Assembly (NCBI GenBank): GCA_963697335.1
Contig: CAVONQ010000003.1
Span: 32,001 to 96,000, forward strand
Length of the DNA stretch: 64,000 bases
From: an uncultured cyanobacterium
Lineage (GTDB): Bacteria > Cyanobacteriota > Cyanobacteriia > PCC-6307 > Cyanobiaceae
Direction of reading: 5' to 3'
Under the pieces are notes generated by a model. That model searched no databases. It was not told where the DNA came from and saw nothing but the letters and a program-made list of their open reading frames with translations. This document shows, piece by piece, positions 1-64,000 of the stretch. Numbering within the stretch: the first letter of the stretch is position 1; each line of letters starts with the position of its first letter. The translations under genes were made by a program, and so were the position numbers.

Positions 1-131
1 GCATCGGGCGCGGCCGGGACCGCTGCCATCACCCTGCCCCATCGGCCAGCCATTGCACTTCCTTTCGCCAGCGGTGAATCCCGGCATCCAGTCAGCTCTG
101 TTGTGGTACCAAACTCAAAACAGGTGGCTGC

Positions 132-1676
132 ATGGGTTCTGCCCTCTTTCTGAGCATCGACCAGGGCACAACAAGTTCCCGGGCGGCGCTGTATGACCGC
201 CAGGGCCAGCAGGTGGCCTGCTGCGGCGCGCCCCTGGAGTGCCACTACCCGGCGGATGGCTGGGTGGAGCAGCACCCGGAGGCGATCTGGCAGAGCCAGC
301 TGGCCGCCCTGCAGCAGCTGGAGCAGTCGATCAGCCCGGAGCAGCGCCGCGCCGTGGCGGCCTGCGGGATCGCCAACCAGCGTGAAACCACCGTGCTCTG
401 GCGTCGGGGCACGGAGGAGCCCCTGGCCCCGGCGATCGTGTGGCAGGACGGCCGCACCGCCGCCCTCTGCGCCGCCTGGAAGCAGGAGGGGCTGGAAGCC
501 ACCATCCGCCAGCGCACCGGCCTGCTGGTGGATCCCTACTTCAGTGCCAGCAAGATTGTGTGGCTGCTGCGGGAGCTGCCGGCGGCGGCGGCGGCAGCGG
601 CGGCCGGGGAGCTGTGTTTCGGCACCGTGGACAGCTGGCTGCTGTGGCGGCTGTGCGGACGCCATGCCACCGACTGCAGCAATGCCAGCCGCACCCTGCT
701 GATGGACCTGGAGCAGCTGCGCTGGGATCTCGACCTCGCCTCCAGCCTGGGGGTGCCGCCGGACGCCCTGCCGGAACTGCTGCCGAGCCAGGCCGCCTTC
801 GGCACGATCGCGGCGGGGCTGCCCTTCGCCGGCGTGCCGATCACGGCGGTGCTGGGGGATCAGCAGGCCGCCACCCTGGGCCAGAGTTGCCTGGCCAGCG
901 GCGAGGGCAAGTGCACCTACGGCACCGGCGCCTTCCTGGTGATCAACACCGGCGCCACGATCCAGCGCTCCGACGCCGGCCTGCTCAGCACCGTCGGCTG
1001 GACCGACGCCTCTGGCCGCCCCACCTACTGCCTCGAGGGCAGCCTCTTCAATGCCGGCACCGCCATTCAGTGGCTGCGCGACGGTCTGAAGCTGATCGAG
1101 CGCTCCGACCAGGTGAACGCCCTGGCCGCCAGCTGCAGCAGCAGCGGCGGCGTGATGCTGGTGCCCGCCTTCACCGGCTGGGGTACGCCTCACTGGGATC
1201 CGGCGGCCCGGGGCCTGCTGATCGGCCTCAGCCGTGACACCGGTCCGGCCCAGCTCGCCCGGGCCACCCTGGAGGGCATCGCCCTGGCGGTGGCCACCCT
1301 GGTGGAGCTGGCCGAAGAGGCCCTGGGCGAGCCCCTGCAGGAGCTCGCCGCCGATGGCGGGGCGGCAGCGGCCGATCTGCTGCTCCAGGCCCAGGCCGAT
1401 GCCACCGGCCTGCCGGTGCGGCGCCGGGCCGACCTGGAGAGCACGGCGCGGGGGGTGGCCCTGCTGGCCGGGGTACAGGTTGGAGAGCTGGAGGGCCTGG
1501 GCGCCTGGAGCGACCTGGTCGGGGCCCCCGGTGCCCGGCGCTTCGAGCCCGCGATCAGCCCGGAGCAGCGCCAACATCGGCAGCAGCGCTGGCGGTCCGC
1601 CGTGGAGCGCAGCCTGCACTGGCATGAACCCGACCTGCAGCAGGCCCAAATGGTGTCCCCTTCTGGAGCAACCTGA
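132..1676 (+). CDS. glpK: Glycerol kinase
   Basis: FGGY kinase motifs IDQGTTSSRA, NQRETT, WQDGRT, DPYFSASK, GDQQAA, KCTYGTGAF; stop overlaps the glpD start (TGATG). Confidence 0.95.
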   Translation: MGSALFLSIDQGTTSSRAALYDRQGQQVACCGAPLECHYPADGWVEQHPEAIWQSQLAALQQLEQSISPEQRRAVAACGIANQRETTVLWRRGTEEPLAPAIVWQDGRTAALCAAWKQEGLEATIRQRTGLLVDPYFSASKIVWLLRELPAAAAAAAAGELCFGTVDSWLLWRLCGRHATDCSNASRTLLMDLEQLRWDLDLASSLGVPPDALPELLPSQAAFGTIAAGLPFAGVPITAVLGDQQAATLGQSCLASGEGKCTYGTGAFLVINTGATIQRSDAGLLSTVGWTDASGRPTYCLEGSLFNAGTAIQWLRDGLKLIERSDQVNALAASCSSSGGVMLVPAFTGWGTPHWDPAARGLLIGLSRDTGPAQLARATLEGIALAVATLVELAEEALGEPLQELAADGGAAAADLLLQAQADATGLPVRRRADLESTARGVALLAGVQVGELEGLGAWSDLVGAPGARRFEPAISPEQRQHRQQRWRSAVERSLHWHEPDLQQAQMVSPSGAT

Positions 1677-3220
1677 TGACAGTGGATCTGCTCGTGATCG
1701 GTGGCGGGGCCACCGGGTCCAGCGTGGCACTTGAGGCCGCGCGCCGCGGCCTCTCGGTGACCCTCGTGGAGGCGGGCGACATCGCCCAGGGCACCAGCAG
1801 CCGCAGCACCAAGCTGCTGCACGGCGGCGTGCGCTATCTGGAACTGGCCTTCCGCCGGCTGGACTGGCGCCAGCTGCAGCTGGTGCGGGAGGCACTGGGG
1901 GAACGGGGCCACTGGCTGGAGGCGGTGCCGTTTCTCGCCCACCGGCTAGAGCTGCTGCTGCCTACGGCCGGCTTCATCCAGCAGGCCTACTACGGCATCG
2001 GCCTGGGGCTCTACGACCTGCTGGCCGGGCGCCGCGGCATCGGCGCCAGCCGCTGGCTGGCCCGCGGGGCCGTGCAGCAGCAGTTGCCTGAGCTGGCTCC
2101 AGGCTACAGCGGTGTGGCCTACAGCGATGGCCAGTTCGACGATGCCCGGCTCAACCTGCTGATCGCCCGCACCGCAGCGGGCCTGGGTGTGAGCGTGCAC
2201 ACCCGCACCCGGGTGGTGGAGCTGCTGCGCCAGCAGGGCCGCCTCAGCGGCGCGGTCGTGGAAGACCTGCAGACGGGGGAGCGCCGCGAGCTGCAGGCAC
2301 GGGTGGTGCTGAACGCCACCGGCATCGGCGCCGACGCGATCCGCCGCATGGCCGATCCCGACCAGGGTCCGCGGCTGCAGGCCAGCCGGGGCATCCACCT
2401 GGTGCTGAAGGGAAACCTCTGCCCCGGCGGCACCGGCCTGTTGATTCCCGCCACCGACGACGGCCGGGTGCTGTTCCTGCTGCCGTTCTTCGGCCGCACC
2501 CTGGTGGGCACCACCGACACCCCCTGCCCGGTCGGGGAGGCCAACACCCCCAGCCCCGAGGAGGAGGCCTACCTGCTGAGCTACGTACGGCGCTGGTTCC
2601 CCCAGCACGGAGAGCCGCAGGTTTGCAGCCGCTGGGCCGGCGCCCGCCCCCTGCTGCGCCCGGCCAGCGCCGCCACCCCCGCTTCCGCGGGTGCAGCCCC
2701 GGAAACCTCCACCGTGGTGCGCGAGCACGAGGTGGAACAGCTGCCCTCCGGGCTGATCAGCGTGATGGGCGGCAAGTGGACCACCTGCCGCCCCATGGCC
2801 CTCGATGGCCTGAACGCCGTGGCAGCCCAGCTGGGCCGACCCCTGGCGGAGCCCGCCGGACCCACGCCGATCCTGGGGGCCGACGTGGACTCCGAGGTCA
2901 CCCGTCAGGGGCTGGCGGCCCTGGAGCAGCGCCTCGGCGCTGAGCACCCAGCGGCCCTGGTGCAGCATCTGCTGGCCAGCCATGGGTTAGAGGCCGAGGC
3001 GGTGCTCGCCTGCGCCGCCTCGCCCCAGGAGAGGGAACCCCTCAGCCCGGTGATTCCGCTCACCGCCGCGGAGGTGCGCCACGCCGTGCGCCACGAGTGG
3101 GCCCGCAGCAGCGACGACGTGCTCTGCCGCCGCTGCCGCCTCAGCTTCGTGGACAGCGCCGAGGCCGAACGGCTGCGGCCCGAGGTGCAACGGCTGCTGG
3201 ATCAGGAGCTGGCAGGCTGA
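1676..3220 (+). CDS. glpD: FAD-dependent glycerol-3-phosphate dehydrogenase/oxidase
   Basis: GGGATG FAD motif, GTSSRSTKLLHGGVRYL, DGQFDDARL, GGKWTT. Confidence 0.93.
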   Translation: MTVDLLVIGGGATGSSVALEAARRGLSVTLVEAGDIAQGTSSRSTKLLHGGVRYLELAFRRLDWRQLQLVREALGERGHWLEAVPFLAHRLELLLPTAGFIQQAYYGIGLGLYDLLAGRRGIGASRWLARGAVQQQLPELAPGYSGVAYSDGQFDDARLNLLIARTAAGLGVSVHTRTRVVELLRQQGRLSGAVVEDLQTGERRELQARVVLNATGIGADAIRRMADPDQGPRLQASRGIHLVLKGNLCPGGTGLLIPATDDGRVLFLLPFFGRTLVGTTDTPCPVGEANTPSPEEEAYLLSYVRRWFPQHGEPQVCSRWAGARPLLRPASAATPASAGAAPETSTVVREHEVEQLPSGLISVMGGKWTTCRPMALDGLNAVAAQLGRPLAEPAGPTPILGADVDSEVTRQGLAALEQRLGAEHPAALVQHLLASHGLEAEAVLACAASPQEREPLSPVIPLTAAEVRHAVRHEWARSSDDVLCRRCRLSFVDSAEAERLRPEVQRLLDQELAG

Positions 3221-4890
3221 GGCGGCTCGCTGGCCTCGGCCACCATCTCCATCTCGCCCACCAGCCACCAGAAGAAGCCGTAGGCGGGCAGGTAGATGAA
3301 CCAGCTGTCGCTCGCGGCAGGAAACTCACACCCTCCCACCACCTCGCGCATGCGGCTGCCCCGCCACTGATCCAGATCGAGCTGGGTGGAGGCGCCAGTG
3401 CCCGACACATTGGCCGCCACCACCATGGTCATGTCGGCGGTGCTGCGGGAGTAGCTCAACACAGAGGGGTGGTCGCTCTCCAGCAGCTGGAAATCCCCCA
3501 GCCGCAGGGCCGGCAACTGCTGGCGACTGGTGAGCATGCGGTGGTGCCAGTTGAGCAGGGAGCCGGAGAGCTGTTGCTGCACGGCCACGTTGACCACCCG
3601 ATAGTCGTAGCCGGGGGCAGTGATCGGTGGCAGCACCAGCAGGGGATCGGGCGCCGTGGAGAAGCCACCGTTGCGGTCCCGCGTCCAGGCCATCGGCGTG
3701 CGGTTGGCATCGCGGTCGCGCAGCCCGGGCCAGTCACCCATGCCCAGCTCGTCGCCGTAGTACAGGCAGGGGATGCCGGGCAGGCTGTAGATGAGGCTGT
3801 GCAGCAGGGTGTTGGGGCGTGGATCGCCGTTGAGCATCGGCGCCAGCCGACGGTTGATGCCCCAGTTCAGCCAGTGGCCCTCGGCGTTGGGAAAGCCGGT
3901 GCACACCGCCTCCACCACCGCATCGCTCACCAGGTGACCATCGCCCAGCCACAGCTCGTCGTGGTTGCGCAGGGGCAGGGCCCAGCGACAGCCCGGTACG
4001 GCGTTCTGGGCCTCGCGCAGGCAGGTGTAGAGCTGGTCGCAGCGCCCCTGGGCCACCGCCGCGAACAGGTGGGCGGTGAGGGCAAACTCAAAGGCCGCGT
4101 GCAGTTCCCCCTCCGCCAGGTAGGGAGCCGACTCCTGCACGGGCTGAATCGCCTCGGCCAGCAGCAGCACGTCGCGGCCGCAGGCATCCACCCGCTGCCG
4201 CACCCGCCGCAGGAAAGCGTGGGTCTCGGGCAGGCCCTCGCAGCGGCTGCCCTCCTCCTCGAACAGGAATGGCACCGCGTCGAGCCGGAAGCCGTCGATC
4301 CCCTGCTGCAGCCAGAAGTCCACCACCGCCAGCATCTCCTCCTGCACGGCCGGGTTGGCGTAGTTGAGGTCGGGCTGGTGGCGCAGGAAGCGGTGCAGGA
4401 AGTACTGGCCCGCCACCTCATCCCACTCCCAGTTGGAGCTCTCGTAGTGGCGGAACAGCACGGGGGCGTCGGCGTAGCAGTCGTCGCGATCCCGCCACAC
4501 GTAGAAGTCGCGCTCGGAGCTGCCGCTCGGCGCCCAGCGGGCCCGCTGGAACCAGGGGTGCAGCACGCTGGTGTGGTTGAGCACCAGATCGAGCACCACC
4601 TTGATGCCGAGCCGATGGGCCCGCTCCAGCAGCTGGCGCAGGTCGGCCAGGCAGCCCAGATCGGGATGGATGGCCTTGAAGTCGGTGATGTCGTAGCCGC
4701 CGTCCTTGAGCGGAGAGGGGTAGATCGGCGTCAGCCAGATCGCATCCACCCCCAGCCAGCTCAGATACGGCAACCTCTCCCTAATGCCGGCCAGATCGCC
4801 GATGCCATCACCGTTGGCATCGGCAAAGCTGCGCGGCAGCAACTGGTAGATCACACAGCCTTCCCACCAGTGCGCCACCGGATCAGGCAT
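3202..4890 (-). CDS. GH13 TreS-like alpha-glucosidase/glucosyltransferase (trehalose synthase family)
   Basis: DANGDGIGDL, DGGYDITDF, LVLNHTS, HQPDLN; catalytic motifs GFRLDAV, LLAE, RNHDE; start placed at MPDPVAHWW. Confidence 0.85.
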   Translation of the reverse strand: MPDPVAHWWEGCVIYQLLPRSFADANGDGIGDLAGIRERLPYLSWLGVDAIWLTPIYPSPLKDGGYDITDFKAIHPDLGCLADLRQLLERAHRLGIKVVLDLVLNHTSVLHPWFQRARWAPSGSSERDFYVWRDRDDCYADAPVLFRHYESSNWEWDEVAGQYFLHRFLRHQPDLNYANPAVQEEMLAVVDFWLQQGIDGFRLDAVPFLFEEEGSRCEGLPETHAFLRRVRQRVDACGRDVLLLAEAIQPVQESAPYLAEGELHAAFEFALTAHLFAAVAQGRCDQLYTCLREAQNAVPGCRWALPLRNHDELWLGDGHLVSDAVVEAVCTGFPNAEGHWLNWGINRRLAPMLNGDPRPNTLLHSLIYSLPGIPCLYYGDELGMGDWPGLRDRDANRTPMAWTRDRNGGFSTAPDPLLVLPPITAPGYDYRVVNVAVQQQLSGSLLNWHHRMLTSRQQLPALRLGDFQLLESDHPSVLSYSRSTADMTMVVAANVSGTGASTQLDLDQWRGSRMREVVGGCEFPAASDSWFIYLPAYGFFWWLVGEMEMVAEASEPPQPASS

Positions 4891-4959
4891 CAGGCATCCA
4901 GACCCTCTCGCTCTGTCTTGGTTTAGGCGCAAATGGCCGCCAGCGCCAGCACCCGGGCC

Positions 4960-5949
4960 TCAGCAGCGCAGCCCGCTGGCCTGCTGGAAGCGATGTTCGT
5001 GGCGCCGGTCCCAGCCCAGCTGCAGCGCGCTGGCGATCGGCTGGCTGCCGTCGCAGGTCCAGCGCAGCTCTCCGTGGGGGCTGCTGAGCGTGAGCTGCTG
5101 GCTGGCGCCGTGCCACTCGCGGCTGAGCACCCGCACCGGCAGGCCGCCCTCGGCCACCGGATGCAGGTGCTCGGGACGGATGCCCACCAGGGTGCCGTCC
5201 TGCATCGGCAGCAGGTTGATCTGGGGTCGGCCGATGAAGCGCGCCACCGCTACGTTGGCCGGCGTGCCATAGAGCTCCTGGGGGGTGCCGCACTGCTGCA
5301 GGCGCCCGTGCTGCAGCACGGCGATGCGGTCGGCGATGCCCATGGCCTCCTGCTGGTCGTGGGTCACATACACCACCGGGGCCTGGCTGCCGCAGAGGAT
5401 CGTGCGCAGCTGGGGGCGCAGCTCCTCCCGCAGCTGGGCATCGAGGTTGCTCATCGGTTCATCCAGCAGGAACACCCGCGGCTGGCGCAGCAGGGCCCGG
5501 GCCAGGGCCACCCGCTGGCGCTGGCCGCCCGAGAGGTCGGCGGGCCGTCGCTCGCGCTGATCCTCCAGCTGCAGCATGGCCAGCACCCGGGCGATCTCCT
5601 GCTGCCGCTGCTGCCGCGACACCCCCCGTAGCTCCATGCCCAGCGAGAGGTTGCGGGCCACGCTGAGGTGCGGGTAGAGGGCATAGCTCTGGAACACCAT
5701 CGCCACCTGGCGCCGCCCCGCCGGCAGGGCGGTGATGTCGCGCTCGCCCAGCAGGATGCGGCCGCCATCGGGCTGATCGAGGCCGGCGATCAGCCGCAGG
5801 ATCGTGCTCTTGCCGCAGCCGCTCGGCCCCAGCAAGGCCACACACTCGCCCGGCTCCACCCGCAGGTCGATGCCCGCCAGGATCGCGCGTTGGCCGAGGC
5901 GGCGTTCCAGGCCTTCGAGGCGCAGGGCGGGGGCTGGTGCGCTGCTCAT
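4960..5949 (-). CDS. ggtA: Sugar/glucosylglycerol ABC transporter ATP-binding subunit
   Basis: GPSGCGKST, VFQSYALYPH, LSGGQRQR, LLDEP, YVTHDQ; ATG overlaps the upstream stop (ATGA); symbol from context. Confidence 0.85.
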   Translation of the reverse strand: MSSAPAPALRLEGLERRLGQRAILAGIDLRVEPGECVALLGPSGCGKSTILRLIAGLDQPDGGRILLGERDITALPAGRRQVAMVFQSYALYPHLSVARNLSLGMELRGVSRQQRQQEIARVLAMLQLEDQRERRPADLSGGQRQRVALARALLRQPRVFLLDEPMSNLDAQLREELRPQLRTILCGSQAPVVYVTHDQQEAMGIADRIAVLQHGRLQQCGTPQELYGTPANVAVARFIGRPQINLLPMQDGTLVGIRPEHLHPVAEGGLPVRVLSREWHGASQQLTLSSPHGELRWTCDGSQPIASALQLGWDRRHEHRFQQASGLRC

Positions 5950-6782
5950 CCCTTGATCGCTCCCTGGGTGAGGCCGGCCACGATCTGGCGCTGGAACAGC
6001 AGCAGCAGGGCCAGCAGCGGCACGCTGCCCAGCACGGTGGCGGCGGCGAAGGCGCCGTAGGGCACCGTAAACACCGAGGAGCCGGCGATGCGGGCCATGG
6101 CGGGCGCCAGGGTGAGCAGCTCGCTGCGGCTGAGCCAGGTGAGGGCGATCGGAAACTCGTTCCAGCTGAACAGGAACACCAGCAGCGCCGTGCTCACCAC
6201 CGATGGCCCCATCAGCGGCAGCAGGATCCAGCGCAGCCGCTGCCAGAGGCTGAAGCCCTCCAGCACAGCGTTCTCCTCCAGCTCCCGCGGCAGCTCCGAG
6301 AAGGCCGCCTGCAGCAGCAGCAAGGCCAGGGGCAGGGACAGGCCGGCGTAGGGCAAGCACAGGGCCAGCAGGTTGTTGGCCAGCCCCAGCTGCCGCGCCA
6401 CCTGCAGCAGGGCCAGGAACAGCAGCACGTAGGGAAACACCGCCGCCGCCAGCAGACCGCCGCCCACCAGCAGCCGCAGCAGGCCGCCGCGGCGGCTGAG
6501 GGCATAGGCACAGGGTATGGCGAGGGCGAGGGTGAGCAGGGTGCTCAGGGCCCCCACCACGGTGCTGTTGAGCAGGTAGCGCCAGAAGGGGGGATCACTG
6601 CCCAGCACGGCGCCGTAGTTGGCCAGAGTCCAGCCGCGGCCAAGGGCCGCCGCGCCGGCCAGCAGGGCCTCGGGGGTCCGCAGGGAGGTGTAGAGCTGCC
6701 AGAGCATGGGCGCCAGGCTCCAGACCAGCAACAGGACCACCAGGGCCAGACGGCCGCCGCGGGGCGAAGCGGCCTGGCTCAT
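5946..6782 (-). CDS. ggtD: Carbohydrate ABC transporter permease (MalG-like)
   Basis: TM helices, EAA loop ELEENAVLEG, FSWNEF; start MSQAAS by ATGA overlap. Confidence 0.85.
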   Translation of the reverse strand: MSQAASPRGGRLALVVLLLVWSLAPMLWQLYTSLRTPEALLAGAAALGRGWTLANYGAVLGSDPPFWRYLLNSTVVGALSTLLTLALAIPCAYALSRRGGLLRLLVGGGLLAAAVFPYVLLFLALLQVARQLGLANNLLALCLPYAGLSLPLALLLLQAAFSELPRELEENAVLEGFSLWQRLRWILLPLMGPSVVSTALLVFLFSWNEFPIALTWLSRSELLTLAPAMARIAGSSVFTVPYGAFAAATVLGSVPLLALLLLFQRQIVAGLTQGAIKG

Positions 6783-7648
6783 GCCGTGCCCTCCCGCCGC
6801 CGGCGCTGGCTGAGCACCAGGGCCAGGGCGCAGCCCAGCAGCAGGGCGAACATGCCCAGCATCACGGTGGCGCTGTAGCCGAAATCGAGAAAGCGCATGG
6901 CGTTCAGGTAGGCGTAGAGCGCCAGGCTCTCGGTGCTGCTGGCGGGGCCGCCGCCCGTGAGCACGGCCACCAGATCGAACACCCCCAGGGCCTGGGCCAG
7001 GCGGAACAGCAGCACGATGAAGATGTAGGGGCGCAGCAGCGGCAGGGTGATCCAGCGCAGGGCCTGCCAGGGGCGGCCACCCTCCAGGGCCAGGGCCTCG
7101 TAGAGATCGGCCGGGATGCTCTGCAGCCCGGCCAGCAGCAGCAGGGCCACGAAGGGGGTGGTTTTCCAGACATCGGCCAGCACCACCGCCATCCAGGCCA
7201 GCTGGGACGACGCCAGGAAGGGCAGGCTCGGCAGGCCGACGGTCTGCAGCAGGCCGTTGATGGGCCCGTTGGGGTCGTTGAAGATCCAGCGCCAGCCCAG
7301 GGCCATCACGGTGGTGGGCAGGGCCCAGGGCAGCAGGCTGAGGCTGCGCACCAGGCCCCGCCCCCGCCAGCGCTGATGCAGCAGCAGGGCGATGGCCAGC
7401 CCCAGCAGCAGCTCCAGCCCCACCGACACCACCGCGAAACGCAGGGTCTGGGCGGCGTCCTGCCAGAAGCGTCCATCGCCGAGCAGCCGCTGCCAGTTGG
7501 CCAGGCCCACCGGCACGGGCTCCAGGCCCGTGAACACCGACTGGGCCTGCAGGCTCAGCCAGGCGTAATCCAGGATCGGCCACACGAACACGGCCAACAA
7601 CAGCAGCAGCGCCGGGGCGATCAGCAGCAGGGTGAGGGCCGCACTCAT
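6779..7648 (-). CDS. ggtC: Carbohydrate ABC transporter permease (MalF-like)
   Basis: WKTTPF, GLQSIPADLYEALALEG, LTGGGP. Confidence 0.85.
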   Translation of the reverse strand: MSAALTLLLIAPALLLLLAVFVWPILDYAWLSLQAQSVFTGLEPVPVGLANWQRLLGDGRFWQDAAQTLRFAVVSVGLELLLGLAIALLLHQRWRGRGLVRSLSLLPWALPTTVMALGWRWIFNDPNGPINGLLQTVGLPSLPFLASSQLAWMAVVLADVWKTTPFVALLLLAGLQSIPADLYEALALEGGRPWQALRWITLPLLRPYIFIVLLFRLAQALGVFDLVAVLTGGGPASSTESLALYAYLNAMRFLDFGYSATVMLGMFALLLGCALALVLSQRRRREGTA

Positions 7649-8937
7649 CGCTGCGCCGCCTGACCGCTCGCCTCAAGGAGCTGCTCGCTGGCCCGGCCGG
7701 CCCGGCCCATCGCCAGGGCCGGCGCGCTGTCGCCGGTGATCACGCCACTGAGCTGGCGCTGCACGATGTCGCTGAGCTGGGCGTAGCCGGGGTTGATCGG
7801 CCGCAGCACCACGGCCTCCAGGGCCTGCTGGAGCACGGGCAACAAGGGGCGTTCGCGCACCAGGTCTGGGTCTTCGAACAGGGCGGTGAGGGTGGGGGTG
7901 TAGCCCCAGCGCCGCACCAGCTGGCGCTGGCTCTCGGCGCCGGTGAGGGCCTGCAGCGCCTGCACGGCCTCGGCGGGATGGGCCGTACCGGCCAGCACCG
8001 AGAGCCCCCAGCTGCCCTGGGTGGCACCGGGGGTCTGGCCGGGCTCGGCCACCATGGTGGAGACGCCCACCTTGCCGGCCACGGCGCTCTGGGGCCCCTG
8101 CAGCTCCTGCCAGGCGTAGGGCCAGTTGCGCATCAGGGCGGCGTCGCCGGCCTCGAAGCTCTGCAGGGCCTCGGGTTCGGCGAAATTGGCCACGGCGGCG
8201 GGGCTGACGCCCGTGTCGATCAGGGAGCGCATCCAGGCCGCGGCCTGATCGGCGGGGGGAGCCAGCAACCCCATGCCGGGCTGATCGGCCTGCCAGGAGC
8301 CGCCGAAGCCGTGCAGCACCTCCAGAAACACGCAGCTGAGGCCTTCGTACTGGCGGCCCTGCCACACGTAGCCCCAGCGCACCCGGCCCTGGTCCTGCAA
8401 CTGCCGGGACACGGCCACCAGCTCGGCGGGGCTGCGGGGCGGCTGGTCCATGAGGTCAGTGCGCCAGTAGAGCAGGCCCATGTCAGCCACCAGGGGCAGG
8501 CGCCACAGGCGGCCATCGATGCGGTTGCCGGCGCGGGCGCCGGGGGCCAGGGGCTCGAGGGCCTCGGCGCCGAGCCAGTCGTCGAGGGGCAGCAGCCAGC
8601 CCGCAGCGGCGTACTTGGCCGTCCAGGTGACATCCATCAGCAGCAGGTCGTAGGGGCTGTCCCCCAGCAGCAGGCTGCTGATCGCCAGATCCGACACCGA
8701 CTCGGTTTCAAACGGGCCCCGGGTCACGGCGATACGCAGATCGCGGTGATGGCGGTTGAAGGCCGCCACCTGCTCGGCGGTGGCATCGGCGAAGGGGGCG
8801 GGCATCAGCACCCGCACCGTGGTGGGCTGCTGCCCGGCGGCCAGGGTGCGCCAGCCGACACCCCCCCCGGCCAGGGCGACCAGGATCCCCAGCATCAGGC
8901 CGAGGGCCAGGAGCCAACGCCTGGAGGGAAAGCTCAA
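7645..8937 (-). CDS. ggtB: Carbohydrate ABC transporter substrate-binding protein
   Basis: N-terminal export signal (SRRWLL plus hydrophobic stretch), QYEGL, RNWPYAW; TTG start overlaps the ggpS stop. Confidence 0.85.
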   Translation of the reverse strand: MSFPSRRWLLALGLMLGILVALAGGGVGWRTLAAGQQPTTVRVLMPAPFADATAEQVAAFNRHHRDLRIAVTRGPFETESVSDLAISSLLLGDSPYDLLLMDVTWTAKYAAAGWLLPLDDWLGAEALEPLAPGARAGNRIDGRLWRLPLVADMGLLYWRTDLMDQPPRSPAELVAVSRQLQDQGRVRWGYVWQGRQYEGLSCVFLEVLHGFGGSWQADQPGMGLLAPPADQAAAWMRSLIDTGVSPAAVANFAEPEALQSFEAGDAALMRNWPYAWQELQGPQSAVAGKVGVSTMVAEPGQTPGATQGSWGLSVLAGTAHPAEAVQALQALTGAESQRQLVRRWGYTPTLTALFEDPDLVRERPLLPVLQQALEAVVLRPINPGYAQLSDIVQRQLSGVITGDSAPALAMGRAGRASEQLLEASGQAAQR

Positions 8938-10445
8938 ATCGCGCGCAGGGTGCCCAGTTGCTGCTCAGCCCAGTGCTGCACGGTGAACTCCTCCACCGCC
9001 TCGGACATCGAAGCCATGCGGCGCTTCTGCTCGTCCAGGGGCATCTCCAGGGCGGCGACGATGGCCGCGTCCATGCTCCGGTGGGAGTAGGGGTTGGTGA
9101 CTACCGCGTCTTCCAGTTCCACCGAGGCCCCGGAGAACTCGGAGAGCACCAGCGCCCCACCCTGGCCCTGGCGGGTGGCGACGTATTCCTTCGCCACCAG
9201 GTTGAGACCGTCCCGCAGCGGCGTGATCCAGCACACGTCCGACTGGCTGAACCAGGCCACCAGCTCGTTGTAGGGAGTGCGGCGGGTGGAGAGGCGCACG
9301 GGGGTCCAGTCGATGCGACCAAAGCGACCGTTGATGCGGCCCACGATCTCCTCCACCGAGCGCTGGATGTCTTCATAGATGCGCATGCCGCTGGCGGCGG
9401 CCACACAGGCGAGGAACAGCTCCACTTCGCCGTGCCACTGGGGCTGCTGCTCCAGCACCCGCTCGTAGGAGAGCAGCATCTCCTCGTTGCCCTTGGTGTA
9501 GTCCACCCTGGAGGCCGAGATGATCAGCTTGCGGCCGGCGTGCTGCTCGGAGATCTGGGCCGCCATCGTCTGCACCTCAGCGCTGTCCCTGAGCTCACGG
9601 ATCACATCCGGGGAGGTGCCCACCGGAGAGGCCTGGATGTGTACCCGGCGGCCGTTGTGCTCCAACCAGGGCAACACCGTGGGCTGGGCCAGGGCACTGC
9701 CGTGGTGGCGGAACTTCGCGGCCACCGGCACGGGATCACCACAGCGGGCGCCGCGCAGATTGATGGCGGTGCGGGAGAAGTTGTCGGCGTAGCGGGGAAT
9801 GTGGAAGCCCACCAGGTCGCAACAGAGCAGGCTGTCGAGAATTTCATCACGCCAGGGCAGGATGCTGAACACGTCGTTGGAGGGGAACGGCGTGTGGTGA
9901 AAAAAGGCGATCCTCACATCGGGTCTGAGGGCCCTGATCTGGGCTGGAGCCAGCCAGAGGTTGTAGTCGTGCACCCAGATGGTGGCCCCTTCCGCCGCCT
10001 CCTCACAGGCCGCGCGGGCAAACGACTGATTGACCCCTACAAAGGTGTCCCAGTCTGAGTTGTCAACACTGAACAAGCCTGGGAAGCTGTGTAGAATCGG
10101 CCAGAAGGATTCCTTCGAGGTGACGTGATAAAAACTCGAAATCTGCGTTTCGGTCAGCGGCAGTCGTCGCAGGGTGAATGGACTGGCCAACGGCACCGTG
10201 AGCCGTTCGTCAACAGCATTGGAAGCATCATCCTCTTGGCGCCAGGAAATCCAGGTGCCGGAGCGCTCCTCCAGAAACAGATTGCGGAGGGTGGGGATGA
10301 TGCCGTTCGGGCTTTTCTGATCGACGAACTCGATGCTGCCATCGGCGGCTGTTTTGAGGTCGTAGGGGGAGCGGTGGTAGACCAGCACAAAGCTGCTGCT
10401 GCCGAAGGCCTGGCTGGGATCTGACTGCGCAAGGATGCTGGGCAT
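8934..10445 (-). CDS. ggpS: Glucosylglycerol-phosphate synthase (GT20); start could be up to 10490
   Basis: LVYHRSP, KSPNGIIPTL, WVHDYNLW, FFHHTPFP, RVDYTKG, TPLRDGLNLVAKEY, LSEFSGA. Confidence 0.92.
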   Translation of the reverse strand: MPSILAQSDPSQAFGSSSFVLVYHRSPYDLKTAADGSIEFVDQKSPNGIIPTLRNLFLEERSGTWISWRQEDDASNAVDERLTVPLASPFTLRRLPLTETQISSFYHVTSKESFWPILHSFPGLFSVDNSDWDTFVGVNQSFARAACEEAAEGATIWVHDYNLWLAPAQIRALRPDVRIAFFHHTPFPSNDVFSILPWRDEILDSLLCCDLVGFHIPRYADNFSRTAINLRGARCGDPVPVAAKFRHHGSALAQPTVLPWLEHNGRRVHIQASPVGTSPDVIRELRDSAEVQTMAAQISEQHAGRKLIISASRVDYTKGNEEMLLSYERVLEQQPQWHGEVELFLACVAAASGMRIYEDIQRSVEEIVGRINGRFGRIDWTPVRLSTRRTPYNELVAWFSQSDVCWITPLRDGLNLVAKEYVATRQGQGGALVLSEFSGASVELEDAVVTNPYSHRSMDAAIVAALEMPLDEQKRRMASMSEAVEEFTVQHWAEQQLGTLRAI

Positions 10446-10639
10446 GGGCAAACTGTCTGTGGCACGCATGGCTTGGGGAACTGGCATCAACAGGACGTGG
10501 TTGAACCTCGCGGGGCTCGCTGCGCTACGAATCCGGATAGGACGAGATTGGAATCAGCTTGTCCGCCTGGCGGACAAGCACCATCAGAGGACCACAGCGG
10601 CACACTGTTATGGCCTTCAACAAGCAAAAAGGTCCTGAT

Positions 10640-10668
10640 ATCATAGATCAAGTGTACCACTTTGTCAA
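10640..10668 (-). promoter_or_regulatory. Sigma70-type promoter of the ggpS operon (TTGACA-N17-TATGAT)
   Basis: Minus strand: TTGACA (10668-10663), 17-nt spacer, TATGAT (10645-10640), in an AT-rich intergenic region. Confidence 0.75.
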
Positions 10669-10903
10669 GCGGTCTTGACTTGTTGATGATCTTCGCTCCG
10701 GCTTATTGCGGACCAGCCGTTGAATCATCGCCGGAATGGGCAGATGGAGACTGTGACTCACGATATCGACAGACGCCCCGACGCTGTCACCAGAAGCAAC
10801 GCCCCCATTGAAATTTTTTTGCTGCGATCCAGGTGATCATCAAGATGCCATCCGGCAAACCGGGGCCGTCCTAAGCTGATCCCAGCTCTGTAGCGAATCC
10901 TCC

Positions 10904-11137
10904 GTGCCGCTCAGCCTGGTCCAACGGGGACAACGGGTGCGTGTTGTGTCGCTACCCGTCTATCCAGCCCTGCAGGGGCGACTTCTGGCGATGGGCATTC
11001 GGCCGGGGGCCGAGCTGGAGGTGCTGCGCCGCAGCAAGCCCGGCGGCACCCTTCACCTCGCCAGTGGGCTGCTGGAGTTCATGCTCCGCCACGACCATGC
11101 CGAGGAGCTGGAGGTGGAGGCACTGCCCCAGGCCTGA
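10904..11137 (+). CDS. feoA: Ferrous iron transport protein A
   Basis: 77 aa with RLLAMGIRPGAELEVLR FeoA motif; GTG start. Confidence 0.85.
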   Translation: MPLSLVQRGQRVRVVSLPVYPALQGRLLAMGIRPGAELEVLRRSKPGGTLHLASGLLEFMLRHDHAEELEVEALPQA

Positions 11138-11140
11138 GCG

Positions 11141-11199
11141 GGAACCAGCCCTCGCCGCGGCCCAACCACCAGCGCCAGGGCTGCTGCGAGCCTGGTTCC
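11141..11199 (+). terminator. Long imperfect hairpin after feoA, possible terminator/stabiliser between convergent genes
   Basis: Nested stems GGAACCAG/CTGGTTCC, CTCGC/GCGAG, GCGGCCC/GGGCTGC; no U-tract. Confidence 0.4.
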
Positions 11200-11403
11200 G
11201 ATCCTGACGTGGATTCATGGCCGCGTCCTGACGCAAACGACCTGGCGAGCAGGGGCCCGTGCAGAGCCCAGTCACCCCAACTCCTAGCGCCATGAATGGC
11301 TGCGACCGAGGCAAAAAACGTGAATCGGATGTGACCCAACGACCGCCTGCGACGTGACTCATGTCACCAGCTGCCGTGGCTGGCCCTGCTACTGCTGGCG
11401 GCA

Positions 11404-13266
11404 TCACGCCAGCAGTAGCCCACCCTGGTAGACCAGCAGGGCCAGCAGCCAGGCCAGGCTGAGCGACCAGGCCAGGGACAGCAAGGCGAAGCTGCGGCTC
11501 CTGGACTCCTTGAGTTGGATGGCCACAGTGCCCAGACAGGGGGTGTAGAGCAGCACGAAGGTCATGAAACTCAGAGCCTGCAGGGGTGTGATCGCCTGGC
11601 TGATCACACTGCCCAGGCTGGCTTCACTGGTGGCATAGATCACGGCCATGGCCCCCAGCAGAATCTCCTTGGCGATGAAGCCGAAAAACAGCGACACGGT
11701 AAGGGCCGAGGTCATGCCGATGGGCCCAAGCAAGGGCTGGAAGAACTGGCCAATGGCATCGGCCAGCGTGTTACCTGATCCCTGAATGGCCCCGGCTGGC
11801 AGGTGGGTGAGCAGCCAGATTCCCGCCGCTCCGATCAGGATGAAGGCCCGTGTCGTCACCAGGAAATTGAGCATGGAGGTCCAGCCCCTGCGCAGAATCG
11901 TGCTCAGGCTGGGAGCGCGATAGGGAGGGAGCTCAAGCACGAAGGCCTCGCGGCTGGGAAAGGCCCGCTTGAACACCAGACCGGTGATCACCGCGGCCAG
12001 GAAACTAAGCCCATAGAAGCCAAACACCACCAGGCCTGGGGCCCACCAGGGCCGGGGAAAGAAGACCCCGGCCATGAAGATGAACACTGTGAGACGCGCC
12101 TGGCAGAGGGCGAAGGGAATGCAGAGCATGGCCAGCAGCCGCATGCTGCGATCACGGATCACCCGGGTGCCCATGATCGAGGGCACATTGCAACCAAAAC
12201 CCATGATCTGGAGCACAAAGGCACGGCCATCGAGGCCCAGCCAGTGCATGAAGCCGTCCATCAGGAAGGCGGCTCTCGGCAGATAGCCCGAGTCTTCCAC
12301 CACCGCCATGATGACGTAGAAGAGGAAGATGATCGGCAGGAAGGTGGTCACCGTACCGACCCCCAGCCACACACCCTCGATCAGAAATCCCCGCAGGAAC
12401 TCTGGCGCTCCCGCAGTCACCAGCAGCGGCTCCAGCACGGCGGTCTGCATCCAATCCACCAGGGCTGCGAGGAGTTCCTGCAGCGGCGCACCCAGGGCAT
12501 AGAGCAGCTGGAACATCGCCATCACGATTCCCAGGAAAGCCAGCAGACCCAGCACCGGATGCATGAGCAGGCGATCGGTGCGTCGGGTCCGCCGGTTGAC
12601 CAGCCGCCGCGGCTGCGTCACGGCCGCGGCGGCCAAGGCTGCAGCCCTGGCCTCGACACCGAATGGCGGCTCCGGTCGACTCGCTGGGCTCACGGTCCCC
12701 ACGCCCCGGTGCACGGCCTCGATCAGCTCCTCGATCCCCTGGTTGCGTTTGGCGCTGACCGGGAGCAGGGGCAGGCCCAGCTCCGCACTCAGGCGTTGGT
12801 GGTCGATCGCGATGCCCAGCCGCCGCGACTCATCGCTCATGTTCAGGGCCACCACCATGGGTATCCCGAGCTCCCGCAGCTGCAGTACAAAGCGGAGCTG
12901 GTTGGTGATCTGGCTGGCGTTCACCACCACCAACAGCAGGGCGGGGGGGGTCTGGTGCAGGAAACGCTGCACCACAGCTTCGTCCTCACTGCTGGCGCTG
13001 AGGTCGTGAATGCCGGGCAGATCCACCAGGGTGTGGCGCCGCCCCTGGCGGTCGGCTGGCATCGAGCCCCGCAGCAGCTCCACCGTGAGCCCTGGCCAGT
13101 TGGCAATCTGAGCATCGCCGCCGGTGAGCCGGTTGTAGAGGGTCGACTTGCCCGTGTTGGGCATGCCGATCAGGGCCACGGTGGAACACTCGGTGGCGTT
13201 GGTGCCAGCACCACGCCTCAGCAGTGCCGCCCGCGGAGCTTGAAGGCCTCGGCCAGACGCGTCCAT
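11404..13266 (-). CDS. feoB: Ferrous iron transport protein B
   Basis: GMPNTGKST, NWPGLTVE, DLPG, NMSD; EDSGYLPRAAF, GFGCNVP, ELPPYRAP, LYTPC. Confidence 0.95.
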   Translation of the reverse strand: MDASGRGLQAPRAALLRRGAGTNATECSTVALIGMPNTGKSTLYNRLTGGDAQIANWPGLTVELLRGSMPADRQGRRHTLVDLPGIHDLSASSEDEAVVQRFLHQTPPALLLVVVNASQITNQLRFVLQLRELGIPMVVALNMSDESRRLGIAIDHQRLSAELGLPLLPVSAKRNQGIEELIEAVHRGVGTVSPASRPEPPFGVEARAAALAAAAVTQPRRLVNRRTRRTDRLLMHPVLGLLAFLGIVMAMFQLLYALGAPLQELLAALVDWMQTAVLEPLLVTAGAPEFLRGFLIEGVWLGVGTVTTFLPIIFLFYVIMAVVEDSGYLPRAAFLMDGFMHWLGLDGRAFVLQIMGFGCNVPSIMGTRVIRDRSMRLLAMLCIPFALCQARLTVFIFMAGVFFPRPWWAPGLVVFGFYGLSFLAAVITGLVFKRAFPSREAFVLELPPYRAPSLSTILRRGWTSMLNFLVTTRAFILIGAAGIWLLTHLPAGAIQGSGNTLADAIGQFFQPLLGPIGMTSALTVSLFFGFIAKEILLGAMAVIYATSEASLGSVISQAITPLQALSFMTFVLLYTPCLGTVAIQLKESRSRSFALLSLAWSLSLAWLLALLVYQGGLLLA

Positions 13267-13454
13267 GGGCTGCAGAGGGGGGATTCAGATCTAATCCCCG
13301 CAGGCTGTCTGGCTCCGGCCCAAACCGCACCGTTGCAGGTGACCTCTGATGCGCAGCTCTCCTCAGGAGCCGGGGCTCAGCGGCGGAAGGCGGAGAGGGA
13401 TGATCAAGGCCGGATTGTTGTTCCACCCCGGCACACCGGCCGCCCCCGCCACCC

Positions 13455-15290
13455 ATGCTGCGCATCGCCCACGCCCTCGAAGCCCAGCTCACGGCGGCCC
13501 TGGAGCGGGCGTTTCCCGATCAGGCGGCGACGGCGCGGCAGGGCGGAGCTGCCCTGGATCCCCAGCTGGCGGCGGCCAGCAAGCCTGAGTTCGGCGATTT
13601 CCAGGCCAACGGCGCCCTGGCCCTGGCCAAGCCGCTGCGCCAGGCGCCCCGCGCCATCGCCGCAGCCATCGTGGCTGAGCTGGGCGCCGACCCCAGCTTC
13701 ACGGAGCTCTGCCTGGAGCCCCAGATTGCCGGCCCGGGCTTCATCAATCTCACCCTGCGGCCGGAGCGGCTGGCGGCCGAGCTGGCGCAGCGCCTCGACG
13801 ATCCGCGCCTGGGGGTGCCCAGTGTGCAGGGGGCCAGCGCCGAGGCGCCGGCGCCGGTGATCGTGGACTTCTCCAGCCCCAACATCGCCAAGGAGATGCA
13901 CGTGGGGCACCTGCGCTCCACGATCATCGGCGACTCCCTGGCCCGGGTGCTGGAGTTTCGCGGCCATCCGGTGCTGCGGCTCAACCACGTGGGCGACTGG
14001 GGCACCCAGTTCGGCATGCTGATCACCCACCTCAAGCAGGTGGCGCCGGAGGCCCTCAGCACCGCCGATGCGGTGGATCTGGGCGATCTGGTGGCCTTCT
14101 ACCGCCAGGCCAAGGCCCGCTTCGATGCCGATGGGGCCTTCCAGGCCAGCTCCCGCGAGGAGGTGGTGAAGCTGCAGGGGGGGGATCCGGTGTCACTGAA
14201 GGCCTGGGGGCTGCTGTGCGACCAGAGCCGCCGCGAGTTTCAGAAGCTGTACGACCGCCTCGCCATCGACCTCAGCGAGCGCGGGGAGTCCTTTTACAAC
14301 CCCTACCTCGAGGCGGTGGTGGCCGATCTGGAGGCCTGTGGCCTGCTGGTGACCGACGACGGCGCCCGCTGCGTGTTCCTGGAAGGCGTGAGTGGCAAGG
14401 ACGGCAAGCCCCTGCCGGTGATCGTGCAGAAGCGCGACGGCGGCTTCAACTACGCCACCACCGACCTGGCCGCCATCCGCTACCGCTTCGCGGCGCCCCC
14501 GGAGGGCGATGGCGCCCGGCGGGTGATCTATGTGACCGATGCGGGCCAGGCGGCCCACTTTGCGGGGGTGTTCCAGGTGGCCGAACGGGCCGGCTGGATC
14601 CCGGCCGGGGCGCGCCTGGAGCACGTGCCCTTCGGGCTGGTGCAGGGCGACGACGGCAAGAAGCTCAAGACCCGCGCCGGCGACACCGTGCGCCTGCGCG
14701 ACCTGCTGGATGAGGCCGTGGAGCGCGCCGAGGCCGACCTGCGCCGCCGCCTCAGGGAAGAAGAGCGCAGCGAAGACGAGGCCTTCATCCAGCAGGTGGC
14801 CACCACCGTGGGGCTGGCGGCGGTGAAGTACGCCGACCTCAGCCAGAACCGCAGCACCAACTACCAGTTCAGCTTTGATCGCATGCTGGCTCTGCAGGGC
14901 AACACGGCCCCCTACCTGCTCTATTCGGTGGTGCGCATCGCCGGCATCGCCCGCAAGGGGGGCGATGGGGCGGCGGCCGGTTCCGAAGCTGCCGCGGTAG
15001 CGGGGGATGTCTCGCTGAGCTTCAGCGAACCGCAGGAATGGGCCCTGGTGCGGGAGCTGCTCAAGCTCGATGGCGTGATCGTGGAGGTGGAGGAGGAGCT
15101 GCTGCCGAACCGGCTGTGCAGCTACCTGTTTGAGCTCAGCCAGGTGTTCAACCGCTTCTACGACCAGGTGCCCGTGCTCAAGGCCCCCGAGCCGGCTCGC
15201 GCCTCGCGCCTGGCCCTCTGCCAGCTCACCGCCGCCACCCTCAAGCTGGGCATGGGACTACTGGGGATTCCCACTCTGGAGCGGATGTGA
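13455..15290 (+). CDS. argS: Arginine--tRNA ligase
   Basis: [42 protein letters not shown]. Confidence 0.97.
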
Positions 15291-16475
15291 GCTGGTGGCT
15301 GGCGCAATCTCCCCAAGCCTCCGCATCAGCGGCGTAATCGACAGCCCCTGCACGATCACCGAAAAGGCCACCACCGCGAACGCCACGGTCACCACGGAGT
15401 CGCGGTAGGGGAGGCTGGTGGGCAAGCCCAGGGCGAGGGCCAGGGCCAGGGCACCGCGCAGGCCGCCCCAGAAGAGCACGTGCTGGTGGTTGGCCTTCAC
15501 CCTCAGCGGCGATGCCTGGAACAGAAGGCAGCAGCCATAGGTGGACAGGGCCCGGCCCGCCAGCACCAGGCCAATGGCGATGCCGATCGGCAGCAGCACC
15601 CGGGTGAAGTTCTGGTGCGCCTCCAGCATCCCCATCAGCAGGAAGATCAGCGAGTTCACCACGAAGGCGGCGTACTCCCAGAACGATTCCACCGCTTCGC
15701 GGCCCTTGGGGGAGATGGCGCCCAGGGGGCCGAGGTTGCCCAGCATGATGCCGGCGGTGAGGGTGGCCAGCACCCCCGACACCTCCAGCTCCTCCGCCAG
15801 CAGAAACGAGCCATAGGCCGCCACCGTGGTGAAGGTGATCTCCACCAGGGGGTCTTCGGTGCGGCCGGCCAGGGCGAGCAGGGCCGCGGCCACGGCGGCT
15901 CCGCAGGCCACCCCACCCACGATCGTGAGCGCCAGAAACTGGACGGTGCCCAGGGGCGTGATCGTGGCGCCGGTGGCGAAGGCGATGGCGATGCCGAAAG
16001 CCACGGCAGCGGTGCTGTCGTTGAGGAGGCTCTCCGCCTCCACCAGCTCCCGCAGCCGGCCATGCACGCCCGCCTCCTTGAAGGTGGCGATCACCGACAC
16101 CGGATCGGTGGCCGAGATCAACACGCCGAACAGCAGTGCCGCCTGCCAGCTCCAGTCGGCCAGGTAGTGCATGCCCAGCGTGGTGATGCCGGCGGACACC
16201 ACCACGCCCAGGGTGGCCAGGGTGAGCACCACGGGCAGGTCCTTGCGCAGGGAGGGCCAGGCGATGAAGATCGCCGCCTCGAAGATCAGGGGCGGCAGGA
16301 AGGCATTGAAGATCAGCTCCCGCGTCAGGGCGATGTCAGGAGCGAAGGGCAGCCAGGCCAGCAGGATGCCTCCCAGCACCAGGCCCACGCTGTAAGGCAA
16401 GCGCAAGCGGCGGGCCAGCATGGCCACCACGGCCGCCACCAGCAGCAGCAGCTCAACCTTTTCGATCGTGAGCAT
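15258..16475 (-). CDS. CPA1/NhaP-type Na+/H+ antiporter
   Basis: [37 protein letters not shown]; many TM segments. Confidence 0.9.
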
Positions 16476-16529
16476 GGGGAAGGGAAAACGGCAGGCGATG
16501 CCAGACCCCAAGCCGGGGAGAAGCCGCCC

Positions 16530-18134
<1,605 letters not shown>

Positions 18135-18182
18135 ACACCAGAACGCTAGCAAGGTTGTCCCGGCTGCGCCTTGCCGCGGTCC

Positions 18183-18833
18183 TCAGCCCTGGGCTGGGTT
18201 GCCCTGCAGCCCGTTCAGCGCCGCTGCCACCACCCGGTGGTCCCCGTCCTGCTGCAGGCCGCTGAGCAGGGTTCTGGCCCGCTCGACGACGCCGGCATCG
18301 GCGGGGAGTGAGCTCTGTTGCATCAGGCGGCCCAGGATCTCGGTGCCGCCCACCCGCACGGTGTCGTCGGCATCGGTTAGGGCCAGCTCCGCCAGTTCAA
18401 GCAGATCGGCCGCCCCGGCCTCGGGGTGCTCGGCCACGGCGGAGAGCACGCTGCAGCGCAGCAGCCACTGGGTGTCAGCCCGGAAGGCCTCAAGCACCAC
18501 GGGCCAGGCCCGCTCCAGCCCGTAGCTCACCAGGGCATTGGCCGCCTCAGCCCGCACGTTGGCGTCCTCATCGTGGCGCACGGCCTGCACCAGGGCCTCC
18601 CAGCCGGCTTCGGTCTGCTTCACGCCCAGGCCGGCACAACTCAGGGAGCGCACGATGAAAGCCGACTGCTCCAGCCCCCGCAGCAGCAGCGGCACTGCCT
18701 GTTCATCCGGCACCTCCCGCAGCCCCACCAGGGCCGGCATGGAACGGGAGGGATCACCGGAGAGGATGGCCTCCTCCAGCGCCGCGAGGTCGGCGGGCTG
18801 GTTCTGGGGGCGGGGGTCGGAAGCTTCGCTCAT
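18183..18833 (-). CDS. HEAT-repeat (PBS lyase-like) protein
   Basis: Repeated motifs such as DEDANVRAEAANAL, DADDTVR, DGDHRVVAAALN. Confidence 0.8.
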   Translation of the reverse strand: MSEASDPRPQNQPADLAALEEAILSGDPSRSMPALVGLREVPDEQAVPLLLRGLEQSAFIVRSLSCAGLGVKQTEAGWEALVQAVRHDEDANVRAEAANALVSYGLERAWPVVLEAFRADTQWLLRCSVLSAVAEHPEAGAADLLELAELALTDADDTVRVGGTEILGRLMQQSSLPADAGVVERARTLLSGLQQDGDHRVVAAALNGLQGNPAQG

Positions 18834-19081
18834 CCCTCCAGCCTGGCGGATGGCCGGCCCTGGCGCAGGGCCTCCAGCAACGAGCGGCGCCGTCTGCGGC
18901 GCCTGTGAAGGCTGCTGCCGAGCAGGGCCGTGCCGATCACCAGCGCCGGCAAGGCCTGCCAGCGATCGGGGCCGCGGCGCTGGGCCAGCACCCCCAGGGC
19001 CACCACCAGCAGCAGCGGGGCCGAGAGGGCCAGCATGGTGTGCAGCAGCGGGCGCTGGCGGGTCGAAACAGGGGGACTCAT
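18830..19081 (-). CDS. Small two-TM membrane protein (DUF3188-like)
   Basis: Two hydrophobic segments, QALPALVIG, Arg-rich tail; overlaps both neighbours by 4 bp. Confidence 0.65.
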   Translation of the reverse strand: MSPPVSTRQRPLLHTMLALSAPLLLVVALGVLAQRRGPDRWQALPALVIGTALLGSSLHRRRRRRRSLLEALRQGRPSARLEG

Positions 19082-20355
19082 CGGGGCCGCTCCATCCAGC
19101 GCAGCAGGCTCAGGGTGAGCACCCGCACGCCCACCGCCAGGGCGCCCTCATCGGGGGCGAAGGTGTTGCTGTGCAGGGGCGTGCAGCCGTCGGGCCCCGC
19201 CACCCCGAGGCGAAACATCGTGCCGCGGATGCCGTCGAGCAGCTCGGCGAAGTCCTCCGCCCCCAGGGAGGGCTGATCCAGCCACTGCACCTGCTGGCCG
19301 CCCAACACCTCCGAGCCGGCCTCGGCCACCAGCTGGGTGAGGGCCACATCGTTCTGCACCGGCGGCGAGATGCAGCGGTAGCGCACCCGCGCCTCGCCGC
19401 CATGGCCCCGGCAGAGGGCGTGGACCGTCTCCTCGATCCAGGCAGGCAGCTGGGCGTGCACGTCGTTGTCGAGGCAGCGCACGGTGCCGAGCAGACGCAC
19501 GTGGTCGGCGATCACGTTGAAGGCCTTGCCCCCCTCGATCCGACCGAAGCTCACCACCACGGGATGCAGGGCGTCGAGCCGCCGCGAGATCGCCTCCTGC
19601 AGCCCACTCACCACCCTGGCCGCGATCCAGATGGCATCGGTGCTCTGGTGGGGCCTGGCGCCGTGGCCCCCCTCCCCCAGCACCTCCACCTCCAGCTCGC
19701 CCGCCGCCGCCGTGAGGCTGCCGCTGCGCACGCCGATCATGCCCACCGGAATGCTCGGAAAGGCATGCAGGCCGAACAGGGCCGCCACGTTCTCCACGGC
19801 CCCGTCGGCCTTCATCCAGGCCGCTCCCTGGGCGGTTTCTTCGGCGGGCTGGAAGAGCAGCCGCACCCGCTGGCGCAACAGCTGGGGTTGCCGTTGGGCC
19901 ACCGCACTGAGCAGCCGCGCCACCCCCAGCCCCACGCTGGTGTGAAGGTCATGGGCACAGGCGTGCATCAGGCCCTGAACGGTGGAGGCGTAGTCGAGCC
20001 CGGTGCGCTCCTCCACCGGCAGGGCATCCATGTCCACCCGCAGGGCCACCACGGAGGGATCGGAGGGGTGGGCGCCCGGCCCAGCCCCAGCCGGCCCCAG
20101 CTCGGCCAGCACGCCGGTGCGGCCCACCCCCTCGCGCACCTGCCAGCCCCAGCGGCGCAGCTCCCCGGCCACCAGGGCCGCCGTCTGCTGCTCATGGCCA
20201 CTGAGTTCGGGGTGGCGATGCAGGTGGCGGCGCAGCTGGATCAGCTCCGGCAGCACGGCCTGCAGCTCCGCCTCCAGGCCCAGAGACTGCCAGCTGAAGC
20301 CGGCGCCAGCGCCGCCGGCCTGGCCAGAGGTCGCCGTGAGGGGGGTGGGGGGCAT
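19078..20355 (-). CDS. M20 family amidohydrolase (N-acyl-L-amino acid amidohydrolase)
   Basis: RRHLHRHPELS, RVDMDALP, MHACAHD, FQPAEE, GAEDF. Confidence 0.9.
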   Translation of the reverse strand: MPPTPLTATSGQAGGAGAGFSWQSLGLEAELQAVLPELIQLRRHLHRHPELSGHEQQTAALVAGELRRWGWQVREGVGRTGVLAELGPAGAGPGAHPSDPSVVALRVDMDALPVEERTGLDYASTVQGLMHACAHDLHTSVGLGVARLLSAVAQRQPQLLRQRVRLLFQPAEETAQGAAWMKADGAVENVAALFGLHAFPSIPVGMIGVRSGSLTAAAGELEVEVLGEGGHGARPHQSTDAIWIAARVVSGLQEAISRRLDALHPVVVSFGRIEGGKAFNVIADHVRLLGTVRCLDNDVHAQLPAWIEETVHALCRGHGGEARVRYRCISPPVQNDVALTQLVAEAGSEVLGGQQVQWLDQPSLGAEDFAELLDGIRGTMFRLGVAGPDGCTPLHSNTFAPDEGALAVGVRVLTLSLLRWMERPR

Positions 20356-20380
20356 CGGGAATCAGCTCAGGGGGTGCGGC

Positions 20381-21274
20381 TCAGGAGAGGGCCAGAAACT
20401 GCTGGAGAGCTTCCACCGGAGCGGGCGGCCAGCGCCGCGTCTGCCGTAACCATTCTTCCTGGCGGTAGCGGGGATCGAGGCCGGAGGCGGCCGCCCAGTT
20501 GCTCTCGGCCTCGCCGCGGTGGCCCTGTTGCCAGAGCAGGGCCGTGAGGCCGGCGCGGGCATCGGCAAACATCGGATAGCGCCGGATCAGCGAGCGCAGG
20601 GCCTGCTCAGCCCCGGCGCAATCCCCCAGCTGGAAGGCCGCCAGAGCGGCGCTGGAGCGGGCCATCGCAAAGCCCGGCCGGGCCAGCGACGCCGCCTCGA
20701 AGCTGGCCCTGGCCGCCGGCCAGTCGCCCTGGGAGCCGAGCACGTTGCCGAGGTTGTAGAGGGCCGAGGCATCGGCCGGATCACGCTCCAGGATCCAGTG
20801 GTAGTCGTCTGCGGCGGCCTGCCAGCGGCCCAGGGACTCCTCAGCGGTGCCGCGGTTGAGGTGGGGGTCGGGGCTGGACGGATCGAGTTGCGCGGCCCGG
20901 CTCTGGTCGGCGATCGCCGCCTCGGCATCCCCCAGCGCCAGGCGCACATTGCCGCGGTTGCTCCAGGCGGCGGCGTCGCCGGGCGCCAGGGCCAGCACCT
21001 GATCCCACAGGGGCAGGGCCTCGCCGAATCGCCCCTGGCGACTGGCCTGCAGGGCCTGCTCGAACAGCCGTTCATGGGCGGCCGGATCCGGCTCGGAGCC
21101 CGCGGCACCGCCGCCTTCACCCCCATCGGCGCCAACGGCACCGGCGCTGCCCAACCAGACCAGCAGCGCCAGCCCAGCGGCCAGCAGCACCCTTGGCCAC
21201 CGGCAAGCGAGGGCGCGGGCTGCTTGGAGCCAGCTGGCCTCGGCCTGCATGTGGTGGGTCGCTCGCCTGCTCAT
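20381..21274 (-). CDS. Exported tetratricopeptide repeat protein (start uncertain)
   Basis: Signal-like hydrophobic segment; TPR units AWSNRGN, HLNRG, ALYNLGN. Confidence 0.85.
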
Positions 21275-22362
21275 GCGATGGCGCCCTGGGCGTCGAGATG
21301 GGCACGGCCCGCCGGGGTGAGCAAGCGCCCCCGGGGGGTGCGTTGCAGCAGGCCCTGCTGGAGCAGATAGGGCTCAACCACGGCCTCGAGGGTGGCCGGG
21401 TCCTCGCCGAGTCCGGCGGCCAGGGTGTCGAGCCCCACCGGGCCACCACCGTAGGCTTCCAGCATCAGCCGCAGCAGGCGGCGGTCATGGGCATCGAGCC
21501 CGCGGCCGTCGACGCGGTGCAGGCTGAGGGCCTGGTCAACAAGGGCCGCCGTGATCAAGGGCTGGCCGTTGACGGCCGCCACATCCCGCACCCGGCGCAG
21601 CAGGCGGTTGGCGATCCGCGGCGTACCTCGGCAGCGGCGGGCCACCTCCAGGGCCGCCTCGGGCTCGAGCTGCAGCCGCAGCAGCCCGGCGGCCCGCTGC
21701 ACGATCGCCTGCAGGTCGTGCAGGCCGTAGAACTCCAGTCGCTGGATCAAGCCGAAGCGATCCCGCAGCGGCGAACTCAGCGAGCCGGCCCTGGTGGTGG
21801 CCCCCACCAGGGTGAAGGGGGGCAGCGGCAGGCTGCGGGTGCGCGCCGTGGTGCCCTTGCCCACGGTGAGATCGAGGCGGAAGTCCTCCATCGCGGGGTA
21901 AAGCAGCTCTTCGGCCACCCGGCTGAGCCGGTGGATCTCGTCGATGAACAGCAGCTCGCGGGGCTGCAGGTTGACCAGCAAACCCACGATGTCGCGGGGG
22001 CGCTCCAGGGCGGGGGCGCTGGTGATGCGGCAGCGCACCCCCAGCTCCTCGGCCAGCACCAGGGCCATGGTGGTCTTGCCCAGGCCCGGGGGGCCGTAGA
22101 GCAGCACGTGGTCGAGGGCTTCGGCGCGGGCCTGGGTGGCCTCGATGGCGATGCCGAGCACCTGCTTGAGCTCACCCTGGCCGATGTAGTCGGCAAGGCG
22201 GCGCGGCCGCAGCGAATCCTCGCGGGCCTGGGGAGCCTCGGCGGCAACCTGGGGCTGGGGACCAACCGGGGGATACGCCTGGGGATCCACCAGCCGCTGG
22301 CCGGTGCCAGCGCCGCTGCGGCGACGGTCCTGGCCCTGGGATCCGGAGGAGACGATCGCCAT
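21271..22362 (-). CDS. ruvB: Holliday junction branch migration helicase RuvB
   Basis: [47 protein letters not shown]. Confidence 0.97.
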
Positions 22363-22463
22363 GGCTGGAGGGTACCGGCCCCGCCCAGCCGCTGTGCCGC
22401 CCGAGGCGGCCTGAAGGGCACCTAGGGTCAGCATCTGAGCAGGCGTGCAGCGGAACCGGAACC

Positions 22464-22964
22464 ATGGCCAAGGGCGGCACCAAGAAGCTGGCCGCCAAGG
22501 CCCAGCGGGATGCGGCCCGGCGCCTGCTGGCCGACAACCGCTTCGCCCGGCACCAGTACGAGATCCTCGACGACCTCGAATGCGGCATCGAGCTGCTGGG
22601 CACGGAGGTGAAATCGGTGCGGGCGGGGCAGGCGAACCTGCGCGACGGCTTCTGTCTGATCCGCAACGGCGAGCTGCAGCTGCACAACGTGCACATCTCG
22701 CCCCACAGCCATGCCGGCGCCTACTTCAACCACGAGCCGCTGCGGGTGCGCCGCCTGCTCGCCCACCGTCGCGAGATCGAGCGGCTGCGCGTGGCCCTGG
22801 AGCAGAAGGGCCTCACCCTGATCCCCCTCAACCTGCACCTGCACGGCTCCTGGATCAAGGTGTCCCTGGGCCTGGGCAAGGGCCGCAAGCTGCACGACAA
22901 ACGGCAGGAGGAGCGGCGCAAGCAGGAGGCCAAGGACACCCGCTCCGCCATCGCCCGGCTCTAG
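22464..22964 (+). CDS. smpB: SsrA-binding protein
   Basis: [33 protein letters not shown]. Confidence 0.96.
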
Positions 22965-25057
22965 GGGCCCGACTCGGCCGGCCCGTCGTCTCCGTTGCGG
23001 GAGTTCCCGGCCGCGGGAGAAGCATCCCTGGGCAGCGGAGGGCCGCCGTCGGGGGGGGGCTCAGGTCGGGTGGCCGCAGGGGCTGAGCGCGGGGGTGAGT
23101 CGGGCGTGCCGGGAGGCTCCGGCGCTTCAGGGCTCTGGGAAGTGGTGGGCTCGGGAGGAGCGCTCGGCGCTGGCAGGTCGGCCCTCAGCGACAGGGTGAT
23201 CAGCGCCGGGGCGACCCCCTCATTGGTCACCAGCAGCTGCACCGGAGAGGCCTTCTGGGCGGGCAGACTCACCACCCGCAGCGGACCCTTGGGCTCCAGC
23301 AGCGTGCCGTCGGCGCTGAACACGCTCATCGCCATCAGCGGCGAGCCATTCACCCCCAGCACCAGGCGGTGGCCCGGGGTGAGCCGCACCGGGAACAGCC
23401 GCGCTCCGCCGGCCTCCACCGAGGCCGAGATCGTCTGGGTCTGCAGGGGCCGGGCTTCGATCGCTTCGATCTGCACGTTGCCGAGGATCTGCTCCGCGGC
23501 GGCAAACCAGAGCTGACGGAACGGCTCCGCCGGGATCCCCGAGCCCTGGCGCCCCGGCAGCAGGTTCTGGGCATTCCCCGACACCAGCTGCCGCAGCACC
23601 TGGGGGCTGATCCCCTGGCTGACCAGGCTCTGCTGACGCCGTTCCCAGTCGGCGTTGCTGAAGCCGCCGAGACGGCGGCGGATCTCCAGGGGCAGCTGCT
23701 CCACCCGGGCCAGCCATTCCTCGGCCAGGTCGTTCCATACCTTGCGCAGGGGCGCGTCTTCCAGGGAGTCGCTGGGGGGGCGCCCGCCCCGCTCCGGGAA
23801 CTGGGCCAGCAGGCTGGCATCTACCAATTTCAGGAACCAGGTGCGATCCACCTGCAGGGCGCGCAGCCGGTTGAGCAACTGCTGGCGCTGATCCACCTCT
23901 CCTGGCGGCAGGCTGCTGGGCAGCTGCAGGGCCGCATCCGGCACCGTGGGCGCCGCCTGGCGGCCACGGCTGAGCCACCACCAACCAAGCGCCGTGCCCA
24001 CCACGGCGGAGAGCACCAGGGCCATCACCACCGGCCAGAGGCCACCCTCGGCGGCCTCGTCGCGAGCCTCGCCGCGGCTGCGGGCCGGGGGCGCAGGCAC
24101 GGGCACAGGGGCCCGCAGGGGCGGCAAGTCCGGCCCAGCGGCAGGGGCGGCGGCCAATGGGACGGCAGCGGCCGCAGAGGAGACAACGGCCGTGCCGGCC
24201 AGCTCCAGCACCGGCGGCGGCACCAGCACCACGGTGCGGTCGGCCCTGGGCACCGGCCCGGTGGACTCAGGCATCGCCAGCGCCTGAAAGGCCGTGAGCG
24301 CCTGGCTGGCCGACGCGAAGCGCTGATCGGGCTGGCGCTGCAGCAGGCGTTGCAGGGTGTTCTGCAGATCCGGCTCAGCACTCAGGGCCGCGGGCATGCG
24401 CCACTGGGCCGTGACCGGATCGAGCAGGCTGGCCGGTGCATCCCCACTCAGCAGTACCAGGGCCGTCACGCCGAGGGCATGCAGGTCCATCCAGGCCTCG
24501 GGCCCGGAGCTGTGGGCCAGCTCCGGCGGGGCATACCCGGGGGTCACCACCACGCCGCCGGCCACCAGCCCGAAGTCGAGCAGCACGGGCAGGCCGTCGC
24601 TGTCGCGGCGCAGCAGGTTGGCCGGACAGAGATCGCCGTGCACCAGCTCCTGGCCATGCAGCACCGCCAGCACGGGCAGCAGCTGGCGCACCAGCAGCAT
24701 CACCTCGCCGGCACCGAATACCATCTGCCGCTCAGCCCGCACCTCGATCAGCTGCTGGTAGGTACGGCCCGCCTGCCACTCCCGCACCAGCCAGAGGGCG
24801 TCACCGTCCCGCACTGCGCTGCCCAGTCGCGGCACCTGGGGGTGGAGCACCCCCTGCAGCCGCCCCCAGCGGGCCAGGGCGGCGGCCTGGTCGGTGGGGG
24901 GCTCCAGCCGCCGCAGGGCCACCAGGCCATCACCGGCCAGCTGGTCACGGGCGCGCCAGAGGCTGCCCTGGGCTCCCTGGCTGAGGCATTGATCCAGCCT
25001 GTAGCGATCGCCGATCAGCGCACCTGGCTGCACGGAAGGAGCGGAATCAGGGGGCAT
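22961..25057 (-). CDS. Membrane-anchored Hanks-type Ser/Thr kinase-like protein
   Basis: [24 protein letters not shown] helix [21 protein letters not shown]; Pro-rich tail. Confidence 0.85.
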
Positions 25058-26058
25058 CAGCCGGCCGCGGCCAGAGCCCGCTCAGGTTGCCGCAACCCCT
25101 TGGTGGCGAGCCACTCCCGGTCATAGAGCCGGGAGCGGTAGCGGTCGCCGCTGTCACACAACACGGTGACGATCGTGTGGCCTGGACCGAGGCGACGGGC
25201 CGTCTCCACAGCCGCGGCCACGTTGATGCCCACCGACCCCCCCAGGAACAGGCCCTCCTGCCAGAGCAGGCCATAGATGGTGTCGAGGGCGGCCTGGTCG
25301 ACGATGCGCACGGCGTCATCCACCGGTGCCCCCTCGAGATTGGCGGTGATGCGGCTGTTGCCGATCCCCTCGGTGATCGAGCTGCCCTCACTGCGCAGCT
25401 CGCCGCTGCTGGCCCAGCTGTAGAGGGCACTGCCCTCGGGATCGGCGAGCACGCAGCGCACGGCGGCGTTGCGTTCCTTCAGGAACAGGGCCACGCCGGC
25501 GTAGGTGCCGCCCGTGCCGGTGGCCGCCACCCAGGCATCGACGCGGCCGTCGGTCTGCTCCCAGATCTCGGGGCCGGTGGAGCGGTAGTGGGCGCGGCGG
25601 TTGGCCAGGTTGTCGAACTGGTTGGCCCACACCGCGCCAGGGGTTTCGGCGGCAATGCGGCCCGAGAGCTTCACGTAGTTATCGGGGTCGCGGTAGGGCA
25701 CCGCCGGCACGGTGCGCACCTCGGCCCCGAGGCTGCGCAGCAGCCCGATCTTCTCCGCCGACTGGGTGTCGGGAATCACGATCAGGGCGCGGTAGCCGCG
25801 GGCATTGCAGAGGTGGGTGAGGCCGATGCCGGTGTTGCCCGCCGTGCCCTCCACCACGGTGCCCCCGGGCCGCAGCAAGCCCTCCTGCTCGGCCTCCAGC
25901 AGGATGCCAAGGGCGGCTCTGTCCTTCACCGAGCCGCCGGGGTTCATGAACTCCGCCTTGCCCAGAATCTCGCAGCCCGTGAGCTCACTCAGGGCATGGA
26001 GGCGGATCAGGGGGGTGTGGCCCACCGCCCCGACGAAGCCCTGAGTGATCTGCCCCAT
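25057..26058 (-). CDS. Cysteine synthase (O-acetylserine sulfhydrylase family, PLP)
   Basis: KAEFMNPGGSVKDR, TAGNTG, GTGGT, EGIG, CDSGDRY. Confidence 0.9.
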   Translation of the reverse strand: MGQITQGFVGAVGHTPLIRLHALSELTGCEILGKAEFMNPGGSVKDRAALGILLEAEQEGLLRPGGTVVEGTAGNTGIGLTHLCNARGYRALIVIPDTQSAEKIGLLRSLGAEVRTVPAVPYRDPDNYVKLSGRIAAETPGAVWANQFDNLANRRAHYRSTGPEIWEQTDGRVDAWVAATGTGGTYAGVALFLKERNAAVRCVLADPEGSALYSWASSGELRSEGSSITEGIGNSRITANLEGAPVDDAVRIVDQAALDTIYGLLWQEGLFLGGSVGINVAAAVETARRLGPGHTIVTVLCDSGDRYRSRLYDREWLATKGLRQPERALAAAG

Positions 26059-26125
26059 GCCGTGATCGCCGCGTGGCGGGATCGTAGGCAACCTCCCTAA
26101 GGTCGGGCCTGCACCCGGCACTCCC

Positions 26126-27376
26126 ATGACCACAGGCCTGCCGGCCAGGCTCCGTCAGGTGCGTCAGCACAGCCTGGATCTGATCGCACCGCTGCAGCCG
26201 GAAGACCTCTGCCTGCAGGGCATGGCCGACGCCAGCCCGCCCAAGTGGCACCTGGGCCACACCACCTGGTTTTTCGAGACGTTCGTGCTCCGGCCCCTGC
26301 AGGCGGCGGGGGTGGAGCTGGGCTTCACGGCTGCGCCCGAGGCCTGGGGCTTCCTGTTCAACAGCTACTACGACACGATCGGCGAGCGCCATCCGCGGCC
26401 CGAGCGGGGACTGCTGAGCCGCCCGCCGATCGAGGCCGTGCTGGCCTGGCGCCAGCAGGTGGATCAGGCCCTGGAGAGGCTGCTGGATCAGCAGCAGGGG
26501 CCTGGCACGCCATCCGCAAGCCACGAGCTGCTGGAGCTGGGCCTGCAGCACGAGCAGCAGCACCAGGAGCTGCTGCTGATGGACCTCCTGGATGGCTTCA
26601 GCCGGAATCCTCTCCAGCCCTGCTATGCGGCCGAGCCCGAAGAGCGCTTCCGCAGCGCCTGGGTCGCCGGCAGCCAACCCTCCCCGGCGGCGGCTGGCTG
26701 GCTGGAGCACCCCGGCGGGCTGCTGGAGATCGGCCACGACGGCACCGGCTTCCACTTCGACAACGAGGCTCCCAGGCACCGCCAGTGGCTCGAGCCCTTC
26801 GCGCTGGCCGAGCGGCTGGTGACCAATGGCGCCTACGCCGCCTTCATCGCCGATGGGGGCTACAGCAGAGCGGAGCTGTGGATGAGTGAGGGCTGGGCCC
26901 TCGCCAGGGCCGAGGGCTGGCAGGCCCCCCTTTACTGGCGCGATGGGGCGTCCGAGCCCTATGCCTTCACCCTGGCGGGCCCGCAGCCGCTGCACCCCCA
27001 GGCCCCCGTGAGGCACCTGAGCTGGTTCGAGGCCGACGCCTTTGCCCGCTGGGCCGGGGCCCGCCTGCCCACGGAGGCCGAATGGGAAGCCCTGGCCGGG
27101 CGCCTGCCCCAGGCCCATGGCCTGCTCTGGCAGTGGACCGCCAGCCCTTACCGCCCCTATCCCGGCTTCCGCGCCGCCCCTGGGGCCGTGGGCGAATACA
27201 ACGGCAAATTCATGAGCTCCCAGATGGTGCTGCGCGGCAGCTCTTACCTGACGCCGCCGGGCCATGCTCGACCCACCTACCGCAATTTCTTCCCGCCTGG
27301 CTGCCGCTGGATGGCCTCCGGCCTGCGGCTGGCCCAGGACCGCCCCAACGACCACCCCAGCCCCCCAGCCGCGTGA
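26126..27376 (+). CDS. egtB: Ergothioneine sulfoxide synthase EgtB
   Basis: SPPKWHLGHTTWFFE, HEQQHQE iron ligands, FGE-sulfatase domain, GEYNGKFM, YRNFF. Confidence 0.92.
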   Translation: MTTGLPARLRQVRQHSLDLIAPLQPEDLCLQGMADASPPKWHLGHTTWFFETFVLRPLQAAGVELGFTAAPEAWGFLFNSYYDTIGERHPRPERGLLSRPPIEAVLAWRQQVDQALERLLDQQQGPGTPSASHELLELGLQHEQQHQELLLMDLLDGFSRNPLQPCYAAEPEERFRSAWVAGSQPSPAAAGWLEHPGGLLEIGHDGTGFHFDNEAPRHRQWLEPFALAERLVTNGAYAAFIADGGYSRAELWMSEGWALARAEGWQAPLYWRDGASEPYAFTLAGPQPLHPQAPVRHLSWFEADAFARWAGARLPTEAEWEALAGRLPQAHGLLWQWTASPYRPYPGFRAAPGAVGEYNGKFMSSQMVLRGSSYLTPPGHARPTYRNFFPPGCRWMASGLRLAQDRPNDHPSPPAA

Positions 27377-28443
27377 CCCCACTGCCATCCGCCCCCGCCA
27401 GCCGCATCGCGGCCGCAACAGCCGCCCCCACCGAGCTGATCGACCTGCACCCCGAGCCCGCCGACATGGTGCGCCTGGTGAGCGAGGGCATGGCCCTGCG
27501 GCCGCGGCAGCTGCCCGCCTGGCTCCTTTACGACGCCGAGGGCTCCCGGCTGTTCGAGGCGATCTGCGCCCAACCTGAATACAGCCTCACCCGGGTGGAA
27601 ACGGCCCTGCTGGAGAGCCGGGCCGAGGAGCTCGCCGCGGCCCTGGGCGAGGGCGTGCTGGTGGAATTCGGCGCCGGCAATGCCCGCAAGGTGGCGCCGC
27701 TGCTGCGGGCGTTGCGACCGACGGCCTACGTGCCGATGGACATCAGCGCCAGCCACCTGGCCGGCGCCTGCGAGGCCCTGCAGGCCCAGCACCCGGCCGT
27801 GCCCGTGCTCGGCATCTGCTGTGACTACAGCCAGTTGGACCACCTGCCTGAACACCCCCTGTTGCAGGGCGAGCGCCTGCTGGGCTTCTACCCAGGCAGC
27901 TCCCTGGGCAACTTCAGCCCCGACCAGGCCCGGCGGCTGCTGGAGCAGTTCAGCAGGCTGCTGGGTCCCGGCAGCTGCCTGCTGATCGGCATCGACCAAC
28001 CCAAGGGCAGGGCTCGGCTGGAGGCGGCCTACAACGATGCGGCCGGGGCCTCGGCCGCCTTCGGCCGCAACCTGCTGGTGCGCCTCAACCGCGATCTGGG
28101 CGGCACGTTCGATCCCAGCGCCTTCGCCTACCGGGCCCGCTGGGAAGCCGACCACAGCCGCATCGCCATGGCCCTGGTGAGCCGGAAGGAGCAGGAGGTG
28201 CAGCTGGCCGGCCGCCGCTGGCGGTTTGGGGCGGGCGAGGAGCTGATCACCGAGTACAGCGTCAAGTACACCCCTGAGGCCTTCACTGCCCTGGCGGCTG
28301 CGGCCGGCTGGAAGGCCCTGCGGCGCTGGAGCGACCCCTCCGGCGACCTCTCGCTGCACCTGCTGGTGCCGGAGGCGGCGGACCGGGGCGGCCCCCAGGG
28401 AGCAGACTCGGAGGGGTCTGCGCCAGTGCAGCGGGAGAGCTGA
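27373..28443 (+). CDS. egtD: L-histidine N-alpha-methyltransferase EgtD
   Basis: LYDAEGSRLFEAIC, EFGAG, PGSSLGN, AYNDAAG, TEYSVKY; GTG start overlaps the egtB stop (GTGA). Confidence 0.92.
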   Translation: MTPLPSAPASRIAAATAAPTELIDLHPEPADMVRLVSEGMALRPRQLPAWLLYDAEGSRLFEAICAQPEYSLTRVETALLESRAEELAAALGEGVLVEFGAGNARKVAPLLRALRPTAYVPMDISASHLAGACEALQAQHPAVPVLGICCDYSQLDHLPEHPLLQGERLLGFYPGSSLGNFSPDQARRLLEQFSRLLGPGSCLLIGIDQPKGRARLEAAYNDAAGASAAFGRNLLVRLNRDLGGTFDPSAFAYRARWEADHSRIAMALVSRKEQEVQLAGRRWRFGAGEELITEYSVKYTPEAFTALAAAAGWKALRRWSDPSGDLSLHLLVPEAADRGGPQGADSEGSAPVQRES

Positions 28444-28445
28444 CC

Positions 28446-28697
28446 ATGAGCCGGGAAGAACAGCGGGCGGCGATGCGCCAGGTGCGCGAGGAGTTGGCGG
28501 GCGAGCTGGAGGAGCTCTACCGCCGGGCCTTTGACCGGATCGGCGACGCCAGCCTGGGAGAAGGGGCCGTGGCGCGCCTCACCCAGTTGTTGCTCCGCTC
28601 CCGGGAGGCCGCGATCACGCCCCTGCAGGAGGAGATCGAGGCGCCGCTGCTCACCACCCCTGCCGGCGAGCCCACCCCGGGCCGGCCGCCGGCATGA
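28446..28697 (+). CDS. Small helical protein co-encoded with egtBD (hercynine-metabolism small protein type)
   Basis: 83-aa ORF with host-like codons, 2 bp after egtD; family name from recall. Confidence 0.7.
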   Translation: MSREEQRAAMRQVREELAGELEELYRRAFDRIGDASLGEGAVARLTQLLLRSREAAITPLQEEIEAPLLTTPAGEPTPGRPPA

Positions 28698-29176
28698 GCT
28701 GGCTGGAGGATCTGGAGGCCCGGCTGGAGAGCCAGCTGGAGACCTTTCTGGCCGCCAACCCCGAGCAGGAAGCCCTGCTGCGGGATCAGAACGATCGCGA
28801 CCAGCGCCGCGACCTGCTGGCACAGCGCCTGGCTCTGCAGAGCCAGGCTGAACGCCAGCGCCAGGGGCTGCTGCAGCTGGCCGAGGAGATCCGCTCCTGG
28901 CAGGCCCGCATCCTCAAGGCCCGGTCCGCCGGCGCCGACGCCCTGGCCGACCGGGCCGAGGCGCGGGTGGAGGCGCTGATGCTGCAGGGCCGGCGCCACT
29001 GGGAGGAACTCGCCGCCCTGGGCAGCCGCTTTGCGGAGATCGAGCAGGCGATCGCTGAGCTGGCCTCCCGCCAGAGCCAGGCCCGCCGGGCCGCCGGCGG
29101 CGCCGACCTGGAGCGGGACTGGGCCGCCTTCGAAGCGGAGCAGGACCTGGAGCGCCTGCGTCGCCGTCAGGCCTGA
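28694..29176 (+). CDS. Coiled-coil protein co-encoded with egtBD, PspA/Vipp1-like
   Basis: Heptad-rich; WQARILKARSAGADALA and DLERDWAAFE..DLERL segments; ATGA overlap. Confidence 0.7.
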   Translation: MSWLEDLEARLESQLETFLAANPEQEALLRDQNDRDQRRDLLAQRLALQSQAERQRQGLLQLAEEIRSWQARILKARSAGADALADRAEARVEALMLQGRRHWEELAALGSRFAEIEQAIAELASRQSQARRAAGGADLERDWAAFEAEQDLERLRRRQA

Positions 29177-29187
29177 GGCCCCTGCCT

Positions 29188-29235
29188 AAGCCTTGGGCTC
29201 GGGCTCAAGCCTTGGACTCGGGCTCAAGCCTTGGG
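29188..29235. repeat. 19-bp tandem repeat, about 2.5 copies
   Basis: aagccttgggctcgggctc / aagccttggactcgggctc / aagccttggg. Confidence 0.85.
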
Positions 29236-29487
29236 GGCGGGTGGCACCAGATTGACGCCGTCGGGCGGCGGGGTGGGATCGGGATCGGCGATCAGCATGT
29301 GCTGCAGCACGATCTCGGGGCGTTCGCTATCCCGCCAGCGGATCCGATAGGCGGGCATCTTGGTGCCGCGACTGGTCGTCTGCTCGACCGGCTCCATCAC
29401 CCAGCCTCGGCGAGAGCGGCCCTGGGGGTTGCGCTTCACCACCGCATCTGCGTGCTGGAAGCGAAAACCGACGCGCTCGCCACTCAT
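29224..29487 (-). CDS. Conserved hypothetical protein
   Basis: 87-aa ORF with ATG start, non-shadow composition (MSGERVGFRFQHADAVVKRNPQG). Confidence 0.7.
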   Translation of the reverse strand: MSGERVGFRFQHADAVVKRNPQGRSRRGWVMEPVEQTTSRGTKMPAYRIRWRDSERPEIVLQHMLIADPDPTPPPDGVNLVPPAPKA

Positions 29488-29551
29488 GGAATCGCTGCCC
29501 CCATTGGGGAAGATTGCCTACCGCTGCAATTATCTCATTGCGCCTCGCCGC

Positions 29552-31060
29552 TCAGGCTTCCTCGCTGTCTCGGCTGCGCTGCAACTCGGGTCGTAGCAGC
29601 GGAAAGGCGATCACATCGCGGATCGAGGCGCTGTCGGTGAGCAGCATCACCAGGCGGTCGATGCCGATGCCGAGCCCGCCGGTGGGGGGCATGCCCACCT
29701 CCAGGGCCTGGAGAAAATCCTCGTCCACGCCCTGGGCCTCCAGGTCGCCGGCGGCCTTGCGCCGTTGCTGCGCCTCCAGCCGCTGGCGCTGATCCACCGG
29801 ATCGATCAGCTCGCTGAAGGCATTGGCGGTCTCGCGGCCCACGATGAACAGCTCAAAGCGCTCCACCAGGCCCGGCTTGCTGCGGTGGGCCCGGGCCAGG
29901 GGAGAGTTCTCGACCGGGTAATCAAGCACGAAGGTGGGCTGGATCAGGCTCTCCTCCACCCGCTGCTCGAAGGCCTCCACCAGCAGCCGTCCCACCGAAT
30001 CGGCCAGGGCCGGCACCTCGAGGCCCTGGGCGGCCATGGCGGCGGCGGCCTCCTCGCGACTGCCGAAAAGGCTGAAGTCGAGGCCGGTGGCCTGCTGCAC
30101 GAGCTCGTGCATGGTGGCCCGCCGCCAGGGGGGCGTGATGTCGATCGTGGTGCCCTGGTAGGGGATCACGGTGCTGCCGCACACCTCCTGGCAGACATGG
30201 GCGATCAACGCCTCGGTGAGTTCCATCATGTCGGTGTAGTCGGCGTAGGCCTGGTACACCTCCACCGAGGTGAACTCCGGGTTGTGGCGGGTGCTCACCC
30301 CCTCGTTGCGGAAGATGCGGCCCAGCTCGTAGACCCGCTCGAAGCCGCCCACCACCAGGCGCTTCAGGTGCAGCTCCGTGGCGATGCGCAGGGTGAGCGG
30401 CAGGTCGAGGGTGTTGTGGTGGGTCTCGAAGGGGCGGGCATCGGCGCCGCCGGGCTGGCTCTGCAGCACCGGGGTCTCGATCTCGAAGAAGCCGCGCTCG
30501 TCGAGCCAGCGGCGCAGGGCGCCGATCGCCCTGGCCCGGCGCCGGAAGGTCTCGCGGGTGTGGGGGGAGACGATCAGATCGAGGTAGCGCTGGCGGTAGC
30601 GCTTCTCCACGTCCGCCAGGCCGTGCCACTTGTCCGGCAGGGGCTGCAGGGCCTTGCAGAGCATGGTCCAGCCCGTCACCTTCACCGAGAGCTCGCCCCG
30701 GTCGGTACGGCGCAGGCCGCCCTCCACGCCGATCAGATCGCCGGCATCCACCAGGGTGGTGAGCTGCTGGAAGGCCTCGGGGTCGCTGGCCGCCAGGGTG
30801 GCCTTGTCGATGAAGAGCTGAATCACCCCGCTCTCATCCGCCAGGGTGAAGAAGGCGAGCTTGCCCATCACCCGGCGGGTCATCACCCGCCCGGCCACAC
30901 ACACGGGCGTCCCATCCTCGGCGCCGTTGGCCAGGTCGGCGTAGGTGACCTGCAGATCGGCCGTGCGGTGGGTGGGGGCAAAACGCAGCGCGTAGGGCCC
31001 CTTGCCGAGCTCCGCCAGGGTATGGGCCTTCTCCAGGCGGGTCTTGCGCAGCTCCGACAC
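29552..31060 (-). CDS. lysS: Lysine--tRNA ligase (class II)
   Basis: [49 protein letters not shown]. Confidence 0.97.
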
Positions 31061-31121
31061 GGGGGATGGGGATCTCAGCTGGCAGCCATCCTGCAGGAGA
31101 GGAGCTCAGCCCCGGCTGGAA

Positions 31122-31901
31122 TCAGCCCGCGGCGCTGAGGCCCATCTCGCCGAGGCGCTGGGAGGCGTAGCCGGTGCCCCGCACCGTGAGGATCAGCTCG
31201 GGGTTGCGGGGATCGGGCTCGAGCTTGCCGCGCAGCCGCGCCACGTAGACATCAACCACCCGCAGGTCAGCGGCGCGGCGCGGCGGATAGCCCCACAGCT
31301 GCTCGAGGATCTCGGCCCGGGGCACAACGCGGCCGGGTTCCCGGAACAGCAGCTCCAGCAGGCTGAACTCGGTGTAGGTGAGGGCGATGCGGTCGCCTTC
31401 GCGGGTCACCTGGCGGCGGTTGGTGTCCACCACCAGGTCTCCGAGCCGCAGCACACCGCTGCCACTGGGCATCTCCCGCGGCTCACTGGCGGCCGAGCCC
31501 CGGCCCACCCGCCGCAGGATCGTGGCGATGCGTGCCTCGAGTTCCTTGGGACTGAAGGGCTTGGGCAGGTAGTCGTCGGCGCCGAGGTCGAGGCCGGACA
31601 CCCGCTCAGCGATGGCATCGAGGGCCGAGAGAAAAATGATCGGCACGCACGACTCAGCCCGCAGCCGCCGGCAGACGGCGAAACCGTCCAGCTTGGGCAG
31701 CATCACATCGAGCACCACCAGATCGGGCTGCTCCTGGTGAAAGAGGCTGAGGGCCTCTTCGCCGTCCTCGGCGCAGATGACGCGGTAGCCGGCGAGCTGC
31801 AGGCGCATCAGCAGCACCCGGCGCACGGCCGCCTCGTCGTCGACTACGAGCAGCGTGGCCTTGGGCTCCGCTGGCGTGATCGACATGTCCGCGGAGGGCA
31901 T
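31122..31901 (-). CDS. OmpR-family response regulator, RpaB paralog (SrrA-like); start may be 31886
   Basis: VVDDE, LDVMLPKLDG, GADDYLPKPFSPKELEAR, RVVDVYVARLR, ILTVRGTGY. Confidence 0.85.
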   Translation of the reverse strand: MPSADMSITPAEPKATLLVVDDEAAVRRVLLMRLQLAGYRVICAEDGEEALSLFHQEQPDLVVLDVMLPKLDGFAVCRRLRAESCVPIIFLSALDAIAERVSGLDLGADDYLPKPFSPKELEARIATILRRVGRGSAASEPREMPSGSGVLRLGDLVVDTNRRQVTREGDRIALTYTEFSLLELLFREPGRVVPRAEILEQLWGYPPRRAADLRVVDVYVARLRGKLEPDPRNPELILTVRGTGYASQRLGEMGLSAAG

Positions 31902-32050
31902 GGGCGCAGCGCCTAGGGGATGAAGAATCGCAACCATACCCCTGAGGGAGGGGTTCGGTCATCCCCCAGATCGGCTCCTGGAGCGCCGTTCTGCCCATGC
32001 TTAAGCATTTCTGCAGAAACAGACAGAAGCGGGTGTTGCTGCTACGCGGC

Positions 32051-33385
32051 TCAGGGCCAACGGGACGCGGCGTAGCGGTCCCATTCCTGCCGCGCCGCGG
32101 CCAGGGCGGTGTCGCTGTCGCTCTGGCCCAGCATGGCGCGCTGGAGCTGGGTGTAGACGATTGTCTGCAGTCGCTTGATGCCGGGGATCGCCGGCACCAG
32201 CACCTGGGCCCGCTCCAGGGTGGTGGCCGAGAGCAGGCGCGCGTTTTCCACCAGTCGCTGCTCGGCGGGGGCGCCGCCCTCCTGCTGCTGGCGCAGGCTG
32301 ACCTGCAGCCGCTCCAGGGCGGCCACCGCCGATGGCAGCACCCGGGCCTCCTCGGCAAAGCGGTATTGGTTGTCGGCGTTGGTGAGGAACAGCCCGAAGC
32401 TCACCGCAGCCGCCGCCATGGCGCTCTGCTTCGGCACCACCAGGTTCATCACAGCCACGTTGGCGGCGCCATCGGCGCCGGTGAGGGGCGCGAAGGGGCT
32501 GGTGCGTGCGGCGATGCCAGGGGCGTTGGTCTGGAGGTTGCGCAGGAAGTCCGGCCCGGTGGACACCTGGGCGAGATCCCCGGATTGGTAGAGCTCGATC
32601 GCACGCCGGTAGCCCTGGCTCACCACTTCCCTGGGCAGCAGGCCCCGTCGGTAGAGACCACTCCAGAAGGCAAAGGCCCGCCGGCCCGCGGGGCTGTCGA
32701 AGGCCGCCCGACGGCGGTCATCGAGCAGGCGCACGCCCATCTGCACCATCGACTCCAGCAGCTCAGCCGAGTCGTCGGGCACCACGGTGGTGAACAGGGC
32801 ATAGCGGCCCGTGCGGCGCCGCACCGCCTCGGCATAGGCGGGCACCTGATCCCAGCGGCTGGGTGGCGCCGCGTAGCCCGCCTGCTGAAGCAGCGCCCGG
32901 TTGGCCATCGTGATCCGGGCCGTGAGGTACCAGGGAATGGCGAACTGGCTCCCCTCCTGCCGGCCCGCCTGCCAGATCCGCGGCAGATAGCGCTGCTCGG
33001 CCCCGGGAGGCAACACGGGCTGCAGGTCGAGCAGGCCCCCCTTGCTGGCCAGGTTGGCCGCAAAGGGGGGGTTGAGGTTCACCAGATCCGGAGCGGTGCG
33101 GGCGAACACAGCGGCCAGCAGCTTGCGCTCCACCGAGCCCCAGGGCACATCGGTCCAGCGCACCCGGATGCCGGGATTCCGCGCCTCCCAGGCCGCGATC
33201 ACAGCCCCCAGGTAGTCGTTGAAGCGCGGGGCCAGATCCAGCGTCCACACGTTCAGCTCCCGCCGGCCGTCGGGGCCGACTCCACCACCACCGCGGCCGC
33301 CGCAGGCCCCCAGGGCTCCGCTGATCCCGGCCGAAGCGCCGGCCATCGCCAGCAGCCGCAGCAGCTGTCGCCGCGTCAAGGCCAT
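32051..33385 (-). CDS. Sugar ABC transporter substrate-binding lipoprotein
   Basis: TRRQLL twin-arginine motif, LGAC lipobox, APDLVNLN, family-1 SBP features. Confidence 0.85.
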   Translation of the reverse strand: MALTRRQLLRLLAMAGASAGISGALGACGGRGGGGVGPDGRRELNVWTLDLAPRFNDYLGAVIAAWEARNPGIRVRWTDVPWGSVERKLLAAVFARTAPDLVNLNPPFAANLASKGGLLDLQPVLPPGAEQRYLPRIWQAGRQEGSQFAIPWYLTARITMANRALLQQAGYAAPPSRWDQVPAYAEAVRRRTGRYALFTTVVPDDSAELLESMVQMGVRLLDDRRRAAFDSPAGRRAFAFWSGLYRRGLLPREVVSQGYRRAIELYQSGDLAQVSTGPDFLRNLQTNAPGIAARTSPFAPLTGADGAANVAVMNLVVPKQSAMAAAAVSFGLFLTNADNQYRFAEEARVLPSAVAALERLQVSLRQQQEGGAPAEQRLVENARLLSATTLERAQVLVPAIPGIKRLQTIVYTQLQRAMLGQSDSDTALAAARQEWDRYAASRWP

Positions 33386-33906
33386 CGGGTTCCGCCTCCC
33401 ATCACGTCACTGCGCAGTCCTGGAGCCTGCAGGCGCCAGAGCAGCAACTGCAGCGAGCACAGCATGGGCGCTAGCAGGGCGGTGATCAGGGTCTGGGCCG
33501 TGAGCACCTGCAGGGGAGCTATGCCCAGCTGGCCCGACCAGCGCTGCTGCAGCATCACGCTGAGGCCGAGCAGGGCCGTGCCGAGCAGGGCCAGCAGGCC
33601 GAGATTGAAGCTGCGCTCCAGCCGGGGATGTCGGCGGCCCAGCCGGCCCCACCACCAGCCCAGCAGCACCAGCCCCGGGATCTGGCTCACCGGGCCCAGC
33701 TGGAGGGCATCGAGCATCAGGCCCAGCACCAATCCCGCCAGCATTCCCGACCAGGGCCCATCCACCAGGGACCAGGGCAACAGCCAGAGCACGGCCCAGC
33801 TCGGACCCACCCCCGCGAGCTGAAGGATGGCCGGGGACCCCAGGCTGATCAGAGGCACCACCAGCACCGTGGCGGCGCACCAGCGCTGTCGAGCCAGGCC
33901 GCTCAT
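33376..33906 (-). CDS. mreD: Rod shape-determining protein MreD
   Basis: Hydrophobic 176 aa after mreC; GLVLGLMLDAL. Confidence 0.85.
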   Translation of the reverse strand: MSGLARQRWCAATVLVVPLISLGSPAILQLAGVGPSWAVLWLLPWSLVDGPWSGMLAGLVLGLMLDALQLGPVSQIPGLVLLGWWWGRLGRRHPRLERSFNLGLLALLGTALLGLSVMLQQRWSGQLGIAPLQVLTAQTLITALLAPMLCSLQLLLWRLQAPGLRSDVMGGGTRWP

Positions 33907-33931
33907 CGGCCGGCCTCAACCCTGGCGCCGC

Positions 33932-34672
33932 TCACTGCGGCCTCACCTGCACCCAGTCCACCGCATCCAGGGGGGCGCTGAGCTGCACCACGGCCTCCGG
34001 GGCCGGCACCGCGGCCTCATCCACCGTCTGCACCACCCCCACCGTCAGGTTGGGGGGCACCAGGGTGCTGGCCGGGGATGTCACGATCACGTCGCCGGGG
34101 CGCACGTTGAGATCCCGATCGATGAAGCGCAGCACGGGCCTGGGCGTGCCGAGGCCCACCAGCAGCCCATGGCGCCGCACCCGGGCCACCCACACCCCCA
34201 CCCGGCTGCTGGAATCGGTGAGCAGGGCCACCGTGGCCGTGCTGGGCGTCACGCTCACCACCCGCCCCACCAGGCCGCCAGGGGCCACCACTGCCTGGCC
34301 CGGAGCCACCCCCTGCAGGGAGCCGCGCCCGAGCACCAGCTGGCGCCACCAGCCCCCGGCGGTGCGGGAGATCACGGGGGCAGAGATCGCGTTGCCGCCG
34401 GCCTGTTGAAGGTCCAGCAGCTCCCGCAGCCGCAGGTTGTCCGCCTCCAGCATCGAGAGGCGAGTCTGCTGATCGAGCTGCTGGGCGGACTCGATCCACT
34501 CCCCCTGGGCACTGCCCGGCCAGAACGGGCGACTCAGCAGGGCATAGGCATCGCTCAGCACAGCCCCCTTGCTGAGCCGCACCCCCACCAGCGCCAGCAC
34601 CACAAGCGCCCAGGGCCAGTAGGCCCTGAGCCGGCGCAGCGGCGGCAGTCGCGGCTGGCGGTCCGACTGCAT
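33932..34672 (-). CDS. mreC: Rod shape-determining protein MreC
   Basis: LEADNLRLRELL coiled coil, GGLVGRVVSV, GDVIVTS. Confidence 0.92.
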   Translation of the reverse strand: MQSDRQPRLPPLRRLRAYWPWALVVLALVGVRLSKGAVLSDAYALLSRPFWPGSAQGEWIESAQQLDQQTRLSMLEADNLRLRELLDLQQAGGNAISAPVISRTAGGWWRQLVLGRGSLQGVAPGQAVVAPGGLVGRVVSVTPSTATVALLTDSSSRVGVWVARVRRHGLLVGLGTPRPVLRFIDRDLNVRPGDVIVTSPASTLVPPNLTVGVVQTVDEAAVPAPEAVVQLSAPLDAVDWVQVRPQ

Positions 34673-34677
34673 CGGCC

Positions 34678-35730
34678 TCAGGCCGCCATGCGCACGAAGT
34701 CAGGGGTGTCCAGCACGCGCTCCAGGCGCTTGTAGTCCTCCAGGACCATGCCGCAGCCCATGACCACGCAGAGGAGCGGGTCCTCGGCGATGTGGGTGAG
34801 GATGCCCGTCTCGTGGCTGATCAGGTCGCTGATGCCGCGCACCATGGCGCCGCCTCCAGCCAGCATGATGCCGCGATCGACGATGTCGGCCGCCAGTTCC
34901 GGTGGGGTGCGCTCCAGGGTGCGCTTCACGGCCTCCACGATCACGTTGAGGGGCTCGGCCATGGCCTCGCGGATGTCGCCGGCTCGCACGTTGATGGTGC
35001 GGGGCAGGCCGGAGAGCAGGTGCAGGCCGCGCACATCCATGGAGGTCTCGTCGTGCTCGTCATCGGGGAAGGCTGAGCCGATCCGGATCTTGATGTCCTC
35101 GGCGGTGCGCTCACCCACCACCAGGTTGTGCACCTTCTTGAGATACACCCCGATCGAATCGCTGAGTTCGTCGCCCGCCACCCGCACCGATTCACTCAGC
35201 ACGGTGCCGCCAAGGCTGAGCACCGCCACCTCGGTGGTACCGCCGCCGATGTCGACGATCATGGTGCCCACTGGCTCGGTCACCGGCAGACCGGCGCCGA
35301 TCGCCGCAGCCACCGGCTCATCGATCAGATGCACCTCCCGCGCGCCCGCCAGCCCCGCCTCCCGCACGGCGCGGCGCTCCACGCCGGTGACGCCGCTGGG
35401 GATGCCGATCACCAGCCGCGGCGCCACGATGCCCCGCCCCTCGTTGCCCTTCTGGATGAAGGTCTTGATCATCTGCTCAGCAGCGTCGAAGTCGGCGATC
35501 ACGCCGTCGCGCAGCGGCCGGATGGCCCGGATGTTGCCAGGGGTGCGGCCCAGCATCAGCTTGGCCTCATCGCCCACCGCCAGGGGCACACCACGCTCGA
35601 GATCCAGGGCCACCACAGAGGGCTCTTGCAGCACAATGCCCTTGCCCGACACATACATCAGGGTGTTGGCCGTGCCCAGATCGATGCCGATGTCGCGGGA
35701 GAACTGGAAACGACGAAAGAACACGGACAT
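34678..35730 (-). CDS. mreB: Actin-like MreB
   Basis: GIDLGTANT, RPLRDGVIADF, VDIGGGTTEVA, LAGGGA. Confidence 0.97.
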   Translation of the reverse strand: MSVFFRRFQFSRDIGIDLGTANTLMYVSGKGIVLQEPSVVALDLERGVPLAVGDEAKLMLGRTPGNIRAIRPLRDGVIADFDAAEQMIKTFIQKGNEGRGIVAPRLVIGIPSGVTGVERRAVREAGLAGAREVHLIDEPVAAAIGAGLPVTEPVGTMIVDIGGGTTEVAVLSLGGTVLSESVRVAGDELSDSIGVYLKKVHNLVVGERTAEDIKIRIGSAFPDDEHDETSMDVRGLHLLSGLPRTINVRAGDIREAMAEPLNVIVEAVKRTLERTPPELAADIVDRGIMLAGGGAMVRGISDLISHETGILTHIAEDPLLCVVMGCGMVLEDYKRLERVLDTPDFVRMAA

Positions 35731-35862
35731 CCGTTCAGGCAGCCCCGCATCATACGGGGGCCATCGGGGAGCGTTACGGCCGGCCCCCAGGGTGGAACTG
35801 AACCGTTGAGGGCGCCTCAAGGGGTGCCGCATCATTGATCCAATCGACCAAGGAGACCCGCT

Positions 35863-36270
35863 ATGGGCGTCAATTCCATCACCCTCGTCGGCCGTGCCGG
35901 CCGCGATCCCGAAGTGCGCTACTTCGAATCCGGCAGCGTGGTGGCCAACCTCACCCTGGCGGTGAACCGGCGCAGCCGCGACGACGAACCGGACTGGTTC
36001 AACCTCGAGATCTGGGGCAAGCAGGCCCAGGTGGCCGCCGACTATGTGCGCAAGGGTTCCCTGCTGGGAATCATCGGCAGCTTCAAGCTCGACCGCTGGA
36101 CCGACCGCACCAGCGGCGAGGAGCGCACCAAGCCGGTGATCCGGGTGGATCGCCTGGAACTGTTGGGCTCCCGCCGCGACGCTGAGGGCGGCATGGGAGG
36201 CGGGAGCGGCAGCTTCGAAGGTGGCAGCTTCGGGGGTGGCGAACCCAGTGAAGAGGAAGTGCCGTTCTGA
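35863..36270 (+). CDS. ssb: Single-stranded DNA-binding protein
   Basis: LVGRAGRDPEVRY, OB fold, Gly-rich linker, acidic EEVPF tail. Confidence 0.96.
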   Translation: MGVNSITLVGRAGRDPEVRYFESGSVVANLTLAVNRRSRDDEPDWFNLEIWGKQAQVAADYVRKGSLLGIIGSFKLDRWTDRTSGEERTKPVIRVDRLELLGSRRDAEGGMGGGSGSFEGGSFGGGEPSEEEVPF

Positions 36271-36278
36271 ACGGTGAG

Positions 36279-36296
36279 GGGGGAGCACGCTCCCCC
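36279..36296. terminator. Hairpin between convergent ssb and ahcY
   Basis: GGGGGAG-CACG-CTCCCCC; no clear U-tract. Confidence 0.45.
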
Positions 36297-36341
36297 TCCG
36301 GACACCGCCTGGCTCAAAGGCGGCAGCTCACTGGCGGGAGC

Positions 36342-37769
<1,428 letters not shown>

Positions 37770-37892
37770 GGTTGGGACTCCTGAAGAACTGCTCACTCCC
37801 GGCTGGGAGGGCATGGATGGGGAAATATCTGCAGAGACGCCGAGGCTTCGGGCTCGCTTGAGCGGCAATCTACAGACAGCTTCCGGATTCGC

Positions 37893-38402
37893 GTGAGCCC
37901 CTCCGCCCCGCCCTGGCGCCGCCAGCAGCTCGCCGATGCCGCCGCCACCCGGGCCCTGGGGGGGGCGTTGGCCCAGTGGCTCAGGCCCGCGGGCCAGGGG
38001 CTGGCGGCTCAGGCGCCGATGCTGCTCCTGCAGGGCGACCTGGGCAGCGGCAAGACCTGCCTGGTGCAGGGCCTGGCCGCGGCCCTGGGCATCGGCGAGC
38101 CGATCACCAGCCCCAGCTTCGCCCTGGCCCAGCACTACCTGCCGTGGGGAGCCGATGCGGCGGCACGTCCCCTGGTGCACCTCGATCTCTACCGGCTGGA
38201 GCAGCCGGGCGCGGCCGATGAGCTGCTGGCCCAGGAAGAGGAAAGTGCGCTGGAGCTTGGCGCCGTGCTGGCCGTGGAATGGCCCGAGCGTCTGAGCCTG
38301 CCGCCCAGCGAGGCCTGGTGGGTGGAGCTGCAGTTGCTCGACGGCACCGACCCCGAGGCCGGCCGGGAGGCCCTGCTGTGGCGCCCCTGCGAGGCTCGCT
38401 AG
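37893..38402 (+). CDS. tsaE: t6A biosynthesis ATPase TsaE
   Basis: [26 protein letters not shown]. Confidence 0.93.
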
Positions 38403-38426
38403 CGCCGCTCAGAGCGGAGGCCGGCT

Positions 38427-39449
38427 CTACCGGGCAGCCAGAAAGGCCTCCACCTGGGCGGCGCTGGGCTGGGGATCGATGGCACCGGCCCCCTGGCACA
38501 CCAGGGCCCCGCAGGCGCTGGCGAAGCGCATCAGCTGCTCCACCGCCAGGCCGTCATCCCCCTGCAGCAGCATCGGCCTGGCGACCAGGCCATGCAGCAC
38601 CCCGGCCGTGAAGGCATCCCCGGCGCCGGTGGTGTCCAGCACCGGCACCCGGTAGGGAGCCATGGCGCCGCTGGCATGGCCGAGGCACCAACGCAGCGGC
38701 GCCGCCCCATCGGTGACCACCACGGCCGGCTGCTGGGGCAGGGCCGCCCGCACCAGCTCCGGATCGGCACTACCGAACAGCCACTGGGCCTCTTCAGCAG
38801 CGCACTTCACCAGGGCGGCCCGCTGCAGCAGGGCGCGGATGCGCCCGGCCTGCTCAGGCCTGGGACCCGCCTGCGGCGCCGCCATCCCATCCCAGAAGGT
38901 GGGTCGCCAGTTGACATCCACCGCCAGGGCCACGCCGCGGCTGCCGGCCTGCTCCACGGCGAACTCCAGGGCCGCCGCGGCGCCGCCGGCCAGGGGCAGG
39001 GTTCCCACCAGCAACCAGCTCGCCGACTCCGGCAGGGCTGCCGCCGCCAGGGCCTCGTCGGCGAAGCCCTCGCCACGGTCGCCCGCGAAGCCACCGAACT
39101 GGCGCTCGCCGGCCAGGTCGCGGCGCACCAGCACGATGCGGGTGGGCCGGCGGCCATCCCACTGCAGGCCGCTGGTGTCGACGCCCCGGGCCTGGAACAG
39201 CGCAGCCAGGGCCTCGCCAGCCGGGTCACGGCCCAATCGGCCCAGGAAGGCCGCCCCCGTACCCAGGCGGGCCAGGGCGCAGGCCACGTTGGCGGGGGCC
39301 CCACCGAGACGGTCGTCGCAGTCGCCAGGGGCGGCGCAGGCGGGATCGCCGCCCAGGGGTCCCAGGCGATCCACCAACGCCTCGCCGAGGCAGAGCACCA
39401 GCGATCGTGGGGCGGCCGGTGGCGGGGCAGCCAATGGTGGGGCAGCCAT
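38427..39449 (-). CDS. PfkB-family carbohydrate kinase (fructokinase-like)
   Basis: LGEALVD, GGAPANVA, DVNWRP, DTTGAGDAF. Confidence 0.9.
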   Translation of the reverse strand: MAAPPLAAPPPAAPRSLVLCLGEALVDRLGPLGGDPACAAPGDCDDRLGGAPANVACALARLGTGAAFLGRLGRDPAGEALAALFQARGVDTSGLQWDGRRPTRIVLVRRDLAGERQFGGFAGDRGEGFADEALAAAALPESASWLLVGTLPLAGGAAAALEFAVEQAGSRGVALAVDVNWRPTFWDGMAAPQAGPRPEQAGRIRALLQRAALVKCAAEEAQWLFGSADPELVRAALPQQPAVVVTDGAAPLRWCLGHASGAMAPYRVPVLDTTGAGDAFTAGVLHGLVARPMLLQGDDGLAVEQLMRFASACGALVCQGAGAIDPQPSAAQVEAFLAAR

Positions 39450-39496
39450 GGGAGCGGGGCCATCTCCCCCCAGGTTGGCCCAGGGCCGAGCCGGCG

Positions 39497-40717
39497 TCAG
39501 CCGGGCTCCACCAGCCCCCGGGCAAGTCGGTCCTGCAGGGCGGCGATGATGCGGGCATTCGCCGCCGGGAAGGGAAAGTCCGCGAGCTGCTCCGGCCGCA
39601 CCCAGCGCACCTGCTGGCTGGCCAGGGGCTGGGGCTCGCCGCTGCTCCAGCGGCAGAGGTGCACCACGAAGCGCAGCCGCTTGTGGCTGTAGGCGTGCTC
39701 GAGGCAGATCAGCTCCTCCCCCACCTGCACCTCGATGGCCAGTTCCTCGCGCAGTTCGCGGGCGATGGTGGCCGCAATCGCCTCGCCTGGCTCCTGCTTG
39801 CCACCGGGAAACTCCCACAGCCCCCCCAGCAGACCCTCCGGCAGGCGCTGATCGATCAGCACCCGGCCGTCGGCGTCGAGCACCACCCCCACCCCGATCA
39901 CCTGGAAGGGCACGGTCTTGGCGACGTCCTTCACGGGGAAGCGGGCGGGATCGCCGGCAGCGTAGGCAGCGCAGTGGCCCTGCCAGGGGCAGACCCCGCA
40001 GCGCGGTTGGCGGGGGGTGCAGACGCTGGCGCCCAGGTCCATCAGGGCCTGGTTGAAGGCGCGGGGATGGCGGCGATCCAGCAGGGTGTGGCTCAGCTGC
40101 CAGTACGCCGCCTGCTGGCGGGCCGGGGGCTGGGGGCAGGCCAGCAGCCGCGCCAGCAGCCTCCGCACGTTGCCGTCCAGGATCGGGTGGGCCAGGTCGT
40201 AGGCCGAGGAGAGGATGCTGCCGGCGGTGCTGGGGCCCACCCCCGGCAGCGCCAGCCAACCCTCGAGCTGCCGCGGCCAGGGGTCCTGGGGGGCTTGCTG
40301 CTCAGGGCCCTGGCCAGGAGGGGCATGCGTCAACAGCTGCCTGGCTCCCTGAAGCAACCGCCGTGCCCGGACGTAATAGCCAAGGCCCTGCCAGAGCAAC
40401 AGCACGCTCTGCTCCTCAGCGCCGGCCAGGGCCTCCAGGCTCGGGAAGGCCGCCATCCAGCGCTGCCAGTAGGGGAGCGCCACCTGCAGCTGGGTCTGCT
40501 GCAGCATGATCTCGGCCACCCAGATTCCCCAGGGATCGAGGGCCGCGCCGGGCTGGGGCGGGCTGCCATCGGGGTGCAGCTTCCAGGGCAGCCCATGGCG
40601 ACCCTCCAGACGCCACCAGGCCAGCAGACGGCTGCGCAGCGTCGGCGCCAGGCCGGTGAGCCGCTCCGTGGCCGCCTCCAGGCTCCACGCCACCGCTGAG
40701 TCCGAACCGGCCCGCAT
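39497..40717 (-). CDS. mutY: A/G-specific adenine glycosylase with C-terminal MutT/Nudix domain
   Basis: EIMLQQT, WQGLGYY, LPGVG...DGNV, CTPRQPRCGVCPWQGHC Fe-S motif, GGKQEPGE...RELREEL. Confidence 0.92.
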   Translation of the reverse strand: MRAGSDSAVAWSLEAATERLTGLAPTLRSRLLAWWRLEGRHGLPWKLHPDGSPPQPGAALDPWGIWVAEIMLQQTQLQVALPYWQRWMAAFPSLEALAGAEEQSVLLLWQGLGYYVRARRLLQGARQLLTHAPPGQGPEQQAPQDPWPRQLEGWLALPGVGPSTAGSILSSAYDLAHPILDGNVRRLLARLLACPQPPARQQAAYWQLSHTLLDRRHPRAFNQALMDLGASVCTPRQPRCGVCPWQGHCAAYAAGDPARFPVKDVAKTVPFQVIGVGVVLDADGRVLIDQRLPEGLLGGLWEFPGGKQEPGEAIAATIARELREELAIEVQVGEELICLEHAYSHKRLRFVVHLCRWSSGEPQPLASQQVRWVRPEQLADFPFPAANARIIAALQDRLARGLVEPG

Positions 40718-40731
40718 CCCCTGTTTCCCCC

Positions 40732-41808
40732 CTACCTCGCCTCCTGGGAACTGGAGACGGACACCTCCCGGTAGCGCTCAGGGTCGGCCAGCAGCCTGGC
40801 CAGATCCGGCACCACCGCCAGGGTTTCTCCAGTGCGCTGGCGCAGCAGCCGGGAGTGGTAAGCGCCGGGCTCCACGCCCTGGCGGCGCCAGCGCAGCACC
40901 TGCCAGTCGAGGCCCAGCAGGCGATAGAGCAGGGCCTGCAGGCGCAGGGCCGGGGTCAGCTCGGCAGGCCGCTCACGGCGGCCCATGGGGCGGCCTAGTT
41001 GGGCGGCGGTCTGGCGCAGCTTGCGGGGAAGGCGCTGACGCAACCGCTCGGGGCTGAGCGATTCGAACAGGCGGATCAGCCGCTGGTGCTCCGGGGTAAA
41101 GACGTTGTAGCGGTGGCGGCTGCCGCGGTGGTTGTGGGTCACCACCCGGATGCCGGCCAGGTCTGGGCTGAAGACGAAGCGGCCGCCCAGGCGCCAGGCC
41201 CGCAGCAGCCAGTCGCGCAGGGAGGTCCGCCACAGGCGGCTGGAATGGATCCAGGGGCCGACCCGGCGGGCGTAGGCCGTGCGCACCAGCCAGAAGCTGC
41301 TGGGGTCGTAGTAGAGGTCTTCGGGGCGCAGCAGCAGCCGCAGATCCCTGAGGTCGGGGCCGATCGTGAGCCGCTTCATGAATACCGGCCGAATCGAACC
41401 ATCGGGCTCTTCGTGACAGGTCGCCAGCTTCAGGGCCGGCGCCAGCAGCAGGTCAGCGCCGCTCAGGGCGAGCCGCTGCAGGCCCAGCTCCAGGTGATCC
41501 GGCAGCAGCAGGTCGTCGTGGTTGAGAAAACACACCACCGGCGCCCTGGCGAGGGCCAGCCCGAAGGAGTTGGGGCCAGACTGCTCCCCGAAGCGCTCGC
41601 CCAGGTTGTAGTAGCGCACGCGGGGATCGGCCAGGGCCGCAAGCATGGCGCCCGTGTCCGGCGCGCAGCAGTCGCCCACCACCAGGGCCTCCCAGTCAGC
41701 ACAGGTCTGCAGCTGCAGCGCCCGCAGGGTGCTGCGCAGGGCCTCCACCCGTTTGTAGGTGGCGATCACAAAGCTGACGCGGGCGGCGGGGGGCAGCACG
41801 GCGCTCAC
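40732..41808 (-). CDS. Glycosyltransferase family 2
   Basis: VSFVIATYKR, EALVVGDC, NFGLALA-like segment, FLNHDDLLLPDHL; GTG start overlaps the upstream stop. Confidence 0.85.
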   Translation of the reverse strand: MSAVLPPAARVSFVIATYKRVEALRSTLRALQLQTCADWEALVVGDCCAPDTGAMLAALADPRVRYYNLGERFGEQSGPNSFGLALARAPVVCFLNHDDLLLPDHLELGLQRLALSGADLLLAPALKLATCHEEPDGSIRPVFMKRLTIGPDLRDLRLLLRPEDLYYDPSSFWLVRTAYARRVGPWIHSSRLWRTSLRDWLLRAWRLGGRFVFSPDLAGIRVVTHNHRGSRHRYNVFTPEHQRLIRLFESLSPERLRQRLPRKLRQTAAQLGRPMGRRERPAELTPALRLQALLYRLLGLDWQVLRWRRQGVEPGAYHSRLLRQRTGETLAVVPDLARLLADPERYREVSVSSSQEAR

Positions 41809-43157
41809 AGGTAAGCCAGGAGCATTGAGATCAGGCTGCGTGCCTCATTGGAGAACACGCCCTGGCGTTTGAGCAGCCGCTCGATCTGGCCGAGGGTCAT
41901 CCAGCGCAGCGCTGGCGAGCTGGGCAGCGCATCGGCCTCCGCCATCAGGGCGATGCTGTAGCGGGCCACGGAGCGGTAGAAGCGCCCCCCCTCATCGGAA
42001 TGAAGGCTGCTGAGCACGGGGGTGGCCCGCCCGCACAGCTCTGCCAGCAGAAGCTCCTCGGCATCCAGCTCCGGCACGGGAGAGGGGGCGCCGCCGGCAT
42101 CCTGCAGGGCCGGGCCGTACTGAAACCTCTCCCGGAAGCCGATCTCGGCGCGGGCGCGGAACAGCAGGTGCAGCACCCCGTTGAAGCGGCTGCCCAGCAG
42201 CACCGCCGTGCCCTGACGCTCCTGGGCCACGATCGGCTGATCCCAGCTCTGCACTTCACGTTCGCTGGAGCGTACCGCCACCTGGCGGACATCGAAGCTG
42301 CCCGCCGGCCCCAGCAGGCGCGGCTGGCGGCCCTCCAGCCAGTCCAGCTCCCCATCCAGCGACACGGTGCGCACCTGAAAGGGGTGGCTCTGGCGTAGCT
42401 GCTCCAGGGCCGCCAGGATCTCTGCCTCGCTGCTCAGCGCCTCGCTGGGCGGGGCGGCGTAGGAGCGCAGCAGACTCTCACCGATCCCCCCCTGGCCGTG
42501 CCAGCGACTGAAGGGCACCGCCCCGCCGGCCAGCAGCGACCAGTCCGAACTGGCCAGCACCGAGCGGGCATCGGTGTTGATCTGGAAGTCGGTGCCCAGA
42601 AGGGCACACACCTCGGGCAGCGGGGCCCAGCGATAGCCCTCCGCCGTGTCGAGGGCCAGCTCCGCTGGCACCTCCACGGTCATGTTGCGGTTGTACTTGC
42701 CCAGGAAGCGGGTGCCCTGCTCCGACTGAAGGCTGTCGGCATGCACCCGGGCGGCCGGATGGCCGGTGAAGAAGTCGAGAAACGGGGTGGCCTTGCCGTG
42801 GTGCAGGCGCTGGTAGTTGCTGCGGGTGGCCTGCACCGAGGGAGCGGCCTGGCAGAGGCCGATGTTGCCTGGTTCGGGCTTGGCCTGGATCAGCAGATGG
42901 GGCACACCACCCCGGCGCTGCAGCAGAAAGCCGAGGATGCCGATCTCAGGCTGGTTGATCAGGGGCTGGCGCAGGGTGACGCTGGACGCGTTCTCGGCCT
43001 CCACCGCCACGATGCTGAAGAAGCCGCCGGAGTGGTGCTGCAGGGCGCCGTCGCTGTAGTGCCACTCCCGCGAGTGCCGCCAAGGAATCTCCTCCACATG
43101 CATGTCGCAGGTCTGGCGGCGATGGTCCAACCAGGACAGCAGCGACTCAGGCGGCAT
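41805..43157 (-). CDS. NDP-hexose 2,3-dehydratase (EvaA/OleV/TylX3 family)
   Basis: Two-domain repeat with GGFFSI, QPEIGILG, QAKPEPGN, PSVQATRSNY, QSEQGTRF..K.NRNM, WDQPIV, SDEGGRFY, NEARSL. Confidence 0.88.
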   Translation of the reverse strand: MPPESLLSWLDHRRQTCDMHVEEIPWRHSREWHYSDGALQHHSGGFFSIVAVEAENASSVTLRQPLINQPEIGILGFLLQRRGGVPHLLIQAKPEPGNIGLCQAAPSVQATRSNYQRLHHGKATPFLDFFTGHPAARVHADSLQSEQGTRFLGKYNRNMTVEVPAELALDTAEGYRWAPLPEVCALLGTDFQINTDARSVLASSDWSLLAGGAVPFSRWHGQGGIGESLLRSYAAPPSEALSSEAEILAALEQLRQSHPFQVRTVSLDGELDWLEGRQPRLLGPAGSFDVRQVAVRSSEREVQSWDQPIVAQERQGTAVLLGSRFNGVLHLLFRARAEIGFRERFQYGPALQDAGGAPSPVPELDAEELLLAELCGRATPVLSSLHSDEGGRFYRSVARYSIALMAEADALPSSPALRWMTLGQIERLLKRQGVFSNEARSLISMLLAYL

Positions 43158-43226
43158 GGGCAGGAATGGGGAGCAGGGGGCCGCAGGGCTTTGCGAGGGG
43201 ACGCTAATCCTGCCCCCGTCTCGCCC

Positions 43227-44267
43227 TCAGCTCGCCACGTAGGCCTCCACGGCGCTGCCGAGGCGGCGCAGGCCAGCCAGCCCGTCCCGCTCCAGGTTGC
43301 GCACCCGGTCACGGCTGATGCCCAGCACCCGACCGATCCCGGTGAGGCTCATCGGTTCGGCCACGTCGGCCGACTCGGGATCGATGCCGTAGCGCATCTT
43401 CAGCACCCGCCCCTGCAGTTCCGGCAGCTGCTCCAGCAGCGCCCGCAGGTCCCCCTTCAGGCACTCCCCGTCCACCCGGTCCTCCGGCAGCTCACCGTCC
43501 CCGGCCAGCAGGTCCAGCAGCTCCGTGTCCTCGCCATCCCCCACCTTCGTCTCCAGACTCACCGGCTGCCGCGCCCGGCACAGCAGATCCTTCACCTCCT
43601 CCTCCGGCAGCTCCACAAACACCGCCAGCTCGCTCACCGTGGGCGTGCGGCCCAGCTCCTGGCTCAGTTCCCGCTGGCCCTTCTTCAGCTTGTTCAGTGT
43701 TTCGGTGATATGGATCGGCAGCCGGATCGTGCGGCTCTTCTCCGCGATCGCCCGCGTGATCCCCTGGCGGATCCACCAGTACGCATACGTACTGAACTTG
43801 TAGCCCCGCGTCGGGTCGAACTTCTCCACACCCCGCACCAGGCCGATCGTGCCCTCCTGGATCAGGTCCAGCAGTTCCATGTTCCGCTTGGTGTACTTCT
43901 TCGCCACGCTCACCACCAGCCGCAGGTTCGCCGCCACCATCCGCTCCTTCGCCCGACGGCCCGCCTGCAGACGCTTCTTCAGCACCGGCACGCTCAGGCC
44001 CGCCGCCGACGCCAGCTCCACCTGCTCCGGCGCCGTGCCGCCGGCACGCATCGTCAGCTCCTGCTCAATCTCCTCCAGAGCCATCAGCTCCTGCACCTGG
44101 CGGCCCAGGGTGATCTCCTGCTCATGGCTCAGCAACGGCACCCGGCCGATGTCACGCAGGTAGCTGCGCACCAGGTCCCCATCCACAGCGGGCATGGAGC
44201 GGGCTGGGCGCTCGGAGCGCTGGGCGCGGGGGGCGGTGATGGGGGTAGGGGCAATGGCGATGGTCAT
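43227..44267 (-). CDS. Group-2 RpoD/SigA-family sigma factor
   Basis: [44 protein letters not shown], region-4 HTH. Confidence 0.93.
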
Positions 44268-44353
44268 GCTTCAGGCCCTTGAACTTTGGTTAAGCCTAAC
44301 CTAAAGAAGTGTGAACGCTCTCTCATCTAGGTCCCAAGGCCGGCCCCGGGCCT

Positions 44354-45766
44354 TCAGCCCATGCCGAAGTGGCCGATCAGCCAGCCCGCCGTGCTCAGGT
44401 AAATGAACACCCCGGCCACGTCGGTGGCGGTGGTGATGAACGGCGCCGACATCAGCGCCGGATCCAGCTTGAGGCGATCGAAGAGCAGCGGCAGCGCCGC
44501 CCCTGCCGTGGCCGCCAGGGTGGTGATCGCCAGCAGACTGATCCCCACCGAGAGGCCCACCAGGGGGCCTTCGCCGCGCCACCAGGCCCAGGGCACCACC
44601 ACCACCAGCATCAGCAGGCCCAGCAGGGCGCCGGCCACCGCCTCCCGCGCGATCGTGCGCCAGGCCCCCAGCGCCTGGATCCGCTGGGTGCTGAGGCCGC
44701 GGATCACCACGGTGGAGCTCTGGGCGCCGACGTTGCCGCCCGTGCCGATCAGCAGCGGAATGAAGGCCGCCAGCAGCACCACCTGGTTGAGCACCTCGCC
44801 CTGCAGGGCGATCACCTCGGATGTGAAGCCGTTGGCCACCACCAGCACCGAGAGCCACACCACCCGGCGCCGCGCCACGGTGAACAGGTTGCTCTGGAAA
44901 TAGTCGTCCTCATCACCGGCCTGCACGGCGCCGGCGGCGTAGAGGTCGCGGGTGGCCTCCTGCTCGATCACGTCGATCACGTCGTCCACCGTGACGATCC
45001 CCACCAGCCGCTCCTCCCGATCCACCACGGGCACGGCCAGGAAGTCGTAGCGCTGGATGGCGCGGGCCACCTCCTCCTGGTCGGTCTCGGTGGACACGCT
45101 CACCACCTCCCGGGTCATGACATCGCCGATGCGGTCCTGGGGGTCGGCCACCACCAGATCCCGCAGCGACAGGATGCCGGTGAGGTGGCGGGAGCCGTCG
45201 GTCACATAGAGGGAATAGATGGTCTCGGTGTCGCGGGCCCGCCGACGCACCAGGTCCAGGGCCTGGGCCGCGCTGTGGAACTCCTTCAGATCGATGAATT
45301 CCGTGGTCATCAGGCGCCCCGCCGTCTCTGCCGCGTAGCCCAGCAACTGGGCCGTGACGCGCCGCTCCGCCGGGCTCAGCTCCGCCAGCAGCCGGCGCAC
45401 CACCTTGGCCGGCAACTCGTCGAACAGCCGCACCCGGTCGTCCGGCGACATGCTCTCCACCAGCTCCAGCACCTCGCCGGAGCGCAGCCGGTCCAGCAGG
45501 CTCTGCTGCACGGCACCGTCGAGGTATTCGTACACCTCGATCGCCTCGTCCTTGGGCAGCAGCCGGAAGGCCAGGGCCTGCAGGGTGCGCGGCAGGGTGC
45601 CGATCGCCTCGGCGATGTCCACCTCCTGCACGGGCTGCAGCAGCAGCTTGGCGCCGTCGTAGTTGCCGGCCTCCAGCAGGGTGGCCAACTGCCGGGACAC
45701 CACCTCGGCCACCATGACGCGGCCGCCGCCCGCCAGCTCCTGGTTCGGGGCCTTCGCCTCGCTCAT
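44354..45766 (-). CDS. mgtE: Magnesium transporter MgtE
   Basis: TAGRLMTTEF, CBS pair, GGNVGAQ, DPALMSAPFITTATD. Confidence 0.95.
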   Translation of the reverse strand: MSEAKAPNQELAGGGRVMVAEVVSRQLATLLEAGNYDGAKLLLQPVQEVDIAEAIGTLPRTLQALAFRLLPKDEAIEVYEYLDGAVQQSLLDRLRSGEVLELVESMSPDDRVRLFDELPAKVVRRLLAELSPAERRVTAQLLGYAAETAGRLMTTEFIDLKEFHSAAQALDLVRRRARDTETIYSLYVTDGSRHLTGILSLRDLVVADPQDRIGDVMTREVVSVSTETDQEEVARAIQRYDFLAVPVVDREERLVGIVTVDDVIDVIEQEATRDLYAAGAVQAGDEDDYFQSNLFTVARRRVVWLSVLVVANGFTSEVIALQGEVLNQVVLLAAFIPLLIGTGGNVGAQSSTVVIRGLSTQRIQALGAWRTIAREAVAGALLGLLMLVVVVPWAWWRGEGPLVGLSVGISLLAITTLAATAGAALPLLFDRLKLDPALMSAPFITTATDVAGVFIYLSTAGWLIGHFGMG

Positions 45767-45850
45767 CGGCTCGCAGCCCAGGAACAGGAAGTTTATGGGC
45801 CGGGGCCCGGGGGCCAGTCGCTAGGGTCCGGCTCCCGAACTCGAGCCTGC

Positions 45851-46321
45851 ATGACCGTGAACGTGAGCAATGTGGTGGTGCGGGATGCCGCCGGCGGCCA
45901 GCGTCGCCTGGGCGAGTGGGGCGGCCAGGTGCTGCTGATCGTGAACCTGGCCAGCCGCTGTGGCTTCACCCGCCAGTACGCCGGGCTCCAGAAGCTGCAC
46001 GAGACCTACGGCCCCAAAGGCCTGGCGGTGCTCGGCTTCCCCTGCAACGACTTCGGGGCCCAGGAGCCCGGCAGCCTGGAGGAGATCCAGCAGTTCTGCT
46101 CCAGCACCTACGGCGCCGAGTTCACCCTGTTCGACAAGGTGGCGATGGCGGAAGACCCCTACACCACCCTCACCCAGGCGGAGCCGAGCGGGCCGGTGGC
46201 CTGGAACTTCGAGAAGTTCCTGGTGGGCAAGGACGGCACGGTGCTGGCCCGGTTCAAGAGCGGCGTGGAGCCCGAGGCCGGTGAGCTGACCGCCGCCATC
46301 GAGGCGGCCCTGGCTGCCTGA
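45851..46321 (+). CDS. Cys-type glutathione peroxidase-like protein
   Basis: NLASRCGFT, GFPCNDFG, WNFEKFL. Confidence 0.92.
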   Translation: MTVNVSNVVVRDAAGGQRRLGEWGGQVLLIVNLASRCGFTRQYAGLQKLHETYGPKGLAVLGFPCNDFGAQEPGSLEEIQQFCSSTYGAEFTLFDKVAMAEDPYTTLTQAEPSGPVAWNFEKFLVGKDGTVLARFKSGVEPEAGELTAAIEAALAA

Positions 46322-46651
46322 TCAGCCCGGCAGCCAGCCCCGGCGCTGCCCGCCTGGGCTGGCCAGCTCCACCTGCAGCCAGCGCTGACCATCTGGGCGC
46401 GACCAGACGCGCAGCAGCCTCAGCGGCTCGCCGACCGCCGCAGCGGTGATCGTGGGGGCCTGGCGCTCGGGGGCGCAGCGCAGCGCCAGGGGCACGGGGC
46501 TGAGCAGGGGCTCGCGGCTGCTCTGGCGTCGACGCAGCTCCGGCATGCGCCAGTCGGCGCCCCCGGCCGGCAGGCCAGCGGGCACCAACAGAGCGAACCC
46601 CAGCAGGGCCGCCCAGCGCCACGGTGTGAGCAACGGTGCGACGGGACCCAT
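46322..46651 (-). CDS. Small exported SH3-like domain protein
   Basis: Signal-like N-terminus, LRCAP...WLQV...RGWL pattern; abuts the gyrB stop. Confidence 0.65.
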   Translation of the reverse strand: MGPVAPLLTPWRWAALLGFALLVPAGLPAGGADWRMPELRRRQSSREPLLSPVPLALRCAPERQAPTITAAAVGEPLRLLRVWSRPDGQRWLQVELASPGGQRRGWLPG

Positions 46652-49730
<3,079 letters not shown>

Positions 49731-49804
49731 AAGGTGTGCTTGTGAGGGGCTGCTAGCGCCCTGCACCCGTCAGACCCTCACCCCCCAGATCCTCACCCCA
49801 CTGA

Positions 49805-50434
49805 ATGCCCCGTCCCCGTTTTGACCGCCGTGCTCCCGTTCGGGAGCTGCCCAACATCAATGAGCGCATCAACTACCCCCAGCTCAGGGTGGTCGACGCC
49901 GACGGCAGTCAACTGGGAGTGATCACCCGCGAGGCGGCCCTGGATGTGGCCAAGGACCGTGAACTCGATCTGGTGCTGGTGAGCGAGAAGGCCGATCCGC
50001 CCGTGTGCCGGATCATGGATTACGGCAAGTACAAGTTCGAGCAGGAAAAGAAAGCCAAGGAAGCCAAGAAGAAGTCGCATCAGACGGAAGTCAAAGAAGT
50101 CAAGATGCGCTACAAAATCGATCAGCATGACTACGACGTGCGCATTGGCCAGGCTTCCCGCTTTCTCAAGGCCGGCGACAAGGTGAAGTGCACCGTGATC
50201 TTCCGCGGTCGCGAGATTCAGCACACCGCCCTGGCCGAGGTGTTGCTGCACCGCATGGCCCGCGATCTGGAGACGGCGGCCGAAATCCAGCAGCCCCCCA
50301 AGCGGGAAGGTCGCAACATGATCATGTTTCTCACCCCCCGCAAGGCGACGGTGCCCAAGGCCGGCTCGGCCTCGGCTGCGGCCAAGCCCGCCACTCCAAG
50401 CCCGTTCCCGTCAAGGCGGCCCCTCGGGTGGTGA
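49805..50434 (+). CDS. infC: Translation initiation factor IF-3
   Basis: [31 protein letters not shown]. Confidence 0.97.
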
Positions 50435-50560
50435 CCAGAACCGCCGAGTCCAGAAGCGTCGAAGCCTCGGCCAGCGAATCCAGCCCGGCGGCACCCCGTC
50501 CGGTCGATCCCAGCCCGGCCGGATGATCTGCTGAGGCCTCTGGAGCTCTCCCGCAGCAGC

Positions 50561-51331
50561 TCAGCCCAGGCGACGGGCGAACAGCTCCAGCATCAGCCGC
50601 CAACCCTCGGCGGCCGCCGCGGGGTTGTGGTCGGCCCGCTGCTCGCACATGTAGCCATGGCCCGCGCCGGGGGCCAGCACCAGCCGGCGCAGGCGAGCCG
50701 GGTCGCGGCGGCTGTCGGCCGCGAGGGCGGCGGCGATGGCCTGCCGCTCCGGCTCAGGCATCAGGGGATCCTCAGCCCCGCAGAGGCAGAGCAGATCCCC
50801 GGGAATCCCAGGCAGCTGCTCCAGGGTGGGCGGGCCACCGCCTGGACGGAACACCGACACCCGGGCGCCATAGAAGTCGCAGGTGGCGGCCACCCCCTCC
50901 AGGCCGGCCACCAGCAGGGCCAGATGGCCGCCGAAACAGAAGCCCACACAGCCCACGGCACGGCCCTCCAACCCGGGCTGGCCCTGCAGCCAGGCGACGG
51001 CGCGGCGGGCGTCTTCGAGGCAGCCGGCGGCCGTCACCCGGTCGCGGTGCCGGCGGCCGAGCTCCAGGCCTGCGGCGTCGTAGCCCACCTCGAACTGCGG
51101 AGCGGTGCGGGCAAAGATCGGCAGGGCCAGGGCCCCATAGCCCTCGGCCGCCAGACGGTCGGCCACGCTGCGCACCCAGGCGTTGACACCGAACACCTCC
51201 GGCAGCACCAGCACGGCGGCCCGGGGGGCGCCGCTGGCCGGCCGCGACCACCAGCAGCGCAGGGGCGGCTGATCCTGGCCCGGCAGCTGCTGCCAGGCCG
51301 AGAGCACCGGGCGGGAGGCGGAATCAGCCAT
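50561..51331 (-). CDS. Dienelactone hydrolase family protein
   Basis: PEVFGVN, GFCFGG nucleophile, AGHGY. Confidence 0.9.
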   Translation of the reverse strand: MADSASRPVLSAWQQLPGQDQPPLRCWWSRPASGAPRAAVLVLPEVFGVNAWVRSVADRLAAEGYGALALPIFARTAPQFEVGYDAAGLELGRRHRDRVTAAGCLEDARRAVAWLQGQPGLEGRAVGCVGFCFGGHLALLVAGLEGVAATCDFYGARVSVFRPGGGPPTLEQLPGIPGDLLCLCGAEDPLMPEPERQAIAAALAADSRRDPARLRRLVLAPGAGHGYMCEQRADHNPAAAAEGWRLMLELFARRLG

Positions 51332-51456
51332 CGGCAAAGGGGCAGCTCGGGGGGATTCTGGCCACGAACCGGCACAGCTCCGTATGCCAACGGGGGGATT
51401 GTCCGCAGGGCGCAGGCTCCGTAAGGTGAGTTCCTGCTCCCCTGGCCCACTCCTGC

Positions 51457-52446
51457 GTGCGATTTCACATCCAACAGGAAAGCGATATCCCGGCGTCGAC
51501 CCAGCTGTACAACCAGATCTGCTTCGCGATCGCGGCGCGTCACTACCCGCCAGGCCACCGCTTGCCCAGCACGCGCCAGCTGGCCATGCAGACCGGCCTG
51601 CACCGCAACACGATCAGCAAGGTGTACCGGCAGCTGGAAACCGACGGCGTGGTGGAAGCCATGGCGGGCTCCGGCATCTACGTGCGCGACCAGCAGAAGC
51701 CCCGCGAAATCAAGCCGCCGCCCGGCCCCCGCAGCCGGGCCCTGCCGGATGCGGAACGCCAGGTGCGCGAGAGCATTGACGGCCTGCTGAACGGGGGCTG
51801 CACCCTGCAGCAGGCCCGCGACCTGCTCACCCGGGAGATCGACTGGCGGCTGCGCTGTGGTGCCCGGGTGTTGGTGAGCACGCCGCGGGAAGACATCGGC
51901 GCCTCCCTGCTGATCGCCGAGGAGCTGGTGCCCAACCTCGAGGTGCCGGTGGAAGTGGTGCCGATGGAGGAGCTCGAGGGGGTGCTGGAAACCTCCAACA
52001 ACGGCACGGTGGTGACCAGCCGCTACTTCCTGCAGCCGGTGGAGGCGATCGCCAAGCGCCATGGGGTGCGGGCGGTGCCGGTGGATCTCAACGACTTCCA
52101 CCAGGAGCTCAACCTGCTCAAGGAGCTGCGGGCCGGCAGCTGCGTCGGCCTGGTGAGCATCAGTCCTGGAGTGCTGCGGGCCGCCGAGGTGATCCTGCAC
52201 AGCCTGCGGGGCAACGAGCTGCTGGTGATGACCGCCAATCCCGACACCGGCAGCCGGCTGCTGGCGTTGCTGCGGGCGGCGGGCCATGTGCTCTGCGACC
52301 GGCCCAGCCTGCCGCTGGTGGAGCAGAGCCTGCGCCAGAACCGCTCCCAGCTGATGCGCATGCCCGTGGTGCACTGCGCCCAGAGCTACCTCGGTGGTGC
52401 CACCATCGACCAGCTGCGCAAAGAAATCGGCGTGCTGGCCGCCTGA
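51457..52446 (+). CDS. plmA: GntR-family regulator, cyanobacterial PlmA type
   Basis: LPSTRQLAMQTGLHRNTISKVY HTH plus long cyanobacterial C-terminal domain (VVTSRYF). Confidence 0.8.
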   Translation: MRFHIQQESDIPASTQLYNQICFAIAARHYPPGHRLPSTRQLAMQTGLHRNTISKVYRQLETDGVVEAMAGSGIYVRDQQKPREIKPPPGPRSRALPDAERQVRESIDGLLNGGCTLQQARDLLTREIDWRLRCGARVLVSTPREDIGASLLIAEELVPNLEVPVEVVPMEELEGVLETSNNGTVVTSRYFLQPVEAIAKRHGVRAVPVDLNDFHQELNLLKELRAGSCVGLVSISPGVLRAAEVILHSLRGNELLVMTANPDTGSRLLALLRAAGHVLCDRPSLPLVEQSLRQNRSQLMRMPVVHCAQSYLGGATIDQLRKEIGVLAA

Positions 52447-52486
52447 GCCTCGGGGCTTCCAGCGGCCTTGAGCCGGGGGGCTGAAA

Positions 52487-52558
52487 AGCGGATGAAGAGA
52501 TTCGAACTCTCGACCCTCTCCTTGGCAAGGAGATGCTCTACCACTGAGCTACATCCGC
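52487..52558 (-). tRNA. tRNA-Gly(GCC), CCA not encoded
   Basis: GCGGATG TAGCTCAGTGGTAGAGC ATCTCC TTGCCAA GGAGA GGGTC GAGAG TTCGAAT CTCTT CATCCGC T cloverleaf. Confidence 0.97.
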
Positions 52559-52679
52559 AATCCCGAACGGCCTGCGGCTGAAACCGCTGACGGGACTGGG
52601 CCGGCGATGCCGACCCGCTGATCATGCACGAGCGGGTACCCCTCGGTCAAACGCCTCCGGGCTCCGGCAGGATGCCTGC

Positions 52680-53429
52680 ATGCTCAAGGCAATCCAGGCC
52701 GACCTGGCGATCATCAAGGATCGGGACCCTGCCGCTCGAGGGGTTGTGGAGATCCTGCTGTGCTATCCGGGGCTGCATGCCCTGGTGCTGCACCGCATCA
52801 GCCACCGGCTCTGGAGCACGGGCCTGCCGATCCTGCCGCGACTGCTGAGCCAGGTGGGTCGGCTGCTGACCGGCATCGAGATCCACCCCGGGGCCCGGAT
52901 CGGCCATGGCGTGTTCATCGACCACGGCATGGGCGTGGTGATCGGTGAAACCACCGAGGTGGGCAACAACTGCCTGCTGTATCAGGGCGTGACCCTGGGC
53001 GGCACGGGCAAGGCCCACGGCAAGCGTCATCCCACCCTGGCGGAGAACGTGGTGGTGGGGGCCGGTGCCAAGGTGCTGGGCGCGATCACCGTGGGGGCCA
53101 ACACCCGCATCGGCGCCGGCTCGGTGCTGCTGCGGGACGTGGGCCCGGACAGCACGGTGGTGGGCATTCCCGGCCGGGTGGTGCACCAGAGCGGCGTGCG
53201 GGTGGATCCCCTAGCCCACTCCGCCCTGCCCGACACGGAGGCCCGGGTGATCCGCAACCTGATGGAGCGGATCGACAACCTGGAGGGCGAACTGGCCAGA
53301 GCCCAGTCCTGCCTGCGGGAGATCGCCGCCGGGCGGCCCTTGCCTGAACCCTGCCGGGGCGAGGCCCAGAGCCTCAAAGATCGCGAGATCCTCGAGTTCC
53401 TGGGCGACAACCCAGGCACCACCCGCTGA
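52680..53429 (+). CDS. cysE: Serine O-acetyltransferase
   Basis: RDPAA, TGIEIHPGA, FIDHGMGVVIGET, GGTGK..GKRHP. Confidence 0.95.
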   Translation: MLKAIQADLAIIKDRDPAARGVVEILLCYPGLHALVLHRISHRLWSTGLPILPRLLSQVGRLLTGIEIHPGARIGHGVFIDHGMGVVIGETTEVGNNCLLYQGVTLGGTGKAHGKRHPTLAENVVVGAGAKVLGAITVGANTRIGAGSVLLRDVGPDSTVVGIPGRVVHQSGVRVDPLAHSALPDTEARVIRNLMERIDNLEGELARAQSCLREIAAGRPLPEPCRGEAQSLKDREILEFLGDNPGTTR

Positions 53430-53453
53430 CGGTCAACGGCTGGTCGGCGCCGC

Positions 53454-56327
53454 TCAGACCGTGGCGCGCTGGGGGGCCGGAGCCGGCTGGAACATGAACA
53501 TCGAGTAGATCACGTTGCGGCGCATCTGGGTCATCATCTCGAGGAACATGTCGTAGCCCTCGTTCTTGTATTCGATCAGAGGGTCTTTCTGGCCGTAGCC
53601 GCGCAGGCCCACCGACTCCCGCAGCGCATCCATGGCCTGCAGATGTTCCCGCCAGAGGGTGTCGATCTGCTGCAGGATGAAGAAGCGCTCGGCCTGGCGC
53701 ATCAGGTCTGGGCGCTGCTGCTCGATCTGACCCTCCTTGATGTCATAGGCATTGCGCATCTGCTCCTGCAGGAAGGCCTTGAGCTCCTCCACCCCCAGGC
53801 CCTGGAGCTGCTGGGGCTCGAGGTCTTCGAGGAGATAGATGAATTCCTTCACCTTCTCCACCAGGCGGCTGAGATCCCACTCCTCGGGGGGCAGGTCCGG
53901 GTTCACATAGGCCTCCACGATGTCGTCGATGGTGCGTTCGCCATAGCCGATCACCTGTTGCTTGAGCTCGCGGCCCTCCAGCACCCGGCGGCGCTCTGTG
54001 TAGACAGCTTTACGCTGATTATTCATCACTTCGTCATACTCAAATACCTGCTTTCGGATGTCGTAGTAGTAGGTTTCCACCTTCTTCTGGGCGCCCTCCA
54101 GCGAGCGGGTGAGCATCCCCGATTCAATCGGCATGTCTTCCTCCACGCGGAAGGCATTCATCAGACCGGCCACCCGGTCGCCACCGAAGATGCGCAGCAG
54201 GTTGTCTTCCAGGGAGAGAAAGAAGCGGGTGGAGCCCGGGTCGCCCTGGCGGCCGGCGCGGCCGCGCAGCTGGTTGTCCACCCGGCGGGACTCGTGGCGT
54301 TCCGTGCCGATCACATGCAGGCCGCCGGCCTCCCGGACCCGCCCTTCCTCCTGCTTCACCACAGCGTCATAGGTGGCCTTCACGGCCGTGATGCGTTCGC
54401 GCAGCAGGGCGATCTGGGGATCCTGCGTGGGGGCTTTCTCGGCCGCCTGGGCGATGCGATCTTCCAGTTCCAGCACGCTGAGGGCGCGATCGCCCCAGGC
54501 CTTCACCAGCTCCCGGGCCAGGGCGGCCAGGGCCTGCTGCTCCTCCTCGGGCAAGGAACAGGGGTAGAGGGCTCCGATGGCGCGGGCTTCCGAGGGGGCG
54601 CTGCCGTTGCGGGCGCCGGTGGCCTGACCCTTGCCGGCGCCGAAGCCGGACGCCTCGGCGGAGCGCTGCAGCGGCACCGGCGGGCGGTGCCCCTCCTCCG
54701 GGCGCACCAGCACGGGCAACAGCACCTCGCGCAGCTTGAGGCGGGCCATGTAGTCGCTGTTGCCGCCGAGGATGATGTCGGTGCCGCGGCCAGCCATGTT
54801 GGTGGCGATGGTCACGGCGCCGGCGCGGCCCGCCTGGGCCACGATCTCCGCTTCCCGCTCCACGTTCTCGGGTTTGGCATTGAGCAGGTTGTGGGGCACC
54901 TCCTGCTCGGCCAGCAGGGCGGAGAGCAGCTCGGATTTCTCCACACTGGTGGTGCCCACCAGCACCGGTCGGCCGGAGTTGTGCACCTCGGCAGTTTCCA
55001 GGGCCACGGCGCGCCACTTGGCGGTTTCGGTCTTGTACACCTGGTCGGTCCAGTCGGCGCGGGAGCGGGGCCGGTTGGTGGGCACGATGGCCACTTCGAG
55101 TTTGTAAGTCTTCTCGAACTCCACCTCTTCGGTCTTGGCCGTGCCGGTCATGCCAGCCAGACGCGGATAGAGCAGGAAGAAGTTCTGGTAGGTGATAGAA
55201 GCGAGCGTCTGGGTTTCGGGCTGGATCGGCAGGCCCTCCTTGGCTTCGATCGCCTGGTGCTGGCCATCACTCCAGCGGCGGCCAGGCATCACCCGGCCGG
55301 TGAACTCATCAACAATCACCGCATCCTGCCCGCGCACGATGTAGTTCACATCCTTGATGAACAACTCCTTGGCCTTAAGGGCATTATTGATATAATGGGC
55401 CCAGGGGTCGGCGGGGTCAAACAGATCGCTCACCCCCAGCATCTGCTCAGCCTTGGCGAAGCCCTCATCGGTGAGGGTGCAGCTGCGCTGCTTCTCGTCC
55501 AGCTCGTAGTCGCCTTCAGGGTCGATGCCGTCCTTGCCGAGCTCCGCCGCCCGCTCCAGCCTGGCGGCCACTTCGGCGGCCTTCTGGTATTTCTCCTGGG
55601 GACGCTCCACCTGGCCGGAGATGATCAGGGGCGTACGGGCCTCATCGATCAGGATCGAATCAACTTCATCGATCACGCAGTAGTGGAAATCGCGCTGCAC
55701 CACCTCGGCGATGTCGGTGGCCATGTTGTCGCGCAGATAATCAAAACCCAGCTCGCTGTTGGTGGCGTAGGTGATGTCGCAGCCGTAGTTCTCACGCCGA
55801 TCGGAAGGCGCCATGTCCTGCTGGATCAGGCCCACGGAGAGGCCGAGGAAGCGATGGATCTGTCCCATCCACTCGGCGTCACGGCGGGCCAGGTAGTCGT
55901 TCACGGTCACCACGTGCACGCCGCGGCCCGTGAGGGCATTGAGGTAACTGGGCAGGGTGGCCACGAGGGTTTTGCCCTCACCGGTCTTCATCTCGGCGAT
56001 CTGGCCGTCGTGCAGCACCATGCCGCCGATCAGCTGCACGTCGAAGTGGCGCATGCCGAGCACCCGCTTGCCGGCCTCGCGCACCACGGCAAAGGCCTGG
56101 GGCAGCAGCTCATCGAGCAGCTTGCGCTCCCGGGCCCGCACGGCCTCGGCGTTGCCCCCGGAATCACGGGCCTGCTCCAGCCTCTGGCGGAACTCGCCGG
56201 TGAGGCCGCGCAGCTCGTCGTCGGAGAGGGGAGCGATCTCCTCTTCCAGCAGGTTGATGTCGGAGACAACCGGCTGGTAGCGCTTCAGCTTGCGGGCATT
56301 GGGGTCACCCAGCAGGAGCTTGAGCAT
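53454..56327 (-). CDS. secA: Preprotein translocase SecA
   Basis: [42 protein letters not shown]. Confidence 0.98.
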
Positions 56328-56450
56328 GGAGGGAAGCCGGCACGCAGGGAAGTCAGCCTACCGAGGGCAGGCTCTTCGCAGTTCCAGAAGGCCGTACCTC
56401 CGACACCAGTGGCGCCAGGTCTGCCCTGGCCTGCAGCGGCGTGGCGCCGC

Positions 56451-57356
56451 TCATCCGCCGCGCCTCTCCAGCAGCACGAAGGGATCAAACGTCACGCTGA
56501 TGCCGAACTCCTCGGCGAACTCCAGCACCCGACACCAGGCCCGGTTCTCGCGCAGGATGCCCCGCAGGATCACCGGGGCGTTGCCGCTCTGCAGCGTCAT
56601 CTCGAACAGGGGCCAGCCCACCGAGGGCTGCACCTGATCCTCCCGGAAGCTGGGCACCACATCGAGGCTGCCCACGAGGATGCGGCGCCGGCTGGCCTCC
56701 CAGGCATAGGGGATCTCGTAGAGGGCGAGCAGGTCGGCGGCCAGGGCCCAGGAGCTGCCGGCGGCATCGATCTCCACCGCCAGCTCCCGGCCACGGGCGG
56801 GCATGGTGGCGGCCCGGCGGAAGGCCAGCGCCGCCTCGGAGGGCTGCAGCGGCGGCTCGGGTGGGAGCTGGGGCGCCGCCAGAAAGCTGCGGATGCGCTG
56901 GCGCAGTTCGTCCCCGCCGCTGGGTGGGCCGTTCCTGGTGAGCTGGAGAAAGTCCCAGCGCTCGCCGGTGCCGCCCCAGATCACCGGGCCGTAGTTCTCG
57001 TGCATCCACTGGCCATCGCGGTTGGAGGCGGCCTCGGCGTGGGTCATCACCCGCTCGATGCCGATGTCGGCCGGGCCCCAGCCCCAGCTGCGGGCGACCT
57101 GGGCGGCCTCGCGGCAGAGGGCCTCGAGCTGGGCCTCGGTGGGGGGCAGCGTCCAGGGATCGGGGCGGCCGCCCATGCAGGCACAGGAGAGGGCCACGGC
57201 ATTGCTGTTGCGGCGCCAGGTGTGGGCCGGCAGATCGATGCTGTAGGCGTGCAGCCGATTCAGGCGGCCATCTCCGCCGATGATCGTGTGATAGAGCCCG
57301 GAGCGCACCCAGCTGTAGGAGGTGGCGGCCCAGTGCAGGTAGATCGTGGCCGGCAT
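56451..57356 (-). CDS. N-acetylmuramoyl-L-alanine amidase (Amidase_2-like) with C-terminal accessory domain
   Basis: IYLHW, YHTII, AHTWRRN, TEAQLEAL, VMTH zinc-amidase pattern. Confidence 0.7.
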   Translation of the reverse strand: MPATIYLHWAATSYSWVRSGLYHTIIGGDGRLNRLHAYSIDLPAHTWRRNSNAVALSCACMGGRPDPWTLPPTEAQLEALCREAAQVARSWGWGPADIGIERVMTHAEAASNRDGQWMHENYGPVIWGGTGERWDFLQLTRNGPPSGGDELRQRIRSFLAAPQLPPEPPLQPSEAALAFRRAATMPARGRELAVEIDAAGSSWALAADLLALYEIPYAWEASRRRILVGSLDVVPSFREDQVQPSVGWPLFEMTLQSGNAPVILRGILRENRAWCRVLEFAEEFGISVTFDPFVLLERRGG

Positions 57357-57488
57357 CGGCGGAAGCGTGGGCAGGAACGCTGCGAAAGGGGCTGCAGCAT
57401 CACTCCAGACCGTAGCCACAGCCCAACCCAAGGCCTCCAGTGACAGGTTTGATCGGCGGAGCCTGGTCGGCGGGCTCAGCTGAGCTCC

Positions 57489-58592
57489 CTACCCCACCAA
57501 CCCCAGCCGCCCGCCGGTGTAGCCGCCGCGCTCGCGCACGGCCGTGCACCAGCCCTGCTGCTCCAGATACCAGCGCACGGTGGCCTCCAGGCCCTGCTCG
57601 AAGTCGTGGCGCGGCTGCCAGCCCAGCTCGCTGCTGATGCGCGCCGGGTCGATGGCATAGCGGCGGTCATGGCCGGGGCGGTCGGTGACCGGGGTGATCA
57701 GGCGGGCGTGGGGAGCACCGGCCGGGCGCAGCTGATCGAGCAGGGCGCAGATCGCCTCCACCACCTGTTTGTTGGTGCGTTCGCCGTGGCCGCCCACGCA
57801 GTAGCTGCGGCCCAGCTCGCCCCGGGTGGCGGCCAGCAGCAGGGCGTCCACGTGGTCCTCCACATAGAGCCAGTCGCGCACGTTGGCGCCATCGCCGTAG
57901 AGGGGGATCGGCTCACCGGCGGCGGCCTTGAGGATCACCACCGGGATCAGCTTCTCGGGGAACTGCCAGGGGCCGTAGTTGTTGGAGCAGTTGGTGAGCA
58001 CCACCGGCAGGCCGTAGGTGTGGTGCCAGGCGCTCACCAGGTGGTCGCTGGCGGCCTTGCTGGCCGAGTAGGGGGAGCGGGGGTCATAGGGGGTGGTCTC
58101 CGAGAAGCGGCCCGTGGACCCCAGCGAGCCGAACACCTCATCGGTGCTGATGTGGTGCAGCCGGAAGGCGGCGCGGCGCTCCTCGGCCAGAGCCTCGTGG
58201 TGGGTCCGCACCGCCTGCAGCAGGTGGAAGGTGCCGCTCACGTTGCTGGCGATAAAGGCCTCCGGACCCTCGATCGAGCGGTCCACGTGGCTCTCGGCGG
58301 CCAGGTGCATGACCAGATCCGGATCGGCCTGGCGCACCGCCGCGGCCGTGGCCTCGGCATCGGTGAGGTCCACCCGCAGCAGCTGGTGGCGGGCCTCGGC
58401 GCCGTCACCGAGCTCGGCCAACACCGCCTCCACGCTGGTGAGATCGCTGGCGTAGCCGCACTTATCGAGGTTGAAGACCGTGGCCTCGCTCTCGCGCAGG
58501 AGACGCCGCACCACGGCGCCGCCGATGAAGCCGGCGCCGCCGGTCACCAGCACGCGGCGGCGGGGACCGAGCAGGGAGGGGAGTTGGATCAC
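57489..58592 (-). CDS. rfbB: dTDP-glucose 4,6-dehydratase
   Basis: [40 protein letters not shown]. Confidence 0.95.
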
Positions 58593-58594
58593 GG

Positions 58595-59578
58595 TCAGCG
58601 GGGGTGGGGAAGGGAAGAGGGCAGCTGCTGCAGCACCTGGCGCAGGGCCGTGCGCCAGTGGCAGGGCGGCAGGTCGAGCAGGCGGTGGCTGGCGGTGCAC
58701 TCCAGCAGCGAATAGCTGGGCCGGCGGGCCGGGGTGGGGTAATCGGCGGTGGTGATCGGCCGCACCCGCGCCTGGCGCTGCAGCAGCCCAAGCTCCTGGC
58801 CCAGCTCGCCGATGGCCACGGCGAAGTCGTACCAGCTGGCGGCGCCGGCATCGCTCCAGTGCAGCAGGGGCGGCAGGATCTCGGCCTGGTCGGCCGACAC
58901 CCCCGCGCCGCTGGCCACCGCGATCAGCCGCCAGCAGGCCACCGCCAGGGTGAGGGTGCTGGTGGGGCAGCCCACCTGGTCGGCCACCACGCCGATCTCC
59001 GGCTTCTCGGCGTGCAGGCGCAGCATGGTGAGGCAGAAGTTGCGGCCCACTGGGCCATACACCCAGCTGGTGCGCAGCACCTGCACGCGGCCATCCTCCG
59101 CCAGGGCGCTGGCCAGCACCGCCTGTTCGCCGGCCGCCTTGCTGGCTCCGTACACACCGAGGGGCGCCAGGGCCTGGTCGGGGCGGTAGGGGGTGCCCTG
59201 GCTGCCGTCGAAGACGAAATCGGTGCTCACCTGCAGCAAGCGGCCGCCGCTGCCGGCCAGGGCCTCAGCGAAGGCCGCGGGCGCCGCAGCATTCACGGCG
59301 GCGGCCAGCTCCGGCTCGGTTTCGGCCCTGTCCACCGCCGTGTAGGCACCGGCATTGAGCACCCAGTGGGGGCGCAGCTCCTGCACCAGCTGGCGGCAGG
59401 CACTCGCATCGGCCAGATCCAGGGCCCTCTGGCCGTCACCGCCGCTGCGGCTGGTGGCGATCAGCTCCAGGCCCGGCGGGGCACTGGAAAGAAGTGCCTG
59501 GCCCAGCTGGCCGGCGGCACCGGTGAGCAGCACCTTCAGGGGCTCATCGGCTGGATCCATCGCGGCCGGGGGGCTCAT
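58595..59578 (-). CDS. rfbD: dTDP-4-dehydrorhamnose reductase
   Basis: GAAGQLG, AYTAVDRAE, STDFVFDG, YGASK. Confidence 0.95.
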   Translation of the reverse strand: MSPPAAMDPADEPLKVLLTGAAGQLGQALLSSAPPGLELIATSRSGGDGQRALDLADASACRQLVQELRPHWVLNAGAYTAVDRAETEPELAAAVNAAAPAAFAEALAGSGGRLLQVSTDFVFDGSQGTPYRPDQALAPLGVYGASKAAGEQAVLASALAEDGRVQVLRTSWVYGPVGRNFCLTMLRLHAEKPEIGVVADQVGCPTSTLTLAVACWRLIAVASGAGVSADQAEILPPLLHWSDAGAASWYDFAVAIGELGQELGLLQRQARVRPITTADYPTPARRPSYSLLECTASHRLLDLPPCHWRTALRQVLQQLPSSLPHPR

Positions 59579-60159
59579 GGGAACAGGTCCGTGGCGTCCA
59601 GTTCGGCCAGGAGCGGCGCCCCACCGTCCTTGCCGCTCAGCTGGGGCTGGGCCCCTGCCAGGGCCCCCAGGGGCCAGGCGATCGCCAGGGCCGGATCGTC
59701 CCAGCGGATGGCGCGCTCACAGTCCTTGCTCCAGAAGTCGGTGGTCTTGTAGAGCACCTCGGCCTCAGCGCTCAGGGTGAGGAAGCCGTGGGCGAAGCCC
59801 GGCGGCACCCACAGCTGCTGCTTGTTCTCGGCGCTGAGCAGGGCGCCACCCCACTGGCCCCAGGTGGGGGAGCTGCGGCGAATGTCCACCGCCACATCGA
59901 AGATCTCGCCCAGCACGCAGCGCACCAGCTTGCCCTGGGGGTGGGGCGGCAGCTGGTAGTGCAGGCCCCTGAGCACCCCCTGCTGCGAGCGGGAGTGGTT
60001 GTCCTGCACGAAGGTCGTGGCACCCGCGGCGGCGTTGAACGTCTGCTGGTTCCAGCTCTCGTAGAAAAAGCCCCGCTCGTCGCCGAACAGGCGCGGGGTC
60101 AGCAGCAGCACCCCCTCCAGCTCGGCTCCTGAGGCACTGCGCAGCGGCTCAACCTGCAT
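59575..60159 (-). CDS. rfbC: dTDP-4-dehydrorhamnose 3,5-epimerase
   Basis: DERGFF, QDNHS, LRGLHYQ, GFAHGF. Confidence 0.95.
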
Positions 60160-61039
60160 GGTCTGTCTCCAACACCTGCAGGAGATACTCGCCGTAGCCA
60201 CTCTTGCGCAAGGGGGCGGCCAGGGCGGCGAGCTGCTCAGCATCGATCCAGCCCATCCGCCAGGCCACCTCCTCGGGGCATCCCACCTTCAGGCCCTGGC
60301 GGTGCTCGAGGGTGCGGATGTAGCTGCCGGCCTCGTGCAGGGAATCGCAGGTGCCGGTGTCGAGCCAGGCCATGCCACGGCCCATCAGCTCCACCCGCAG
60401 CTGACCCTCCTCCAGGTACTGGAGGTTGAGGTCGGTGATCTCCAGCTCGCCCCGGGCCGAGGGCTCCACCCGCCGAGCCCGCTCCACCACGCTGTCGTCA
60501 TAGAAGTAGAGGCCGGTCACGGCGTAGCGGCTGCGGGGCTTGGCGGGCTTCTCCTCGAGGCTCAGCACCCGACCCTCGCCATCGAAGGCCACCACGCCGT
60601 AGCGCTCGGGATCGCGCACCGGATAGGCGAACACCGTGGCGCCCAGCTGTTGGCCATTGCAGCCCTGCAGCTGGGGGCTGAAGTCCTGGCCGTGGAAGAG
60701 GTTGTCACCCAGCACGAGGGCAGCAGGCGCTCCGGCCAGGAAGGACTCCCCGATCAGAAACGCCTGGGCCAGGCCATCGGGACTGGGCTGCACGGCGTAG
60801 TCAATGGCCATGCCCCAGCGGCGGCCGTCGCCCAACAGCCGCGTGAAGGCCTCATGATCTGAGGGGGTGGTGATGATCAGCACCTCGCGGATCCCCGCCA
60901 GCATCAGCGTGCTGAGGGGGTAGTAGATCATCGGCTTGTCGAACACCGGCAGCAGCTGCTTGCTCACCCCAACGGTGATGGGGTGCAGCCTGGTGCCGCT
61001 GCCTCCGGCCAGAATGATGCCCTTGCGCTGCTGGCTCAA
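60149..61039 (-). CDS. rfbA: Glucose-1-phosphate thymidylyltransferase (TTG start assumed; an ATG at 61084 is possible)
   Basis: [37 protein letters not shown]. Confidence 0.95.
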
Positions 61040-61082
61040 AGCGTCGGGGTGGCTGGGAGGATGATGACATGGTGTTGTTGTC

Positions 61083-61547
61083 ATGGTCGCGATCCAGCTG
61101 CTTCGCCATGCTCCAGGCGCCCCCGGCCTGCGCTGGTTCGGCCTCGGCCCCGATTTGCGTCCCACCCGCGCCCTGCTGAAGCTGCGGCGCCTGTTCAACC
61201 ACCACGCCTTCTGGGCCCAGGACCGCAGCTACGCCCAGCTGCGCACCCTGCTGGCCGGCAGCCCCGTGGTGGTGAGCCTGTGGCGGGGCAAGCGGCTGGT
61301 GGGCTTCGGGCGGGCCAGCAGCGATGGCGTCTGCCGGGCCGTGCTCTGGGACGTGGTGGTGGCAGGTGATCTACAGGGCCGCGGCCTCGGCCGCCAGGTG
61401 GTGGAGGGCCTGCTCAGCGATCCACGCCTGCAGCGGGTGGAGCGGGTTTACCTGATGACCACCAACAGCGCGGGCTTCTATGAGCAGCTCGGCTTCCAAA
61501 GGGTGGAAAGCCAGCAGCTGCTGGCGCACCAACCCCGGGGGGCTTGA
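61083..61547 (+). CDS. GNAT-family N-acetyltransferase
   Basis: LVGFGRA, WDVVV...QGRGLG acetyl-CoA motif, FYEQLGF. Confidence 0.88.
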
Positions 61548-61614
61548 CCCTCCGAGCGGTGCGAACCTGGCCCGGATCAGCGCTCTGGCGGCTGAAAGGC
61601 CAAGGAGACGAAGC

Positions 61615-62160
61615 TCAATGGCTCACGGCCTTGAGGTCCTGCACGGTGCCGGTGTTCGAAACCAGACAGCGATACTTCTGGTTGGTTGATCCTCCACGCT
61701 CCCCAATCGCCCGGACAACCACCACAGAGTTGGGCTCTTCGTATTGTGCTCGCGTGATCTGCAGGTCACGAACATTACCTCCATAGAGATCATTGACACG
61801 GGCCATGCAGGCCGACTTCGACCGCTCACTCACGGCTACACCGGCTTGGCTGTGGGAGGAACCAGAAGACGCCATGGTCAGCTCTTGCACTTGGCCACGA
61901 TTGGAGACCAGACATTTCCAGGTTTCCGCTTTGTTCGTACCGCGGACCCGTAGGGCCTTGACCATCACGATGGAGTTGGCCTCGGAAAACTCACTGCTGG
62001 TCACCTTCAGATCACCAACTTTGCCTCCATAGTTTGAGTTCACAGCCGTCAGACACGCTGTGTTGGCAGCTGCTGGCACCTCGGCGGCCCTGCTGCTGAT
62101 CGGAGCGGCCATCACCAAACCCAAGGCGGCAAGCACCACCATCCCGATGTCAACTTTCAT
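61615..62160 (-). CDS. Secreted hypothetical protein with two tandem ~60-aa Cys-pair domains
   Basis: Signal peptide, clear internal duplication, lower GC than the flanks. Confidence 0.8.
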   Translation of the reverse strand: MKVDIGMVVLAALGLVMAAPISSRAAEVPAAANTACLTAVNSNYGGKVGDLKVTSSEFSEANSIVMVKALRVRGTNKAETWKCLVSNRGQVQELTMASSGSSHSQAGVAVSERSKSACMARVNDLYGGNVRDLQITRAQYEEPNSVVVVRAIGERGGSTNQKYRCLVSNTGTVQDLKAVSH

Positions 62161-62347
62161 CGCACTGCCTTAGTGGTTCAAGCTGCACTGTACCAATCCA
62201 GACAGCCACTGCAAGATGTTCGCCAGGGCAGATCAATCAGTCTGGAAGGGAACCAGGGCCGAGGCCGCCAAGACGCCTCGCGACCCACTTCATCATTGGT
62301 GAATCATCCACCTGGTTGTAGCGACGGCCTGCTTAAAATCCACCCAG

Positions 62348-62827
62348 CTAGTCCGGCAGACCCGCCATCAGGCTGCCCATCTCGAGCGCCTGCAGGCCAT
62401 AGCTCCAGCCCAGGTTGCTCTTGATGCCGGCCCGCTCCAGGGCCTGCTGCATGGTGTCGGTGGTGAGCACCCCGAAGATCACCGGCACGCCGCTCTGGCG
62501 GCTCACCGCCGCCACGCCCTTGCTCACCTCACTCACCACCACATCGAAGTGGGGGGTGTCACCGCGGATCACGGCCCCCAGGGTGATCACCACCTGGTAG
62601 CGACCGCTGGTGGCCAGCCGCTGGGCCACCAGGGGAATCTCAAAGCTGCCGGGTACCCAGGCCACATCCAGCTGGGCGCTGCTGGCGGAGGTGTCGATGC
62701 CGTGGCGACCGAGGCAGTCGAGGCAGCCGCTCAGCAGCTTCGCCGTGACCAGATCGTTGAAGCGGGCCACCACCACGCCGATCCGCAGGGAGTCTGCACC
62801 GACGAAGCGGCCCTCGAAAATTGCCAC
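62348..62827 (-). CDS. ribH: 6,7-dimethyl-8-ribityllumazine synthase
   Basis: [30 protein letters not shown]. Confidence 0.96.
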
Positions 62828-62894
62828 AGGCAGGCGCCACTGGAGTGGCGCGGCAAGGTTCTTTCAGGGTAGAAGGCGCTCTGATGCTGCGGCT

Positions 62895-63083
62895 TCAGAC
62901 CACGAAGTAGCTCATGCCCCAGTTCACCAGCACCAGGGCCACCCAGGCGATGCCACCGATCAGGATCAGGCGGTTGGAGCGGCCGCTGTCTTCGCTGGTG
63001 GCGTAGAGCACCGGCACCGCCACGATCAGGGCAAAGGACATCACCACCAGGGCCAGAACGGTGAGTGTGTTGAGGATCTGCAT
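62895..63083 (-). CDS. psbZ: Photosystem II protein Z
   Basis: 62 aa, two TM helices, [13 protein letters not shown]; next to ribH. Confidence 0.92.
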
Positions 63084-63298
63084 GGATCTGCGGCGTCGCC
63101 GGGCCGGTCAGTGCCGGGATTCTCACACGTGGGCCCCGGGTGCCAGGCGCGGCCAGCCCCGATCCTTCACAAGTTGTCGGGCGCAGGGTGCCGGCCAGGC
63201 CCGTCACGGTGGCGCGGGGGCCCGGAGGGATCGACCTACGATCCATTCGCCTCCAACGCAGAGCCGTGGCCGCGGAAGCCGACCAACAGCTTTCGCTC

Positions 63299-64000
63299 AT
63301 GCCCGAGCCCGTTCTGCAGGGCTCGCTGTTCGCCGCTGGCCCCGGCCCTGCCCCTGCCGATGCCAGCGGCGAGGCAGCGGCTGGGGACGCAGCGGCAGGT
63401 GAGGGAGGCACGGCATCGGACCCGCTTGCCGCGGCCGCTGCCCGGCCGCGACGGCGGGCGGCGCGAGTGCGCCCTGCTGGACCTGAGCACGACGAGGCCG
63501 CCAGCGCAGACGACGTCCCCCAGGCTCCAGGCACCAGCGCTCCTGGCTCCAGCCTCCCGGGTGCGAGCGCCCCCGAGAGCGATCTGCCCCCCTGGCACCA
63601 CCACAGCCTGGTGGAGCCGGCCCGGCTGCCGCCGATGCTGCGCCACTACGTGCAGCTCAAGCGCGACCACCCCGAACGGGTGCTGCTCTACCGGCTGGGC
63701 GATTTCTTCGAGTGCTTCTTCGAAGACGCCATCACCCTCTCGCGGCTGCTGGAGCTCACCCTCACCGGCAAGGAGGCCGGCAAAGCCATCGGCCGCGTGC
63801 CGATGGCGGGCATCCCCCACCACGCGGCTGAGCGCCACTGCGCCGAACTGGTGCGCCGCGGCTTCAGCGTGGCCCTCTGCGACCAGCTGGAGAGCACCCC
63901 TGCCAAGGGGGAACTGCTGCGCCGGGGCATCACCCGGGTGCTCACTCCGGGCACGGTGATCGAGGAGGGAATGCTGGCGGCCCGGCGCAACAACTGGCTC
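63299..64000 (+). CDS. mutS: DNA mismatch repair protein MutS (5' part, runs off the window)
   Basis: My translation from ATG 63299: [40 protein letters not shown]; absent from the ORF track because no stop lies in the window. Confidence 0.95.

Follow-up and report, generated by a model that had tools for sequence, protein, structure and literature searches.

A dehydratase–glycosyltransferase gene pair of a picocyanobacterium as a candidate mobile two-gene module for 2-deoxyglycosylation

The window analysed here, a stretch of 64,000 nucleotides from an uncultured cyanobacterium (contig CAVONQ010000003.1), carries the gene of an EvaA-type NDP-hexose 2,3-dehydratase (DH) coupled to that of a GT2 glycosyltransferase (GT2). 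Our best explanation, to which we give a probability of roughly 0.5, is that the pair is a horizontally mobile module of two genes for 2-deoxyglycosylation, drawing on dTDP-4-keto-6-deoxyglucose and kept by selection. Host RmlA and RmlB would provide dTDP-4-keto-6-deoxy-D-glucose, from which DH would strip the C2 hydroxyl in an EvaA-like manner, using E95 and E146, to give dTDP-3,4-diketo-2,6-dideoxyglucose; the co-translated GT2, presumably a GT-A enzyme of the inverting, metal-dependent kind that carries an HDD motif, would then pass on either this labile donor or a version of it that unlinked reductases of the host have reduced. Its acceptor would most likely be a cell-envelope glycan, in which case the surface would vary between strains. 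The substrate, the sugar transferred, any channelling between the two enzymes and the acceptor are all features that we infer.

2,3-Dehydratases are known from textbooks as enzymes of the sugar pathways of actinomycete antibiotics, and are regarded as being of no use unless a partner captures the unstable product. Judged by title, the papers listed for NDP-hexose 2,3-dehydratases deal mostly with actinomycete clusters and none with a dehydratase–GT2 pair, and those listed for Cyanobium, Synechococcus and picocyanobacteria make no mention of the dehydratase.

Organization of the locus

The pair lies between a sigma-70 gene and mutY, with gyrB, mgtE, a pfkB-type kinase gene, ahcY and mreB as further neighbours, and every gene from gyrB through mreB has the orientation of the pair (Table 1). 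The initial annotation had described a full two-domain dehydratase whose stop overlaps the GT2 start by 4 bp; both ORFs and the overlap, which we read as translational coupling, are confirmed. Its placement of the pair between co-oriented sigma and mutY genes also stands, but the 14-bp gap it gave between GT2 and mutY is obtained only with the longest mutY ORF, and the real gap could be as large as about 90 bp, because the family models match this ORF only from about residue 27. In the profile search, mutY matched TIGR01084 at E 3.1e-79 with 266.4 bits, under the 286.5-bit cut-off.

A simple scan found neither a terminator nor a promoter between the sigma gene and DH. The base composition of the pair is host-like (GC about 0.70). 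Profile searches of the window found no ketoreductase, aminotransferase, PKS/NRPS or export gene within about 6 kb of the pair, which bears out and widens the earlier remark that no 3-ketoreductase, 3-aminotransferase, PKS/NRPS or polysaccharide export gene is adjacent.

Table 1. Features of the window. The coordinates of the rml genes are those of the longest ORFs, the real starts probably lying further in.
Feature	Coordinates	Strand	Basis or remark
mutY, A/G-specific adenine glycosylase	39497..40717	-	HhH-GPD, EndIII 4Fe-4S and NUDIX_4 domains
GT2 glycosyltransferase, 358 aa, soluble	40732..41808	-	GT-A domain and helical Arg/Trp-rich C-terminal part
GTGA overlap of DH stop and GT2 GTG start codon	41805..41808	-	ORF coordinates and translations
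DH, EvaA-type NDP-hexose 2,3-dehydratase, 450 aa	41805..43157	-	two PF03559 Hexose_dehydrat (Nudix-like) domains
sigma-70 gene, cyanobacterial RpoD-type/group-2 type	43227..44267	-	TIGR02997, 426 bits vs 384.5
tRNA gene	52487-52558		sole tRNA of the window
rmlA-rmlC-rmlD-rmlB operon	57489..61198	-	14-18 kb from the pair, unlinked
rmlB	57489-58700	-	TIGR01181, 427 bits, above equivalog cut-off
rmlD	58595-59578	-	TIGR01214, 287 bits, above equivalog cut-off
rmlC	59575-60243	-	TIGR01221, 241 bits, above equivalog cut-off
rmlA	60149-61198	-	TIGR01207, 485 bits, above equivalog cut-off

The two enzymes

DH matches PF03559 at E 5.2e-101 (336.6 bits, cut-off 25) in two stretches that form its two tandem domains, and is the sole PF03559 gene of the genome; its match to EvaA (PDB 4j7g) has an E value of 1.9e-72. 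The catalytic glutamates in pocket A of EvaA, E139 and E190 according to the review PMC8987622, align with E95 and E146 of DH, which thus keeps both. Among 16 aligned DH homologues, E95 is invariant and E146 almost so. The activity predicted for DH is dehydration of dTDP-4-keto-6-deoxyglucose at C2. A tblastn search of plasmids with DH gave 93 records, 83 of them from Streptomyces, with identities of 34–36% among the matches listed; these listed matches are all actinomycete, and the records also include Serratia and Hoeflea.

GT2 matches PF00535 (Glycos_transf_2) over residues 12–122 at E 4.4e-14 with 53.2 bits, above the Pfam cut-off of 23.3, and has the DxD-type metal/donor motif of a GT-A enzyme (NHDD). 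Both enzyme identities of the initial annotation therefore hold, the Hexose_dehydrat and GT2 models being matched above their cut-offs. In 21 pair-linked GT2 homologues, G45-D46 and N96-H97-D98-D99 are invariant and R325-T326-G327 is nearly so.

The AF2 model of GT2 has a pLDDT of 89.3, and its top structural matches are WrtF (Z 19.3), SpsA (19.0), RmlT (19.0) and TarP (18.8). Tied at Z 18–19 as they are, the matches of this predicted model reveal the fold and not the donor. The nearest structures do include SpsA (dTDP-binding), RmlT (TDP-rhamnose) and WrtF (a fucosyltransferase), that is, enzymes binding dTDP or using 6-deoxyhexose donors on wall polymers, and we count this in favour of the deoxyglycosylation reading. 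Searching the ESM Atlas with GT2 returned generic GT2 clusters only, some of them viral. Predictions of a DH–GT2 complex, run without controls, gave ipSAE values of 0.31, 0.00 and 0.00, which we take neither as support for binding nor as evidence against it.

The pair in other phyla

The pair recurs well beyond the window, as a co-occurrence check proposed at the outset now establishes: of 80 loci, 31 have a co-oriented GT2 homologue directly next to DH, downstream of it in 8 and upstream in 23, the other loci either ending at a contig edge (9) or having no adjacent GT2 (40). At least six phyla have it, namely Cyanobacteriota, Pseudomonadota, Acidobacteriota, Bacteroidota, Balneolota and Patescibacteria, and the DH–GT2 junctions of the other phyla are near-abutting or overlapping in both gene orders. 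DH and GT2 are the only genes common to 29 pair loci, and 10 such loci from other taxa are flanked by unrelated genes. The pair-linked dehydratases form a single subclade of 32 rows, 29 with the adjacent GT2, two with a more divergent adjacent GT2 and one at a contig edge; in its sister clade, DH is paired with GT61 in three of the four testable loci.

By all that the sequences tell us, DH–GT2 is a conserved, self-contained two-gene module with its own dehydratase clade. The initial annotation saw a minimal system of a picocyanobacterium: the enzyme identities and the rml supply have stood up, but the notion of a picocyanobacterial peculiarity has not, since at least six phyla have the pair.

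The acceptor

The envelope acceptor is a guess, because neither the window nor 10 further pair loci have, beside the pair, a priming transferase, flippase, polymerase or ABC exporter, the genes that would mark an O-antigen or EPS cluster. We also weighed the same chemistry acting on a non-envelope acceptor, be it a protein or a small molecule, cytoplasmic or secreted, and judge it unlikely, if the best of the rivals. It would explain a portable two-gene unit that comes without export, polymerase and priming genes, it suits a soluble GT2 with no transmembrane segment visible in its translation, and it is consistent both with surroundings free of polysaccharide genes and with the unrelated contexts of the module in each phylum; yet the closest structures to GT2 are wall-polymer or polysaccharide enzymes, and no conserved candidate acceptor gene adjoins the pair.

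Substrate supply and partner enzymes

The deoxyglycosylation module would depend on RmlA and RmlB. The rfbA and rfbB genes were placed 14–18 kb from the pair by the initial annotation, correctly so, and they are part of a complete rhamnose operon there. A 326-aa ORF after rmlB (56451-57431), considered as a hidden partner, was rejected as it is probably amidase_2-like (Atlas score 0.98). Within the genus, RmlB is present in 7/7 carrier genomes versus 17/25 non-carriers. Among non-cyanobacterial carriers, RmlA or RmlB was found in eight of the nine tested, compared with RmlB in 10/14 and RmlA in 7/14 of the controls, an enrichment that is only weak. Pseudomonas neustonica, closest of the carriers outside the cyanobacteria with a DH identity of 58%, has no RmlB above the cut-off (best match GalE), and RmlA is likewise missing from it at E 1e-30, which counts against the deoxyglycosylation module.

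Ten non-actinomycete loci of the classical dehydratase clade, taken as a control, include six with a GFO_IDH_MocA gene directly downstream, four with DegT, four with FdtA and three with an NDP-sugar SDR, so that nine of the ten have at least one such sugar partner; in the pair clade it is 1/10, a single GFO gene, with no DegT, FdtA or NDP-sugar SDR at any of the ten loci. The search for Gfo/Idh/MocA reductases in the whole genome, foreseen by the initial annotation, found just two. One of them has 7bvj as its best PDB match (E 1.8e-45), and the second lies in a DegT cluster. In both, the match to KijD10 (3rbv) is confined to the N-terminal Rossmann part, and by sequence neither resembles a sugar 3-ketoreductase of the KijD10 type. 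Within about 6 kb of the pair and among these two Gfo/Idh/MocA genes, no 3-ketoreductase of the KijD10/OleW type was found, nor is a DegT aminotransferase linked to the pair, as a canonical 2,6-dideoxysugar pathway would have. In the one Kordiimonas-type locus scanned, a gene for a zinc-type alcohol dehydrogenase immediately precedes GT2, and similar genes probably do so in about three related loci; it may be a lineage-specific reductase.

Against the module as we propose it weigh the lack of a linked 3-ketoreductase and the instability of the 3,4-diketo product of these dehydratases, which decays to maltol and dTDP and is not known to be used directly by any glycosyltransferase. The boldest form of our proposal, which we offer tentatively and think improbable, is a reductase-independent deoxyglycosylation: GT2 would directly capture the labile dTDP-3,4-diketo-2,6-dideoxyhexose and install a keto-deoxysugar, or one reduced only after transfer, making a minimal two-enzyme pathway that would have spread horizontally across no fewer than six phyla and would sit in strain-variable slots, the sigma|mutY junction of Cyanobium being one.

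Alternatively, the DH clade may have another substrate or chemistry than EvaA, for instance a different NDP-4-keto sugar or a reaction of the Nudix type, giving a product that GT2 could use with no reductase at all. The separation of the clade from all classical 2,3-dehydratases would fit, as would its consistent lack of the reductase, aminotransferase and isomerase partners of the classical clade, and the presence of the pair in P. neustonica with neither RmlA nor RmlB seen. Conservation of both EvaA catalytic glutamates and of the full two-domain architecture points the other way, as does the occurrence of RmlB in every genus carrier and of RmlA or RmlB in nearly all other carriers tested, and we rate a different chemistry somewhat below the non-envelope acceptor.

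The sigma|mutY slot within the genus

The pair had been described as lying inside a housekeeping gene run, a description that has to be given up: across 32 genus genomes the interval from sigma to mutY varies between about 40 bp and 14.5 kb or more and holds unrelated cargo, so that the sigma|mutY junction is a hypervariable slot for cargo. The sigma gene forms the upstream border in relatives and mutY, found in 31 of the 32, the downstream one. DH and GT2 co-occur in the identical 7/32 genomes, always straight after the sigma gene.

Both ORFs are intact in six of the seven carriers, and in the remaining one (G016) GT2 is broken into two frames. Measured against the window sequence, dN/dS is 0.23–0.31 for DH and 0.18–0.36 for GT2, with 0.30–0.45 for mutY; the pair is under purifying selection, its dN/dS being like that of mutY. 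The dS of the pair is also like that of the neighbouring mutY, which suggests a long residence in one subclade, not a recent import.

Two further readings bear on the slot, and we consider both very improbable. The pair might be an anti-phage or stress islet, serving defence instead of routine glycan synthesis, as its patchy distribution and a type I restriction-modification system in the slot of another genus genome could suggest, but the other cargo is mostly transporters and lipoproteins and not defence genes, neither DH nor GT2 matches any PADLOC-DB 2.0 model at E 0.01 (which covers the systems in that library only), and tblastn found no DH homologue in 50,697 phage records. That the pair was left behind, displaced or decaying, by an O-antigen or natural-product cluster and is productless in this strain would agree with the absent partner enzymes and the split GT2 of one carrier, but the ORFs intact elsewhere, the dN/dS values and the same bare pair, with a clade of its own, in at least six phyla all speak against it, and the last of these likewise against the displaced O-antigen cluster fragment that the initial annotation had named as its refuting case.

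Significance

The analysis defines a separate dehydratase clade that extends from picocyanobacteria to Patescibacteria and whose sole constant partner is a glycosyltransferase. If the deoxyglycosylation reading is true, the pair would be the smallest known genetic unit for adding a 2-deoxysugar, and hence a compact tool for glyco-engineering, and for abundant aquatic phototrophs it would mean a new class of modification, of the surface or of metabolites, that varies between strains; it would also raise the enzymological question of whether a glycosyltransferase can work with a 3,4-diketo donor. Should the true substrate be a different one, much of PF03559 would be functionally mis-annotated.

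Comparison with known systems

DH shares the two-domain architecture and both catalytic glutamates with EvaA, TylX3, OleV and SpnO of the actinomycete glycoside pathways. Unlike these, it falls in a separate clade (31–39% identical to the classical-clade loci), lies outside any biosynthetic cluster and is joined in an operon to one glycosyltransferase, with no adjacent Gfo/Idh/MocA 3-ketoreductase, DegT aminotransferase or FdtA isomerase.

GT2 shares its GT-A fold and DxD-type motif with the wall-polymer and polysaccharide enzymes SpsA, TarP/TarS, RmlT (TDP-rhamnose:teichoic acid rhamnosyltransferase), WrtF and PglI/AvpGT, matching them at Z 18–19 across about 190–215 residues with 13–23% identity. 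It differs from the SpsA/TarP/RmlT/WrtF-type enzymes in having its own motifs, GD.C, GEQ..N and RTGE, and a helical C-terminal part that those structures leave uncovered.

Finally, strain-variable glycosylation islets of picocyanobacteria are familiar from the genomic islands of Prochlorococcus and Synechococcus. The pair is likewise patchy and strain-variable and sits at a fixed chromosomal junction, but in contrast to such islets it consists of two genes only, with host-like GC and a dS like that of mutY.

Gene layout

The dehydratase DH (EvaA-type NDP-hexose 2,3-dehydratase) and the adjoining glycosyltransferase GT2 form a gene pair in which the TGA stop of DH and the GTG start of GT2 overlap as GTGA. 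Open reading frames (ORFs), family matches and gene order all bear out the initial annotation here, and to the rhamnose genes rfbA and rfbB that it placed 14-18 kb away we add rmlC and rmlD. Beyond mutY come a pfkB-type kinase gene, ahcY and mreB. The pair has a GC of about 0.70, the same base composition as its host, and DH is the only PF03559 gene of the 2.58-Mb genome. The genome is 70% GC, and for pfkB, ahcY, mreB, rmlA and rmlB the longest ORF overshoots the true start.

Elsewhere in the window, the stretch at 132-10490 resembles a block for compatible solutes or sugars, and the EgtB-like and EgtD-like neighbours suggest ergothioneine synthesis; their longest ORFs overlap by ~300 bp, which probably means that the second gene starts further in. 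mgtE is single-copy in the window and in genomes G012, G002, G019 and G009 of the same genus, and is duplicated in tandem in G013, G042, G023, G007 and G016 (loci L046, L048, L049, L055 and L013).

Features of the window and of related loci (window positions unless a locus, L, is named)
Feature	Location	Strand	Remark
Sugar-related block	132-10490		FGGY kinase, FAD glycerol-3-phosphate-type dehydrogenase, alpha-amylase-family enzyme, sugar ABC transporter, GT20
GT20	8934-10490		trehalose-/glucosylglycerol-phosphate synthase type
Lowest GC of window	10001-11000		0.57; after GT20 block
thiC	16530-18038
TPP riboswitch	18023-18140	-	immediately upstream of thiC
EgtB-like, EgtD-like genes	26126-28443	+	DinB_2 + FGE-sulfatase; Methyltransf_33
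pfkB, longest ORF	38427-40259	-	610 aa; 763-bp overlap with mutY; Pfam match starts only at residue 287
mutY	39497-40717	-
GT2	40732-41808	-	358 aa; PF00535 match on residues 12-122
DH	41805-43157	-	450 aa; PF03559 in two stretches, E 5.2e-101
Cyanobacterial RpoD-type sigma factor	43227-44267	-
mgtE	44354-45766	-
gyrB	46652-48787	-
tRNA gene	52487-52558	-	sole one of window; between GntR-type regulator gene and cysE
rmlA-rmlC-rmlD-rmlB operon	57489-61198		complete; each gene above its NCBIfam equivalog cut-off
Split GT2, G016	L013:7045-8089		two frames, split near residue 284-299
Partial mutY 5' copy, G023	L049:14222-14542		residues about 24-130, 64% identity
Partial mutY 5' copy, G001	L047:2158-2316		residues 25-77, 53% identity
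Zinc-type alcohol dehydrogenase, Kordiimonas aestuarii	L088:6861-7835		ADH_N/ADH_zinc_N; directly upstream of GT2-DH
324-aa ORF, representative	L099:6830-7804		cluster in 4 loci
GT61-paired DH sites (Opitutaceae, Rhodospirillales)	L092:8070-9347; L098:10262-11575; L082:6695-8935		in L092 a 3-keto-disaccharide hydrolase domain protein comes next

Catalytic residues and fold

The only solved relative of DH is EvaA (4j7g, E 1.9e-72), in which, according to a passage of a review (PMC8987622), E139 and E190 of pocket A are essential and pocket B is a remnant. The HMMER alignment matches the two glutamates to DH E95 and E146, the former invariant and the latter nearly invariant among 16 DH homologues (42-100% identity), and DH thus looks catalytically competent.

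GT2 shares with the pair-linked homologues (21 compared) the motifs G45-D46-x-C48, G74-E75-Q76...N80, N96-H97-D98-D99 and a C-terminal R-T-G. Its translation shows no hydrophobic stretch. Its AlphaFold model is confident (pLDDT 89.3), and five structural matches (Foldseek, VIA-align), covering mostly the N-terminal half, are tied: WrtF (Z 19.3), SpsA (19.0; solved with dTDP), RmlT (19.0; a teichoic acid rhamnosyltransferase with TDP-rhamnose as donor), TarP (18.8) and AvpGT (18.8). GT2 is an ordinary GT-A enzyme in a subfamily of its own, and the modelled matches would fit, without proving, a nucleotide-6-deoxyhexose donor.

The pair across phyla

Conservation of the pair as a module extends well outside the cyanobacteria. 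Scanning one genome per species gave 80 loci with a DH relative, in which GT2 homologues were sought by tblastn with the window GT2: 31 have a co-oriented homologue at most 600 bp from DH (8 downstream, 23 upstream), nine end at a contig edge, and in 40 no homologue was found. The junctions abut or overlap in both gene orders. The closest non-cyanobacterial carrier is Pseudomonas neustonica (L070, L148; DH 58% and GT2 50% identical to the window); among the other hosts are Nitrosomonas, Vicinamibacterales, Sulfuritalea, Kordiimonas, Acidovorax, Parasulfuritortus, Balneolaceae, Nonlabens, Bacteroidales and a Patescibacteria genome.

When all ORFs within 8 kb of the 29 strongest pair loci were clustered, only DH and GT2 were shared by every locus. 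The clusters that come after them, from 20 and 7 loci, consist of antisense ORFs over the pair itself, and no real neighbour recurs in more than four. In 10 pair loci, 84 neighbours were compared with Pfam: they are unrelated genes, and DegT, FdtA, NDP-sugar SDR, priming transferases and exporters are absent from them. One locus (L096) has a GFO_IDH_MocA gene adjoining the pair. As a control, 10 loci of the classical half (DHs of EvaA/TylX3/OleV type), none of them actinomycete, were searched for the same partners across 39 neighbouring genes, and 9/10 have at least one: GFO_IDH_MocA directly downstream of DH in six, DegT in four, FdtA in four and an epimerase/dehydratase-type NDP-sugar SDR in three. 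The scan thus detects the usual partners where they exist, and their absence beside the pair clade is therefore real. The 324-aa ORF cluster is probably the same alcohol dehydrogenase as that of Kordiimonas aestuarii, which could be a lineage-specific reductase partner.

In a quick IQ-TREE tree of 73 of 81 rows (six were dropped for being under 380 aa and two for an internal stop; three of these eight were GT2-adjacent), the pair-linked DHs form a separate clade (support 83) of 29 GT2-adjacent rows, one contig-edge row and two without a detected homologue. In these last two (L090, L095) the gene directly upstream of DH is a more divergent GT2, so that 31/31 testable rows are GT2-linked. The window DH clusters with four cyanobacteria (100), with P. 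neustonica as sister (98). The other half of the tree holds every one of the 13 actinomycete rows, along with 22 more, and none of these has a GT2 homologue next to DH. In a sister clade a GT61 gene abuts DH in three of four testable loci (L092, L098, L082).

The sigma-mutY slot

The initial annotation placed the pair in a housekeeping run, a description that does not hold: the sigma-mutY interval (40718-43226 in the window; loci L046-L063 in relatives) is a hypervariable cargo slot across the genus. Its length is about 40 bp in G017, 0.7-1.1 kb in G046, G004 and G006, 2.8-7.2 kb in G011, G013, G008, G007, G041, G042 and G010, 10.8 kb in G015 and at least 14.5 kb in G023. Cargo in other genomes is unrelated to sugars: one or two Na+/H+ exchangers with an NlpE/META lipoprotein, a sulfate-type ABC transporter with a PLP enzyme and Rrf2 and Crp regulators, a type I restriction-modification system (G044), a methyltransferase (G006), an RCC1-repeat protein (G010) and a GT1 adjoining mutY (G023). 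Partial mutY copies in G023 and G001 lie upstream of the intact gene, inside or at the far side of the cargo, and may be a footprint of its insertion.

The nearest named DH homologues are in Cyanobium strains (79% and 78% identity). DH occurs in 7/32 genus genomes and GT2 in the same seven; six of these carriers are relatives, all six with the pair directly after the sigma gene, and in G045 the slot holds the pair together with the exchanger-lipoprotein set. A mutY tree was built for 30 genus genomes, a quick single-gene tree of a marker itself linked to the pair. On it five carriers cluster (SH-aLRT 91) and two lie elsewhere; presence of the pair needs at least three changes, and well-supported branches force only one.

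Substrate supply and proposed function

The best-supported reading, to which we give a probability of about 0.5, makes the pair a mobile two-gene module for 2-deoxyglycosylation that branches from the rhamnose pathway. DH would make a 3,4-diketo-2,6-dideoxy donor, possibly channelled to the co-translated glycosyltransferase, which would use it, or a host-reduced form, on an acceptor probably in the envelope. The analysis itself establishes the protein families, the residues, the coupling and co-occurrence of the two genes, the selection on them and the clade structure; substrate, product, channelling and acceptor are inferred. An acceptor outside the envelope is unlikely.

The supply of substrate bears on a slightly less likely alternative, a different substrate or chemistry for the pair clade. 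RmlB exceeds its cut-off in 7/7 genus carriers versus 17/25 non-carriers (four of the eight lacking it are <90% complete); carriers from other phyla have RmlB in 4/5 and RmlA in 4/5 tested, against 10/14 and 7/14 controls. The exception in both tests is P. neustonica, where neither RmlA nor RmlB was found and the best RmlB-like gene is GalE, adjoined by a PseB/WbpM-like UDP-GlcNAc 4,6-dehydratase. Related genomes are non-independent, so this co-occurrence, with its one clear counter-example, gives weak support to the proposed substrate. As for a hidden reductase, none was recognised in a survey of the Gfo/Idh/MocA family, of which the genome has two genes: one, on contig C18, best matches 7bvj (E 1.8e-45), the other, on C14, lies among DegT genes, and the sugar 3-ketoreductase KijD10 (3rbv) matches both over the N-terminal Rossmann part only (E 2.5e-13 and 2.2e-8).

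In comparisons with the window genes, DH has a dN/dS of 0.23-0.31 and GT2 one of 0.18-0.36 (mutY 0.30-0.45, sigma 0.06-0.24), and the dS of the pair is close to that of mutY, values which indicate purifying selection on the pair and what looks like long residence in a subclade. The split GT2 of G016, a metagenome-assembled genome, reflects either a frameshift that makes it a pseudogene or an error of assembly. That the pair is a decaying remnant is very improbable, as is a defence role.

In open-access papers and bioRxiv we found no description of a stand-alone DH-GT module as a distinct cross-phylum clade without a reductase partner, of the GT61-linked sister clade, or of the pair's residence in the hypervariable slot of Cyanobium. 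Both protein families are already known, and databases label the DH gene a 2,3-dehydratase.
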